Notes under the pieces: generated by a model | Databases searched by the model: none | Told to the model about the DNA's origin: nothing | The model's input: only the letters and a program-made list of their open reading frames with translations | Assembly (NCBI GenBank): GCA_963788655.1 | Contig: CAWBHS010000072.1 | Location: forward strand, 384,001-448,000 | DNA: 64,000 bases | Direction: 5' to 3' | From: an uncultured Verrucomicrobiae bacterium | Lineage (GTDB): Bacteria; Verrucomicrobiota; Verrucomicrobiia; Limisphaerales; JAFGQR01 | Shown: positions 1 to 64,000 of the stretch, in pieces | Layout: the number at the start of each line of letters is the position of its first letter | Position numbering within the stretch: the first letter of the stretch is position 1 | Position numbers and translations under genes: made by a program

Positions 1-3000
1 TTTGCGCCGCTGTATTTCCGTGAGTTGAAACAGTTGGCCGAAACCACCTTCTCGGCGGCGGAATTCAATCCCTTTCTCGATCAACTGCTCGGCCGGTTGG
101 GTGCCGGAAAACGTGATCACCCGGATGAAGAATTACGCGGCCCAACGGGTGATCAGTGTGCTCAGCCAGATACCGCAGACCTTCACGGCAAACACCTCCC
201 TGCCGGTGAGCAATGGATATCTTCGCACGACCAGTTCGACAGTGACGTTGTTCGGCTCAGCTAATGCCCTGGAAACGCGGGCAATTACCGTCAACGGTGA
301 TGAGGGGAACTGGGTGGCGTGGCAGGGTGGTTGGACGGCCAACACGTCGCTGCGGCCCGGTTTAAACCACGTGCTGATCCAATGCTACGGCGACGGCGGT
401 CAGGAAGTAGCCCGCACCAACCTCACCGTCTGGTATGACGATGCTATCACCACCGTTCTGCCGTACGACATAGAAACGGACCGGCTACTGACCGCGACGG
501 GTGGCCCTTATCTGATCGATCGCGAGTCGTATGTCCAAAATGGGGCGACGTTGACGATCGAGCCCGGCACCACGCTGTACATGGCCGACAACGTGAATCT
601 CAACGTGTATGGCCAGTTAATTGCCGAAGGCACCGAGACACGGCACATTCGCATCACCCGTTTGCCCGGCAGCTCCGGAACGTGGGGCACCCTCCGGTTC
701 TACGGTTCCTCGGATGTGCAACAGTTGCGCCATGTGGATATCGAATATGGCGGAGCGCATGAAGCGGCGAGCATCTCGGCCAATGGGGCGCACCTCGAAA
801 TGGACCATGTCACTTGGGCGAACCTTTCCTCAATGCTGGTGGATTCGGTCAACAGTTCTGTCAAGCTGCTCAATTCCGCACTGCCCGGCGGCCAGGAAAC
901 ATCTTTGGTGCGGTTTAATGGAATTCCTGCGGGCGGATTGGTGTTGGTTCAGGGGAACGTTTTTGGAAGCCCGATCCCGGCCAGTGGCGCGGATGTCATC
1001 ACCTTCCGCGGAGCCAATCGACCCGGGCCCATTCCGGAAATCCAAGACAACACCTTTACCGGCGGGGCGGACGATGTGATCCAATTGGAAGGCACCGATG
1101 CGCACATTGAAGGCAACCATTTCCTGCACGTCCACCAAGTGGCGGCGCGGAACGACGCAGCTTATGCCATTTCCACCACCAGCAATGGCGGCAACACCTC
1201 GGAACTGACGATTGTCCGCAACATTTTTTTCGACTGCGATCATGCCGTGCTGCTCACGCAAGGAGCATCGGCGCTGTTTCATAACAATACCGTGGTGGGT
1301 ATCCATACCAATGCCGTGGCGGCGGAGGTGGCATCGGCAATCAGTTTTGGCGAACCGCAACTGGGATTGCCGGGCGGCGCCGGCGCCGATTTGGACGGGA
1401 ACATCTTCTGGGATCTCGACGACAATCGGTTGGTGTCGAATTTCACGAACGGAACGCCGCTAACGGTTCGTCGCTCCATCGTCCCGGGCACGAACTGGCC
1501 CGGCGAAGGCAATGTGAGCCTGGATCCCCGATTCGTGAATGTCGATCCTGCCACCATCACCTGCTTGACGATTGCCCAGGACTTTGGTTTACGTCCCGGT
1601 TCGCCCGCGCTGGGCACAGGACCGAACGGTTTGGACATGGGGGCCATCGTGCCCGCCGGCGCGTCCATTTCTGGGGAACCAGCTTCACCGACGCCGTTGA
1701 CCAGCGTGCGTTTGACCGTGGGGGGACCGGGCATCGAGAGTTATGCGTTCTTGTCGAGTGACAACCGCTTCGGCTCGATTACCGCGATTACTAATCCGTT
1801 GGTTCTTACCGGCCTAACGAACGCAAACTATTATGTTTCGGTCCTCAGTCGAAACTTCGCCGGCACCTGGCGGACTCTTTCCAACGCGGCCATTTCCCGC
1901 ACCTGGACCGTCAATACCGCCGCCCCCAGTGTGCGCCTCAACGAAGTGCTGGCCCGCAATGATTCCGCGGTGGCCGTTGGTTCGCGCCATCCAGACTTGC
2001 TCGAGCTGTATAACTGCGGGCCGGCGACGGTGGACATGGGCGGCATGACCATCACCGACAACCGCGACCTGCCGGCCAAGTTCGTGTTTCCGGTCGGCGC
2101 TACTTTGGAGCCCGACCAGTATCTCGTGCTCTATGCGGACACTGAAACGTCGCCTGCTGGATACCATCTGGGCTTCAGCTTAAAGCAGGAGGGGGATGAT
2201 GTTTTCCTGTTCGGTGGGAATGGCCAGTTGTTGGATGAAATCGCCTTTGGGACCCAGGTGGCCGACTATTCCATTGGCCGGCTGGCGGACGGCCAATGGG
2301 CGTTGACCGAGCCCACGCTCGGCGCTCGCAACGTGGCCGCCCATACCGGCGATCCGCGAGCCTTGATGATCAACGAATGGCTGGCGGCCTCCGACAATTC
2401 CCTCGGCGAGGATGATTACCTTGAGCTGTTTAATCCGGACGACTTGCCGGTGGCTTTGGGCGGTTTGTTCCTGACGGATGTGCCGTATTCCTGGCCGGAC
2501 CAGCATCAAGTGCCGGCGCTGAGCTTTTGTGGCGGGTGGCGGCTTCATGGTGTTCATCGCCGATGGGAATCCTGGCGCGGGAGCCGATCATTTATCATTT
2601 AGTTTGGAGGCCGAACAGGGATTGATTGGCTTGTTGGCGCCGGATATGACCTTGCTCGATTGTGTCCTCTACGGGCCGCAAACTAATCAGGTGTCGATGG
2701 GCCGCAGTCCGAATGGTTCCACGAATTTGGTTTACTTCAGTACCCCGACTCCCGGTTCGCCGAATCCCGCACCGAGTGGGCCGGATGGTCTTCAGATTGT
2801 GATCAACGAAGTCCTGGCCAAGAATTTGGGCATCACCGATATCGGCATGCCCAATCCGGACGGCGGTACGCCGGAATGGATCGAACTGTACAATCCCACC
2901 CCGAACGCAGTCGATTTGGGCGACATGAGCTTGAGTGACGACGTAGCATTGGCGCGCAAATATGTGTTCCTGCCCGGAACCGTCATCGCGGCGGGTGGTT

Positions 3001-5106
3001 ACCGGGTGATGTTGTGCGAAGGCGATGAACCGGCGTCTGCGGCCAATACCGGCTTCGGCATCAAAGCCAATGGCGACACCATCTATCTCTTCGATACGCT
3101 GAATCACGGCGGTTCGCTGCTGGATTCCATCGGTTACGGGGTGCAGGCCAAGGATTTTTCCATTGGTCGCATACCCGACGGCGGCGTTGATTGGCGGCTG
3201 ACCGTGCCGACGGCGGGTTCGCGCAACCTTGAAACCCAACTCGGCAATGCTGCTGGACTCAAGGTCAATGAATGGATGGCGGCCCCGGCTTCCGGCGAGG
3301 ATTGGTTCGAGATTTACAATCCCAGTCGCGCAACCCGTGGCCATTGGGGGATTCTATTTGACGGACGATTTGCGCACGCCCGCCAGCCGGCTGAAGTCAC
3401 CGCTTCCACCGCGCTCGTTTGTCGGAATTGGACTGTATGGGTTCGAACGCTTCGAGGCGGACGGCAACGTGGCCGCCGGCCCTAATCATGTCAGCTTTAA
3501 ACTCAGTGCGCTGGGTGAGTCCATTGGACTCTATCGCTCAGCGGACGATGCCATTGACACCGTCACGTTTGGACCGCAACTCGAGGGCGTTTCGGAAGGC
3601 CGCTTGCCGGATGGCGGCAGCGCCATTCTGCGCTTTCCGGAGACGCCGACACCGAACAATGCCAACTACCTGCCGTTGTCCGACGTAGTCATCAACGAAG
3701 TGTTGAGCCACACCGATCCCCCGTTGGAAGATGCCATCGAACTGTACAATGGCTCGACGGTGGACGTGGACGTTGGCGGCTGGTATTTGAGCGATAGCGC
3801 GCATGACCTGCTCAAATATCGGATCCCAGATGACACGGTCATTTCAGCGGGTGGTTACCGGGTTTTCTACGAAACCAACTTTTTCCTCGATCCCAATTTA
3901 TCATCGCCGTTCGCGTTGGACTCCGCTCATGGCGATCAGGTGTATTTGTGTCAAGCGTCCACGAACGGGGCGCTTACCGGTTACCGGGCAACGGTCAGTT
4001 TTGGCGCGGCGGAAAGCGGAGTGTCGTTTGGCCGTTGCACCAATGGCGTCGGCCAGGTGGACTTTGTGGCTTTAAATCGGCTGACCTTTGGCGTGGACGA
4101 TCCGGAAACCGTGGAAGTCTTCCGCATGGGTCCCGGTCGGCCCAATGCCGCGCCGAAAGTGGGTCCGCTCGTGATCACGGAAATCATGTTTCATCCGCCG
4201 GACGTGGGCGGCCTGGATAACGTGACCAACGAATTCATCGAAATTCACAATCCTACCGCGCAGATGGTCCCGCTGTATGATGTGCAGCACCCAACCAATG
4301 TCTGGCGCTTGGACGAAGGGATTCGATTTGATTTTCCACCGAACACCGCCATTCCCGCCGGCGACTATCTCCTCGTGGTAAGCTTTGATCCAGCCAATGA
4401 ACTCGACGCACTAGCGTCCTTCCGCGCGGCGTATCAACTGTCCACGAACATGCCGATGGTCGGTCCCTATTCCGGCAAGCTCGACAATGGGGGCGAAAGC
4501 GTTGAACTGTACAAGCCGGATGTTCCCGAACCTGCCGGTGATCCGGACGCGGGATTCGTACCGAATATTCTGGTTGAACGGATCACGTACGACGACGTGC
4601 TCCCCTGGCCGACGAATCCCAGCCCGGACGGCGGTGGTGCGTCGCTGCAGCGGGTGGACGAGGCCGCTTATGGCAATGATCCACTGAACTGGCTGACGGC
4701 GTCCCCCACGCCCGGCCCGCAAGGATTGCAGGTGGACTTTGACAACGACGGCATGCCGGACGTCTGGGAAACCGACCACGGACTCGATGCCACTCGGAAC
4801 GACGCCGCCCTCGACTATGATGGCGACGGCCTTTCGAACCTCGAGGAATACTACGCCGGCACGTTGCCCGACGACGCCCAAAGCCGGCTGGGTCTGACGA
4901 TTGCCGTCACGGATCAAGTGGTGCTGACTTTTACCGCCAATCCCGATCGCGCCTACGTGATCGAATTCAAGGACGAATTAGCCGGCGAGACTTGGCTGCC
5001 GTTGGCCACCATTTCCGCCCAAGCCACCACGCGAACCGAACAAGCGACTGACACCCCGCCGACTACCTCCCGCTACTATCGCCTGCACATGACGCAATGG
5101 CCTTGA
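1..5106 (+). CDS. Very large secreted lamin-tail-domain (LTD) protein, 5'-truncated: end of a probable CotH-like region, beta-helix region, several LTDs, Ca-binding DxDxDG repeats and a C-terminal RYYR domain. Three apparent frameshifts (~100, ~2530, ~3325).
   Basis: ORFs 25-264 (start), 101-2602, 2529-3485 and 3229-5106 join end to end. Repeated LTD motifs (INEVLA/INEWLA...EWIELYNP...DLGG.YLTD). DFDNDGMPDVWE and DYDGDGLSNLEEY repeats. Paralogous to 19475-25725. Confidence 0.85.
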
Positions 5107-5334
5107 GTCGGCGTTGCTCAAGTCCCGCGGAGCGTTGCCAGGACGCAGTTGAGAGCATCCGCGGCGACTTCGGGCCGTCAACGTCTTCTTCAATCTACTG
5201 ACGGAGCGGGGGGACGAGGTGATCGCGGGTGGCTGGGTAAAGCGCCTACTGCATTTCATGGCGAATTTGCTTGCCCGAGGCTGCGCATTTCGCTACAAAC
5301 TCCTGCACGTTCAACGGATTGGACGAAGAGGATA

Positions 5335-5490
5335 ATGTCGCGAAGGCAGGAGAAGCCCAAGCACCCTGGGCGAGCGTGGAAGGAAGTAATCAAATCAACC
5401 AAGTGTTTGCGTGTTGCTTTCGATGCCAATTTCTGTTTCAGGCCGATGCCCAGGTCAACTGATTGGCCTCAACGATCTGACTTTGTATGA
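5335..5490 (+). CDS. Possible small basic protein (51 aa) translationally coupled to the WYL gene
   Basis: ATG at 5335 follows GAAGAGGATA. Its stop overlaps the next start (ATGA at 5487-5490). No recognisable domain. Confidence 0.25.
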   Translation: MSRRQEKPKHPGRAWKEVIKSTKCLRVAFDANFCFRPMPRSTDWPQRSDFV

Positions 5491-5849
5491 TGCATTATAC
5501 CCAGCTTCAACCCATGTTTCCCGCCGAAGGCTTCGAGGTCACCATTGCTCCGTCCGAACCGTGTTGGCCCGGTGAACTGGGCTCACTCTGGATGGAGTGG
5601 CTCGTGGGGCTGCGCGTTCCAGTGGGCATCTCCGAAGACCTCAAGGTGCAGCAACTCATTGATGCTTCCTGGGAATTTCGCCCCATCGAGTTCATTTACT
5701 TTGCCGGTTCTGAGCCCGGTTCCCGTCGTCGGGTGACTCCCACGTTTGTTTTCACCGTCTCGGGATTTCACGGAGTGTACATGATGGGCATTTGCCACAA
5801 ACGAAAGCAACTGCGCACCTTTCGAGTGGACCAAATGCAGATGCTTTGA
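5487..5849 (+). CDS. Stand-alone WYL domain protein
   Basis: IEFIY...RRRVTP...YMMGICHKRKQLRTFRVDQM matches the WYL pattern (Y...R.v.P...Y..g.c..r...RtFr.dri). No N-terminal HTH. Confidence 0.75.
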   Translation: MMHYTQLQPMFPAEGFEVTIAPSEPCWPGELGSLWMEWLVGLRVPVGISEDLKVQQLIDASWEFRPIEFIYFAGSEPGSRRRVTPTFVFTVSGFHGVYMMGICHKRKQLRTFRVDQMQML

Positions 5850-5868
5850 GTATGACAAACGGTCGCGT

Positions 5869-6180
5869 ATGAAAGTTATCCTGGATTTTTGTGTCGTGCC
5901 GATGGGCGTGGGAGTATCCGTGTCCGCATACATTGCCGCCTGTGAGAAAGTCCTTCAGGAGGCCGGCCTGACGACGCAGCTACATGCCTACGGAACCAAC
6001 GTCGAAGGCGAATGGGACGAAGTCCTGGCCGCGGTCAAACGTTGTCATGAAATGCTTCACCAAATGGGGGTGCCGCGCATCTCCACCACCATCCGGCTGG
6101 GAACCAGGACCGACCGGGACCAGACGATGGAGGACAAGGTCAAAAGCGTGGAAGCCAAATTGACCGGCCCGCAAAGCTGA
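5869..6180 (+). CDS. MTH1187/YqgV family thiamine-binding protein
   Basis: 103 aa; DFCVVPMGVGVSVSAYIA...LHAYGTNVEGEWDEV...RISTTIRLGTRTDR..TMEDKV. Confidence 0.9.
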   Translation: MKVILDFCVVPMGVGVSVSAYIAACEKVLQEAGLTTQLHAYGTNVEGEWDEVLAAVKRCHEMLHQMGVPRISTTIRLGTRTDRDQTMEDKVKSVEAKLTGPQS

Positions 6181-6308
6181 CAACGCTTGCGTGACGAAAT
6201 CTTAAGCGCGACGCTTGCCACGACCGCAGGACGGCCGTCCCGGCTGTCTCGAATTTGCAGATGGCGTCCGCTTTTGCTTGGCGTCAACCTGCCACGATGG
6301 GTTGGCTA

Positions 6309-6457
6309 TCGCGCCAGCGTTTGGAGTGCGTCCGGCTTGCCGGCGCTTTCGACGGTAACGGCGGTTGAAAGCTGTTCCGGCAAGTACCCGGCTCCTTTGT
6401 ACAGTTGGGATTCAATGAAAGCGGGCGCAAGCTCAACGCACTCCCAATGCTTCGCGA
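6309..6457. repeat. REP doublet, family A (TTGGAGTGCG-hairpin-CGCTTTC as an inverted pair)
   Basis: Left arm 6309-6350 GCGCCAGCGTTTGGAGTGCGTCCGGCTTGCCGGCGCTTTC. Right arm 6417-6457 GAAAGCGGGCGCAAGCTCAACGCACTCCCAATGCTTCGCGA. Lies between convergent genes and recurs at 25892, 27987, 36449 and 40617. Confidence 0.85.
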
Positions 6458-6533
6458 CGTTCGCCGGCCAATGCCAGCTTGTTCGGTTCACTTTGCCGGG
6501 AAGCGCCCGGCCCGAGCCGATTTGAATCGGCGC

Positions 6534-7511
6534 TTACTCCCCCTTCATCCTGACCGGCGTGGCTTGCTTGAGAAACTTGAACAAGTCACTGTCGGTGGTG
6601 AGGACCAACGTGGTGTTGTTGGTGAGCACCTGCTTGTACGTGTCCATCGTCTGGAGAAATTCGTAGAGTTCGATTGAATCGGGACTTTGGTTATAGGCGC
6701 GGGCGTAAATCTCGGTGGCTTCGGCGTCGGCCTTGCCTTCGATCTCCTGGACCTTGCGGTACGCTTCCGATTGAATGGTCTGCAATTCCTTTTCCTTTTG
6801 CCCAAGGATTTTGGCCGCTTCGCCCGCGCCTTCCGAACGGAACCGCTCGGCGATTTGCTGCCGTTCGCTGATCATGCGTTCAAAAATGCGCAGCCGCACA
6901 CTGGCATTGTAGTTGATGCGTTTGAATTGCACGTCCAGCAACTCAATGCCAAACACGGCCACTTTAGGCGCCGCACTCTCGAAGATCTCCTGCTGGACTT
7001 TGGACCGGCCTTTCTTGATCGGATACAGTTGGCCCACATTGCCACGGGCCTTCTCCAGGACGCTGTCTTGCTCCGGCACGCGGTCCTTGGTGGTGCGGAT
7101 AACTTCGATCAGTTCGTGCTTGGCGATGGCATTGCGGATTTCGCTGCCGAGAATGTCGTCCAGCCGCGACAAGGCGCTGCGTTCATCGCGCAAACGTAGA
7201 AAATACTGCTTGGCATCGTTGATCCGCCAGCGTCCGAACGCATCCACCACGATGTAGGTTTTGTCCTTGGTGGGCATCTCGCTGGGGCGCCCGTCCCAGC
7301 GCAGCACCCGTTTCTCGACGCGATTGGCCTCCTGGATAAAGGGAAGTTTGAAGTGCAACCCGGCGTTGGTGACGGCGTTGCCGACCGGCCTGCCGAACTG
7401 GGTGAGGACGACTTGCTGCGTCTCGCTCACCGGGTAGGCGGCGGTGAAAATCAGGAACAGCGCCACCACGGCGACGACCGCCAAGGCAATAAGTTGATGG
7501 ATCGATTTCAT
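6534..7511 (-). CDS. hflC: FtsH protease modulator HflC (SPFH domain)
   Basis: N-terminal TM; VVLTQFGRP...GLHFKLPFIQ; TKDK; RMISERQQIAERFRSEG; AYNQSP. Directly downstream of hflK with a 1-nt overlap. Confidence 0.9.
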   Translation of the reverse strand: MKSIHQLIALAVVAVVALFLIFTAAYPVSETQQVVLTQFGRPVGNAVTNAGLHFKLPFIQEANRVEKRVLRWDGRPSEMPTKDKTYIVVDAFGRWRINDAKQYFLRLRDERSALSRLDDILGSEIRNAIAKHELIEVIRTTKDRVPEQDSVLEKARGNVGQLYPIKKGRSKVQQEIFESAAPKVAVFGIELLDVQFKRINYNASVRLRIFERMISERQQIAERFRSEGAGEAAKILGQKEKELQTIQSEAYRKVQEIEGKADAEATEIYARAYNQSPDSIELYEFLQTMDTYKQVLTNNTTLVLTTDSDLFKFLKQATPVRMKGE

Positions 7512-8479
7512 CAGTGGGACCTTTCTTGATTGAGCTGGAGCAGGGGCAAGAATTGGCGGGCCTGTTCGTCCAGAATGATCTTCGAGCCCAGTTGCGGGAG
7601 GATTTCCGCCAGTGTTTCCAGGTAGATGCGCCGGCGCGTGACTTGGGGAGCCTTGTTGTATTCCATCAGCAGGGCGACGAAGCGGGTCGTGTCCCCTTCG
7701 GCTTCGTTGACGCGTTTGATCGCGTACCCTTCGGCGGTGCTGATCTTTTCCTCCGCCTCGCCCCGCGCGCGCGGCACGGCTTTGTTGTATTCTCCGTTGG
7801 CGACGTTAATGGCCTTCTCGCGCTCCTGTTGGGCTTGGTTCACCTCGTTGAACGACGACTGCACGGGCGGCGGGGGATTGACGTTTTTCAATTGCACCTG
7901 GTCGATGCTTACTCCGATTTCGTATTTCTTAACCAGTTCCTGGAGGCGGGCGAGTGCCACGCTCTCGATTTCCTGGCGGCCGACGGTAATGACTTCGTCC
8001 ACGGTGCGGTCGCCCACCACTTCGCGCATCACCGATTCGGAAAGATTACGCAAGGTTTCCGGCGGGTCGCGGAAATTGAACAAGAAAGCCCGCGGATCCC
8101 GAATCCGGTACTGGACGATCCACTCGACCGTGGCGGAATTGAGGTCGCCGGTGACCATGCTGCGCTCGGCCTCCTGTTCATTGGGGTTGGTGAATTGCTC
8201 TTCGTTGTTGGCGCCGGGAGTGCCAAAGCCAAACTCTTGTTTCAATTGCCGCCGCACTGGCACTGCTTGCGCTCGGTCGATGCCCCAGGGCAGCTTGAAG
8301 TGCAGACCCGGCTCGACGGTTTTGGTGTAACGGCCGAAGCGCAGGACGATTCCCTGCGATTCGGCCGGCACCGTGTAAACCATGGTGACGAGGGTGATCA
8401 CCACCACCACCGCCGCCAGCAGCCACAGCACCGGTTTGGCGTGGATCTCGTAGTAGGTATTTCCAACACGAATTGTCAT
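7511..8479 (-). CDS. hflK: FtsH protease modulator HflK (SPFH domain)
   Basis: GIVLRFGRY..TVEPGLHFKLPWGID; MVTGDLN; VPRARGEA; EYNKAPQVTRRRIYLETL. Confidence 0.9.
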   Translation of the reverse strand: MTIRVGNTYYEIHAKPVLWLLAAVVVVITLVTMVYTVPAESQGIVLRFGRYTKTVEPGLHFKLPWGIDRAQAVPVRRQLKQEFGFGTPGANNEEQFTNPNEQEAERSMVTGDLNSATVEWIVQYRIRDPRAFLFNFRDPPETLRNLSESVMREVVGDRTVDEVITVGRQEIESVALARLQELVKKYEIGVSIDQVQLKNVNPPPPVQSSFNEVNQAQQEREKAINVANGEYNKAVPRARGEAEEKISTAEGYAIKRVNEAEGDTTRFVALLMEYNKAPQVTRRRIYLETLAEILPQLGSKIILDEQARQFLPLLQLNQERSH

Positions 8480-8635
8480 ATTGATCGGCAGCCTTGCAAA
8501 AACCGACCCCTCCGGTCAAACCTCAATGAGAAAACCTTCACAAACCAGCTTGACTTCTGGCCAAAGCTGAAGGTAGCCTTACTCAGTCTCGGGAACGTCA
8601 TTATATAGAATGCTCGCAATAACCAAAGGATCCTC

Positions 8636-9574
8636 ATGAAAACTCTAATATTTTTTCTCACCTTGGAACTGGCGGCGGCGCTGGGTTGGGGGCAGACACG
8701 CGCGGCGGCGCCAAGTCGGCGGGCACCCCGTGTGTCTCGCAGCCCGCAAGTGAGCATTGCACGGAGTGTTCGCCCAGGCTTGATTCGGATTTCCTGGACC
8801 GGTCGCGGCGTATTAAAGGCCGCGTTGACTCCGGCGGGACCATTTAAGACGATCCGTCAGGCCACCAGGACCAATCGTGCCGGCGAACCGAACCAAATCT
8901 TCCTCCCCGCCAACGAGGCGTGCCGGGTCTTCCGCTTGGATCCGGTCGATGCTACTTCGGCACCGGCAGCGGGTTTTGCCGGAAATGTCTTTAGTGTCAA
9001 CGTGGTCGGCTACATCAATCTCGACTTGCCGCCCGGACTCTCGTTGATTGTTTGCCAACTGTACCCTGGTCCCGGAGATGACCAAACGGTCGGCAGCTTG
9101 CTGGCCCAGCAAGTTCCCGATGGGGCGCAAGTGTTCAAGTACTCAGCCGAAACCGGCTATGAGATTAGCACCTTTGACGGTTCACGCGGCGTGTGGTCAA
9201 ATCCTGATATGCGATTACCTCCCGGCGAAGGCTTCTACTTCCAAAATCCGCCCGGCAACTCATGCATGATCACGTTCGTTGGCGAAGTGATGCAGGGCAC
9301 GACCGTCAATCCGTTGCCGGCCGGTTATTCGATGAGGGGAGCATTGATCCCGCAGGCCGGATCTCTGAACACGGTTCACCTGCTGCCCGGCGAACCGGGC
9401 GACATGCTCTACCTCCAGGTCAACGATGAGCAAGGCGGGATCGATTTCTGGACGAGTGAATTTAGTGGCTCAGCCAACGCCTGGGTGCCGGACCCCAACG
9501 TCGATGTCGGCCAGGGTTTTTGGATTTGGAAGCAGAACCCACAGGATTGGATCCGGGTGTTTTATGTTTATTGA
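8636..9574 (+). CDS. Secreted protein of unknown function: N-terminal RFYR-like domain followed by a 'VFSVNVVGYINL' domain
   Basis: Signal peptide. ISWTGRGVLKAA...CRVFRL segment. Two internal repeats (LPPGLSL...W..P...PGEGFY and LPAGYSM...W.PDP...GQGFW). Confidence 0.7.
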   Translation: MKTLIFFLTLELAAALGWGQTRAAAPSRRAPRVSRSPQVSIARSVRPGLIRISWTGRGVLKAALTPAGPFKTIRQATRTNRAGEPNQIFLPANEACRVFRLDPVDATSAPAAGFAGNVFSVNVVGYINLDLPPGLSLIVCQLYPGPGDDQTVGSLLAQQVPDGAQVFKYSAETGYEISTFDGSRGVWSNPDMRLPPGEGFYFQNPPGNSCMITFVGEVMQGTTVNPLPAGYSMRGALIPQAGSLNTVHLLPGEPGDMLYLQVNDEQGGIDFWTSEFSGSANAWVPDPNVDVGQGFWIWKQNPQDWIRVFYVY

Positions 9575-9700
9575 TCGCCGTGCTGGAGGTGCCCGGCCGG
9601 AAATGTGGCGGGCTGGATACATTGCCGCGTTGAAGGCGTGAGGCGAGGGGAAACGCGCGCGGGTGGTGAAATGCCGCGGGACAGCAGCAGGAAAGTGTTT

Positions 9701-10991
9701 AATGCAGACGATGATCAACATGGTTGCCGCGAGATGGAAAACGGGGCTGGTGCTTGGCGCGTGGATTTTGGGCGCGTCCGCCGGTTGGTCGCAAGGACTG
9801 GTCGTTTTCGACAACCGGGTTACCGGTACCGTGGTGGCTCCGGTTTACGGTGTGGAAGCCATTACCCCCTCGCTGGCGCAACACGGCAACTCGCCCGACG
9901 GCACTCCGCCCGGCACGCAGGTATATTCCGGTGGCTTGGTGGCGGGAACGGGATTCACCGCGCAATTGTATGGCGGCCCTGCGACTGCCGATCCTCGCCA
10001 TTTGTATCCGTTGTATCCGGCGACCTTCCTCCTGAGCGGCGCCGGTGCGGGTTTTGTCCAAGCCCCCGCGCTGGCCGTAACCGTGCCCGAAGTTGCGGCG
10101 GGCCAACCCGCCCAACTCCAAGTGCGGGTCTGGGCCAATCGCGCCGGCACCGTCACTAATTGGCTGCAGGTTCTGGCTGATCCCTCCCTCCCGCGTGGAC
10201 GGTCAGCGGTGTTCCAAAGCCCGTCGCTCGGGGGGCTGTTTTTGCCGCCGGTGAATTTGATTGGTTTGGAGAGCTTCAACCTCAGCCGCGATGTCGTTTC
10301 ATCGTTCGACTTCCAGATCAATTTCCAGCCGGCCGGGGTGGTGGTTCCCGGCTACTTGCCGGACAATGGGTTTCCTTATGGGCAACGTGCCAATGGACTT
10401 GTTTATGGCTGGAACGTCAGTCATTCCGAGCAGGCCCACGCGCAAAACGAAACGAGGTCGCCGGACCTGCGCTACGACACCTTCATTCAAATGAACTCCG
10501 GGCCAGCGGCGAGGTGGGAAATCGAAGTCACCAATGGGTTGTATGTCGTGCATCTGACAGTTGGTGATCCCCGGCGGGTTGAAGGTGATTATCATCTCGA
10601 CGTCGAAAATGTGTCGGCGGTGGCAGGCACAATCAGCGAAACCAACCCTTGGCTCGAAGGCTTCGTGGTGGTGGCCGTGACCGATGGCCGGTTGACGATC
10701 ACCAGCGGGAGCGAAAGCGAAGCGGCGCCGCTGGCCTTTGTCGAATTGGGCCGCGCCCAACCGGAGTCCCCGACGCTCACCGCGCAATTTCCGGTGGACG
10801 GCTCCGCGTTTCTTCTGCAAGTGCGGGGCCAGTTGGGCTTCCGTTACGAAGTTGAATACTCGACCAATTTGCTGGATTGGGTGTCCGCGGACTCCGTGGG
10901 CCCGATGGTCGGAAACGCGATTGAATTTCTGGATGCTTCCTTTGCCGACCACCCCTTCCGGTTTTACCGGGCGCGTGTGTTGGTGCCCTAA
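9701..10991 (+). CDS. Secreted protein with a malectin/CBM-like beta-sandwich and a C-terminal RFYR domain
   Basis: Signal peptide ending AGWSQG. INFQPAG...GYLPDNG...YGWN...D.RYDTF...WEIEVTNGLYVVHLTVGDP. C-terminus YEVEYSTNLLDW...RFYRAR. Start codon uncertain (ORF opens at 9663). Confidence 0.75.
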
Positions 10992-11004
10992 TTGTCGTTG
11001 GAAT

Positions 11005-11210
11005 CGTGCTTCCGGTGGCCCGCCGGAAGCTACGAATGCAAGTTGCCGGCATGATGCCGGCACCACGCTGGCAACGTGCTGTCTGGCGTCCCGCCGGCAG
11101 AACCGAATACGCCGGACGCGCTCGAACTTTTGTTCTCCCCGTTTTCCTTCGTTCGGTCTGCCGGCAGACAGAGTTCAGGAGCGTGCTGTCAGCGTCCCGT
11201 CACCACCGGC
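11005..11210. repeat. Cluster of REP-like palindromes (family B, GTRS-headed GCCGGC hairpins)
   Basis: GCTTCCGGTGGCCCGCCGGAAGCTAC (11008-11033), TGCCGGCATGATGCCGGCACCAC (11044-11066), GTGCTGTCTGGCGTCCCGCCGGCAG (11076-11100). Related copy at 16267-16292. Confidence 0.7.
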
Positions 11211-11341
11211 ACCCCAGCCCTCCCGCAAACCTTCCACATGCTACGCCGACTTCCGCCGCGTCACCCTTTTTACCCCTTCAACCCTTCAGCCCTTCAACCA
11301 TTGCTCCCGCCTTTACTTTTCGCGGTCTGCCAACCCGAATT

Positions 11342-12709
11342 TCACAGCGTCCACCCTTGGCGATACGGGTAGTGTAGCAGCGCGTTGGCCTCTGGTTCGT
11401 TGGTGATCTTTAAACGCTTGCTGTCCCAATCCAGTCGGTCACCACCGTAATGAACGCATACGCTGCCCAGCAATACCGCCTCCGTAAGCGGACCGGCGAA
11501 GTCGAAGTTCGAGCGGGTCGGGGACCCGGTCTTGCACGCCCGCACCCATTCGGCGTGATGGCCAATCGACCGCGGCAGGGTTTTGGGAGGCCGTTGATAT
11601 TCTTTATTGCGGCGCTCCGGAATCAGGCGGGGGTGCTCGCCGCCCCAGCCTTCCACCAGCATCTTGCCTTTATCGCCGACGAACAGGATGCCATCCTCGC
11701 GTTTGAGCGGGCGATCTGGTTCCAATTCATCTGGGCGGGACGGCAACAATCCGCCGTCATACCAGTGCAGCATGACCGAAGGCTGGTTGCCACGCGCGGG
11801 AAATTGGTAGTGAACGGTGCAAGCCAGTGGCACGCTCTCGGGATAGACCGGAGTGGAACTGGCGTGGACGCTGGTGGGAGCGGTGAGTTGCAATGCGGAG
11901 AACACGGGCGCGAGGTTGTGAATGCCCATGTCGCCGATCCCCCCGCTGCCAAAGTCCCACCAACCGCGCCATTTGAACGGTACGTATGCCGGGTGATAGG
12001 GCCGCCACGGGGCCGGACCGAGCCAGAGATCCCAATCCAGCGTGGATGGTACCGGTGGGTTGTCGGTAGGCCGTTCGACCCCTTGCGCCCACCAAAGCGG
12101 CAGCTTGCCGCGGTGAGTGGGGCGATCCGACCACACGTGGACTTCGCGCACGGTGCCGATCGCGCCGTCCGCAATCCACTCATTGATCAGGCGATTCCCC
12201 TCGAAGGCCATGCCCTGGTTGCCCATTTGCGTGGTGACTTTTGCGTGGCGAGCGGCTTGGGCCAGCGTGCGGGCTTCAAAGACCGTGCGGGTCAGCGGTT
12301 TCTCGCAATACACATGTTTGGCATGCTTGATGGCGGCCATGGCGGCCACCGCGTGAATGTGATCCGGCGTGGCCACCACCACGGCGTCGATGCCCTTCTC
12401 TTTGTCCAGCATCACCCGGAAATCGCGGTGCCGCGCGGCGTTCGGGAACCGTTTGAACGTCTCCGCTGCCCGCTCCCAATCGACATCACACAGCGCGGCA
12501 ATATTCTCGCCGGTAAGCTCTTTGAGATCCTCGGCGGCGCGCCCACCCGCGCCGATAAAGGCCAGATTGAGCTTTTCGCTGGGCGGTTTGTGTCCGGCGC
12601 CGCCGAGCACGTGGCGGGGAACAATGAAGAATGCTGCTGCCCCAACGGCCGAAGTGCTGAGGAAGGAGCGGCGGGTGACGTTCGGAGTAACCACGGGAAT
12701 CGATTTCAT
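11342..12709 (-). CDS. Tat-exported Gfo/Idh/MocA family oxidoreductase
   Basis: TRRSFL Tat motif; IGAGGRA; VATPDHIH; YCEKPL; LDWDLWLGPAP; WRGWWDFGSGGIGDMGIH. Confidence 0.92.
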   Translation of the reverse strand: MKSIPVVTPNVTRRSFLSTSAVGAAAFFIVPRHVLGGAGHKPPSEKLNLAFIGAGGRAAEDLKELTGENIAALCDVDWERAAETFKRFPNAARHRDFRVMLDKEKGIDAVVVATPDHIHAVAAMAAIKHAKHVYCEKPLTRTVFEARTLAQAARHAKVTTQMGNQGMAFEGNRLINEWIADGAIGTVREVHVWSDRPTHRGKLPLWWAQGVERPTDNPPVPSTLDWDLWLGPAPWRPYHPAYVPFKWRGWWDFGSGGIGDMGIHNLAPVFSALQLTAPTSVHASSTPVYPESVPLACTVHYQFPARGNQPSVMLHWYDGGLLPSRPDELEPDRPLKREDGILFVGDKGKMLVEGWGGEHPRLIPERRNKEYQRPPKTLPRSIGHHAEWVRACKTGSPTRSNFDFAGPLTEAVLLGSVCVHYGGDRLDWDSKRLKITNEPEANALLHYPYRQGWTL

Positions 12710-12803
12710 GACGGGCAGTTTGACAAAAAGAAGAACCAAACACGAAGCGATTTGTTGAATGAAACGCTACCGAACGACCGATGAAAAAGCATTCACAGTT
12801 TTT

Positions 12804-12936
12804 GAGTTGGGCAGGTCACAGTACAGCGGCTGGCGTTACCGCCCCGAGTTCAAGTAAGGTCGGTGAGTGGAAGCCAGCCGGTCAGGTTACCCGCTGCACG
12901 GTGGCTGCCGCTGTGGTAAGGTTTCTGCCCGAATTC
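12804..12936 (+). ncRNA. Candidate structured RNA (three-way junction), family not recognised
   Basis: Nested complementary segments: GAGTTGGGCAG/CTGCCCGAATTC, ACAGCGGC/GCCGCTGT, TTACCG/CGGTGA, AGCCA-CCG/CGG-TGGCT. Strand inferred from G-U pairs. Confidence 0.35.
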
Positions 12937-13082
12937 CGCCCCAGTTGGTATTTTGCAAACCATGATTTTTCCATTTATGGCACGGAAGGGAGGAGGCAGT
13001 ATTCCGCCGATGCACGGCGTACGTCAGCAAGTTTCCGGGAACCCAGCGGGGGGCACGTTCCTCTTACCTTGGGAAAGGCTGC

Positions 13083-13610
13083 ATGACGGGTGAACTGGAC
13101 TTTACCGCCCTGGTGGACCTGTATTATGGGCCGATGTACCGTTTTGCTTTGAGCTTGACGCACACCGAGAGCGACGCGTGCGATCTGGTGCAGGAGACCT
13201 TTCGAGTTTGGGCGACCAAAGGCCACCAACTGCAGGATCGCACGAAAGCCAAAGCGTGGTTGTTTACCACGCTGCATCGGCTGTTTCTGAATTCCCACCG
13301 CCGGAACGTGCGCTTTCCGCACGTGGATTTGGCGCAAGCGGCAGAGGAGTTGCCTTCGGTGGCTCCGGCATCGCTGTCCGACTTGAATGGGCGGGACGTA
13401 CTCACCTTGCTCGCGCAGGTGGACTCCCAATTCCAGGCGCCGGTGTCCTTGTTTTATCTGGAAGACCTTTCTTATCAGCAGATCGCTGAAATTCTGGGTG
13501 TGCCTCTGGGTACGGTGAAATCACGGATTGCGCGGGGGCTGGCGCAATTGAAACATCTTGCAGGGGCATTGCCAACCAAGCCCGTAACCTCGGAATCGCC
13601 ACTACGGTGA
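13083..13610 (+). CDS. ECF (sigma-70 family) RNA polymerase sigma factor
   Basis: DACDLVQETF...KAWLFTTLHRLFL (region 2); LFYLEDLSYQQIAEILGVPLGTVKSRIARG (region 4). Confidence 0.93.
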   Translation: MTGELDFTALVDLYYGPMYRFALSLTHTESDACDLVQETFRVWATKGHQLQDRTKAKAWLFTTLHRLFLNSHRRNVRFPHVDLAQAAEELPSVAPASLSDLNGRDVLTLLAQVDSQFQAPVSLFYLEDLSYQQIAEILGVPLGTVKSRIARGLAQLKHLAGALPTKPVTSESPLR

Positions 13611-14341
13611 ACGCGCGCGAAGCCAAAGAAATCTTGCTGCTCTATCGCCGGGAAACGGAAGACGTAGCCGATTCGCGTCTGGAAGAGGCGTTGGCCCTGG
13701 TGCGTCAGGATTCCGAATTGGGACGGTGGTTTGAGGAGCATTTGGCTTTTCAACAAACCGTACGCGAGAAACTGCGGGCAATTCCAGCCCCGGCGGAGTT
13801 GCGGGAACGGCTGCTGGCCGAACGGAAGGTCGTGCGACCGCCGGCGTGGTGGCAACGCGCTCCGGTTTGGGCGGCCGCGGCTGCGGTTGCCTTGTTGATC
13901 GGCTTGACGATTTGGTGGAGCCAACCTCGCGTCCCGGACCAGTTCGCCGACTTCCGCTCGCGCATGGTGCGGTCGGCGGTGCGGGAATACCAACGGATGG
14001 ACATTGTCACGAACAACATGGCGCCAGTGCGCCGCTACATGGCGCAACGCGGCGCGCCCGCGGATTACGTGGTGCCACCTGGTTTGGACCGACTTCAATT
14101 GACCGGAGCCAAACTGGTGCGCTGGCGTAACCATCCGGTTTCCATGGTATGTTTCGACCGCGGCGACAAAGAAATGCTATTTCTCTTCGTGCTGGAACGC
14201 GACACCGTTGCAGATGCCCCCAACCTCAAGCCCATTATGGACAAGGTGAAGAAATACATGACCGCCAGTTGGAGTGAAGGGGACAATACATACCTTTTGG
14301 CCGGTCCCGATGAGCCGGGTTTTGTCCACAAATACTTGTGA
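13607..14341 (+). CDS. Putative transmembrane anti-sigma factor
   Basis: GTGA overlap with the sigma gene. Cytoplasmic N-terminal helical domain, single TM (WAAAAAVALLIGLTIWW), periplasmic C-domain with VSMVCF. Confidence 0.75.
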   Translation: MNAREAKEILLLYRRETEDVADSRLEEALALVRQDSELGRWFEEHLAFQQTVREKLRAIPAPAELRERLLAERKVVRPPAWWQRAPVWAAAAAVALLIGLTIWWSQPRVPDQFADFRSRMVRSAVREYQRMDIVTNNMAPVRRYMAQRGAPADYVVPPGLDRLQLTGAKLVRWRNHPVSMVCFDRGDKEMLFLFVLERDTVADAPNLKPIMDKVKKYMTASWSEGDNTYLLAGPDEPGFVHKYL

Positions 14342-14356
14342 GCTGGGCAAGGGTCG

Positions 14357-15235
14357 TCAGTAGGTGTGTTTCACGCTCGTGTGGTCCAGCAACCAATAGA
14401 AGTCGGCCTCCGCGTCTTCCTCCACCGCAAAGGGAAGGTTTGCGCCGTCCGGACGGGCGGGACGTTGCGTAGCCGCGTTGAGCCAGGGATGGCTTGCGGC
14501 ATGGCCATCGGCATACGCCAGATTGGCGCCGCCCCGGTGATAGGACGCCGGCAGGTCGTTCCATTCGTGCGAATAGAACCGGTTGACGAAATACCCATCG
14601 TTGATGCTGTCCGGATGTTCTTCAATGAAGACAAAGATCCGTGCCGGTTCCGGTACCTGCGAGACGCTAAAGAACTGCGTGTAGTGCGGATTGTTAACGT
14701 TGGCACCGTTGGTGGCGAACTCACCCGCATTGCCAATCATCGCATTCATGGACACGCTGCGCACCCGCTGGCGCCATCCCTCCGTTCGTTGAATGTCGCT
14801 CAGTGCCGTGTCTTGTGGACAACGGTAAAGCTCGGTACCGCTGCTTACATAGGGCCCGATCCCGCCGGTAAGCAGTAACGTCCGATTGGTGTTTTCGGGC
14901 TCCAATTCCCAGGTCATCACGTTGTTCACCCAGTTCCTATAGCGCCGTTGCTCGACCGTAAGCCGAGTTTCATCGGCACCGAAGTTATTGGGAAATCGGT
15001 CGTCGAAATCGCCGGCATACATGAGTGTCGCGAGCATTAATTGACGCTGATTGCTCAAACAGACCAGCTTTTCTCCCTGGGCTTTGGCGTTCACCAACGC
15101 GGGCAACAAGATGGCGGTTAAGATCCCGATGATCCCAATGACCACCAGCAATTCGATCAACGTAAATGCGGCCGGTTTTCCTAACCGGCCGGTCGCGTCA
15201 CCAAGTTCCTTTGGGATTGGGGGCCAGACACTCAT
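14357..15235 (-). CDS. Prepilin-type N-terminal cleavage/methylation domain protein with H-X9-DG motif (PVC-type DUF1559-like)
   Basis: AFTLIELLVVIGIIGILTAILLPAL...CLSNQRQL; EEHPDSINDGYF; YHRGGANLAYADGHA. Confidence 0.9.
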   Translation of the reverse strand: MSVWPPIPKELGDATGRLGKPAAFTLIELLVVIGIIGILTAILLPALVNAKAQGEKLVCLSNQRQLMLATLMYAGDFDDRFPNNFGADETRLTVEQRRYRNWVNNVMTWELEPENTNRTLLLTGGIGPYVSSGTELYRCPQDTALSDIQRTEGWRQRVRSVSMNAMIGNAGEFATNGANVNNPHYTQFFSVSQVPEPARIFVFIEEHPDSINDGYFVNRFYSHEWNDLPASYHRGGANLAYADGHAASHPWLNAATQRPARPDGANLPFAVEEDAEADFYWLLDHTSVKHTY

Positions 15236-15566
15236 CGGTTACCGCATATTCATTGCTGTCGAATCGATTGGTGAACCATAGTGCATTTTGACGGCCTGTC
15301 AAAGTGACAGTTATGCCCACGATCATCATAACGAATATACCGATCCCTCACGGAGGAGCGCAGTCTCAACCGGTTCGCTTGGCCTGGTCACTTTCGCCGA
15401 TGGTCGGTCGGTTTCGTCGGATATTGGTGGGCGTCCGGGAAATTCAAGCCCGGCGGGACGCTGGTCCTGCGTGTGCCGCAGTGAGCGGCGCGGTGGGCGG
15501 GTTATACGGGCAATTCAAATGCAGGCTTGAGCCCGACGCGCGACATGGCATGTTGGGGGCGCCAAC

Positions 15567-15650
15567 GCGCGCGTGGCGGAATGGCAGACGCGCCAGACTT
15601 AGGATCTGGTCTCGGAAGAGGTGGAGGTTCAAGTCCTCTCGCGCGCACCA
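15567..15650 (+). tRNA. tRNA-Leu (anticodon TAG)
   Basis: Acceptor GCGCGCG/CGCGCGC-A-CCA; D-loop TGGCAGA; anticodon arm CCAGA-CTTAGGA-TCTGG; long variable arm; GGTTCAAGTCC T-arm; encoded CCA. Confidence 0.97.
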
Positions 15651-15683
15651 AATCTTAGCAACGGTTCGGCGGACGGCGGGCAG

Positions 15684-16124
15684 TCAGCCGCCGGTTTTGC
15701 GTTGTTCCACCCAAACCTTGCCCAGATCCTGCAGGGTTTGTTTCTTCATGACTTTTTCGGCCAAAGAAAAAACGATGCGCTCCTCGTGATCGAAATGCTT
15801 GCGTGAAGCGAGTACGGCCTGGTGCAACAATTTGCGGGCCTGGGGCGCACGGGAGGCTTTCAAGGCCTCGGCCAGGCTGTGATCGATCTCCCGATGCTCG
15901 CGCTCGAAGGTGTCGTGTTGGCCCATTTGTTCGAGGCAATGTTCCAGGGGCGCAAAAATCCATTCCTCTTCCACCCCGCCGTGTTTCCGCAGTAATCCTT
16001 CCAAGAGCCCAGCGAACGCCTGCACTTCAGCCAGGGTTTTCAATTTGGGCAACGCCCGTTCGATATGATCAAAGATGTTGTGAAACACCACGTGTTCAGC
16101 CAGCAAAGCTTCGGTAATTTTCAT
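15684..16124 (-). CDS. Hemerythrin (HHE) domain protein
   Basis: LLAEH...KHGGVEEEWIF...EREHREI...KHFDHEERIVF; start taken at MKITEAL. Confidence 0.85.
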   Translation of the reverse strand: MKITEALLAEHVVFHNIFDHIERALPKLKTLAEVQAFAGLLEGLLRKHGGVEEEWIFAPLEHCLEQMGQHDTFEREHREIDHSLAEALKASRAPQARKLLHQAVLASRKHFDHEERIVFSLAEKVMKKQTLQDLGKVWVEQRKTGG

Positions 16125-16439
16125 GCGCAGCCACATGTTTAGCAAAACCACGGCCAAGATCAACAGCGGTTCACCCGGCGAGCGGCTGGCCTCTTGCCGG
16201 CAGGGCGCACGAGGGAAGGCCAATTGAACGGGGCCGATCGATTCGTGGGCGCTTGTGACATTCGATTCTGCCGGCGAGACGCCGACAGCACGCTTAATCA
16301 CCCCGCCTGGATCTTGACATTCCGCCGGTATTTATGGTATGCCATCAGCCGTGAAGCCCCGAAGGAACAACAACTCATTTCGTTTAGACTCGTGTTGGGT
16401 CTATCAGCCAAAGCCATCCCCACAATATTGAGAATCCCT

Positions 16440-19184
16440 ATGTCGATGACGCTTTTTCCTGCCAACCTACGGACTTGCCGTAGTCGATTGCTCCGCAAGC
16501 TGCTGATTGGCCTTTGTCTGACTGCTAGCGCACTCCAAAATCCATGGTCAACTGCTGCTGCCGTTCCACCATCGCGATACGCTGAAGGCGAGTTGCTGGT
16601 CAAATTCAAAGGCGGAGCGCGCAGCGCCGCCGCCGAGGACGCCCGACGGGTGATGCATCATGTGGTCAAGCGGCGCTTCGACCGGATCGGCTGGCAGCAC
16701 ATCCAATTGCCGCCGGGGCGGACGGTGGCTGAGGCACTCGAACCGTATCGCCGGCGCGCCGATGTGCTGGCGGTGGAACCGAATTACTTGCTCGAAGTGG
16801 TGCCCTGGTGTGCTGCCCCGCAAGTCGTCCCGAACGATCCTCAATTTGTCAATCAGTGGGGCTTGCTCAAAATCGGCGCGACCAATGCCTGGGCGGTGAC
16901 TGCCGGCAGCCACGACGTGGTTGTGGCCGTCATCGACAGCGGAGTGGACTACCGTCATGAAGACTTGGCGGCGAACATCTGGAACAATCCAGGCGAAACC
17001 GGGCTCGACAGCAAGGGTGGCGACAAGGCAACCAATGGCGTCGATGACGATGAGAACGGCTACGTGGACGACGTTCACGGGATCGACGTGGTCAGCCACG
17101 ACGGCGATCCGGCGGACGGGTATTGGAGTCTGTGGTCCCACGGCACCGCGTGTGCCGGCGTCATCGGCGCGGTGGGCAACAACGGACGCGGCCTCGCGGG
17201 TGTAAACTGGGCGGTCCAAGTGCTGGCCATTCGTTTCCTGGCCAACTCGTCCAGCAATTACGTCTATTCCGTAGGATTTGTAGAAGCTTGCTGTTATTTG
17301 TTGGACCTGCAATCGCGGGGAGTAAACATTCGCGTGACCAGCAACAGTTACGGCTTCACCAGCCCGCCCCCCGAGGTCGTGCGGACCGCCATCGAGTCGC
17401 TGGGTCAGGCGGGCATCCTGAATGTGTTTGCGGCCGGCGAAAAATTTGGCGGTGGCGGCACGGATTTGGATACCAACCAGATTGTCTTCCCGCAGTGCTA
17501 CCATTCGCCGGGCATGATCAACGTGGCTGCTTCGGACAAGAACGATAATTTTTACACCAACCACTCCAACTGGGGGGCTGCCACGGTGGACCTGGCGGCG
17601 CCAGGCGTGGAAATTGTCACGACCCAGGGCGGCTCGCCGCACACTCTTTACTACAAAGATTCAGGCGGCATTCAAGGCACCTCCCTGGCTTGTCCATACG
17701 TAGCCGGGGCGGCGGCATTACTGGCGGCGGCCTATCCCTATGCCACGGCGGACCAGATTAAGACCGCTCTATTGGAATCCGTGGATATCGTGCCCGGCCT
17801 GACCGGTTGGGTGGCGTCCAACGGGCGGCTCAATGTCGGACGGGCCGTGCAGCACCCGATTCTGTCGAGCAATGCCCCGCCGTTCATTACCATCGCACCG
17901 CGATCGCAGACCAAGGGCGTGGGCGACTGCGCCATGTTTTGCGTTACCGTCACCGGTACCAACCTGGATTACCGATGGCAGTTTAACGGGATGACGTTGA
18001 CCAATAGCGACCGGATCAGCGGCGCCACCACCGCAAGCCTATCCCTCTGCCACCTGGAGACCACCGACACCGGCGATTACACGGTTGTCGTTAGCAACGA
18101 CTGGGGAATGGTCACCGGCACCGTGGCGACGCTCACCGTGACAACTTGTCCGGTGATTCTGGTCCAACCGCAAAGTCAGCAGGTGTTGGATGGGACGAAC
18201 GTTTCGCTCACCGTCGAGGCGGTCGGCATGCCACCTTTGGCTTACCAATGGCAACGCAACAACCTGGAAATTGACGGGGCCACCAACGCCTTGCTCTCAT
18301 TACTAGGGGTGGTTCCGGCGGATTCGGGGGAATACCAAGTGGTCGTCAGCAACGCCTGCGAAATGGTGACCAGCGATGCGGCGACGGTTACGGTATTGGG
18401 TCGGCCTTGGATGGTTGCTCCTCCACGGAGTCAGACGGTCGCATCGGGCAGCGATGTTGATTTGAGTCTGACCGTCACGAATACCGCCAGTTTGCCCATC
18501 GCGTTTGTTTGGCTGAAGACTAATGCGCCGATCAAGTACACTTCGATGGTATTGACCGACGTTACCAGCACCATTCATCTCACCAACGTCCAGTGCGACG
18601 TAGCTGGCACCTGGCGCGTGGTCGTCACTAACGAGGCGGGCACGCTTGGGTGGCAATCGATTCTTAGTGATCCCGCCTACCTGACCGTCGTAGAACCGCC
18701 CGCCAGCCAGTCCGTCCCGCCGGGAAGCGACGTGACGTTTACTGGCTCTGCGTGCGGCTCGGCGCCGATCAGTTACCAGTGGCAGTTCAATGGGCTGAAC
18801 CTGATGGATGGGGGCCGGTTCAACGGCGCAAGGACTGCGGCGTTGGCCATTTCAGGGGTCGAATTGCCGGATACCGGCAGTTACACATTGGTGGTAACGA
18901 ATGCCGCCGGTGAACCAACGAGTTTTACGGCTTACCTAAATGTGCTCGTGGCCTGCGAACAGCCGACGGTTCGATTGGTCCCCTGCGGAGATTCGTCCTT
19001 GGGATGGTGCGCGGAGATTTGCTGGCCTGAACGTTTTGATTGTGTTCCCCAATCGAGCGACAGCCCGGATGGCAACTGGCAGCCCTGGACCGGGCCCATT
19101 CAGGCGGTGCCGGGTGGCAATTATCTGCGCCTTCCGGTCAATCAGGGCGCGATGCGATTTATTCGATTGGAGTGTGGTGAATAA
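16440..19184 (+). CDS. Secreted subtilisin-like (S8) serine peptidase with propeptide, four Ig-like domains and a C-terminal RFIR domain
   Basis: Catalytic motifs VAVIDSG, HGTACAG and GTSLACP; NGVDDDENGYVDDVHG insert; Ig repeats P.SQ.V...YQWQFNG...D.G.Y.VVVSN. Confidence 0.9.
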   Translation: MSMTLFPANLRTCRSRLLRKLLIGLCLTASALQNPWSTAAAVPPSRYAEGELLVKFKGGARSAAAEDARRVMHHVVKRRFDRIGWQHIQLPPGRTVAEALEPYRRRADVLAVEPNYLLEVVPWCAAPQVVPNDPQFVNQWGLLKIGATNAWAVTAGSHDVVVAVIDSGVDYRHEDLAANIWNNPGETGLDSKGGDKATNGVDDDENGYVDDVHGIDVVSHDGDPADGYWSLWSHGTACAGVIGAVGNNGRGLAGVNWAVQVLAIRFLANSSSNYVYSVGFVEACCYLLDLQSRGVNIRVTSNSYGFTSPPPEVVRTAIESLGQAGILNVFAAGEKFGGGGTDLDTNQIVFPQCYHSPGMINVAASDKNDNFYTNHSNWGAATVDLAAPGVEIVTTQGGSPHTLYYKDSGGIQGTSLACPYVAGAAALLAAAYPYATADQIKTALLESVDIVPGLTGWVASNGRLNVGRAVQHPILSSNAPPFITIAPRSQTKGVGDCAMFCVTVTGTNLDYRWQFNGMTLTNSDRISGATTASLSLCHLETTDTGDYTVVVSNDWGMVTGTVATLTVTTCPVILVQPQSQQVLDGTNVSLTVEAVGMPPLAYQWQRNNLEIDGATNALLSLLGVVPADSGEYQVVVSNACEMVTSDAATVTVLGRPWMVAPPRSQTVASGSDVDLSLTVTNTASLPIAFVWLKTNAPIKYTSMVLTDVTSTIHLTNVQCDVAGTWRVVVTNEAGTLGWQSILSDPAYLTVVEPPASQSVPPGSDVTFTGSACGSAPISYQWQFNGLNLMDGGRFNGARTAALAISGVELPDTGSYTLVVTNAAGEPTSFTAYLNVLVACEQPTVRLVPCGDSSLGWCAEICWPERFDCVPQSSDSPDGNWQPWTGPIQAVPGGNYLRLPVNQGAMRFIRLECGE

Positions 19185-19474
19185 CTCAAGCCGGCTCCTA
19201 CTGAAGTGGCGTAACTCAATTATCAACTTGGATCAAAAGGGCAGGTGAATGGAGGCAAGGGCATGCAGTCCTTTGGTTCCTTTGCCTACGTTCCCTTGCC
19301 TGTTTACCCGCGGAACTCACTCGATTGTGCCAAACTCCGTCGCGCCATGAATACCCTCGTCACTTCCTAAAACCAATCGCCGGAACCGCGACCAACCTGA
19401 AGGGCGTTGGACATTCGGAAAAGATTCTGTTGCTGCTGCTCCGCGATTATGTTACGAACACGTTACGAAGCCAC

Positions 19475-22400
19475 ATGAAACCGTTGCCTGTTTTATTATC
19501 TTTGGGATCGGTCGCTGTGCTCCTTGGCGCTCTCTCCAGCCCCGGCCAAGTGGTTCTCTCCGAATTCATGGCCATCAATGGCAGTTCTCTCGCGGATGAG
19601 GATGGCGAGCATTCCGACTGGATCGAAATTCACAATTACACCGCCCACGCCGTCAATTTGCTTAATTGGTCATTGACGGACAATCCGGGCAATCCCGCCA
19701 AATGGAGATTCCCGGCCACCAACCTCAATGCCGGTGATTTCCTGATCGTGTTTGCCTCGGAGAAGGACCGGCGGACGCCAGGTGCGCCGTTGCACACCAA
19801 CTTCAAACTTTCCGGTAACGGTGAGTATTTGGCGTTGCTCTCGCCGGAGCGGGTCGTCGTTACGGAATTTGCCCCGGAATACCCGCCGCAATTCGCTGAG
19901 GTGGCTTATGGATTCACCATTCCGGTGACCAATTTCACGTTGGTCGCCACGGACGCACCCGTCCAGGTGATGGTGCCAGCGGACGATGGTTTTGGCAGTG
20001 CCTGGACGCTGCCCGGATTCGATGATAGCGCGTGGATCGCCGGCACGAACGGCGTGGGCTTTGACACCGGCGAAGCCGATCCGGAAGGCGGCAGCGTGTC
20101 GTTTACCAACGCAATTCACACGGATTTGAGCGACGTGATGCCGGGGCAGAACAGTTCCGCCTATCTGCGTTATGCGTTCAACCTGGATGATCCGTCGCAA
20201 GTGAATCGCCTGGTGCTGCACGTTAAATATGACGACGGTTTTGTGGCGTATCTCAATGGCAACAGGGTGGCTTGGCGTCAGGCCCCTGACGAATCGGCTT
20301 ATGATTCCGCCGCTACGGCACCGCATCCAGATGACGCGGCACTGCAATTTGAAGAGGTAAGCCTCACCGATTCTGCCGGCGCGCTCTTGGTCGGCCCGAA
20401 TGTGCTGGCGATACAAGGATTGAATGTCAGTGCGACGAATGTGGACTTCCTGATCGTCGCGGAATTATCCGCTGACACGCTGGGCGACTATAGCCCCGAA
20501 CCACGGTACTTCACGCATGCAACTCCCGGTGCCCCCAATGGTCTGGGTACCACCGACCTGGGGCCAATCATCAGCCGCCTGGATGCCATCCCCGCGCCAC
20601 CTTATCAGCCAACGGACGCGGACGACCTCACCGTAGTGGCCCAAGTCACGCCGTCCTTTTCCCCAGTGACGAACGTGGTCCTGAACTGGCGGGTAATGTT
20701 CGGACCAACCAATACCACGCCCATGCGGGACGACGGTTTGCACGGTGACGGCCTAACGGGCGACCGGATTTACGGCGCCATCATTCCGGCGGGCGCGGCG
20801 ACCAACGGCCAGATGGTGCGCTGGTATGTCACGGCGCACGATGCCCAAGGCCGCCAGTCGCGCTGGCCGCTGTTTGAAGATCCGAACAACTCGGCGGAAT
20901 ACTTGGGCACCGTTATCGTCGATCCGAACGTCGTTACCAAGCTGCCGCTCTTCCAAGTTTTTATCTCCTCCGAGAACGTAGCCGGCATCGACCTCGAAAG
21001 TGGGGCGCGCGTGTCGTTTTTCTACGACGGCGAGTTCTACGATAACATTTACATGGAACGGCGTGGTAACACGACGGCAGCCTACCCCAAGAAGTCGCAC
21101 CGCTTGGAGTTTAATTCCGAGCATCCGCTGCGACATCCCGGCCCCGGCGGACGCATTCTGAAAACTTCGTTGCTGGCCGAACACGCGGACCCGTCCTATC
21201 TGCGGCAGCACCTGTCGTTTTGGATGATGGATTTGATGGGCGTTCCGACACCGTTCGATTATCCCGTGCGCGTCCAGACCAATGGTGTCTTTTACCAGCT
21301 TGCGTTTCACAATGATGTGCTGGGCAAGGACCAGGCGGAGCGCTTGGGGTATCCGCCGAATGGCGCCCTCTACAAAGCGGCCGGCACCATTCAGACCAAT
21401 TATTACAGCACCGGTGGTTTCGAGAAGAAAACCCGACAGTGGGAAGGCCGGGAGGATTACGATGCGTTGGTGTTGGGCATCATTGAAACGAACAGTCTCG
21501 CGGAACGTCGCGCCTATGTTTTTGATCACTTGAACGTGCCGGAGATCATCAACTATTTAAGCGTGGCGCGGTTCACTGAGGAAGGCGACGACGTCTGGGC
21601 CAACATGTCGTTGTATCGCAACACGGACGGGAACGGCGAATGGAGCATTATTCCGTTCGATTTGAACGTCTCCTGGGGCCAACTCTATTGCGGCGATGCG
21701 CCGACGTTGTTCAACACGATCGTGGCCACCAACGACGCCCAGAAAAGCCATCCGCTGTACGGCGGCTCGCAAGTGAAGGTCGGCTATCGTCCCGACGTGT
21801 GGAACCGCATCTACGATGTGATCATCGCCGTGCCGGAAACGCGGCAAATGTTGTTGCGTCGCATTCGCACGCTCATGGACAAGTTTGTGCAGCCGCCCGG
21901 CACGCCGTTCGAACAGTCTATCATCGAACAGCACATTGTCAGCGTTACCAATCTGATCTGGCGCGAGGCGTTTCTCGATCGGGAGAAATGGGGTTGGCCC
22001 TGTTCCGGCACGTGCGGCATGTACTGTTGGGGGACCGATTTGTGGCTGACCAACGGGGTGGACGGTTTGATCAGCGAGTTTAACGAACCGCGACGGGAAC
22101 ATTTCTTTTTCACCCATTGCGTGGTGAACACGAACGTGCCGGTCAGCTTGGGCAACAGTTACAATGCCGGCATTCCCCTCGAACAACCCAACGATACGTG
22201 GCTTTGGGTCAGCGAACTGGACTACAATCCTGCCTCGGGTAACCAAGCTGAAGAATACTTATGCCTGACCAATCCCAATCCGTACGCGGTGGACTTGTCC
22301 GGTTGGAAACTGGACGGCGCCGTGCGGTTCGCATTCCAGTCGGGAACGGTGATTCCTTCCAATAGCGTGCTCTACGTATCGCCCGACGTGGTGGCGTTCC

Positions 22401-25400
22401 GCGCCCGCACGAATGGTCCCAATGGCAGCCAGGGGTTCTTCGTGCAGGGACCTTATCAGGGACAACTATCAGCCCGTGGAGAAACGTTGCTGATCAAGAA
22501 CGACCATGGCTTGGTGGTCAGCACCAACACCTACGTGGGCGATCCGAGTCCGGCGCAGCAGTATTTGCGCATTACGGAACTGATGTTCAATCCCGCTCCG
22601 CCGTCGGGCTATCCGGGCGATGCGCAGGCGTTCGAATTCATCGAACTTAAAAACATCGGGCCGGCGCCGCTCGACTTGACCGGAGTCTATTTTACCAACG
22701 GAATTCAATTCGCCTTTGCCGGCAGCGCGGTGACGAGCCTGGACCCAGGACAAATCGTGCTCGTGGCCCAGGATGTGACCGCGTTTACGGCCCGATACGG
22801 AACGGGCTTCAACCTTGCCGGCCAATACGAGGGATTCCTGGATAACGCCGGGGAGCGAATCCGGTTGTTGGATGCGCACAATGAAGAGATTCTGGACTTC
22901 GAATATAACGACACCTGGTATCCCGCCGCGGACGGGTTTGGTTTCTCGTTGGTCATCGTGGACGAAAATGCCGAACCGGATCTTTGGGGTGACCGCAGCA
23001 ATTGGCAACCCAGCGGAACGCGTGATGGTTCGCCCGGAACTCAGCCGGCTGTGCCGGCGATTGCGCCGATCATCATCAATGAAGTGCTCACGCACACCGA
23101 CCCGCCGCTTCAGGATGCCATCGAGATCTTCAATCCCACCGGCGACGAAGTGGATGTTGGCGGCTGGTTTCTAACGGACGACCGGAATACGCCGCAGAAG
23201 TATCGCATTCCCGACGGCACCCTGATTGCCGCCGGTGGTTATCGCGTTTTCTACGAAACGAATTTTAATCCGTTCCCTGGTGTGCCCCCCAGCTTTGCGC
23301 TGAGTTCGGACGGCGACGAAGTGTATCTCTACTCGGGCGACGCGCAGACCAATTTGACTGGTTACGCGTATGGCCTGGCGTTTGACGCGGCGGCGAGCGG
23401 AGTATCGCTTGGTTGGTACACCAACAGCGTTCGTGAAACCCATTTTGTGCCGCAAGCCACCGTGAGCCTGGGCAGCGACAATGCGGGCCCCAAAGTGGGG
23501 CCGGTCATCATTCGCCAAATTATGTATCACCCGCTGGACTTGCTTGGTGGCTTGGACAACCCAGCGGACGAGTTCATCGAATTGCACAACTTGAGCGACC
23601 AGGCGGTGCCCTTGTTTGCGCCGATGTTTCCGACCAACACTTGGCATCTCCGGGGCGGCGTGGAGTTCGACTTTCCGACCAATGTGACATTGCCGCCGGG
23701 CAATTCCCTGCTGGTCGTGAACTTTGATCCGAACCATGCGGAAACGCTTACGGCATTTCGTTCGCGGTATGTCACAGTCGCCGACTTGCCGGTTTATGGT
23801 CCGTACAGCGGTAAGTTGGACAATGATACCGACCGCGTGGCGCTCAACCGTCCCGATACGCCCAACGCCAACGGCGTGCCGCGCATTTTGGTGGAGGAAG
23901 TCAATTATCACGACGCGTCGCCGTGGCCGGACGCGGACGGCAACGGGGCTGCGCTTCAGCGGCTGGACCCGACGCAATACGGCGATGATCCGGTCAATTG
24001 GCGGGCGATTTCCGATTTGGCCAATCTCACTGCGTGGCCACACACCAATATCGTGTTCAGCGTGGTGGCCATCGGCGCCGGCCCGTTGCAATACCAATGG
24101 CAGCACAATGGAACCAACCTCGAGGGAGCGACCGCGGCATCCCTGGCGATTGACGATGTCGAGCCCATAGACGCCGGTGAATACTGGGTCATTATCACCG
24201 ATGATGCCGGTTCGGTTCAGGTGGGGCCGGCGGTGCTAACGGTGCCGGTCGAGCCGACGATCTTGCACCAACCGGTCCCGTCGCACTACGACCTTGTCGC
24301 GGGAAATACGGCGACTCTGAGCATCGCTGCGGCCAGTAGCACCACGCTGCGCTACCAGTGGTTCCACGACGATGCGGAATTGCCCGGAGAAACCAATGCC
24401 ACTCTGGCACTGGCCAATGCCCAGGCGGCCAATGATGGCGATTACACGGTTCTGGTTGCCGACGATTACGGCTCGGTCTTGAGCGACACGGTGAACCTCA
24501 AGACCTGGGTGCGGCCGACCATTTCGGTGGCCTCATGGCCGCAGCCACGCAACCAATCGGTGGTGGCGGGCGGCACGGCCACGATTACGGTGGCCGTACA
24601 GACCACCGCCACGCTGCCTTTGTTGTACCGCTGGAAGCGCATCGACTGGGAAACCAACTATGTCTATGAACTGGATTCGTACACGAATGTGTTGGTGCTG
24701 ACGAATATCAATGCCGTGGACCATGCCGGTGGCTGGCGGGTAGTCGTGAGCAATTTTGCCGGCGAAGCCAGCACGTTCTTCACCGCCAACCTCACCGTGC
24801 TCGAACCACCGACGATCACCGAGCAGCCTGACGGACCAGTTGGTGAATCCAGGCGAGACGGCGACGTTCTCGGTCACCGCCGCGGGGACGGCGCCTTTCA
24901 GCTACCAGTGGTGGCACAATGAAGCTGATCCGGTCAGTGGGGCCATGGGAGCCATATTGTCGGTGCCGGACGCTCAACCCGGGATTAACGACGGTGCCTA
25001 CAGGGTAATCGTGACGAACAATTACGGTGCGGTCACGAGTGACGTTGCGCACTTGATCATTCGTGCGGAGCCGGGTGTCGTTACCCAGCCTACCAATCAA
25101 ACCGTTACTCCCTGTGCCTCCAACGTGGTGTTCTGTGTCGAGGCGGAGGGCGGCGGCCCGTACACGTACCAATGGTATTTCAACGACACCAATGCCTTGC
25201 CCGAGGCGACCAATGCCACTTTGGTGCTATCCAATTTGGATCTGGCCGCGCTGGGCAGTTTCCAGGCGGTCGTGACCAATGCCGTGGGTGCCGTCACCAG
25301 TCAGGTGGTGGTGCTTTCGTATCTTTGGGGCGACTGTGACGGCGACGGTCTGCCGGACCAATGGGAATTGGAGCATGGTTTGGCGGCGAATGATCCGGCC

Positions 25401-25725
25401 GATGGCGACTTGGATTCGGATCACGACGGACTAAGCAATCGCGAAGAATTTCAGGCGGGGACCGATCCGCAGGATGATCAAAGTACGCTGCGGGTTGAAC
25501 TGGTGGACGGCGGCACCAGCGGCGTGCCGACTTCGTTTCTATGCCGTATCGGGGATCGGTTACACCGTGCAATTCCGGACCAACCTGACGTCGGCTCCCT
25601 GGTTGAGCCTGACCAACCTGGCCGCGCAGGAGGTGAGCGGCCCCATAGAATTTGCTGATCCAGCAGTGTTGATCGACGGCAGCCGTTTTTACCGTCTCGT
25701 AACGCCGATGACACCTCCGCGATAA
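19475..25725 (+). CDS. Very large secreted LTD + CotH-kinase-like + Ig-repeat protein with DxDxDG repeats and a C-terminal RFYR domain. Two apparent frameshifts (~24830, ~25530).
   Basis: ORFs 19325-24922, 24756-25658 and 25474-25725 join. CotH-like motifs RRGNTT..YPKKSHRLEF, D.SYLRQ.LS, DDVWANMSLY, WSIIPFDLNVSWG. LTD repeats. Confidence 0.85.
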
Positions 25726-25747
25726 TCGATCCTCAGCCAGGCAACTC

Positions 25748-25771
25748 GTAGGACAGGCGTCCCGCCTGTCC
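25748..25771 (+). repeat. REP-like palindrome (family C)
   Basis: GTAG-GACAGGCGTCCCGCCTGTCC just downstream of a stop codon. Confidence 0.7.
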
Positions 25772-25891
25772 TGAAACTCCGGAGGACTTCGACATGGGCC
25801 GCAACGCCTCATTCAGCGATAAGCCTGTCGAGGTGTTCAGGAAGCCCAGAGCAATATGATTAACGCTCTGGTGGGACGGCTTGCGTTTTGG

Positions 25892-26035
25892 CGCGCCAGC
25901 GTTTGGAGTGCGTCCGGCTTGCCGGCGCTTTCGCAGGGGGATTGGGGTCCAATACTCAGCGGCATGAAGTTGGTATTCATGCGTTTCACTTTCATTGAAA
26001 GCGGGAGCAAGCTCCGCGCACTCCAAACGCTCCGC
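25892..26035. repeat. REP doublet, family A
   Basis: CGCGCCAGCGTTTGGAGTGCGTCCGGCTTGCCGGCGCTTTC ... GAAAGCGGGAGCAAGCTCCGCGCACTCCAAACGC. Confidence 0.88.
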
Positions 26036-26195
26036 TTGAATCGGAAGCCGCAGGATTGGCAGGCCAACAAAAGACGATTCGATGACGTCAATGCACACCG
26101 CCATACTGATCGCTTGGAACATGCCACAAACAATCGAGCCGGCAACAATGCCGGCGCTCCGATTTGCAGGTCATTTGAGGTAAAGTCGGAACCGG

Positions 26196-26516
26196 CTAAC
26201 GCCCCGATGACGCTTGCTTGCATTCGTCCGGTCGAATGCCAAACAACACGCAGCCCAAGCCCAGCGTTCCGGTCAAAACGCCCAAGCCCAATGCGCATTT
26301 GCTGGTGAGCGGCCTTTCGGTCTCGCCCTGCACTCCGGGAAGGCCCTCGAGCATGATCGCCCGGTTCTGCACCTCGCGAGCGTTGGCCTCGTCACTTTGG
26401 TAGGCAACGAAAAAGCAGGCAGCCCCGAGCAACAGCAAGCCGTAGCCAATGCGTCGCAACCGGCGCCGCTGGGCCGGAGTGGCAAGGGAGAATTTCCATG
26501 CGTTCATAAGCGCCAT
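26196..26516 (-). CDS. Small two-TM membrane protein, unknown function
   Basis: Basic N-terminus followed by two hydrophobic segments. Fits the gap before the divergent protease gene. Confidence 0.5.
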   Translation of the reverse strand: MALMNAWKFSLATPAQRRRLRRIGYGLLLLGAACFFVAYQSDEANAREVQNRAIMLEGLPGVQGETERPLTSKCALGLGVLTGTLGLGCVLFGIRPDECKQASSGR

Positions 26517-26606
26517 AGAAACACGCGCCCGGGCGACTGCAAGATTAAAGAAGCCGCAGTGACTTGCAACCCGGCCAAATGGGGTGAAGATGGCGTGGTG
26601 AACGGC

Positions 26607-27935
26607 ATGAAGTTGCGCAGATGTTTTCTCTGGGGTGAGCTGGTTGGGGTGCTAACGTTATGTGTTGGTGCCGCCATTGCCACGGGAAGCGCGCCCGCCT
26701 CGGGCGCAATCGTTGGCACCTCGCCAACCAGTTCCAATGTGGATTCCCCCTTAACTCCTAGCCGGGACGATCGCGCCACGACCAACCAACCCGCCGGCCC
26801 GGCCAAAACCTCACCGGTTAATGCCAATGCCGTTTTCGAAAAGGCGCGCCCGGCCGTGGTGGTGTTGCGGCCGGTTAATGCGCGCGGGCAGGGGAACACG
26901 AAAGGCACCGGTTTTCTGATCAGCGCCGACGGCTTGCTGGTAACGGCCCGCCACGTTTCGGAATCGGGTTCCGAGATGTTTGCCGTCACGTCCGATGCCC
27001 GAAAACTCGACGTGACCGGTTTTGTCGGTGAAGACACCGATCATGATGTGGTGGTCTTGAAGGTCGAAGGAACCAATCTGCCATTCCTGCCGTTGGCCGC
27101 TTATGATCTGCCGCGGACTAATGAGTGGGTTAGCCTGGTCGGCAATCCCGGCGGCGGCGGGTTGGCGTTTCCCACCGGGACGGTGGTGGGCGTGGCCGGC
27201 ATTCCGGGGGTGCTGGAGGACGTGTTGACGACGATCCCGGTGCGCCACGGTCACAGCGGTTCACCCATGTTGAATCTGCGCGGGGAAGTGGTCGGGGTTG
27301 CGGTCGCCGCCATGGCCAATTATGACGGCGTCGCCATTCCGGTGAAAGTCATCAAGCGAATTCTGGCACGGGCTGGCACCAATGCTCCGGTGCCCTTCAC
27401 GAAACGCCCCCGCAAAGGTCGCCTTACCCCGGTCGGTTTGGATCCGGATTTCCGCCTGGCCCGCGAAGCCATGGGCCACCAGAACTGGGCCGAGGCCGTG
27501 AAGCGATTGCAGCAAGTGATTCGACGCTACCCGGAAAGTGCAGCGGCCGACTTGTTCCTGGGTTACAGCTATACCCAGCAACAAGACTGGGCCAATGCGC
27601 TTGCGACGTTCAAACGCGCGGTGCAACTCCGCAATGACAGCGCAGTGCTTTGGTTCTTTTACGGCACGGTGCTCGTGACGAAAGGGCTGGCGGCCGACGG
27701 TGTCGAAGCGTTGAAGAAATCCATCGCGCTCCACCTCGACGACCCGTCCCGGCTGATCGCCGCCTGGTCCACCCTGGCAACGGTGGCGGCCAAAGAAAAC
27801 AAGGAAACGGAAGCGCGCGATGCCTTGGAGCAGTTGCGTCGCCTGGATGCAACCCGAGCGGCGGAATTAAAGATTCAACTCTGGCGGTTCTGCCCCAAAC
27901 TGATGCTGCCAGTGGAAGATAGGACAGGAAAATAG
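26607..27935 (+). CDS. Secreted trypsin-like (S1C) serine protease with C-terminal TPR repeats
   Basis: GTGFLIS.DG..VTARHV, DHDVVVLKV and GHSGSPMLN triad motifs, then helical TPR-like repeats. Start taken at MKLRRC. Confidence 0.85.
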   Translation: MKLRRCFLWGELVGVLTLCVGAAIATGSAPASGAIVGTSPTSSNVDSPLTPSRDDRATTNQPAGPAKTSPVNANAVFEKARPAVVVLRPVNARGQGNTKGTGFLISADGLLVTARHVSESGSEMFAVTSDARKLDVTGFVGEDTDHDVVVLKVEGTNLPFLPLAAYDLPRTNEWVSLVGNPGGGGLAFPTGTVVGVAGIPGVLEDVLTTIPVRHGHSGSPMLNLRGEVVGVAVAAMANYDGVAIPVKVIKRILARAGTNAPVPFTKRPRKGRLTPVGLDPDFRLAREAMGHQNWAEAVKRLQQVIRRYPESAAADLFLGYSYTQQQDWANALATFKRAVQLRNDSAVLWFFYGTVLVTKGLAADGVEALKKSIALHLDDPSRLIAAWSTLATVAAKENKETEARDALEQLRRLDATRAAELKIQLWRFCPKLMLPVEDRTGK

Positions 27936-27986
27936 AGTCTCGGTAAGCTGCGTTAGAGTATTCCTTCCACGTTGTCCGTCACACTT

Positions 27987-28093
27987 GAAAGCGCCGGCAA
28001 GCCGAGCGTAATCCAAACGTTGGCGCGACTTTCGGGCTGGCCTCCCGGATTTCGCGCAGCGTTTGGAGTGGCGCGGAGCTTGCTCCCGCTTTC
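27987..28093. repeat. REP doublet, family A, with the opposite arm arrangement
   Basis: GAAAGCGCCGGCAAGCCGAGCGTAATCCAAACGTTGGCGCG ... CGCGCAGCGTTTGGAGTGGCGCGGAGCTTGCTCCCGCTTTC. Confidence 0.8.
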
Positions 28094-28236
28094 GCTTGAG
28101 CGGGGCGTGCAAAGCTTCGCCTACGTCACGAGCTGCCAACGCCCAGCCGACGGCAATTCGGCGAAACAGCGGAATGAAAATCTGCGCCACGCACGAGCAT
28201 GGCCCAGCCCACCCTCTCACCAATATGCGTGTTGCC

Positions 28237-29607
28237 TCAAACTTCCTTCCACTCGCCCGGAATCGGAACCGGAAAGCGTCCGTTGGCATCGGGTTTGACG
28301 GGGACGGGGCTGTTCTCGTTCATCGTGTCGAGATAGTCGCAGAACTGGAACCGCGACGCCATCATGTCGTCCCAGGTGACCGTCTGGCCGGGATGGCAGG
28401 CGGCGCGGCCCATGAGCGCGGTGAGATCCGAATAGACGGCCCGTTTGAGCTTCGTTGTGCGGCCGATCGTTGCGGATGCTGTGCGATGAAGTCGTTCCAC
28501 TCGTACTGCCACGGACTGTAGGCGTCGTTGGTGGGCGTCCAGGCGATGTTGTCGCGTTGCGATGCGTTGGTCCTTGAACATGTGGACGGTGGCGGCGTGG
28601 ATGTTGCCGGAGAACTGGGCGGCGCATTTGGTCCCGTGAATGTACGTGGCGAAATCGCTGCGCGTCTTCTTCATGCGCCGGAATCCGCAGAAGGCCTTGG
28701 TGCCGTCGGCGAAGGTGTATTCCATCGAATACACGTCGATGTTCTGGCCGCAGTCGTCGCTGTTGGGAGCGCGTCCGCCCATGCCATGGCATTCGACCGG
28801 CCAGGCGTCCTTGATCCAGCAGCACTCATCGATCTGGTGGATGAGGTTGTCGACCATGTGGCCCGAGCCGACCCAGAACAAATGGATCCGGCCGAACTGG
28901 AGCTGGCTGAGAAGTTCGGTGGCCTTGTCGCCTTGCGGTCGGAGCCAATCGGCGCCGCCCAGGCGGTTGGCGCGGATCAGCGTGATGTCGCCCAGCTCGC
29001 CGTTGCGGATTTTTTCGATCAGCGCCTGGCGCGCCGGCGAATGGCGGCATTGCAGACCGGCGGCGATTTTGACGTTCTTCTTTTCCGCCTCATCGACCGG
29101 CCGCAGCAATCGGTGCAACCCACCCGGATCGGGCGCAAAAGGCTTTTCCATGAAGACGTTGATCCCCTTCCGGATGGCGTATTCGACATGCACGGGCCGG
29201 ATGTAGGCCCGGGTGGTGCACATGGCGACGTCGCCGGGACGGAGGGTGTCGATCGGCTGTGCTTGTAGGCGTCGAAGCCCAGGAACTTGCGATCTGGCCG
29301 AAACGTCCACCTTGTCGGGGAACTTATCCTGAAGCGTCCGGTGCGCCGCTTCGATTTTGTTATCGAGCAGATCGGCCATCGTGTAGAGCTTGACCGGTCC
29401 GGCTGCCGGCACCGAAAGGGCGTTGGCGATGGCCCCGGTGCCCCGCCCGCCGCAGCCGATGAGCGCGAGGCGAATGGTGTTGTCTTCTGCGGCAAATACA
29501 CCATGGGGTGCGGCGGCGGCAAGCACGCCGGCGCCCAGGGCAAAGGAACCGCTTTGTTTAAGGAATTGCCGTCGGTTGAGTTTGGAATTGTTGTTGGATT
29601 TTGTCAT
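28237..29607 (-). CDS. Tat-exported Gfo/Idh/MocA family oxidoreductase with two internally compensated frameshifted stretches
   Basis: LNRRQFL; LIGCGGRGTGA; VFMEKPFA; HQIDEC. The family-like segments PDRKFLGFDAYK and IRNDRPHNEA appear in alternative frames. Confidence 0.85.
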   Translation of the reverse strand: MTKSNNNSKLNRRQFLKQSGSFALGAGVLAAAAPHGVFAAEDNTIRLALIGCGGRGTGAIANALSVPAAGPVKLYTMADLLDNKIEAAHRTLQDKFPDKVDVSARSQVPGLRRLQAQPIDTLRPGDVAMCTTRAYIRPVHVEYAIRKGINVFMEKPFAPDPGGLHRLLRPVDEAEKKNVKIAAGLQCRHSPARQALIEKIRNGELGDITLIRANRLGGADWLRPQGDKATELLSQLQFGRIHLFWVGSGHMVDNLIHQIDECCWIKDAWPVECHGMGGRAPNSDDCGQNIDVYSMEYTFADGTKAFCGFRRMKKTRSDFATYIHGTKCAAQFSGNIHAATVHMFKDQRIATRQHRLDAHQRRLQSVAVRVERLHRTASATIGRTTKLKRAVYSDLTALMGRAACHPGQTVTWDDMMASRFQFCDYLDTMNENSPVPVKPDANGRFPVPIPGEWKEV

Positions 29608-29966
29608 GAGTTCTTCTTTGGTTGGGATGGTAACTGAGGGTTCAGGTTTGTCTCCGGCAATTGGTCTTGGCAGCAGGGATGCCCCCATCGCCCGGTTGGT
29701 TGGGGATGGCACCGATTCTTGATGTGCAGCGATCAATGAAGACTTCCGGTTCCATCGGGTTCATGGAGCAGCAGTGTAGGCGAGGGCTCTCGGGTCGCAA
29801 GCAGTTTCGTGCGACGGCGATTACAACAGGAGCTACGGTTCATTAATCGCTTTGCTATTCCAATTCGAAGGCAGACTGGTAACTTCCCAAGAAGAATATG
29901 ACCGAGTTCAACTTTGATAGGCTCTGCCGCCGAGATCCCGGACGATAGACTCCGATTCCTGATGCG

Positions 29967-31338
29967 ATGAAAATCCACTCACAACTCTCAATTTGCACCG
30001 AACTGGCTCTCAGTGCCTGCTTGGTCGCCATCCCTGCACTGGCTGGTTCGGTAGCCCCCACACCTCAACCCACCCAAACCAATCGCCTGCAACTGGCGCG
30101 CCAGATTCTCGCGGATGAACGGATGGATCAAGTGGTCCGCATGGGGCAGGACTTGTTGAAATCCGGTTTGAATGCCGGCAGTGGTTACGCCGAGGTGTGG
30201 ATTCGTGATCTCAACACCTTCCTTGTGCCCGTGCTCGAAGTGACGCCGCCGGCCACCATTCGTCAGGCCTTGTTGGTCTTTTTTCACTTTCAGGGTGAGG
30301 ACGGAAATATCGTGGATGGCTACGTGCCGGCCGACAAGGCGTTCGCTGACTACAAGTTTCGCACCAGCCCCACGCAGCCGCGCTTCAAGGCGCACAAAAA
30401 CACTGTCGAAACCGACCAGGAAAGCTCGCTGGTGCAGGCGGTGTGTCGTTACATACGCCAGACGCATGATCGGACCATTCTCGATGAAATGGTTCGTGGC
30501 CAAAAAGTCAGCGAACGGTTGGAGCGGGCGTTGCGCTATCCGTTGGAACATCGGTTCTCCCCAAAATATGGGTTGATCTGGGGCGCCACCACGGCAGATT
30601 GGGGTGATGTGCAACCGGAACATCCGTGGGGCGTGGAACTCGACGATAACAGCCATCGCGCCATCGATATTTACGACAATGCCTTGCTGCTGGTGGCCAT
30701 CCAGGAGTTCCTGCAAACGGTCGCCCCCAAGGACTCCGACATTGCGCGGCACTGGCAGACGCAGCATCACCAATTGGCCGCAGCGGTTCGCCGGCACCTC
30801 TGGGATGCGCGCGCGCAAAAGTTCATTCCGCACTTGTACCTTGATGGGTCTCCGTTCCCCAAAGAATTTCAATGAAAGCCAGGTGTACTATCATGGCGGA
30901 ACGGCGGTCGCCATCGAGGCGGGCCTGTTAACACCTAACGAAATCTTGACCGCTTATGGGCAGATGTTGGCCGATCTGCGGCTGTCGGGGGCGGCCACTG
31001 TGGGCCTGACGCTTTATCCGCCGTATCCGCAAGGCTCGTTCAAGAATCCATCGATGGGACCGTATTCTTACCAGAATGGGGGCGATTGGACCTGGTTCGG
31101 TGCGCGTGTGGTGCGGCAACTGGCGCGGGCGGGGTTTGCTGAGGAAGCGTATCGCGAACTTATCCCGATGCTGGAGCGCGTCATTCGCCATCAGGGATTT
31201 CATGAATGGTGGTCCGTGGACAATCAACCTAAAGGCTCCGGTAAATTCCGCGGTTCCGCCGGGGTGTTGATCGAGGCCGTTAACGAGTTGCACGCGTGGG
31301 CCAGGGCGCAGTTGCAGAACCCGCCCCCGTCGCGATGA
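29967..31338 (+). CDS. Secreted six-hairpin glycosidase-like protein (amylo-alpha-1,6-glucosidase-like); one frameshift ~30870
   Basis: EVWIRDLNTF, HKNTVETDQE, TTADWGDVQPE, YQNGGDWTWFG. ORFs 29967-30875 and 30604-31338 join at GAATTTCAAT. Confidence 0.75.
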
Positions 31339-31406
31339 ATTGATAGCGGCATCGTTGAAGACGAGCGCCTTCGATCATCTTCGTTCGACCGGAGTCTTCG
31401 AAAGCG

Positions 31407-31694
31407 TCAGCGAAGTTTCTGGTTCGGCTTCGTTCTTTCGGATTCCAATAGCACGGAAAGAAAGAAACACGGCACGAGAAAGAGAGCAACCGCGGCCGGA
31501 ACCATCCAATGCTGGGCGCCTTTTGCCGGGAAAAGCCAGGCCGTCGAAACGAGGAAATCCAATACCTGCAAAACCGGCCTGTTGAACTCCAGCCCCCACT
31601 TTTCAGAAGCCCAGACCGAAGGAATCCTCACGGCCGTCTCCAGTGCGAACATACCCAACCAAGCCAGCGGGATTCCCACCAGGGTTGACAACAC
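31407..31694 (-). pseudogene. Probable fragment of a membrane protein gene
   Basis: Hydrophobic, protein-like translation (STLVGIPLAWLGMFALE...AWLFP...VPAAVALFLVPCFFLSVLLE) with no convincing start or N-terminus. Confidence 0.4.
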
Positions 31695-31765
31695 GTTTTA
31701 GGGCGAGTGGAAGCTCAGTCGCGATTCTTCGTAAAATGCCGCGCTGTATTGCCGCCACTTCGCGC

Positions 31766-34700
31766 CTACGGCTCGACGAGCCGATAGAACCGCCGCGGAT
31801 GGTCGGACAATGGTTCGTTGAAGATCAAAGGTTGTCCTGCCACCCCATTCGTCAATACCGGCTCCCAATAAATCAGGTTGGTCGATGATTCCAGAACCAA
31901 CGCATCGTAGCCGGATAAGCCCTCCAGTTGCAGGTGGAATTCCCCGTTTTCAATACCGAAGGCAGTGGAGGAGAACCGCAACACTTCGCGCACCGTCAAC
32001 GTGGCGCTGCTGCTCGTCTGGCTGCCCATTCCATTGCTCACCTCCACGCGGTAAACGCCAGCATCACCGAGCGTCACCTGGCGCAGGAGCAGGGTGGCAT
32101 TGGTGGCCTCGGTCAACGGCACGCCGTCGAGCAACCATTGGTAACTCAACGGCGATTCGCCGCTGGCCACGACGCTGAAAGCCACGTCGTCGCCGACGAA
32201 CGCTTTTTGGCTGCCGGGCGAGCGGGCAATGAACGGCGCGGCCGAAACCGTCGCCGTGAATTCAAGCATGCGCAAGGCAGTTTCCCCGGCGACACTGTTG
32301 GTTGCCTGGAGACTAAAAATGTAAAGTCCAGGAACATCCGGCGTGAACACCGGATTGGAAACCGACTCATCTGACAGCGTGACACTGGAATCACCCGGGC
32401 GCCGCACTACCGACCATTTCCAGGCGGTGGCGGTTTGTGGATTTGTGTCCAATTGCCGCTGGGCTCCCACCGGGCCACTGGGCGCATCCACAACCGGCCG
32501 ATCCGGGCAGGACAAGCTGAGTTTGCGGACTACATTATTGTACACGTCGGTCACGTAAACATTCCCCGCCGCATCCAGCGTTACTCCTTCGGGAAGATCG
32601 AAATAGGCCGTCGCGCCAACGCCATCGGCGTAACCGGCGACTCCATGATGCCCGGCAATCGTAATCACTTCGCCGGTGGGACTGACCTTCCGGATGGTGT
32701 GATTGAAACGGTCAGCCACAAAGAGGGTGCCGTCCGGAGCTACAGCAATTCCTTTGAGCAACCGAAACCGCGCCGCGCTGCCCACGCCGTCCACGTCCCC
32801 AAATTCCGTTGCTTGACCCGCCACCGTTGTCACTTCGCCCAGCGGGCTTACTTTGCGAATGGTGCCGTTGCCCAGGTCGCTGACATACAGATACCCCGCC
32901 GCGTCCACCGTCAAGCTGCGCGGATAGGCGAACCAGGCTGACTGCCCGATCCCATCAGCGCTGCCGAGCACCCTGGGAACGCCCGCCAACGTGGTGACTT
33001 CACCGGCCGGAGTAATTTTGCGGATGGTGCTATTGTAGGTGTCGCTGACAAACACGTTGCCATCGTGATCGACCGCAATCCCCCGCGGGCTGTCGAAGCG
33101 GGCCGCGCTGCCTAATCCATCCGCGGTGCCGGCTTCGTCCGGGGTGCCCGCGATAGTGGTCACCTGGCCGGCAGGGTCGATCTTGCGAATGGTGTTGTTG
33201 AGGCAATCCGCCACATACACGTTGCCCTCGCCATCCACCGCCACGCCGCGGGGTTCGTAGAAATGCGCGGCCGTGCCCATACCGTCGTTGGTGCCGCTCA
33301 CGTTCAACTCGCCCGCCAGCACGGAGACGTCGCCGTCAGGACTGACTTTCTCAATCACCTGGCCGCCCAGGTCCGCCGTGTACAACCACCCGTCAGGACC
33401 GGCGGCAATGCCATACAGGAAGTTAAATCCAACGCCGGGGATTGCGTTCCCAGGGCCGACCAGGGTCGTTACCCCGTGCTCGGAAGTGACCTTGCGCAGC
33501 GCATGGTTGCCGGTGTCGTCCACATAAATCTGGCCGAAACGATCCACGGCAATGCCGCGCGGAGCGGAAAACCGGGCGTCCGCGGCAGCGCCATCCACGC
33601 CCCCCGCCGAGCCACTCAAACCGGCCAGCGTGGTGACGTAGCCATTGGGCGTGATTTTGCGGACACTATGATTCCCGGTGTCGGCGATATACAGGTTGTC
33701 TGCACCATCCACCGCGACGCCACAGGGATGATAAAGCCGCGCCTGACCGCCCTGACCATCCGCCGTTCCCGTGGAGCGCGGCGCGCCCGCGAACGTGATG
33801 ACCTCGCCGACCGGACTGATTTTTCGAATGGTTGAATTCCAATAATCCGCGACGTAAAGCCAGCCTTGGGAATCCACGGCGATGCCGTAGGACCCATCAA
33901 ACCGCGCCTCGCTGCCCACCCCATCGACATTGCTGCCAAACGGACCACCCGGCGCTCCCGCCAAGGTCTTGACTTCGGCGGCGGGAGTGATTTTGCGAAT
34001 CAAGTAGTTGGCCGTGTCGGTGACATAGACATTGCCGGCCCGATCCACCGCCACACCTGACGGACCATAGAAAAGCGCGTCGGCGCCCACGCCGTCATTC
34101 GTGCCGTGCGTGCCCGCCGTTCCCACCCACGTGGTCACGCAGCCATCCGGGCTGATCTTGCGAATGGTGTGGTTGCCGGTGTCCGCTACAAATACGGTGC
34201 CCATCCTGTCCACCGCGACGCCCCGCGGCAAGTTGAACCGCGCTTCGCTGCCGACGCCATCGGCACTGCCGCTCTGCCCGGCCAATCCGGCCAGCGTCGA
34301 GGTTTCTCCTTCCGGCGTAACCTTGCGGATGGTGTGATTGCTTGTGTCAGCAATGTAAATGTTGCCTTCCAGATCAACGGCGGCGCCTTCGGGGCTGTGC
34401 AACCGCGCTTCCAATCCGGCGCCGTCCTTGGCGTCGCCGCGCTGGGCGGTGCTGGGCGCGAACGTGCTCACCATGTAGCTGCGCCAGACGGTCAAGTGGG
34501 CCGGCGGACTGCTGGTCGCACTGCCGCTGCCGTTGGAGACAATTACGGTATAGTCGCCCGCCTCGGTGCGGCTGATTTGCGGCAGGACCAGGTCCGCGTT
34601 GGTGGCACCGGGCAGTGCTGTTCCGTCGCGCAGCCATTGATACCGAAGCACCGCGGCGCCAACGGCAGCCACTGACAAGGTTGGACTGGTGTCCTCCAAC

Positions 34701-36028
34701 ACGGTCTGACTCTCCGGCTGAGTCACGATCCAGGGGGCTGTCGGCGGCGGCAACAGGACTACTTGATCGAGCCAGCCTGCGTGTACTACTCCGGCATCCG
34801 AGCTGTGCCGTTCGTAAATCCAACGCAGTTGAAAAATGCCTCCGGGCAGGTAGCGCTGATACAATTGCCAATCCACGTCACCCGAGACGGCCGCCGTTTC
34901 CTCGCCGGCCACCAGGAATTTGAGCGTGTCCTCGTCACTCGACACTTTCCAGCGAAAAGAAATGATGCCCGGTCCGAATACCGTCGTTTGAATCCAAGCT
35001 TCCTGGTCCGCTTCCAACGGGCCGCTTTGCGCCGCCTGTTCACCATCATAGGTCGTGTCCGATTCGGGGAACCAATTGGCGTGGCCGCCGCAGAGCCATG
35101 TGCGATTCGCGAAGTCCAGTGCAGAAGTCAATTCGGGCGAGGTCACGGACAAGGTCGCGTTGGAACTCGCCGTGGCGCCGGCGGCATCGCTCACCACCGC
35201 GCTGTAGTATCCCACCTGGTCGGCAGTGACTCCGGTCAACGATAGTGTTGCGTCCGTGGCGGCCGGGAGATCGATCCCGTTCCGGCGCCACTGGTAACTC
35301 AAGGGCGACTCGCCTTGGGCGCTTACGGTGAATTGCACGTTGCCCCCCGCATGGGCGATGACATCCGTGGGGTGAACGAAAATTCGCGGCCCAGGCGGCA
35401 GAACGGTGGCGGTCAAATCAGCGCCAAAAATCACGTCGCTGCTGGTGGCGCCGGCCTGGTGCACCTCGACCGCCAGCACATTCAGGCCCGGGACGAGCGT
35501 ATTGGGGGAAACCGCGAACGTCTCCCGGCCGGTGGATTGCACCTCGGCAGTCCGGTTGGCACTCGTGGAATAGCCAATGACGCTCGGTGTACCCGGCATG
35601 CCAAGCCGCTGGACCTCCTGCCCGTTTAAATAGAAGACCGCTCCGTCATCCACCACGGCACCAATGGTCAAGTCCAGGCGGTTGGTGGGGTAATCCAGCG
35701 TGAAAGTGGTCCGGAAATAATACGTGATGATCGGCTGGCCCACCGCGTCGGTCAGCGGCAAGGGCGTATTGATTCCGGTACTCAATCCCGGCGGCAGATA
35801 TTCGGTGCTCGGGGCGCCGAGGATACTGTCGCCTTGCGACCAACTGGAATCGTCATAGCCGGGTTCGCGCCAGGCGGTGCCCAGGTTAATGCCGTTGGCG
35901 TTATACCTCCATTGGGTGGCGAACGGGACGAGGTTGGTTTGAATTGAGTCGGCGGCCTCGAGCCAACCGCTACTGACCATTATGGCGCAGCTCAGAGCGA
36001 GTGCCCGTCCAAGTCGAAGAGTTCCCAT
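31766..36028 (-). CDS. Secreted protein with an N-terminal beta-sandwich, Ig-like domains, 12 NHL repeats and a C-terminal RFYR domain
   Basis: 12 copies of DG.G..ARF..P.GIAVD..GN.YVADT.N.TIRKI.P.G.VTT.AG; Ig motifs SYQW..NG; ends LESSTNLIYW...RRFYRLVEP. Confidence 0.9.
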   Translation of the reverse strand: MGTLRLGRALALSCAIMVSSGWLEAADSIQTNLVPFATQWRYNANGINLGTAWREPGYDDSSWSQGDSILGAPSTEYLPPGLSTGINTPLPLTDAVGQPIITYYFRTTFTLDYPTNRLDLTIGAVVDDGAVFYLNGQEVQRLGMPGTPSVIGYSTSANRTAEVQSTGRETFAVSPNTLVPGLNVLAVEVHQAGATSSDVIFGADLTATVLPPGPRIFVHPTDVIAHAGGNVQFTVSAQGESPLSYQWRRNGIDLPAATDATLSLTGVTADQVGYYSAVVSDAAGATASSNATLSVTSPELTSALDFANRTWLCGGHANWFPESDTTYDGEQAAQSGPLEADQEAWIQTTVFGPGIISFRWKVSSDEDTLKFLVAGEETAAVSGDVDWQLYQRYLPGGIFQLRWIYERHSSDAGVVHAGWLDQVVLLPPPTAPWIVTQPESQTVLEDTSPTLSVAAVGAAVLRYQWLRDGTALPGATNADLVLPQISRTEAGDYTVIVSNGSGSATSSPPAHLTVWRSYMVSTFAPSTAQRGDAKDGAGLEARLHSPEGAAVDLEGNIYIADTSNHTIRKVTPEGETSTLAGLAGQSGSADGVGSEARFNLPRGVAVDRMGTVFVADTGNHTIRKISPDGCVTTWVGTAGTHGTNDGVGADALFYGPSGVAVDRAGNVYVTDTANYLIRKITPAAEVKTLAGAPGGPFGSNVDGVGSEARFDGSYGIAVDSQGWLYVADYWNSTIRKISPVGEVITFAGAPRSTGTADGQGGQARLYHPCGVAVDGADNLYIADTGNHSVRKITPNGYVTTLAGLSGSAGGVDGAAADARFSAPRGIAVDRFGQIYVDDTGNHALRKVTSEHGVTTLVGPGNAIPGVGFNFLYGIAAGPDGWLYTADLGGQVIEKVSPDGDVSVLAGELNVSGTNDGMGTAAHFYEPRGVAVDGEGNVYVADCLNNTIRKIDPAGQVTTIAGTPDEAGTADGLGSAARFDSPRGIAVDHDGNVFVSDTYNSTIRKITPAGEVTTLAGVPRVLGSADGIGQSAWFAYPRSLTVDAAGYLYVSDLGNGTIRKVSPLGEVTTVAGQATEFGDVDGVGSAARFRLLKGIAVAPDGTLFVADRFNHTIRKVSPTGEVITIAGHHGVAGYADGVGATAYFDLPEGVTLDAAGNVYVTDVYNNVVRKLSLSCPDRPVVDAPSGPVGAQRQLDTNPQTATAWKWSVVRRPGDSSVTLSDESVSNPVFTPDVPGLYIFSLQATNSVAGETALRMLEFTATVSAAPFIARSPGSQKAFVGDDVAFSVVASGESPLSYQWLLDGVPLTEATNATLLLRQVTLGDAGVYRVEVSNGMGSQTSSSATLTVREVLRFSSTAFGIENGEFHLQLEGLSGYDALVLESSTNLIYWEPVLTNGVAGQPLIFNEPLSDHPRRFYRLVEP

Positions 36029-36318
36029 AAAGATCCAATCGTTCTTAATTAATTGTAGCCCAACTGCAAGCTCTCCGGTCACTTCCCCAATCCTGGCTCG
36101 GCGAACGATGCTCTTAAGGAACTACAAACACTCCACCCGGCATGGGTTTCGGCTGATTGTCCTTAGCGATCCCCGCCAATCGGCAGGAAGGGTTCACCAT
36201 GAGAACAACGGATTGAAGCCGAACGCCGCATAAAAGTCAATGCTTTATTCCGGGGTGTTCGTAGTCGCCTTAGCAGTCGAGGCAGGAGATGCGGTGCATA
36301 AAGTAATTGCCTTCTTGA

Positions 36319-36393
36319 CGTAGCGACGTCGCGGAAGAGCGCCGCTGACCGACTTTGACAAAAACCGCGGCGCTCTGCCGCGATGCCGTTGCG
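36319..36393. repeat. REP-like inverted pair (family D)
   Basis: CGTAGCGACGTCGCGGAAGAGCGCCGC ... GCGGCGCTCTGCCGCGATGCCGTTGCG. Confidence 0.6.
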
Positions 36394-36448
36394 TTGCCGG
36401 GAGCTTCAAAATGTGACTAGCGCTTGGTTGTGAACGACCTGTATTCAG

Positions 36449-36597
36449 TCGCGCCAGCGTTTGGAGTGCGCCCGGCTTGCCGGCGCTTTCAAATGGGGAG
36501 CGATGGCCAAACTGTTGCCGGCGCCGAATTGATTTAGGAACGTGCGGCGGCGTGCGAAAGCGGGAGCAAGCTCCACGCACTCCAAACGCTGGCGCGA
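36449..36597. repeat. REP doublet, family A
   Basis: TCGCGCCAGCGTTTGGAGTGCGCCCGGCTTGCCGGCGCTTTC ... GAAAGCGGGAGCAAGCTCCACGCACTCCAAACGCTGGCGCGA. Confidence 0.9.
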
Positions 36598-36663
36598 GTC
36601 ATCGTCCGCTGGGTCGTGTTGTGCGGCACCGACCACCTGGCGCCGTACCTCCCAATCGCAATC

Positions 36664-37516
36664 CTACTGCTTACCGTCCACGGGCACGTCAAACTGTGGC
36701 AACGGAACCGGACTGTGTTCGACCATCGAGCGGAGCTTCAAAACGTTCTTGGTTGGCCCGCCCGTTTCCAGGAAGAACCAATCGCCATCCAGTCCGGCAT
36801 TAATCGTATCCTTGGCTTCCCAGATCGAGCCGGAAGCAGTGAAACGGGCGCGGGTCAAGGCCAGCCAATCGCCGTTGGCATTCCTCACCCAGCCCTGGCC
36901 AAACCGCGCGCGCCGACGTTCCTGGGCGCTTTTGCCATCGCGACGGAAATCCTCGATAAACGAGTAATAGCCCTTGAGCGGTTGGCCGCCAGTGCGGGTG
37001 CGAAAGGTCGCCAAATGACGCCACTTCTTGGGCGCTGTTATCGAACACGTAACCGGCGTAAGCGGTCTTGTTGCTCTCGACCAGCCCGCGCACCAAGAAC
37101 CGATTGGTTCCGCCCGGTTGCCAATTGAACTCGCCCATACACTGGCCACCGGTGCCTTCGCCACCGAAACGCCGGATGCGCACGTTCGGATCGCTGAATA
37201 AACACTCGACGCGATCTTTTTCCTCGACCGCATTCGCATTGTTGCCTCGGGTGGGATCCCAGACGGAAAAGAGGATGACCTTCCGTCCATTGCCCAGTTC
37301 CTGGATGCCGAAATAGCCCGTGTTCCAACCGCAGGCCATGAAGTAGCTGCCCGGCACGGATTCATCCACGATCATTTCGTTGTAGAACAGTTCGGCTTCC
37401 GGAGCTTGCCAGGCCAAATGAACCGAACGGGCCGCGCGCGGCGCCGAATTCGATTCCGCGGCGGTTGCGGACAGAAGGGCAAACGCCGCCAACAAGGTAA
37501 TGAGCAATGTTTTCAT
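36664..37516 (-). CDS. Secreted DUF3472-family protein; one frameshift ~37030
   Basis: SVHL...FYNE..V..S.PGSYFMACGW..GYFGIQEL...LFSVWDP...FGGEGTGGQ, continuing in another frame as YSFIEDFRRD. Confidence 0.8.
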
Positions 37517-37581
37517 AGAGATAGCTGTGGTTCAGAAAACGCAGGTCCATCCTTCGGGATCAAGCTGAATCTTGAATCGCC

Positions 37582-37726
37582 GGGTAGCGCGTCCGCCCCG
37601 GGCGCCGTCAACGGCGCCTCGCCGTTGACTCCAAACGTCGTAAGGCGGCCGCTTGAAATTGAGCGTCCCGTTTGCAGTGTTTCGGTGCGAGGCGCACCGA
37701 ATGACAGGCGGGGCGCCTGTGCTCCC
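37582..37726. repeat. Composite REP-like inverted pair (family E)
   Basis: GGGTAGCGCGTCCGCCCCGGGCGCCGTCAACGGCGCCTCGCCGTTGAC ... TTCGGTGCGAGGCGCACCGAATGACAGGCGGGGCGCCTGTGCTCCC. Confidence 0.7.
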
Positions 37727-37755
37727 CAATTGCCGCGCATTCACGACGTATACCT

Positions 37756-38949
37756 TCACCGGCTGCGAATCTCCCGCCGGTATTTCAAAGGCGTTTTGCC
37801 GATCTCGGATCGGAACACGTAGGCGAGGTATTCCGGGGAACCAAAGCCAGCGGCCTCGGCGACGTCGGGGATGGGCAGATCGGTTTCGACCAGCAAGCGT
37901 TTGGCGTGATCAAAGTGGGCCCGCCGGATTTCACTGGCCGGCGAGCGGCCGAGCACCTGCATGAAACGCCGTTCCAACACACGGCGCGAGATGCCGGCCT
38001 GCCGTGCGACTTCATTCACTTGGATGGGGCGCGCCGTGTTTTGCCGGATAAAGCTCAGAGCCTTGACCAGCGCCCGGTCGCGAATAGCCAGCGTATCTGT
38101 GGACTGTCGCGTCATCACTCCCAACGGGGCGAATAGGACGGGCCTTTTCGGGGCGGGCCGGCCCTGCATCAACCGGTCCAGCAATTCCGCGGCTCGATGG
38201 CCGATTTGCTCGGCGGCCACCAGCAGCGCGGAGAGCGGCACGTGCAGCAGCTCGCACAGCACGTCATCATCGGCGCCGCTGATCACCGCCACTTCTTCCG
38301 GCACCAGCAGGCCGGTCATTTGGCAGGCGTAAATGATTTCCCGGCTGCTGCTCGGATTCCAGGTCAACACCCCGACCGGCTTCGGCAGGCTTTGCAACCA
38401 TTGGCCGAGTTTGGCGAGGTTCAAATTCCAATCCGGTTCGGCGCCCAGGCGGGGTTTGACGGCGTACACCGCACAATCGTATCCGGCGCGTCTGACGGCC
38501 TGGAGGAAGGCATCCTGTTGGATTGCCACGTAGGAGAGTCCCAACAAACTGAAGTAGGCGAAGTGCTGGAAGCCGCGATCGAGAAAATGTTTAAGCACCA
38601 ATGCCGCCGCTGCCTGCATGTCGGTCGTAACTCGGGGAAAATCAATCTCCGGCAATTTAATGCCGGAGACATTGACCACCGGCAGCCGCAGGCTTTTTAG
38701 TTCCTGCGCCATCGGCAGGTTACCGATTCGGGCAATGACGCCGTCGCCTTGCCAGCCGGCCGGCACGCGCAGGCGTTCCTCCATGCCACGCGCTTCGACA
38801 AAGAGTTGCCAGGAACCGTGCTTGCGGGCGTAATTGTGGATGCCCTGCAAAATGCGGCGTCCCCAACTCGTGGAGGTATCGACCAGCACCGCGACGCGCG
38901 GAATGCTGCCCCGGTTGGTCGGCGGTGCGACTTTTTTGGAAGTGTTCAT
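37756..38949 (-). CDS. XylR-type transcriptional regulator (periplasmic-binding-protein-like domain + AraC HTH)
   Basis: RVAVLVDTSTSWGRRILQGI; GDGVIARI; LPKPVGV; VPEEVAVI; RQSTD; C-terminal ISRRVLERRF...GFGSPEYL...TPLKYR. Confidence 0.92.
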   Translation of the reverse strand: MNTSKKVAPPTNRGSIPRVAVLVDTSTSWGRRILQGIHNYARKHGSWQLFVEARGMEERLRVPAGWQGDGVIARIGNLPMAQELKSLRLPVVNVSGIKLPEIDFPRVTTDMQAAAALVLKHFLDRGFQHFAYFSLLGLSYVAIQQDAFLQAVRRAGYDCAVYAVKPRLGAEPDWNLNLAKLGQWLQSLPKPVGVLTWNPSSSREIIYACQMTGLLVPEEVAVISGADDDVLCELLHVPLSALLVAAEQIGHRAAELLDRLMQGRPAPKRPVLFAPLGVMTRQSTDTLAIRDRALVKALSFIRQNTARPIQVNEVARQAGISRRVLERRFMQVLGRSPASEIRRAHFDHAKRLLVETDLPIPDVAEAAGFGSPEYLAYVFRSEIGKTPLKYRREIRSR

Positions 38950-38957
38950 CGAACTGC

Positions 38958-38981
38958 CGCAATTTCTTAGAACATAAACGC
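38958..38981. promoter_or_regulatory. Putative XylR-type operator
   Basis: CGC-aat-TTCT-t-AGAA-cataa-ACGC in the divergent regulator/MFS spacer. A matching motif lies at 52770-52793. Confidence 0.45.
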
Positions 38982-39171
38982 GATAATTTCTACGGTATTC
39001 GGAACGGTTGTGCCAGTATGTTTCTGAACATGAACTGCCGATGTTGGGCGGAAGCATGCTGATGTCAGCCCCCGAAATGCGACAATTGAGAACCAACGGC
39101 ACGGCGGCACCCGTTGACGGGTGGGGCCGCGGGATGCGCGGTTTGGACGTGATAAACGGGGAGCAGTCCCG

Positions 39172-40566
39172 ATGAAGATTTGCGGACTTCGCTGGTGGGT
39201 GGTGGTGCTGATCTTCTTGGCGGCGGTGCTAAACTATGTGGACCGCCAAACGCTGTCGGCGCTCGCCCCAACCATTCAGCATGACCTGGGCATGGACGAT
39301 CAAGGGTACGCCAATATCGTCAACATTTTCCTGGTCGCCTACACCTTGTCCTATCTCGTCGCGGGCAAACTCGCCGACAAGCTGGGCACGCGTCTCGGGA
39401 TGTTCATCTTTGTGGCCTGGTGGTCAGTGTCCAACATGCTCACGGCGGCGGCGCACGGGATGCGTTCCTTGAGCGCGTTTCGCTTTTCGCTCGGTCTGGG
39501 CGAGGCGGGCGTGTGGCCGGCGGCTTCCAAAGCGGTGTCCGAGTGGTTCCCGCCGCGCGAACGGGCGTTGGCCATTGGACTTTACACCATGGGCGCTACC
39601 GTGGGCGCGACCGTGGCACCGTACATCGTCATTCCGCTGGCGACGTTTCCTTACGCTGACAAATTGCCGTTCGTGCAGAACCTCCTGGGTTACGGTGCTG
39701 GCTGGCGGTTGGCTTTCTTGTTGACCGGCGTCGTCGGCCTGCTGTGGTTGGTGCCCTGGCTATGGCTGTATCGCGTGCCGCGTCAAAGCAAGTTGATCCG
39801 CGAGGCGGAACTTCGGCTCATCGAGGAAACGCCGGCCAATGAAAGTCGCGGCGAGACGGTGGCACCGGAAACATCATGGACCTGGAGGCAGGTGTTCACC
39901 TGTCGGGCGACGTGGCTTTTGTTGTTCGGGCGGCTGATTACTGATCCCGCCTGGTATTTCTACCAATTTTGGTTCCCCAAGTATTTGAACACCGACCGTC
40001 ATCTTTCCCAGGAGCAACTCAAGATCACCTGGATTGTCTATGCTGCCGCGGGCGTCGGCAGTCTGCTGGGCGGCTGGCTCTCGGGCCGACTGGTAAAACG
40101 CGGCGTCGCACCCGCCCGCAGCCGGATGTGGATCATGTTGGGCTGCGCATGTCTGTTGCCGTTGTCGCCGTTTATCGCCACGGTATCCGGCACCAACGCG
40201 GCCATGCTCCTGACCGTCATCACGGTGCTGGCGGCGCTGGCGTGGTTGATCAACATCAGCGCCATCATTGTTGATGTCATTCCGCAGCATTCGCTGGGCA
40301 CGGTCTTCAGCGTGGTGGCGGCCGGTAGCACCATCGGTGGCATGATCATGAACAAAATTGTGGCGGCGATGGTTTCCGGTCCAACGTCGGGGCCGGCGGG
40401 ATTCCTGGACCAGGCCCTCAATTCCGTGTTTGGCGGTCTGCTGCACGCGGTGCAGGGCAAGGGCTACGCCGAATGGTTTCTTATCATGGCCTTCCTTCAC
40501 CCGTTCGCCTGGCTGATGCTCAAGTTCGGCGGCGTCGAGCAAAGCGGCATTCAAAGCAAAAGGTAA
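39172..40566 (+). CDS. MFS transporter, ExuT/hexuronate (ACS) type
   Basis: LRWWVVVLIFLAAVLNYVDRQTLS; GKLADKLGTR; LGLGEAGVWPA..KAVSEWFP..ER; DPAWYFYQFWFPKYL. Confidence 0.92.
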   Translation: MKICGLRWWVVVLIFLAAVLNYVDRQTLSALAPTIQHDLGMDDQGYANIVNIFLVAYTLSYLVAGKLADKLGTRLGMFIFVAWWSVSNMLTAAAHGMRSLSAFRFSLGLGEAGVWPAASKAVSEWFPPRERALAIGLYTMGATVGATVAPYIVIPLATFPYADKLPFVQNLLGYGAGWRLAFLLTGVVGLLWLVPWLWLYRVPRQSKLIREAELRLIEETPANESRGETVAPETSWTWRQVFTCRATWLLLFGRLITDPAWYFYQFWFPKYLNTDRHLSQEQLKITWIVYAAAGVGSLLGGWLSGRLVKRGVAPARSRMWIMLGCACLLPLSPFIATVSGTNAAMLLTVITVLAALAWLINISAIIVDVIPQHSLGTVFSVVAAGSTIGGMIMNKIVAAMVSGPTSGPAGFLDQALNSVFGGLLHAVQGKGYAEWFLIMAFLHPFAWLMLKFGGVEQSGIQSKR

Positions 40567-40616
40567 TCATGCAGCGCGAGACGAAATTCTCCCTTCACAG
40601 GAACCAAGCAAACTGC

Positions 40617-40769
40617 CGCCAGGTTTTGGAGTGCGCCAATCCTCTGGCGCTTTTGGTGGTCGCCGGGCTATGCGAATGCGGCAGAGGACTGCCGCACTCC
40701 AAGCCGCTCGCGCGCCGAACATACGCGTTGTTCCTCAGAATGAATTGTAACAGCCGACGTGAGGAGGCT
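40617..40769. repeat. Divergent family-A REP doublet plus a family-F element
   Basis: TTTTGGAGTGCGCCAATCCTCTGGCGCTTT ... GCGGCAGAGGACTGCCGCACTCCAAG. GTAACAGCCGACGTGAGGAGGCT at 40747-40769 has a reverse copy at 55382-55404. Confidence 0.7.
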
Positions 40770-40804
40770 CACACTTCAATCTCTCGAAGTTCTTTACAAA
40801 CAAA

Positions 40805-43069
40805 ATGAAAACCTTGTTTTGCAATCCGCGAAATTTTCTAGCCCTCGCTGGTCTGCTTGCGGGAATAGACCTCGTTGCCTTCACTTCGCTCGCTGCCCAA
40901 GTCAAGGACGCCGGCGACCAGATTCAAATCGTCACGCCGAACTACCGTCTCGACATCGTCAAGCAGAACTTCCGCTACGGGTTCACCCGACCGGACGGCA
41001 CGGTCATCGCGGCGCCCAACGACGAGTTCGGTCTGGAGTTTGGCGGCGGGCATTCGGTGGGCACGACACTGCGTTCGTCCGCTCCGGAGCAAGTGGTGCT
41101 CGAACGTCACCAATGACAAAGGCGCGCACGCTACGGTGGCCATCGAGCCGGGCGACCACTTCGTTCGCTTCAGCGTGACCCAATCCGAAACGAACCGAAT
41201 TCTGGCGCGCATCGGCGGCATTACGCCAGCGTTCGGGCTGGCGGACCATGCGGCATTCGGACGCACCACCACGGACGTGACCGGTTTTTCCGACGGTCAT
41301 TTCCGTGCGCAGGAACCGCCGGGATCAAAGCGGATGATCAGCAACTTCGTGATCTCGCCGGAGCGGGGCATCGCCACCGTGAACATGCAGAAGAGCATGA
41401 AACTCGTCCGCGTGCGGGCGAACGACACGGCCCAAGGAGTGGCCGCCGCGACGGAGATGCTGGCGTTGTATTATTTCCTCGGGACGCCGCAGGAGATTTA
41501 CGCCGCGTATCTGCGGGCGCGTAACCGGGAAGGTTACCCCGTGGACAAACCGAAATACGAATTCTTCGGCGTGGGCTGGGAGGCCTTTGGCGCGCTGGGC
41601 TGGAACACGAATGAAAAGACCGTCACGGAAAACGTGGAACGCTACTTGCGTCTCGGCTTTCCGCTGGAATGGATGGTGGTCGGCTCCGGTTTCTGGCCGA
41701 ATGAGGATCCGAATTTGCAGGCCACGACCAGCTTTGGGATGTGGGACAAGCAGCGTTACCCCGATCCGCGGAGATTCATTGAGCACTTCAAGAGTCGTGG
41801 GTTGAAATTCTTTCTCGGTCTCCGGATCGCGTTTATCGAGGACGGACCGTATTCGGCGGAGGGCGTGGCGAAGGGCTATTTCCTGAAAGAGAACGGGAAG
41901 GCCAAAGCGTGGCAACTCGGTTTCCCTCGGCGCCCCGCTTACCTGTTGGACGGCGAAAATCCCGAAGCGGTGAAGTGGTATGTGGCCCTTTGCCAAAAGT
42001 GGATGGATTACGGCGTGGATGGTTTCAAGGAAGACCTGTTCGGTTATCGGGTCGCGCATACGCTCGATGGCAACATTGATCCCGTAAACCAAGCGTTGAT
42101 GGAGAAAGGCGTGTTCATCATGGGGCGTAACGCGTATTTAGGCTCCGCCTGCGACATCCACCGAATCGAAGATTTCAACTTCGGCCAAAACCAGGACCGC
42201 GGTCCGATCAACGTGCTGGCGTTTGCCTACAGCGGCTTTCCCTACCCCTATCCCGACATAACCGGCGGCACGTTCGGCGAGGGCCGCAAGACGCCGCCGT
42301 TGACCAGTCCACAAATGCAGAACTACATGATGCGCTTGGCGCAGTTCGATTCCGTGAATCCGGCGATGGCCGTCGGTATGGGACCGTGGCACTTCGGGGA
42401 AAAGGTCGAACAGGTGATGCTCGAGCGGCGCAGTTGCACGCGCGGCTGCAGCCCTACATTTACAGCGCTGCCGTAGATGCCTATGAAACCGGTTTCCCCT
42501 GGACCATGACGCCGCTGCCGCTGGCGTTCCCGAACGATCCGCAGGTCTATGGCCGCGAAAACACCACCGTGCGGGGTTACGAATGGCTGTTCGGCCCGTC
42601 GCTGCTGGCCTGTCCGCTCTACGGCAACGACTACGCCACCGCCACGACGCGTGATGTGTATTTGCCCGCCGGGAAGTGGGTGGATTTCGACACTGGCGAG
42701 GTTCACATGGGGCCAAAGCTACTGCAGAATTTCCCGTTGCCGCCTGGCAAAACGCCGCTTTTCGTCGGCGGCAAAGGCGTGCTCGTGTTGCGCGATCTCA
42801 AGGACGACACTCTCCAGGCCAAGGTTTACCCGATCACGCCCCGCGGCTCCACTTATCGCTTCACGTATCGGGATGGCGTGACCCGCAGTTCCATCGTCAA
42901 CGCCAATACTGGCTGGGACCAACTCGCCGTCCTCGACACGACTGACAACCAACCGGTGAAATTCGAGCGGGAAGCCCAGACCGAAGCTATTCGGTTCGCC
43001 ATCATTCCCGGCCACAATTACCGGGTAAGCGACCGACAGTCATCCAACTCTGGCAAAGCTGGAGATTGA
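40805..43069 (+). CDS. Secreted glycoside hydrolase family 31-like protein; frameshifts ~41105 and ~42425
   Basis: YGVDGFKED nucleophile-like motif; RIEDF; YPDITGG; LQPYIYS..; EWLFGPSLLACP; RDVYLPAGKWVDF...PLFV. Three ORFs join. Confidence 0.8.
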
Positions 43070-43150
43070 AAATGATAAACAACTTAACACGGCTCAGATT
43101 TTCCAGCGGTGTGCGCGAAGCGGCGAGACGGTGTTGGCGAACGACACCTT

Positions 43151-43323
43151 CCCCCTCACCCCAGCCCTCTCCCTTGGGGAGAGGGAGCACCATTTGCCGC
43201 CAACCTCGGGAAGCGAAGCTCTCGGAAAACTGGTCACTTGGCTCCTGCAAATTCAGCATCGAGCCAACCGAGCGCCTCATCAGCTGTTCCCTCTCCCTGG
43301 GGGAGAGGGTCAGGGTGAGGGGG
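43151..43323. repeat. CCCCTCACCC..CCCTCTCCC..GGGAGAGGG inverted repeat pair (family G)
   Basis: CCCCCTCACCCCAGCCCTCTCCCTTGGGGAGAGGG ... CCCTCTCCCTGGGGGAGAGGGTCAGGGTGAGGGGG. Confidence 0.85.
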
Positions 43324-43420
43324 AAACACGGAGCTCCACAAAGAAGTTCGCTTCGAGATGTTTCCCTTACGTCCAACGCTACGACTCCTCCATCCACACC
43401 GGATATTTTCCTGAAAAATT

Positions 43421-44155
43421 ATGAAAGCCATATTCCTCCTTTCTCTGACCCTTGCTTGCGCTGTCCAAGCCGCGCCACCGCCAGGCTACAAACTGGCCTG
43501 GGCGGATGAATTCGATGGCAGCAAACTCGACCCCAACAAGTGGGCTTACCGCACCGACAGTAAACATTGGAGCACACAGAAACCGGAGAACGTGTCAGTG
43601 GCTGACGGTAAGTTGATCCTGGCCGTGAAGAAGGAAGCAGCCAGTGGCAAGAACTACACTGGCGCCGGCGTCATCAGCCGCCAGGCCTTTAAGTATGGTT
43701 ATTACGAAGCCCGCTTCAAAGTTCCGCCGGGCGCGGGGTGGCACACTTCGTTCTGGATGATGAAACACGATGGCTCCGGGAGCACCATGTGGCAGGCCAC
43801 CGCCCAGGAACTCGACGTGTGCGAGAACGATTCGGCCAAGCCGACCAGCTATGGTGCCAACACGCACCTTTGGAATCCACCGCCGCACCGGGCCTTCGGC
43901 CACAAGACCGTTTCCACACCAAACCTGGCGGCGGACTTTCACGTTTTCGGCTGCGAGTTCACCCCGCAGGTGGTGAAATATTTTTTTGAGAGCAAGCTGG
44001 TGCAGACGGTGGATGCCACTCAGTTCCCGCATAGTGACCAGAACATCTGGCTGACCACCATCGCCTCCCACCTCGGCGGTATCAAAGCTGTGGAGGACAG
44101 CAAGCTGCCCGCAGCAGCGGTGTTCGACTACGTTCGCTTCTACGAGAAACAATAA
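43421..44155 (+). CDS. Secreted glycoside hydrolase family 16
   Basis: YKLAWADEFDG; FKYGYYEARFK; catalytic ELDVCE; FHVFG; FDYVRFY. Confidence 0.9.
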   Translation: MKAIFLLSLTLACAVQAAPPPGYKLAWADEFDGSKLDPNKWAYRTDSKHWSTQKPENVSVADGKLILAVKKEAASGKNYTGAGVISRQAFKYGYYEARFKVPPGAGWHTSFWMMKHDGSGSTMWQATAQELDVCENDSAKPTSYGANTHLWNPPPHRAFGHKTVSTPNLAADFHVFGCEFTPQVVKYFFESKLVQTVDATQFPHSDQNIWLTTIASHLGGIKAVEDSKLPAAAVFDYVRFYEKQ

Positions 44156-44225
44156 ACAAGCAAATGGCTGACCAGAGCATGCTCGCCCTTGCAGACTTTG
44201 GCCGAGTTAGGGTTTACTGGCGCTC

Positions 44226-47200
44226 ATGATTCCGACCTTCAAGCCGTTCTCTCTATTTGCCGCCGTCCTGCTGTTGGCCACCGCGCTGGCGCATGCCGAT
44301 GACCTGGAACAAGCGTTCACCCATCCGCCCCAATCCGCCAAGCCCGGCGTGTGGTGGCATTGGATGGGGTGCAACGTGACGAAGGACGGCATCACCCGCG
44401 ACCTGGAAGCGCTCAAGGCTGCCGGCTTTGGCAGCGCGACGATTTTCGGTATGGCCGATGTTTGCACGCCCTGGGCGGGCCGGATTGAAAACAGTCCAAC
44501 TGCCGGATTGGTTGCGTTCACCGACCCATGGTGGCAACTGGTCCGCCACGCGGCCGCTGAAGGACGCCGGCTGAGTCTCGACGTGGGCATTCACAATTGT
44601 CCCGGTTACGAGAGCAGCGGCGGACCGTGGATCCCGTCGGAGTTGTCGATGCTGGAAGTCTGTTCCTCGCAAACACCCGCCACCGGATCGGGCAGGATCA
44701 GTCTCGCGCTGCCCCAACCGAAGGTCGATCCGCGTTCGACCATGCCCTTTCCCGTGTTCAATCCCGAAACCGGCAAAGTCGAGAAACCGGTGGTGCCAGC
44801 GCGGCAAACCTTTTATCGCGACATTGCCCTGGTGGCTTTGCCCGCCGAAGGCGTGGTGGCGAAGGGGCAGGTGATTAACCTGACCGGCCAGAACGAGTGG
44901 GACGCGCCGCCGGGGAAATGGATCATTTACCGGTTCGGTTACACGACCCAGGGAAAGATGACGCAGCCGAATCAATGGGAGGCCCGCGGATTGGAATGCG
45001 ACAAGATGAGCGAGGCAGCGGTTACGTTCCATATAGACCATCTTCTCAGCGGCATGAAACGTAATCTGGGCGATCTCATCGGCACCGGCCTGAAATACGT
45101 CCTCTTCGATAGCTACGAAGCCGGCAGCCCTTCGTGGACGCCGCGGATGCGCGAGGAGTTCACGGCGCGCCGGGGTTACGACCTCACGCCGTTTCTGGCG
45201 ACCTTCGCCGGACGCACGGTGGGCAGCCCCGCCGACACCGCCAAGTTCAAAGCCGATTTCAATCGGACCATCGAGGATCTTTACCGTGACGTTTACTTCC
45301 CGACTGTGCAACGAATGCTGCACGCGGCGGATCTGCAATTTGCGTGCGAGCCCTATGGCGGGCCGTGGCGCGTGGGCGAAGTCGCGCCGTACGTAGATCG
45401 CGTGATGACGGAATTCTGGACTAGCAACGACGGGTTTCGCGGCAGTGTGCCGGGCGGCATTCTGAACGCGGCCAACGGTGGTTCACACAATATTCTCGCG
45501 GCGGAAGCCTTTACCGGCGCGCCCGAGAACAGTCAGTGGACGGAGTATCCGGAGTGGCTCAAGCCGATTGGCGATGGAGCATTCCTGGCCGGCATCAACC
45601 GGCTCGTGCTGCACCATTGCGTGCTCCAGCCGTGGGACGACCGCTATCGCCCAGGCAACACGATGGGCCGCTGGGGCACCCACTTCGGACGACTCCAAAC
45701 GTGGTGGGGGCAGGGCCATGCTTGGGTGCAATATCTCAGCCGTTGCCAGGCACTCCTGCAATGGGGGCAACCGGCGCCAGACGATTTCGCCAACGAAAGC
45801 GGTCTTTCCGTGCGCAGCCTCCATCGGCGGGGGGAAGGCGCGGATGTCTTCTTTGTCGCCAACCCGGCGCGCACCAGCGGTGCGGCGGAGTGCGTGTTCA
45901 GCCTGGCGGGGCGGCAACCGGAGTTGTGGGATCCGGTCACCGGCAGCATGCGAGATCTGTCGGATTTTCAGATTGTCGATGGCGAAACGTCCCTGTGGTT
46001 GGAGTTCGCGCCGGTGCGAAGTTACTTCATTGTTTTCCGCCGGAAGGTCGCCGCCAACGTGGCGAGGGACCGCGCGAATTTCCCAGTGCTGAGTCCGCGA
46101 GCGGAATTGACAGGTCCTTGGGAAGTAAGCTTCGATCCCCAGTGGGGCGGGCCGGAGCAAGTGCAGTTCGAGCACCTCGACGACTGGACTAAGCGCCCGG
46201 AGCCGGGCATCAAGTATTACAGCGGCACCGCCGTCTATCGGACGACGTTCAACGTCAGCCAATCTGAGATTTTCAAATCTGAAATCTCAATTCCGCCTCT
46301 CCCTCGGTACCGTTCACCACCTCGCGCGCGTGCGACTCAACGGCCAGAATCTGGGCATCATCTGGTGCGCACCATGGAGCGTGGCATTACCCGCCGGCTT
46401 GCTCAAAGCCATTGGCAATCGCCTGGAAATCGAAGTCGTCAACGTCTGGGCCAACCGGCTGATTGGCGACGAACAGGAGCCGCCGGATTGCGAATGGCAA
46501 CCCGGCGACTTGCCCGGGGGCCGCTATCTCAAGCGCTTTCCCGATTGGTTCGTTCACAACGAGCCGCGACCCTCCCAGGGCCGCTATTGTTTCACGACTT
46601 GGAACTACTTCACCAAAGACTCGCCGTTGGTCCCGTCCGGCTTGCTTGGTCCCGTCCAGTTGATGACTGAGGATTGGACTCGGCACGCCCTACCGACTGC
46701 TACCAATCGAGCCAATGCCATCAGGCGCCGAACCAGCAGCCGTTCGACCGCGGCTTTCGAGTCGGACGTGCAGAAAGCCGGATTGGTTGCTTGTGGTCGC
46801 ATCACCGAAGAGCGCGTGGTTCACGCCGGTGGCGGCAGCGACGCCAGCGCGTTGTTCAACGGCACCACGAAAAACGGCTCCGGCGGCGACGAAACCGCAG
46901 ACGACGGCAAGACCTTCCGCGGTTATGGCGCCGGCAGTGTGCTCACCATTCAACTCACTGCGCCGCACGACTTGACCGAAATTCGCACCTTCGCCGGCCA
47001 CCCCGACGGCCGCGCCAGCCAGGGCTACACGGTGTCCGTGGCGCGTGCCGCCGAGCCAAAGAAGTTTGTGGAGCTCACCATGGCCGTGTTGGAATGCGTC
47101 GGCGGTGCATCGGAATTGCGCGCGCCCGTGAAGGCGAAAGCCGTCGTGGCGGTGCGCTTCGAGTTTCAGGACGGCCCGCTCGGCTTCAACGTCTATCGCG

Positions 47201-47238
47201 AAATCAACCTTGTCGGGCAACCGACTAGATCGAGATGA
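44226..47238 (+). CDS. Secreted GH106 (alpha-L-rhamnosidase-like) glycoside hydrolase with an extra C-terminal beta-sandwich; frameshift ~46270
   Basis: PPQSAKPGVWWHWM..NVTKDGITRDLEA; GYESSGGPWI; GLECDKM; FDSYEAG; EPYG; MTEFW; AEAFT; IKYYSGTA; SGLLGPV. Confidence 0.85.
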
Positions 47239-47458
47239 CACGAGGACAGGACGCTTTCTCGTATGGCAGTTGACGGCGTCGGTCGCACGCCCTGAACTGA
47301 CTTGTGGGCTACTGCTTTTACAGAGCTTTTGGACAAGATGCATGTGCGTCTCCAGATACTGACGGGTCGTCAAATCGCACTTCGTGTTGCAGGCTTGCCT
47401 TACCCAGTTTGTGCCTTTACCGTCCGCTTAGACAAGCGACGGAAACTGAAAGTGCCGC

Positions 47459-48331
47459 ATGACTACTGAGAAGTTCCTAAAGAAGCTGCAAGACCACACT
47501 GGTTCCTTCGCCGCCGCCGTGGCGACGAAGGAAGGCGAGTGGATCATCAAAGGCTTCATCGATATTGACCGCCACATCTACACGATTTCGGTGGACACCA
47601 AGATCGTGTCGAAGGTTCTGGAGTTGCTCCTGTTCCCGATGTTTGTCGAGTTTGGTAAGAAACACGGGCTACAAATCGAGTTGTGCCCGCAGCAGAATTT
47701 CTACCCGGACTTGACGTTCACTGAGCCAAGGTCAGGCTGGAAGTTTGCAGTGGACATTAAGAGCACTTACCGGACGAGCGAAACAGAGGTGAACGGGATG
47801 ACGTTAGGCGCGTTCACGGGTTACTTCCGCAATCGCGAGAGCAACAAGAACACTCTATATCCGTACAGCCAATACGCTGGGCACTTTGTCGTTGGTGTGA
47901 TTTACTCCAAGGGCGACGCGGTGGCGGACGAGCGGCGTCAGTTTACATTGGACGAGCTGCCCACAATTCCGTCGGTAATCAAGGATTTCCATTTCTTCGC
48001 GCAGCCGAAATATCGGATCGCGGCCGCACGGCCCGGCAGCGGGAACACGAAGAACATCGGCTCGGTCACGAAGATCGAACACCTGGTCAAGGGCACTGGG
48101 CCTTTTGCCACGCTGGGCGAAGAAGTCTATGATGATTACTGGATGTTCTACCTGACGCGCGACATGGCTCAGGCTCTCAACGTCAAACGGCCTTACGCCA
48201 GTTTAAGGGAATATGCCGACTACAAACAAAAGGGCATCGAATCCATTCGCGCGCACGAAAAGCAGATAGCCAAACTGGCCGCAGAGGAACCGGCGGGAGT
48301 TGAAGACGAATCCACTGAGAACGAGGAATGA
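47459..48331 (+). CDS. Type II restriction endonuclease, EcoRV family
   Basis: DTKIVSKVLEL, QQNFYPDLTF, FAVDIKSTY (PD...DxK), KNTLYPYSQY..H and GSGNTKNIGS parallel EcoRV's SDTKVLS..FE, QQNHYPDF, IDIKTTY and GSGNTTNIGS. Confidence 0.9.
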   Translation: MTTEKFLKKLQDHTGSFAAAVATKEGEWIIKGFIDIDRHIYTISVDTKIVSKVLELLLFPMFVEFGKKHGLQIELCPQQNFYPDLTFTEPRSGWKFAVDIKSTYRTSETEVNGMTLGAFTGYFRNRESNKNTLYPYSQYAGHFVVGVIYSKGDAVADERRQFTLDELPTIPSVIKDFHFFAQPKYRIAAARPGSGNTKNIGSVTKIEHLVKGTGPFATLGEEVYDDYWMFYLTRDMAQALNVKRPYASLREYADYKQKGIESIRAHEKQIAKLAAEEPAGVEDESTENEE

Positions 48332-48332
48332 C

Positions 48333-49280
48333 ATGAGCACACCGCCGTTAGTCCCACCGATCAAATGCCAGGGGATAAAGACCAAGCTGGTCGAGGAAAT
48401 CCGCGCCTTGGCGGCGATGCATGATTATGAGCGGTGGGTGGAGCCGTTCTGCGGCAGTTGCGTCGTGCCACTGAACCTTCAACCGCAACGGGCGCTGCTC
48501 TGCGATTCGAATGTCCACATCATCCGACTCTATCAAGACATTCAGGCCGGACGGCTGACGGCGCCGCGTGTAAAGGCGTTCTTGACGGAGGAAGGGGCGA
48601 AGTTGCGCACCAGGGGCGAAGACCATTTTTACGAGGTTCGCGAGCGCTTCAACGACCGATGTAGCTCGCTGGATTTCCTTTTCCTGAACCGCTCCTGCTT
48701 CAACGGCGTCATGCGCTTCAATCGCTCTGGCAAATTCAACGTGCCGTTCTGCCGGAAGCCAAACCGTTTCGACGTGAAATATGTGTCCAAAATCACGAAC
48801 CAACTTCGCCGGATTGGAGAGGTGATCGCGAACAAAGACTGGGTATTCGAAGCCGCTGATTTCCGAACGACACTGGGCAAGGTGAGAGAAGTTGACTTCG
48901 TATATGCTGACCCACCGTATGCTGGCCGGCATATGGACAAATTCAACTCTTGGTCGGATAAAGATGAGAACGACTTGGCCACCCAATTGAAGCGGCTTTC
49001 TGGCAAGTTCATCCTCTCGAATGGCAAAGCAATAGTTCGGAACCAACGTGCTGTTGGAACAGAATTGACGGAGTCGCGCTTCCAGCTTTTCACTCGGCAG
49101 CATTTCTATCACGTCGGCTCCACTGAAGACTTACGCCACCCGATGACGGAAGCGCTGGTAACCAACTTGTCCGGCGGGCGCTACGCAACAGCACAGCCCG
49201 CCTTGGAACAGATGGTCTTCTTTGAGAAACCGGCAAATGATTTCGGTAGTTCCAGGCCGGAGGCAGAGCGCAAATCATGA
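48333..49280 (+). CDS. Dam/D12-family N6-adenine DNA methyltransferase (M.EcoRV-like)
   Basis: PIKCQGIKTKL; VEPFCGS; FLFLNRSCFNG.MRFN..GKFNVPF; YADPPY; HFYHVG...EALVTN. 49020-49070 looks locally garbled by compensating indels. Confidence 0.9.
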   Translation: MSTPPLVPPIKCQGIKTKLVEEIRALAAMHDYERWVEPFCGSCVVPLNLQPQRALLCDSNVHIIRLYQDIQAGRLTAPRVKAFLTEEGAKLRTRGEDHFYEVRERFNDRCSSLDFLFLNRSCFNGVMRFNRSGKFNVPFCRKPNRFDVKYVSKITNQLRRIGEVIANKDWVFEAADFRTTLGKVREVDFVYADPPYAGRHMDKFNSWSDKDENDLATQLKRLSGKFILSNGKAIVRNQRAVGTELTESRFQLFTRQHFYHVGSTEDLRHPMTEALVTNLSGGRYATAQPALEQMVFFEKPANDFGSSRPEAERKS

Positions 49281-49434
49281 TTTAATGCGCCGTCATCACT
49301 CAGGCGGCGGCACATGAATGGCGCGGAAGGATGATGACCGTGAGGGAGGCTGCCGCGCCCACCCAAGCAGGCTGCAAGAAAATCTCCTCGCCATCGTCAC
49401 AATGGTGCGTAATCTTAGGGTCATATTGGCCCTT

Positions 49435-51688
49435 ATGACGAAAATCTTTCCGCCTGATTACAGTCTGACCGGCGTGAATGCGGCGCTCGCGGTGGAGAAG
49501 GGCCTCGCCGAGGCCGATTGGTACACCACTCCGGTCCCGAAGGCGGAAATGCGCAAGCTCCTGCAGCGCCGCAATGGACCGGCCATCCGCGACACGCGCC
49601 TTGTTGCTGGCCCTGCTGCTGGCTTCTGGTTACGGCACGGTTGTGCTCTGGGGCACTTGGTGGGCGGCGATTCCTTACCTGATTTATGCCGTGCTCTACG
49701 GCACCAGTTCGGACTCGCGCTGGCACGAATGCGGCCACGGAACGGCGTTCAAGACCGACTGGATGAACCGACGTGCTTTATGAACTCGCGTCGTTCATGG
49801 TAATGCGGGAATCCGTGGTCTGGCGCTGGAGCCACACCCGGCATCATAGCGACACTATCATCGTCGGGCGCGATCCCGAAATCCAGGTTCCGCGTCCGCC
49901 CAATCTTCGCGCGCTCGTCCTGAATCTTTTCAACGTGGGCGGCTACCGGACCTACTTCCCGAGCGTGATCCGGCACGCGCTGGGAATCATCTCGGACGCC
50001 GAGCGCACCTTCATCCCGGAAAGCGAATTCCCGAAGGTTTATCGCAATGCGCGGCTCTGTCTTGCTGTTTACGGAGTGGTGATCGCCTCCGCGATCGTTT
50101 GGCATAGCTGGCTTCCGATCTTCCTGTTTGTGTTGCCCCAGTTCTTTGGGACGTGGCTCATGATCGTCCACAATACGACGCAGCACGCCGGACTGGCCGA
50201 GAACGTCCTCGACCACCGGCTCAACTGCCGGACGGTTTACATGAATCCGATCAGCCGGTTTATCTACTGGAACATGAACTACCACGTGGAACATCACATG
50301 TTCCCGCTCGTGCCTTACCATGCGTTGCCCCAATTGCACGCGGTCATCAGAGATGATTGTCCGCCGCCCTATCCGTCCATCTTGGCCGCGTGGCGCGAAA
50401 TTCTCCCGACGCTCCGCCGCCAGGTGAAGGATCCGGCGTACCACGTCAAGCGCTGGTTGCCGCCGCCACGCAATCGGACGCTCGAAGCGACCTACCGCTC
50501 GACCGCCGCGCCTGATGCCGAAGGCTGGGTGGAAGTCTGTGCCGATGCTGATTTGGGCAAGCTGGACGTGATCCGCTTTGACCACGGGAAAAAAACCTTT
50601 GTGCTGGTCCGCGATGGCCACGGCGAGGTCTTTGCCACTGACGGCATCTGCACCCACGGCAACACGCACCTGGCCGACGGACTGGTCCTCGACGGCACGA
50701 TTGAATGTCCGAAACACAACGGGCGTTTCCATCTTGCCGACGGCTCCCCGGCCCGCGTACCGGTCTGCCGCGGATTGGCCACGTATCCGGTCGAGAGCCG
50801 GGACCAGAAACTGTTCCTGAACGCGCACCGACCTGGCGGCGCCGGCGTACGTCACTCAGACGACGCTGCAACTGCGCGTCGTCAGCAATCGCAGCGTGGC
50901 TACGTTTATCAAGGAACTGGTCTTCGAGCCGGTGGGAAAGATCGAGTTCACGCCCGGCGACTACCTGCAATTCGACATCCCGGTTTACGAGGCCATTCGC
51001 TTCCGCGATTTCGACATTCCGGAGCCTTACGCGGCGGTATGGACGGCGCAACATGTCTTCGACCTTGTCGCTCACAATCCCACGGGCGGCCGGCGCAACA
51101 ATTACTCGCTCGCGGGCAATCCCCAGACCGAGTCCACCCTCCGCGTCAACGTCCGCATTGCCACCCCACCGCCGGGACAGGACTGTCCGCCCGGAGTCGG
51201 TTCCGCGCTACATGTTCAGCCTCAAACCCGGCGACACCGTCACCGCCATCGGGCCATTTGGAGATTTCCACATCAAGCCCACGCAGAAGGAAATGGTGTA
51301 TATCGGGGGCGGCTCCGGCATGGCACCGTTGCGGGCCCATATCGCGCGCCTGTTTGAAACCGAGAAGACCCGGCGCCGCGTGCGCTTCTGGTATGGGGCG
51401 CGTTCGCGGCAGGAGCTTTTCTATCAGGATTACTTCGAGGGCATGGCGTCCAAGTTTCCGAACTTCCACTTTCACCTTGCGCTGTCGGCGCCGTTACCAG
51501 AAGACAATTGGACCGGCCATCGTGGTTTCATTCACGAAGTGGTTTTCGAGCAGTATCTGAAATCACACAACAATCTTCGGGCGGTCGAATTCTACCTTTG
51601 CGGACCGCCGCAAATGACCAAAGCTTGCCTGAGGATGCTCGACCAACTGGGGGTGGCCGATTCGCAAATTACCTACGACGAATTCTAA
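49435..51688 (+). CDS. Fusion of a MocD-like fatty-acid-desaturase-type di-iron oxygenase, a MocE-like Rieske ferredoxin and an NqrF-type FAD/NAD(P)H reductase. Four apparent frameshifts (~49600, ~49770, ~50855, ~51205).
   Basis: His boxes HECGH, HTRHH and HVEHH. Rieske CTHG...CPKH in the same ORF (49773-51560). Then VVSNRSVATFIKEL, NYSLA, NVRIATPPP, GPFGDF, IGGGSGMAP, FWYGARS, YLCGPP, YDEF-stop. Confidence 0.8.
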
Positions 51689-51704
51689 CTTTCCCATCAA
51701 TTTC

Positions 51705-52616
51705 ATGCCGCGATTCACCAATGACGGCTCAACCGACGCGCCCAAGTTGCGCGTCTATTTGAATCTGGACAGTCTCGTTGACCTGCGCCCCGACACGATC
51801 TGGCCGGGTTTGACCGGCTTGGCGCAAATGCAACGTCTCGCCGCGGACGGTTTCGAAGGGGCGCAATGGACTGAGGACAGCGAGCCGCCTTTTGGTAGCC
51901 CGATACCGTTTTGCGGCTGTGGTCGCATCAACCGTCCGACTGAGGCCGATCCGCTGGCCGCCAAACATGCCGAGCGCGGTTACACTTGTCTGACGGTTCA
52001 CGCTGGCTGGGGATTGGAGGACGACGCGGACGTGGATCGCTTGGTTGAAGCGATTCTCGTGGCTTCGGATCGCCATGCATTGCCCATTTTCATCGAAACC
52101 CACCGGGCCACCATCACCCAGGATCTCTGGCGAACCGTGCGGATTGCTCGGAAATTTCCCGAAGTGCGTTTCAACGGCGATTTCAGCCACTACTACACGG
52201 GGCAGGAAATGGTTTATGGTGGCATGGAAAAGAAACTCGATTTCATGAAGCCGATCCTGGAGCGGATTGGTTTCCTGCACGGCCGGATTTCCAGTCCCGG
52301 TTGTATGCAGGTTCCGGTGGATGCCGGTGCCGCGCGTCCGCAGCAGGCGCATGGCGCGATCAACTACCTCGAACACTACCGGGATCTCTGGACCCGCGCC
52401 ATGCAGGGATTCCTTCGCGCTGCCACGCCTGGCGAGTACCTCATCTTTGCCCCGGAATTGTTGTCGGGCACTCACTACTATGCCCGGATGTTCCCGGATG
52501 CGCAGGGAAGGTTGGTCGAGGAAACCGATCGTTATCAGCAGGCGTTGATCTACCAACCGATCGCCCGTGAGTGTTTCACGCAAGCGCAACACCGCCTCGC
52601 GGCCAAGCCGACCTGA
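51705..52616 (+). CDS. Xylose-isomerase-like TIM barrel protein (sugar phosphate isomerase/epimerase family)
   Basis: ADGFEGAQ; IETHRATITQD; NGDFSHY; LHGRI; FAPELL. Confidence 0.75.
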   Translation: MPRFTNDGSTDAPKLRVYLNLDSLVDLRPDTIWPGLTGLAQMQRLAADGFEGAQWTEDSEPPFGSPIPFCGCGRINRPTEADPLAAKHAERGYTCLTVHAGWGLEDDADVDRLVEAILVASDRHALPIFIETHRATITQDLWRTVRIARKFPEVRFNGDFSHYYTGQEMVYGGMEKKLDFMKPILERIGFLHGRISSPGCMQVPVDAGAARPQQAHGAINYLEHYRDLWTRAMQGFLRAATPGEYLIFAPELLSGTHYYARMFPDAQGRLVEETDRYQQALIYQPIARECFTQAQHRLAAKPT

Positions 52617-52769
52617 CGAGCGGGCAAGTTCCAACACAATGGCGGTCAAAGCCGATTCTGGCAAAACCGACACATTCGCTTCATATTGCGTTCTAATTGT
52701 CCAATGAAACGACGATTGATCAGCATGGTCCTCATCGCGGTTCTGCGGATGCCGACCCAAAACCGATGG

Positions 52770-52793
52770 CGCGAATTCTAAGAAGAAAGACGC
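52770..52793. promoter_or_regulatory. Putative XylR-type operator
   Basis: CGC-gaa-TTCT-a-AGAA-gaaag-ACGC upstream of the FAD oxidoreductase, matching 38958-38981. Confidence 0.45.
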
Positions 52794-52936
52794 AGGCTCT
52801 CCTGTTGGCCCGGCAGCGTCCCAATTATAGTGGTTTCAGAATGTGCAATTATGCGCGCAAGTCAGAACGTTTGCCGCATCAATTTGAAGATGATCAAGAA
52901 CCGAATATTTGCGCCAGTCCCGCGAACCGCCGGGCC

Positions 52937-55222
52937 ATGTTGAAAGAACCACCATCCGAATCGACCCGCCGACCAACCACGCGGCAGCTCAGCGGCGACC
53001 TCGCCATTGTGGGCGGCGGATTGGCCGGGACGTGCTGCGCCATTACGGCGGCGCGCGCCGGATTGAAGGTGGTGCTGCTCCAGGACCGGCCCGTGCTGGG
53101 CGGTAATGCCTCCAGCGAAATCCGGCTGTGGATTCTGGGCGCGACTTCACACATGGGGAACAACAACCGTTGGGCTCGCGAAGGCGGTGTGGTCGATGAG
53201 ATTCTGGTCGAAAACATGTACCGCAATCCGGAGGGCAATCCTTACATCGTCGATTCCATCCTCCTCGAAAAAGTGGCGGCCGAGCCGAACCTCACGCTGC
53301 TGCTCAACACCGTTGTCCACGACTTGGAAAAGTCCGATCCCGACACCATCCAGTCCCTCCGCGCTTTTTGCTCGCAGAATTCGACGGCGTACGAAATCGG
53401 CGCGCCGTTGTTCGTGGACGCCAGCGGCGATGGCGTTATGGGTTTTCTGGCGGGCGCCGCCTTCCGCGTGGGAGCGGAAGCCCGAACGGAGTTTGGCGAG
53501 CTGTTTGCCCCCCGCCAGGCGACCCGCGAATTGCTCGGCCACACGCTTTACTTCTACTCGAAAGACACCGGGCGTCCGGTGAGGTTTGTCCCGCCGAGTT
53601 TCGCCTTGCAGGACATCACCAAGATTCCGCGCTTCCGCGACTTCAACACCCGAGACTTCGGTTGCCGGCTATGGTGGCTCGAATGGGGTGGCCAGCTCGA
53701 CACCATCCAGGACAGCGAGCAGATCAAATGGGAACTGTGGAAGGTCGCTTATGGGGTGTGGAACCACATCAAGAACTCCGGTCAATATCCGGAGGCCGAG
53801 ACGCTCACGCTCGAATGGGTTGGCACCATTCCCGGCAAACGGGAGAGCCGGCGTTTCGAAGGCGACTATATGTTGACCCAGCAGGACATCGTGGAGCAGC
53901 GCCAGCATCCGGACGCGGTTTCCGTCGGCGGTTGGGCCATTGACCTTCATCCCAGCGACGGTGTGTTCAGTGAGAAACCTGCCTGCCAGCAGTGGCATTC
54001 CAAGGGCGTTTACCCAATTCCTTATCGCTGCCTCTACAGTCGCAACATCACGAACCTGTTCCTCGCCGGTCGCATCATCAGCGCTTCGCACGTGGCGTTT
54101 GGTTCCACCCGCGTGATGGCCACGTGCGCGCACAGTGCCCAGGCGGTGGCCTTGGCCGCGGCGGTGTGCCGACGCCACGGTCTGAAACCGCGCGAAGCGG
54201 GACGTCCACCACACCTTGCCGCATTGCAACGGGATTTGCTCCGCACGGGCCAGTTCATTCCGGGCCATGCGTTGATCGACGAAGAAGACCTTGCGCGGCA
54301 AGCCACTCTGAGCGCGAGCAGTGAATTACGCTTGGCGTCGTTGCCCCCCAACGGTGAACTGCTGGGGCTTACGAAAGCCTGGGCCATGCTGTTGCCCGTG
54401 CCGCTCGGCCCCATGCCCCCAATGGCTGTCCGACTCGACGTGGCGCAAGCCACCGAATTGCGCGCCGAATTGCGCGTCGGCAGCAAGCTGGGCAATTACA
54501 CGCCGGACGTGACGCTGGCCGTGTTGAAGCTTCCGCTGGCACCGGGGCGGAAGCAGCTCGTGCCGCTGAATTTTGAAGTTTCCATCGCCGAGCCGCAATA
54601 TGCGTTCGTTTGTCTGATGGCCAATGAGCACGTGGCGGTGCATCTGAGTGACCAGCGCGTGACCGGCGTGCTCGCGGTGACGAACCAGGCTAATTACGCG
54701 GTGGCCAAAGCTTCACGTCAGGAACCGCCGCCCGATTCCGGCCTGGACGCCTTCGAGTTTTGGCCCGCGCAACGGCGTCCCGGCGGGAAGAACTTCGCGT
54801 TGCAGCTTGAACCATCGCTTGACGTTTTCGGCGTCGGCAATTTGGTCAACGGCATCGTGCGTCCGACGCGCCAACCCAACGCCTGGGTGGCAGCATTTAA
54901 TGACAAGCAACCGAGCGTGACCCTGCAATGGTCCGAGCCCCGGACCATTGGCCGGATCGAACTTGTCTTCGACACGGATTACGATCATCCGATGGAATCG
55001 GTGCTGATGGGACACCCGGAGAACGTCATGCCGTGCTGCGTGCAACAATTCAAGATTGAAGACAGTTCCGGCCACGTGTTGGCTGAATGTGCGGACAATC
55101 ACCAATCCCGGCGAATGATTCGCTTGGAGCCACCGGTTACCACAAATCGGCTGATCCTTACCATGCATGCGCCCAATCCGCGGACGCCGGCGGCGCTTTA
55201 CGAGCTGCGCTGCTATCGATGA
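52937..55222 (+). CDS. FAD-dependent oxidoreductase (FAD_oxidored family) with a C-terminal F5/8-like beta-sandwich
   Basis: VGGGLAG.CCAITAAR; DRPVLGGNASSE; FVDASGDG; GKRESRRFEGDY; GGWAIDLH; IPYRCLYS..NLFLAGRIISASHVAFGSTRVM. Confidence 0.9.
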   Translation: MLKEPPSESTRRPTTRQLSGDLAIVGGGLAGTCCAITAARAGLKVVLLQDRPVLGGNASSEIRLWILGATSHMGNNNRWAREGGVVDEILVENMYRNPEGNPYIVDSILLEKVAAEPNLTLLLNTVVHDLEKSDPDTIQSLRAFCSQNSTAYEIGAPLFVDASGDGVMGFLAGAAFRVGAEARTEFGELFAPRQATRELLGHTLYFYSKDTGRPVRFVPPSFALQDITKIPRFRDFNTRDFGCRLWWLEWGGQLDTIQDSEQIKWELWKVAYGVWNHIKNSGQYPEAETLTLEWVGTIPGKRESRRFEGDYMLTQQDIVEQRQHPDAVSVGGWAIDLHPSDGVFSEKPACQQWHSKGVYPIPYRCLYSRNITNLFLAGRIISASHVAFGSTRVMATCAHSAQAVALAAAVCRRHGLKPREAGRPPHLAALQRDLLRTGQFIPGHALIDEEDLARQATLSASSELRLASLPPNGELLGLTKAWAMLLPVPLGPMPPMAVRLDVAQATELRAELRVGSKLGNYTPDVTLAVLKLPLAPGRKQLVPLNFEVSIAEPQYAFVCLMANEHVAVHLSDQRVTGVLAVTNQANYAVAKASRQEPPPDSGLDAFEFWPAQRRPGGKNFALQLEPSLDVFGVGNLVNGIVRPTRQPNAWVAAFNDKQPSVTLQWSEPRTIGRIELVFDTDYDHPMESVLMGHPENVMPCCVQQFKIEDSSGHVLAECADNHQSRRMIRLEPPVTTNRLILTMHAPNPRTPAALYELRCYR

Positions 55223-55482
55223 TTTGGTTCTTACGACAGGGCGTGAATACTTCAGTTCGCCGCGAACGTGGCTTACGGTAGGCGGAGACGCTGTCGCGCG
55301 CCAACTCCTGAATTAACCACTTACACTGGAACATGAGGCAGAGGAACCTGATTCGATTCGGCTCTCGGTTGCTCAGTCAGACCCTCCTGAACGTCGGCTG
55401 CTACGAGTGACGTGATTCCACCTGCCCCCCCCCCGCCACCGGTATTCTGTGCGTCCGTCTCGATGACTTGTCGCCCTGACCA

Positions 55483-58119
55483 TTACCTGTTCATCTTCTT
55501 CGTCAACGCTGGCAGCACTACCAGTGGCTGCACGTTGGTTTCCGCGGTGATGCGGTCGAATACCTGGATTTCCGACAGCAGGACACCCCACCCCGGACGG
55601 CAGGCACACTTCACTCGGACGTAGCGCGCTTGGAGCGGTTGTTCGAAGAGGATGCGATACGCGTAGGCCAATCGGCCGCCCGCCGGCAGGTCATCGAACA
55701 GCGAGGATTGGTCCAGTTCCCAGGGAACGAAATCGGCCGGCGGATCGAAGACCTGGTTAAAGGTGGCAGCGCCGGCGGATGAAAAGGTCTTGCCGTCCAT
55801 CGAGGTTTCCACGGTGATCGTGTCGGGGTAGGTGAGATGAAAGCCGCTCTCTTGGCCAGCGTGAACCCGGACGACCGCCACTGTCTCAGGGCGGCCCAGG
55901 TCAATGGTGGCCACTGGGGAGAAGTCCGGATCGAAGATCACACTGGTGGGCATGTATTTGACTGAAACGTAGGTGTCCGGCGGCGCGATGATGCCGTCGG
56001 TGAGATCGGTTCCCCCGTCGGGATTGCGTTCGCTCTGCTGGCCTTGCAGCGTGTAGGACTTGCCGCGCGCCAGGTTCGTCCCCCAATGAAACCGCGTCCA
56101 GGACGGCTTCGCGCCGGGACCGACATCCTGGCCGTCCGAGTAGCCCGGCTTTACACTTTGACCGTCCGGCCCGCTGCCTTGGAGATTCACACGGACCCAT
56201 TTCATGGTGGGATTCCGGAAGCCGCCGACGTTGATGGTGTATTCGTGCGCGGGCGAAGTCACCCGTTCGGTGTGCCGCCGTTCGAGGTCGCCTGATTCGC
56301 GATGTTCGATCCAGCAATAGGTCACTTCGATGGGCGCGAACGCCGCCGCCCGCGGTTGATGATGCACGGTCATCAACGCCATCTGAATGCCAGGCCCGGA
56401 ATAGCTTTTGGGATAGTTCTCGGTCTGGAACTCGTAGCGCAAATAGGCCGTGCGGATTCCGGCTGGCACGGAGGAAACCGGCGCCTCCACCATCAAGTCG
56501 AAGCGATCCGTGTCCTTGGTTTTCTCGTAGTCGGAGATGTAGTTCCGGTCGTCCCACGAGTGCAACAGGGTCACTCGATTCTTGACGCCTTTCACGCACA
56601 CCGTTCCACCATAGGTGAGGTCCGTGATCGGTGTGGGGGTTTCGATCTTCCACGTCGCGCGGCAAGGCTTTCCCTTTTCCGCGGGACGCAGCGTGGGCTT
56701 GTAGAAGCCCGGCGTCGGCTCCACGTCGAGGTCCTGTTCGGCATAAACAGTCCGGTGATGGTTGCCGCCAATGATGCTGGGCTGGAACTGGATTGTTTCA
56801 ACTTGCGGCCCCAGCCGAAGCTGAACCCGATTGGCCCCGCGAACCAGTCCCGGCAGCGCCGGCCGGTTCAGTTGCGTGATCGTTTCAATGGCGAGCGCCG
56901 AGAGTTGGGAATCGTCCGCCGCCAGCTCCACTTTGACGAGATACTCCATGACGCCGGCCACCTCGTCGAGCAACGACGCCTGACCGTTGGCACCCAGGTC
57001 AATTTTCGTCCAGTTGATGCCGGTGTCGCGCGATACCGACACCGATACGCCGCGGCCGCGCAGCGACAATTTAGCGGAAGTGACCACGTTGGCCGCGGAC
57101 ACTTTGAACACCACCTGGCCGCGGCCTTTCACGCCGTCGGGCGTCCAGTTCACGCCGGCATCGGAATACACGAGCGTCCGCGTCGCCGGATGGTGCAGAT
57201 CGGGGGCGTAGTGCCAGACGCCGTTGGCGCGGATGTTCCGGTCGGTGTCCACGTCCTGGTTACCACGCACTGGCCGGAACGTACGGTGTCCATCCGAGGC
57301 CAGCGGCGAGAAGTAGCGCGTGTAGTATTCACCCGGGCGGAGGTTCAACACATAGCGCCGTCCCCACCGGGCGTAGAGACTGTAGTGGGTAACGTCGTTC
57401 GGCGGCTTGAACGAATCCCAGCCATTCGCCAACGTGCGTTGGTACTCGACCGGGTGGTCCGCGGCGCAACGCCATCCGCGGTGATCGTCCGGACCCTCGA
57501 CCGGATTGGTGCCGCACTCGGGCGCGAAATTCTCCAGGTAGAACCGCGGGTTCTTCTCGATCTCACGGACCGACGCCACTTCCCCCCGGTCATTGAAGCA
57601 GTAGAAACTCATCGAGTCGTCAAACATGTGCCAGGTTTGGCCATTGTCCCAGGAACACTCGCAGACCGTGTGGTCGCCGAGCTGCACGTAATGGGCCTGC
57701 CACCCCATCCGGAGCCAGAGCGCGTTGTTGACGCCGGAGATGATGCCACAATTGCAGTAGCCATAACTGTTGAACATCCGGATCGGGTCGAGCACTTCGT
57801 GGCCTTCCTCTTTGGGATTGGTCTTCTGTTTGCGGAGCCGCTGGGACCAGCGCCAGATGGCGATGGCCTGTTCCTGTGGGGTGGCATACTGCGAAGTGAT
57901 CGAGCGCAAGTAACTGTCGATGTCCGTAAGGTCGGGGGCGGAGTCGGTGACCAAGGTGATGTTGTAAACAGCGCTTCGGATTGCGGAGGCCATTTCTGAT
58001 CCGGATACCGGAAGTGGTGTCTGGGCACTGCCGTTGCTGCCTCCCGGCATTACAACCACCGCAAGGTATATGCTGGCGAGCAAAAGGTGTTTCATTCGTG
58101 TCTTCATCCTGTTGGCCAT
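55483..58119 (-). CDS. Secreted protein with an N-terminal transglutaminase-like core and a C-terminal F5/8 (discoidin)-like domain
   Basis: Signal peptide; GYCNCG...DHTVCE...WHMFDD (Cys-His-Asp); C-terminal NLARGK...LTDG...TIDLG...ARYVRV...LSEIQVF. Confidence 0.7.
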   Translation of the reverse strand: MANRMKTRMKHLLLASIYLAVVVMPGGSNGSAQTPLPVSGSEMASAIRSAVYNITLVTDSAPDLTDIDSYLRSITSQYATPQEQAIAIWRWSQRLRKQKTNPKEEGHEVLDPIRMFNSYGYCNCGIISGVNNALWLRMGWQAHYVQLGDHTVCECSWDNGQTWHMFDDSMSFYCFNDRGEVASVREIEKNPRFYLENFAPECGTNPVEGPDDHRGWRCAADHPVEYQRTLANGWDSFKPPNDVTHYSLYARWGRRYVLNLRPGEYYTRYFSPLASDGHRTFRPVRGNQDVDTDRNIRANGVWHYAPDLHHPATRTLVYSDAGVNWTPDGVKGRGQVVFKVSAANVVTSAKLSLRGRGVSVSVSRDTGINWTKIDLGANGQASLLDEVAGVMEYLVKVELAADDSQLSALAIETITQLNRPALPGLVRGANRVQLRLGPQVETIQFQPSIIGGNHHRTVYAEQDLDVEPTPGFYKPTLRPAEKGKPCRATWKIETPTPITDLTYGGTVCVKGVKNRVTLLHSWDDRNYISDYEKTKDTDRFDLMVEAPVSSVPAGIRTAYLRYEFQTENYPKSYSGPGIQMALMTVHHQPRAAAFAPIEVTYCWIEHRESGDLERRHTERVTSPAHEYTINVGGFRNPTMKWVRVNLQGSGPDGQSVKPGYSDGQDVGPGAKPSWTRFHWGTNLARGKSYTLQGQQSERNPDGGTDLTDGIIAPPDTYVSVKYMPTSVIFDPDFSPVATIDLGRPETVAVVRVHAGQESGFHLTYPDTITVETSMDGKTFSSAGAATFNQVFDPPADFVPWELDQSSLFDDLPAGGRLAYAYRILFEQPLQARYVRVKCACRPGWGVLLSEIQVFDRITAETNVQPLVVLPALTKKMNR

Positions 58120-58121
58120 TT

Positions 58122-60074
58122 CTAAAATTCCCAGCGCCGTGTCCTGGCGGCGCCTTTGAGTTCGATCCAGTCAATCTCTACTGGCTGCTGTTGCGCCGGG
58201 AGATAAACGCGGAAAATGCCGAGCGGGCCTTTCGCCGGGACGGCAACCGTGACCGTCTGCCAGTCATTTCGTTGCAGGGTGAACGCTGCCGAATTCGCCG
58301 GAATCGGCTGGGTGCCGGGTGGAATCCACTCGACCTTGCCCGGCCCGCCTTCGGCAGAGTGAGCGCGGAATGTGACCACGGCCGGACCAGCAGTGCCGGC
58401 CCCGACACCCAGAAATGGCGAGTTGTTCCTTCCCTTCAGCGTGACAACGCCCTCCTTCACCCACGCTTCGCAATTGCGGGCCTTCCAGCCTTGGAGTTTT
58501 GGATCGCTCACGTCCTTGGCAGGTGCTTTGGCGGCGGATTTGGGCGACGCCTTCTGTCGCAACTGCGGCTTGCCTTCGTCTTCGGGATGATAACGCGCAG
58601 GATCGAATGCGGGATTGGGGACTGGGACGACCGCCTTGGTGTCGGTCAGGAAACGTGTCGATGAGCGCATCCATTTGTTTGACGCGCCCTGGCTGTTGCT
58701 TGGCGAGGTCGTCCTGTTCGCTTGGGTCGTTGCGCAGGTTGAAAAGTTTCCAGCGGTGGGCGCCGTTTTCGCCGCCGTAAAAAATGCGGATGAGTTTCCA
58801 ATCCCCCTGATGGACAGCCACCGACGGCGGCAGCCAATCGGGCACTTTGGGATCGTGGGGAAAATAGGTGAATATGGCCTCGCGCTGGAGCGGTAGCCCC
58901 TTCAGCGCCGGCACGATGCTGATGCCGTCGAAACGCTGCTCCGGCTGCGGCTTCAGAGCCAGCATGTCCAGGATCGTCGGATAGAAATCGCAGCTTTGCA
59001 CCACCGCGTCGCTGCGCGAACCTGGCGGCGTGACGCCCGGCCAGATCACCACCATCGGCTCGCGAATGCCGCCTTCATAGACGGTGGCTTTGCCGCCGCG
59101 CAACGGCGCATTGCTCGTCGGCGTGGTGCCGTCAATTTCGTTATACATGTTGCCGCCGTTGTCGGAGAAGAAGACGATGATCGTGCGGTCGGCAATGCCC
59201 AACCGGTCGAGCGCGTCGAGCAGCGTGCCGACCGCGTCGTCCATGCTCTCGACCATCGCGGCATACGTGGGGCTGCGCTGCGGATTGTTTGGATTGGCGC
59301 GGGCGCGATACTTTTTAATAAGCGCCGGTTTCGCATCGAAGGGTGCGTGGACACTGAACATCCAATAATTCAGAAAGAATGGCTCGTCCTTGTGCTTCTC
59401 CATCCAGGCCGACGGCCTCTTTTGCCATCCGATCCTCGATGTGCTCGTGGGGCGTGTCGGGATCAAAGTCCGGGAAATTTCCACGGTGCCACGTAACTGC
59501 CCGCCGGGCCGGGGCCAGGCCAGTGAGGAATATCCACATCGAATCCCTGCTCCAGTGGTGAATAGGGCGGATGACCCAGATGCCACTTCCCAAAGTGCCC
59601 AGTGGTATAACCGGCGTCCTTCAACGATTCAGCCAGCGTGTAATAGGTCGTGTTCAGCCGGGTGGCCGGCTTGGGGCCCACTGCTTTCTCGCCCGGCGGC
59701 CCCTTCGTGCCCGGCGTCGCTTGCAACACGACCTGCGGCAGATGACAATTGGGAGTGGTGATGCCGGTGCGTGCGGGACTGAGACCGGTCATGATACTCG
59801 ACCGCGTCGGGGAGCACAGCGGACTGGCCGCATACGCATGGGTGAACGTCATCCCGCGCCGGGCCAGCCGCTCGACGTTCGGCGTTTGGTAAAAGGTCGT
59901 GTGGCCGTAAAGCGTCGTATCCGCCCAGCCCAGATCGTCGGCGAGGATGAAGAGGATATTGGGCGGTCGTTCGGCGGCGAATAAACCGACAGCGCCGAGA
60001 AGCCAGACCTGAATGGCAAGCAAAAGCCCTTTCCTGTTCAAGTCGAACACGGGCGGCGGGAGATGAATGCTCAT
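58122..60074 (-). CDS. Sulfatase (S1, Cys-type) with a C-terminal extension; several frameshifts (~59480, ~59410, ~58660)
   Basis: [62 protein letters not shown]. Confidence 0.88.
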
Positions 60075-61471
60075 TGCAAGTCTTTACGATACTGCTCCCA
60101 GCGTGCCCGGAGTTGTGCGAGTGTTTCAGCATCGTGCGGTTCGGTGACACGATTGTGCGCCTCGAGGGGATCGGAATCGAGATCATACAGTTCCTCGATG
60201 AGCGGGTCTTCGTTCACCCACCTGATATACGCCCAATGTTCCGTTCGCACGCCTTCGCTGGGAGGCAGAATCTTTGGGCCAAAGTGGTGTTCGTAGAAAA
60301 ATTCCGTGCGCCAATCCGAGGGGTGATGGTTCGCCATGAGCGGCACCAGACTACGGCCCTGCATTCCAAACGGCGGCGTCACCCCGGCGAGGCTCAGCAT
60401 GGTTGGTGCGAAGTCAATATTGAGCGTCATCGCGTCTTCGGTCCGGCTGCGGTGGTACGCTGGTTCACGCGGATCGAAAATGATCAGCGGATCGCGGAGA
60501 CTTTCTTCATACATGAACCATTTGCCGGCTAATCCGCGGTCGCCGAGGGAATAACCGTTGTCGGAGGTGAAAATAATGACGGTGTTGTCCGCCAGCCCGC
60601 GCTCTTTCAACTCGGCTCGAATGCGGCCGACTTCGCGGTCGATGCCGCTGATGAGGCGGAAGTAATCCTTCGTGTTGTGTTGGAATTTCTCCGGCGTGTC
60701 GAAGCGCCAATGCCAGCGCCGCCGCGCTTCGGAAGTCTGGACCGATTTCGGCAACTGTTCAAAGTAAGCCTCGGTCGCCGTGGGCGGATGGGGTATGACG
60801 TTATCAGCGTAAATCGACTCATCGCGGAGGTCGGGGGTGAATTCGCGCGGCATGTGGTCCCGGGCGTGCGGCGCGATGAAGCTGATTGAAAGACAGAACG
60901 GCTGGTTGGTCGAACCGCCTGCCAGAAATTCCAAGGCCTGCCCGCCCATGCGCGCGGTGGCGTGCATGTGCGTGGGATCGTCCGGTTGGATGAAATAGCG
61001 GCCACCTTGCCCTGCTAAACCGCGCCAGTAATCAAACTCCTTGGCCATGGCCGCGATGGCCTTGGCATTGCCCACGCCGAACTTGCCGATGAAACCGGTG
61101 CGATAGCCGTGCTTCCGCAACAAGGCCGGATACGTTTGCGCCCATTGCGCGGCAGTGAACGGTTTGGAAAAATCTCCGATCCCATGACGCCGTTCGTATT
61201 GGCCGGTGAAGATCGAAGCTCGACTCACACAGCAGATCGAGGTGGTGACGAAGTGGTTGCGGAAGATCACCCCCTCGCGCGCCAGGTGGTCGAGGTTGGG
61301 GGTCTTGATATTGGGATCGCCCATGCAGCCGAGCGCATTCCATCGCTGATCGTCAGTCAGGAGAAACAGGATGTTGGGTCGGGCGGGCGCCGGCTTGGGC
61401 GCATCCGCGGCGTGCAGGCCAATCAACGACGCCAGCAGCAACGTAGCGAGCGGTGGCAGCAACGATTTCAT
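60071..61471 (-). CDS. Sulfatase (S1, Cys-type)
   Basis: [56 protein letters not shown]. Confidence 0.92.
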
Positions 61472-61668
61472 TGTCCGGTTCCTTTGTCGGCCCGTCGATG
61501 AGGATATGATGGCTTCGCGGCTTCCGAAAACGTGGCGAGCATCTTCGCAAACATCGTTAGGTACTTGGATCCGAAATCGTGTCATGGCTCCATAATGCCG
61601 GTACAGACGGTGCCGTCAACATCGAGGCATCGCACGTGTGCGACAGAGCAGTGTGTGTCAACGGAGCG

Positions 61669-64000
61669 TCATTCCTTCACCAGCGTCTTCCCCGTAAGGT
61701 TTTGGACTTTGATTTGGTAGTCGGGCGGCGCGACGAGGTGATAGATGAATTGGTCACCATTCTTCTTCCACGCGACTTCAATCTTCCCGTCCGGCGTGGG
61801 GATGGAGCCGCGGCACCAGTCGAGTTGCACGTCGGCGAAACGTAGTTCGAGCGATTTGCCAATCGGATCCACGCGGTGCAGGCCGAGAACGTCGCGAAGG
61901 AACACGTGGGCGGCGTGCGAAGCGAACCCATGATTGCAGCTCGCGGTCGGCGTATCATTCTCCCAGAGCGTGCCGGTGCGCTCGACCATGTACAGCCAGT
62001 AACCAATCGCTTCGTCGAGAATCTGCTGGCTGCGCCCGTCGCGCGAAAGCAGTTCGAAGCGAAGTTGGTCGCCGATAAAGGCATTGGCCGGATAAACTTC
62101 GGGAAACGCCTTGGTTTGCTTGCGCTGCGGGCCGAAATCGGTAATCAGCCGATGCCAGAGTTTGGGGTGCGATTGGGGCGTGGCGACGTTAAAGAAGAAG
62201 GCGAAGTATTGGCAGACTTCCGTGTGGTTCGGCGTTACTTGCAATTTGGCCGTCCTTGCGCACAGCGTTGTCCACAAAGAACTCGCCGTCGAACGACTGT
62301 CGGCGAATGGTGTCGCGGACGCGAGCGGCTTTGGCATTGAGATCGGGCAAGCGGTAGAGTCGACCGGCGGCATCGAGCGTTCCCGCGTAAAGCATGCATG
62401 ACGGATAGTTTACATCCTGCACGAACGAGTTGGCTTTGGACCATTCGACAAACACCCAGCTTGGCAGTTTCTCCAACAGGCCGTCCGAGTTTTCGTACTG
62501 CTTCAGGAAATCGAGCAGTTTTAATACGCGTGGGCGCAAGGCTTCGACCAGTTCGCGGTCGCCGCTGCGGGCTGCGTATTCCTCCAGTTGCACCACAAAC
62601 CACATCGCCCAGTTTGGGATGAACACTCCGTCGTTGTGGTCGCTGGGATAACACATGGGGAGCATGCCTTCGGGCAAGTGCGCGAATTTCTCCGGGCGCT
62701 GGAAATTCTCGAAGAAATTCTTTTCGATCAACGTGTCGCCGCAAAGGTCGGCGGCCACGCGCGCGGTGAAGAAGCTGTCGCAAAGCCAGCCGGCCCGTTC
62801 GCGCGACGGGCAGTCCATGAAGATATCCACCGCGTTCTGCCGAAAGGTCTCTCTCGCCGCCTCGAAGATGCGGTTCAACCGTTCGTCGCTCGCCGCGAAA
62901 CTGGCGTGCGTTGCCTCCGGATTCACCAACTCGCGCAGGTAACAGTCGCTCACTTCGCAATCCCCCTCGAGGACGATGAGCTTGAGATAGCGCAGGGTGT
63001 AAGGCTCGAACGTTTCGAACGAATAGCTGCCCGGTTCCAGTTCGTAGAGCACAATGTTGACGCAGCCGAGGCGTTTGAAGTCCACGTCGTGGTTGGAAAG
63101 AATTTCGTCGAACGTCACGAACAGCCGCGTCCGGGTTCGGGCCGTGACTTTCGCGCCGATGAACCCGCTGAGGTTCACTCCGAAATCGAGGATCCGATAC
63201 GAATTGGCTTTGAGCGCAAATGGCATCGTGGCCTTCGCCGGACGGGCTGACACGTTCTTCACCGCCTGCAATTCGATGGAGGGAATGGTAGCAAGTTCCG
63301 CTTCGGGGAACCCGGCCAGTTTCGGGCCAATGGCGGTCAACGAGCGATCCTTCCACAGGTTCTTCGGTAGCGCGCCTTTGACGACTTCGCCCTCGGTGAC
63401 GTGCGCCACCGGTCGCCGCACGTCGAAGGTCGGATATGGGACGCGTCGCGTCGCCAACGGCTTTGCGTCCACGGACGCACAATGCGCCGGTTCGGCGGGC
63501 GGTCCGGGCAGCCGCCAGACTTCGGAGAACGGCCGTTGGAAACTGTAGCGTTGCACTTTCTGCACGCGGTCATGGCGGAGGGCAGCCCGGAAACTGTCCA
63601 CACCGGTTGCGGCGAGCACTTGGCCATTGGCCACGACTTCGGCTTGGAGAAACGACGGCTGGTCAAGCAGGTAGTAACTGTTGGCGTTGTAGCCGGCGAC
63701 TTCCACGACCAGTTCATTGCGGCCGGGATGCAACTTCGGCGCGATGTTTCCCTGGTCCACCCGATAAAACCCATGACCCGCGCGGGCCGGGCCGTGACCG
63801 GCGAACTGGCCGTTAATAAAGATTCGGTAAAGCGTGGCCCCGGCGAGGCGGAGTGTCACCGGCCCGGTCGCCGGTTTGTCAAACGCGGCACGGAACTCAA
63901 CGAGCACATTGCGTTTGGTTTCCTTTCCTGCCGGCCAAACCGGACGCGCCGCTTGAAAGGCAGGCACCACTTCCGCCGCGCGGGAGGTTTCATCCAACGG
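61669..64000 (-). CDS. Alpha-L-rhamnosidase-like GH78 protein, 5' end beyond the window; frameshift ~62245
   Basis: ILDFGVN; FMDCPSRERAGWLCD; FVEWS; GTLWEND..TASCNHGFAS; GSIPTPDGKIEVAW. Confidence 0.85.

Follow-up and report, generated by a model that had tools for sequence, protein, structure and literature searches.

The window analysed here, a 64,000-nucleotide stretch of an assembly from an uncultured Verrucomicrobiae bacterium, contains a gene that we call OX, whose five frame segments specify an oxygenase domain, a Rieske domain and a reductase in that order, with a second gene, TIMx, close behind it. The features of the locus are as follows.

49435..51688, forward strand: whole OX gene, about 745 codons in five frame segments, from ATG at 49435 to TAA at 51686-51688.
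49435..49599, forward strand: segment A, a conserved N-terminal soluble stretch (DYSLTG...AVEKGLAEADWY...PVP...RDT), 67% identical to L004, a genome of the same order.
49600..49600, forward strand: frame break 1, one surplus base whose position is known to a few bases and which would be explained by an extra C following CGC; Viterbi switch at 49597.
49601..49768, forward strand: segment B, the first hydrophobic hairpin (placed from homologue hydropathy) and His box 1 (HECGH); FA_desaturase profile positions 2-44.
49769..49769, forward strand: frame break 2, one surplus base (AAC-C-GAC); Viterbi switch at 49767.
49770..50852, forward strand: segment C, the remainder of the di-iron oxygenase domain (HTRHH, HVEHH, QHAG/DHR), then the Rieske domain.
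50526..50789, forward strand: Rieske [2Fe-2S] domain, ligands CTH...CPKH; best family TIGR02377 MocE_fam_FeS.
50853..50853, forward strand: frame break 3, one surplus base within about 50850-50856, in the short Rieske-reductase linker; Viterbi switch at 50825.
50854..51207, forward strand: segment D, FAD-binding half of an NqrF-type reductase (VATFIKEL, RRNNYSLA, NVRIATPPP), 78% identical to L004.
51208..51208, forward strand: frame break 4, one surplus base (GCG-C-TAC); Viterbi switch at 51184.
51209..51688, forward strand: segment E, NAD(H)-binding half of the NqrF-type reductase (GGGSGMAP, FWYGARS, CGPP), ending in YDEF and the stop.
51705..52616, forward strand: TIMx, 303 residues, starting 16 nt after the OX stop, with a predicted xylose-isomerase-like TIM-barrel fold; intact.

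No stop codon falls inside any of the five segments, in the table of open reading frames or in the DNA itself, and the window copy is collinear with an intact 775-residue ORF of L004. A tblastn search of the window with that protein returned five collinear matches in frames +3, +1, +2, +3 and +1, which cover query residues 19-775 at 57-78% identity per segment. The initial annotation had counted four indels, and this search located them: at all four breaks the frame moves by +1, equivalent to one surplus base each, and taking one base out at about 49600, at 49769, at about 50853 and at 51208 restores the residue spacing of L004 exactly. Because these single-base removals restore the spacing of the homologue, the four indels are real features of the assembly. 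A frame change near 50855 with neither a stop nor a start had been described beforehand, and it corresponds to the third break, where neither frame holds a stop codon, there is no start signal, and the linker after removal of one base has 10 residues, as in L004. Counted back from the start of the nqrF profile match, the stretch between Rieske domain and reductase is about 15 residues. Nor is there a stop and restart between the Rieske and reductase domains in intact relatives, which speak for the family rather than as reads of the window copy.

The same assembly divides rpoB into three frame pieces and rpoC into at least six. Damage of the same type in these two genes makes faulty assembly the likely origin of the four breaks in OX; only on that reading, which the sequence makes likely, is the window copy a single protein. 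A crude detector counted 0.43 frame switches per kb in the window against a median of 0.10-0.14 in other assemblies, rough counts with a false-positive floor of about 0.1 per kb. Only two soil sequencing runs contained 5-6% of the sampled words, and their contigs were identical to it only at 50136-50320 and 51621-51771, covering none of the four break sites. We consider it unlikely that the window copy is instead a dead gene whose four frameshifts are real mutations. The breaks in OX are indeed dense (four in 2.25 kb, about 1.8 per kb, against 0.43 per kb across the window), all four share one direction, and long ORFs of 5.6 kb and 4.3 kb in the window are unbroken; but the essential rpoB and rpoC are broken alike, with at least five breaks in 4 kb of rpoC, and the window has at least five further genes in pieces (GH31, a sulfatase, LTD proteins, a giant protein rich in Ig domains and a GH94-like gene). 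Moreover, OX has no in-frame stops or deletions, keeps its cofactor motifs intact and matches its homologue in length exactly once the four bases are removed, and the partner gene TIMx is unbroken. In an assembly with about one indel per few kb, even in rpoB and rpoC, broken frames at this locus should therefore not be read as pseudogenes.

The initial annotation had described a desaturase-fold domain with three His boxes fused to a Rieske domain, and Pfam recovered both domains together with every motif quoted. FA_desaturase (PF00487), whose cut-off is 29.7 bits, reaches 101.4 bits on segment C and 119-133 bits in intact homologues; segment B contributes a further 20.9 bits. Pfam Rieske scores 63.1 bits on the window copy (residues 252-339 of the window ORF at 49773-50870), and the top-scoring family for this domain is TIGR02377 MocE_fam_FeS, at 110.7-112.9 bits against a curated cut-off of 136.15. 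In the reductase, NAD_binding_1 scores 67.9 bits on segment E, and the 405-position TIGR01941 nqrF profile matches segment D over positions 133-240 (80.7 bits) and segment E over positions 243-403 (232.3 bits). The window translations hold HECGH, HTRHH, HVEHH, VATFIKEL, NVRIATPPP, FWYGARS, LSAPLPEDNWTGHRGFIHEV and CGPP. Across 44 sequences 11 oxygenase histidines are invariant, including HxxxH, HxxHH and HxxHH, as are the Rieske ligands C411, H413, C430 and H433 (CxH...CxxH), and all of these are present in the window copy. Of the domain set anticipated for homologues, FA_desaturase, Rieske and NAD_binding_1 do occur together on one ORF, as in L004 (a single ORF of 775 residues) and in P0001, but FAD_binding_6 stays below threshold in intact homologues (19.9 bits against 21.1) and has no Pfam match in the window pieces. 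We regard it as confirmed at the level of sequence that 49435-51688 encodes three parts: a predicted MocD-type membrane di-iron oxygenase, a Rieske domain of the MocE type and the half of an NqrF-type reductase that binds FAD and NADH.

A resemblance of the reductase to NqrF had been noted, and it proves to be strong. In a search of the PDB the reductase part matched the NqrF FAD domain at E 1.7e-83, against 2.7e-17 for the top non-NqrF match; the FAD and NADH domains of NqrF (PDB 2r6h, 4u9u and 8a1t chain F) match OX at E 1.7e-83 to 1e-77, and the OX reductase is 46-56% identical to NqrF of two phyla. In both proteins an Fe-S domain lies directly N-terminal to the FAD domain. The reductase part of homologues passes TIGR01941 at 339 bits against a cut-off of 295, and sources name members of the family 'NqrF', yet there is next to no chance that OX is subunit F of the Na+-translocating NADH:quinone reductase: its domain make-up rules this out. 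Where NqrF has an N-terminal membrane helix and a plant-type [2Fe-2S] domain (profile positions 1-132), OX has the oxygenase and Rieske domains, and only positions 133-403 of the profile match. The proposed electron acceptor also differs, being the fused Rieske centre in OX and NqrD/E in NqrF. On a tree that set them against NqrF, as had been suggested, the fusion reductases form a single clade of their own, with support 100/99 and a long stem, next to true NqrF. The nqrA-E context of NqrF is missing around OX: as had been observed, there are no nqr genes nearby (none among 39 window ORFs by Pfam), neither nqrB nor a full-length nqrF was found in the source assembly, which is 86% complete, and a full nqrF is missing in four of five other carrier genomes. 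When shorter proteins were searched with the reductase for the nearest true NqrF, all that came back were pieces of the fusion.

The single-polypeptide arrangement, which had been read from the broken window copy, is borne out by the uninterrupted ORF of L004 and by 73 of the 80 best public loci, where the gene is a single ORF for about 755 residues. The best 120 database proteins are likewise single chains, 748-809 residues long; relatives are encoded by at least 578 stretches in species genomes, and the hosts belong to Verrucomicrobiota, Acidobacteriota, Planctomycetota and Chloroflexota; every one of the 80 best loci carries the title of a MAG. The fused family is thus abundant in public data, and the window locus is no rarity. 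Its members go by the names NqrF or MocE, and the NCBI and JGI pipelines label many of them NqrF. Fused proteins score above the cut-off of the NqrF model and carry the names of sodium-pump subunits, a systematic database error to be corrected, and the mislabelling inflates the apparent spread of Na+-NQR. Our literature searches (MocD/MocE/rhizopine, O-methyl, oxidative and pinitol demethylation, mocDEF) returned no study or assayed member of the fused family, and no paper combining 'fatty acid desaturase', Rieske and NqrF; the accessible portion of PMC12857756 contains no MocD or Rieske term. The source assembly also holds a two-domain paralogue, on contig C34, beside a MetE-like gene.

Among characterised systems the oxygenase and Rieske parts of OX are closest to rhizobial MocD and MocE, a kinship that had been proposed from motifs and that sequence comparison supports: adjacent rhizobial genes encode the oxygenase and then the Rieske protein in the same order as OX and at 52-54% identity (E about 1e-131). 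The matched genes are annotated mocD or 'hydrocarbon oxygenase MocD-like', and the match to an annotated mocE is collinear. Rhizobial MocD also shares the N-terminal soluble stretch of segment A, its matches starting at query residues 6-14, and on the oxygenase tree it branches just outside the fused clade. These relationships bear on whether OX might desaturate or hydroxylate membrane lipids, drawing electrons from its own reductase. The Pfam FA_desaturase scores (101-133 bits) and a weak profile match to the bacterial desaturase DesB (E 1.4e-8) point that way, and membrane desaturases with separate FNR-type partners do exist. However, the oxygenase groups with MocD-type proteins on the tree, the neighbours of OX are sugar genes and not lipid genes, and no solved desaturase or AlkB was detectable by sequence, the comparison of the oxygenase domain with solved structures having yielded just two spurious rows (E 0.013-0.034). 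The superfamily moreover hydroxylates polar small molecules too, and the oxygenase domain has a weak match to one such enzyme, the arginine hydroxylase GntB. We therefore hold a role in lipid modification to be highly improbable.

In the window itself Pfam confirms the neighbours that the initial annotation had listed: GH31, GH16, GH106, a GH78-type rhamnosidase, sulfatases and an MFS transporter. That annotation had further proposed that homologues be linked to sugar genes, and in a set of 78 loci (plus or minus six genes, taken with a crude ORF picker, many from Acidobacteriaceae and Opitutaceae and so not independent) at least one sugar-handling neighbour was present in 46, with none of the kinds counted in the other 32. 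The commonest neighbour is a GalM-like aldose 1-epimerase (mutarotase), found in 25 loci and always on the same strand as OX. AraC regulators occur in 20 loci, XylE-like sugar porters in 15, and the glycoside hydrolases nearby include GH2, 28, 29, 43, 51, 78, 127 and apiosidase-like enzymes. Parts of corrinoid methyltransferase systems (MtaA/CmuA-like, corrinoid protein, RACo/AcsV-like activase or MtaB-like) lie in nine loci, and in four of five corrinoid-carrying genomes one of only one to three small corrinoid proteins adjoins OX. In one locus of the 78 a glutathione-independent formaldehyde dehydrogenase (713 bits, cut-off 637) stands directly downstream of OX. We reject FdhA as a three-locus neighbour: BLAST had clustered three Zn-ADH neighbours, but the remaining two, at 27-30% identity, are unrelated to FdhA. 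A promoter and terminator scan of 47000-56000 gave fewer sites than shuffled sequence.

The most tightly placed partner is TIMx, present in 19 of the 78 loci, at position +1 in 18 and at +2 in one; in 17 of those 18 its start lies between -44 and +48 nt from the OX stop. It had been called an isomerase, and the part of that call which stands is the fold: the predicted structure (pLDDT 87, pTM 0.89) is a xylose-isomerase-like TIM barrel, but the protein has no Pfam or NCBIfam match. Foldseek places UlaE at E 1.8e-7, and in VIA ketose 3-epimerases, Art22, IolE and DgpB/C align over 220-243 residues at Z 16-17.7. Four residues of TIMx, E131, D159, H192 and E251, are invariant in 17 sequences, and we take them to be the canonical E-D-H-E metal-ligand set of the xylose isomerase-like fold. 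AP_endonuc_2 TIM barrels appear in seven further loci.

Partners of this kind raise the question of whether OX, though self-sufficient, oxidises sugars in some other way, either by hydroxylating the C6 methyl of 6-deoxy sugars such as rhamnose and fucose or by a C-H oxidation to a keto-sugar that the TIM-barrel partner would then isomerise, epimerise or dehydrate. RhaT in six and RhaM in three of the 78 loci would fit such chemistry, as would GH78, GH106 and GH29 enzymes nearby, also in the window, the GFO_IDH_MocA and GMC oxidoreductases of some loci, and the tightly coupled TIMx or the AP_endonuc_2 barrels, whose fold has known members acting on ketoses, keto-glycosides or inososes. It would leave the corrinoid genes and the single formaldehyde dehydrogenase unexplained, however, and MocDEF, the closest relative to have been studied by genetics, is associated with a methyl ether. 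We know of no precedent for C6-methyl or keto-sugar-forming oxidation in this enzyme class, and consider the proposal fairly unlikely.

MocD, MocE and MocF form the rhizobial 'ferredoxin oxygenase complex' of rhizopine (3-O-methyl-scyllo-inosamine) catabolism, and demethylation by MocDEF, traced to Bahar in 1998, is said to be a genetic model. OX might accordingly be a fused equivalent of MocDEF that demethylates O-methyl cyclitols or inosamines (pinitol, ononitol, rhizopine-like compounds) and not aldoses, with TIMx in place of the MocC/IolE-type TIM barrels. Besides the identity to rhizobial MocD and MocE, this would accord with the IolE proteins among the tied structural matches of TIMx (Z 16.2-16.9) and with the ability of sugar-porter MFS transporters to carry inositols. 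According to the accessible text of PMC10107442, mocDEF is required for the catabolism of rhizopine, a methyl ether, in which mocC and mocDEF act jointly. Against a cyclitol substrate, the commonest neighbour of OX, the mutarotase, acts on aldose anomers, the presence of glycoside hydrolases and rhamnose genes suggests aldoses released from glycans, and no iol operon was noted among the annotated neighbour clusters. TIMx, for its part, finds on the rhizobial plasmids only 'sugar phosphate isomerase/epimerase' genes of 24-30% identity, none of them beside mocD. We judge a cyclitol substrate distinctly unlikely.

The reading we favour, and hold to be probable if only just, is that OX is a self-sufficient enzyme that uses O2 and NADH to demethylate O-methyl sugars. 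Electrons would pass from NADH to FAD in the C-terminal NqrF-type reductase, from there to the MocE-type Rieske [2Fe-2S] domain, and on to the di-iron centre at the His boxes of the MocD-type membrane domain, the N-terminal part, where O2 would be activated. A monosaccharide bearing an O-methyl group, imported after the degradation of glycans, would most likely be hydroxylated on that methyl, and the hemiacetal product would split into free sugar and formaldehyde. The route of the electrons, the class of substrate and the formation of formaldehyde are all inferred from domain content and gene context. Candidate substrates include 2-O-methyl-xylose or 2-O-methyl-fucose of the pectin RG-II, methyl-rhamnose and methyl-galactose; the presence of the first two in RG-II is given in the accessible part of PMC10154630. 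That of PMC5132102 places mocDEF of P. syringae directly upstream of a second xylose isomerase gene. Mutarotase and the isomerase/epimerase-like TIMx would then pass the sugar on. The TIM-barrel partner is unneeded for the demethylation itself and may instead speak for keto-sugar or cyclitol chemistry.

Because corrinoid systems also act on methyl groups, and do so without O2, they may serve the same substrates as OX. We advance, as a tentative possibility that we would sooner doubt than assert, an unrecognised route for methyl-ether sugars of plant, moss or algal glycans in soil and freshwater Verrucomicrobiota and Acidobacteriota, in which OX and TIMx, a new enzyme of the xylose-isomerase fold, would form a two-gene cassette and some genomes would add a complete corrinoid MtaB/MtaC/MtaA-like system for anoxic removal of the same methyl groups. 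If so, a single catabolic step would have an oxic version in OX and an anoxic one in the corrinoid system, and OX would be the first membrane di-iron sugar demethylase. Methyl ethers block normal sugar breakdown, and demethylation by OX would explain the use of methylated sugars from pectin, moss and algal walls by widespread soil, peat and lake bacteria, while adding a source of formaldehyde to the metabolism of its carriers. It would also make OX a compact NADH-driven membrane oxygenase for biocatalysis.

The mechanism proposed here follows a known logic. AlkB with rubredoxin and XylM/XylA are membrane di-iron monooxygenases with dedicated or fused electron carriers, in which a His-box di-iron hydroxylase attacks methyl groups with NAD(P)H electrons delivered by an Fe-S carrier; OX differs in that its carrier is a Rieske centre, its three parts lie on one chain and a sequence search detects no similarity to solved members. 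The corrinoid methyltransferase systems (MtaB/MtaC/MtaA with a RACo-type activase), of which the window holds none, are unrelated to OX in both proteins and chemistry. To our knowledge the sole sugar demethylase described is the P450 system of marine bacteria, our literature searches having returned no other. In porphyran degraders this P450, with a ferredoxin and a ferredoxin reductase, demethylates 6-O-methyl-D-galactose, and as presented in the accessible parts of PMC6292453, PMC9400963 and PMC10033563 it would be a functional analogue of OX, removing a sugar methyl ether with O2 to give free sugar and formaldehyde within glycan-utilisation loci. The accessible part of a paper on pinitol (PMC9788770) treats fungal P450-type demethylases and no bacterial demethylation. 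The marine P450 is a soluble haem enzyme with separate redox partners and demonstrated activity, whereas OX is a predicted membrane di-iron enzyme with fused partners and a putative activity. Closest of the known systems are rhizobial MocDEF and the mocDEF-like clusters on Rhizobium and Sinorhizobium plasmids. Their surroundings differ, the rhizobial system lying with mocA/B/C/R, none of which was seen around OX, and OX with a mutarotase, a sugar porter and TIMx. In rhizobia, MocF (about 409 residues, annotated as a ferredoxin-NAD+ reductase or FAD-dependent oxidoreductase) is a separate gene, whereas OX carries an unrelated NqrF-type FNR module in its place and unites on one polypeptide what the rhizobial arrangement distributes over three genes.

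The three-domain gene OX (MocD-type membrane di-iron oxygenase, MocE-type Rieske domain and NqrF-type reductase) reads from an ATG at 49435 on the + strand to a TAA at 51688. It is not a single ORF; its translation is split over five frames, whose segments contain no stop codon and sum to ~745 residues:

49435-49599, + strand, first frame segment of OX
49601-49768, + strand, second frame segment
49770-50852, + strand, third frame segment
~50854-51207, + strand, fourth frame segment
51209-51685, + strand, fifth frame segment

Its counterpart at locus L004, in a genome of the same order, is an unbroken 775-codon ORF, and in tblastn the 775-aa protein matches the window in five collinear pieces (frames +3, +1, +2, +3, +1) that span residues 19-775 at 57-78% identity. 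The frame shift at each break is +1, and deletion of one base at ~49600, 49769, ~50853 and 51208 gives residue spacing exactly as in the L004 homologue; a surplus C is compatible with all four breaks. The four indels noted in the initial annotation are thereby upheld. The break at ~50853 falls within the short linker between Rieske domain and reductase, where, as had been claimed for the frame change at ~50855, there is neither a stop nor a start signal.

The two soil runs found among public reads hold 5-6% of sampled words, and their contigs reach none of the four break sites. As a test of assembly error against real mutation, we examined essential genes of the window's own assembly for frame breaks. 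Frame breaks divide its rpoB into three pieces and its rpoC into at least six (contig C45, 51013-58956), damage that is scarcely explicable other than by assembly indels. Within the window, genes for a GH31, a sulfatase, LTD-domain proteins, an Ig-rich giant protein and a GH94-like protein are split over overlapping frames, in these regions:

101-5106, split genes
19325-25658, split genes
29967-31338, split genes
40875-43069, split genes
58264-60074, split genes

A crude codon-usage Viterbi detector, whose counts are rough, gave the window 25 frameshift-like switches, or 0.43 per kb coding; the figure was 0.11-0.93 per kb in eight other 64-kb pieces of the assembly, and the median 0.10-0.14 per kb in 50 loci from other assemblies. 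The broken OX copy keeps its His boxes (HECGH, HTRHH, HVEHH), its Rieske ligands (CTH...CPKH) and its reductase motifs (RRNNYSLA, GGGSGMAP, CGPP). With every cofactor motif retained and rpoB and rpoC of the same assembly frame-split too, it is unlikely that the window copy is a real pseudogene, and frame breaks in this assembly should not be taken, without reads, as ground for calling pseudogenes.

A second copy in the assembly, on contig C34 (L003:1150-2656), consists of oxygenase and Rieske parts without a reductase; it shares 55-58% identity with the window OX and stands directly behind a MetE-like (cobalamin-independent methionine-synthase-like) gene; both are likewise frame-split. The ORF at 19325-24922 encodes 1865 residues, with a CotH kinase domain as well as Ig and four lamin-tail domains; other giant proteins of the LTD and Ig/NHL-repeat kind are encoded at 101-5106 and 31766-36082.

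Of the four Pfam domains anticipated for full-length homologues, FA_desaturase, Rieske and NAD_binding_1 are detected both in the pieces of the window copy and in intact relatives; FAD_binding_6 reaches sub-threshold scores only (19.9 bits against a cut-off of 21.1). The proposed NqrF-like reductase is well founded: among solved structures the homologue's reductase part finds the FAD domains of NqrF at E 1.7e-83 to 1e-77, with MmoC as the top non-NqrF hit (E 2.7e-17), and it passes NCBIfam TIGR01941 (nqrF) with 339 bits (cut-off 295), over profile positions 133-403 of 405 only. The database label of NqrF for the entire protein is ruled out by domain make-up. The top family for the Rieske domain is TIGR02377 (MocE family), at 111-113 bits and so below its cut-off of 136. 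An alignment of 44 three- and two-domain forms shows no variation at 11 His residues of the oxygenase domain or at the four ligands of the Rieske centre; hydrophobic stretches occur in the N-terminal domain only.

When 1.84 billion representatives were scanned in full by HMMER for the oxygenase-Rieske piece, 4479 proteins matched at E ≤0.001 (240 at E ≤1e-30); some are stand-alone (~320-370 aa), others have two domains (456-498 aa) or three (760 aa). With a full-length homologue as query, the best 120 database proteins (748-809 aa, 69-99% identical) all contain FA_desaturase, Rieske and NAD_binding_1, and are named 'NqrF' or 'MocE subfamily Rieske protein' at source. At least 578 stretches encode relatives when one genome per species is taken; by NCBI titles the best 80 comprise Verrucomicrobiota (43), Acidobacteriota (24), Planctomycetota (4), Chloroflexota (3) and others, all of them MAGs, and none exceeds 71.4% identity to the window OX. 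The one-polypeptide fusion is real in these relatives, being a single ORF at L004 and one of at least 741 codons in 73 of the best 80 loci. Among 151 genomes sampled from the window's phylum, full-length nqrF occurs in 21, and the hallmark of the fusion, a match confined to the C-terminal part, in 10, the window's assembly among them. Neither full nqrF nor nqrB was found in the window's assembly (86% complete), and full nqrF was absent from four of five carriers reached via other loci.

The tree of the reductase against NqrF that had been called for drew on every second fusion row retrieved (40 in all), on 34 rows of NqrF from two phyla and on 5 rows as a distant outgroup. Fusion reductases form one clade on a long stem (ultrafast bootstrap 100, SH-aLRT 99), with NqrF as sister clade at moderate support (91/76), a placement in which 'sister' versus 'nested' is affected by the meeting of the long fusion branch with the long outgroup branch (program warning). 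Phyla are intermixed inside the fusion clade, which suggests that the gene has been transferred between phyla. An oxygenase-domain tree (59 rows, quick search, midpoint root, truncated L090 left out) places all 26 three-domain rows in one clade of 31 (SH-aLRT 99), with two-domain forms at its base and stand-alone forms, including rhizobial MocD, outside; L031 and P0003, two nested 'two-domain' rows, may in fact represent three-domain genes that have been cut or frameshifted. Such a topology fits, but does not prove, a stepwise history in which the Rieske domain would have joined first and the reductase later. The oxygenase of L045, a record titled Pseudomonadales bacterium, nests among Verrucomicrobiota rows, and its genome falls in the same phylum sample as the window's assembly; the public title may be mislabelled.

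Window annotation confirms the neighbours first reported for OX. Upstream, on the same strand, run an MFS transporter, GH31, GH16, GH106 and an EcoRV-type restriction-modification pair; past the downstream genes, the opposite strand carries sulfatases and a GH78-type rhamnosidase. The EcoRV-type endonuclease (PF09233, E 8e-104) and its D12-class N6-adenine methyltransferase (47459-49280, 32-nt overlap) sit between GH106 and OX, within an otherwise single-looking glycan-utilisation string. Downstream follow two genes:

51705-52616, + strand, TIMx, a 303-aa xylose-isomerase-fold protein
52697-55222, 841-aa PF12831 'FAD dependent oxidoreductase'

A 541-aa PF12831 protein is also the +1 neighbour of OX at L020 (12396-14021).

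TIMx, separated from the OX stop by 16 nt, has no match in Pfam or NCBIfam. It belongs to an unnamed cluster of ~296-aa proteins (42-70% identity to 16 members) found in 19 of 78 loci, 18 times at +1 on the same strand and once at +2; in 17 of the 18 the gap to OX is -44 to +48 nt. The 'isomerase' of the initial annotation is predicted to be a xylose-isomerase-like TIM barrel (pLDDT 87, pTM 0.89), with a Foldseek match to UlaE at E 1.8e-7; in VIA, ketose 3-epimerases, Art22, IolE and C-glycoside deglycosidase subunits all tie (Z 16-17.7). Residues E131, D159, H192 and E251 do not vary across 17 sequences. Each of the three strong matches to the TIMx subfamily in the phylum sample (E <1e-100) immediately follows an OX gene, and weaker matches lie elsewhere; OX and TIMx are therefore a cassette.

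Neighbourhoods were compared at 80 loci by crude ORF calls, clustering of six genes per side and annotation of cluster representatives; 78 loci had neighbours. A GalM-like aldose 1-epimerase occurs in 25, always on the OX strand and mostly at -1, along with XylE-like sugar porters (15 loci), AraC regulators (13 + 7), HAD phosphatases (8), AP_endonuc_2 TIM barrels (7) and RhaT (6). At L059 the genes run AraC, mutarotase, OX, TIMx, porter. The expected linkage to sugar genes holds in 46 of the 78 loci, where one or more of seven types is present (mutarotase, TIMx, sugar porter, AP_endonuc_2, RhaT, RhaM, MFS_1); it fails in the other 32, where none of the seven was found within six genes on each side. 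Glycoside hydrolases up to three genes away include GH2, GH28, GH29, GH43, GH51, GH78, GH94, GH127, GH120, apiosidase-like and melibiase types, each at one to four loci.

Corrinoid methyltransferase parts lie beside OX in 9 of the 78 loci: MtaA/CmuA-like URO-D-fold proteins, MtgC/MtbC-like corrinoid proteins, AcsV/RamA-like reductive activases, and an MtaB-like protein (402 bits, under the equivalog cut-off of 720). Full sets of MtaB-like protein, corrinoid protein, RACo-like activase and MtaA-like protein are present at L051 (12260-17654) and L088 (14628-20060), in one Opitutaceae and one Acidobacteriaceae MAG; to our knowledge a methanol-type set is unusual in these phyla. Five genomes with corrinoid genes beside OX have only 3-7 B12-binding domains each, and in four of them one of their 1-3 small corrinoid proteins is within the OX locus. 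At L057 (12279-13466), in an Acidobacteriaceae MAG, the gene next downstream of OX encodes a formaldehyde dehydrogenase of the glutathione-independent type, which scores 713 bits on TIGR02819 (cut-off 637); the other two members of its BLAST cluster are unrelated and were rejected as such dehydrogenases.

From domain content and neighbourhood we consider it somewhat probable that OX is a self-contained NADH-driven demethylase of an imported O-methyl sugar. Electrons would pass from NADH through FAD and the Rieske centre to the di-iron site, all on one chain; the di-iron site would hydroxylate the methyl ether, the product would yield formaldehyde and free aldose, and the aldose would be taken on by the mutarotase and TIM-barrel partner. 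Some other sugar oxidation, for example of 6-deoxy sugars, would share these sugar-handling neighbours and is a minor possibility. A lipid desaturase or hydroxylase would share the FA_desaturase domain, set at many loci among sugar genes, and is very unlikely. Substrates of the kind favoured here, O-methyl sugars, occur in pectin RG-II, for which the excerpted text of one source lists 2-O-methyl-xylose and 2-O-methyl-fucose (PMC10154630). The known sugar demethylase, in the excerpts of three others, is a P450 system acting on 6-O-methyl-galactose (PMC6292453, PMC9400963, PMC10033563). Literature searches on MocD/MocE/rhizopine and O-methyl demethylation found neither a publication on the fused family nor a member of it that has been assayed.

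The proposed kinship with MocD and MocE is clear: pairs of neighbouring rhizobial plasmid genes, annotated as mocD and mocE, are 52-54% identical to the oxygenase and Rieske part (E ~1e-131, 93-97% covered). Demethylation of a methyl-cyclitol, as in Moc, would suit this likeness and is quite unlikely for OX. A model of the role of mocDEF in rhizopine catabolism was reportedly put forward by Bahar in 1998. In R. etli CIAT 652 (L095, plasmid pA, 9001-12503) the order is LacI-family regulator, mocD, mocEa, mocFa and a PanB-like 3-methyl-2-oxobutanoate hydroxymethyltransferase gene, and L096 likewise has the regulator before and the PanB-like gene after its mocD-mocE-mocF-like genes. The PanB-like enzyme family uses methylene-tetrahydrofolate, and the gene may be a C1-handling link. 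In excerpted text, rhizopine catabolic units are given as mocDEF, mocC and mocBA (PMC10107442), and P. syringae pathovars of woody hosts are said to have mocDEF immediately before a second gene for xylose isomerase (PMC5132102). The mocF of R. etli CIAT 652 is a separate gene (~409 aa, annotated ferredoxin-NAD+ reductase), whereas the reductase of OX is fused: OX retains the MocD and MocE parts and has MocF swapped for an unrelated NqrF-type module. By contrast with NqrF, in which a plant-type [2Fe-2S] domain directly precedes the FAD module, OX carries the MocD and MocE parts at that same place.
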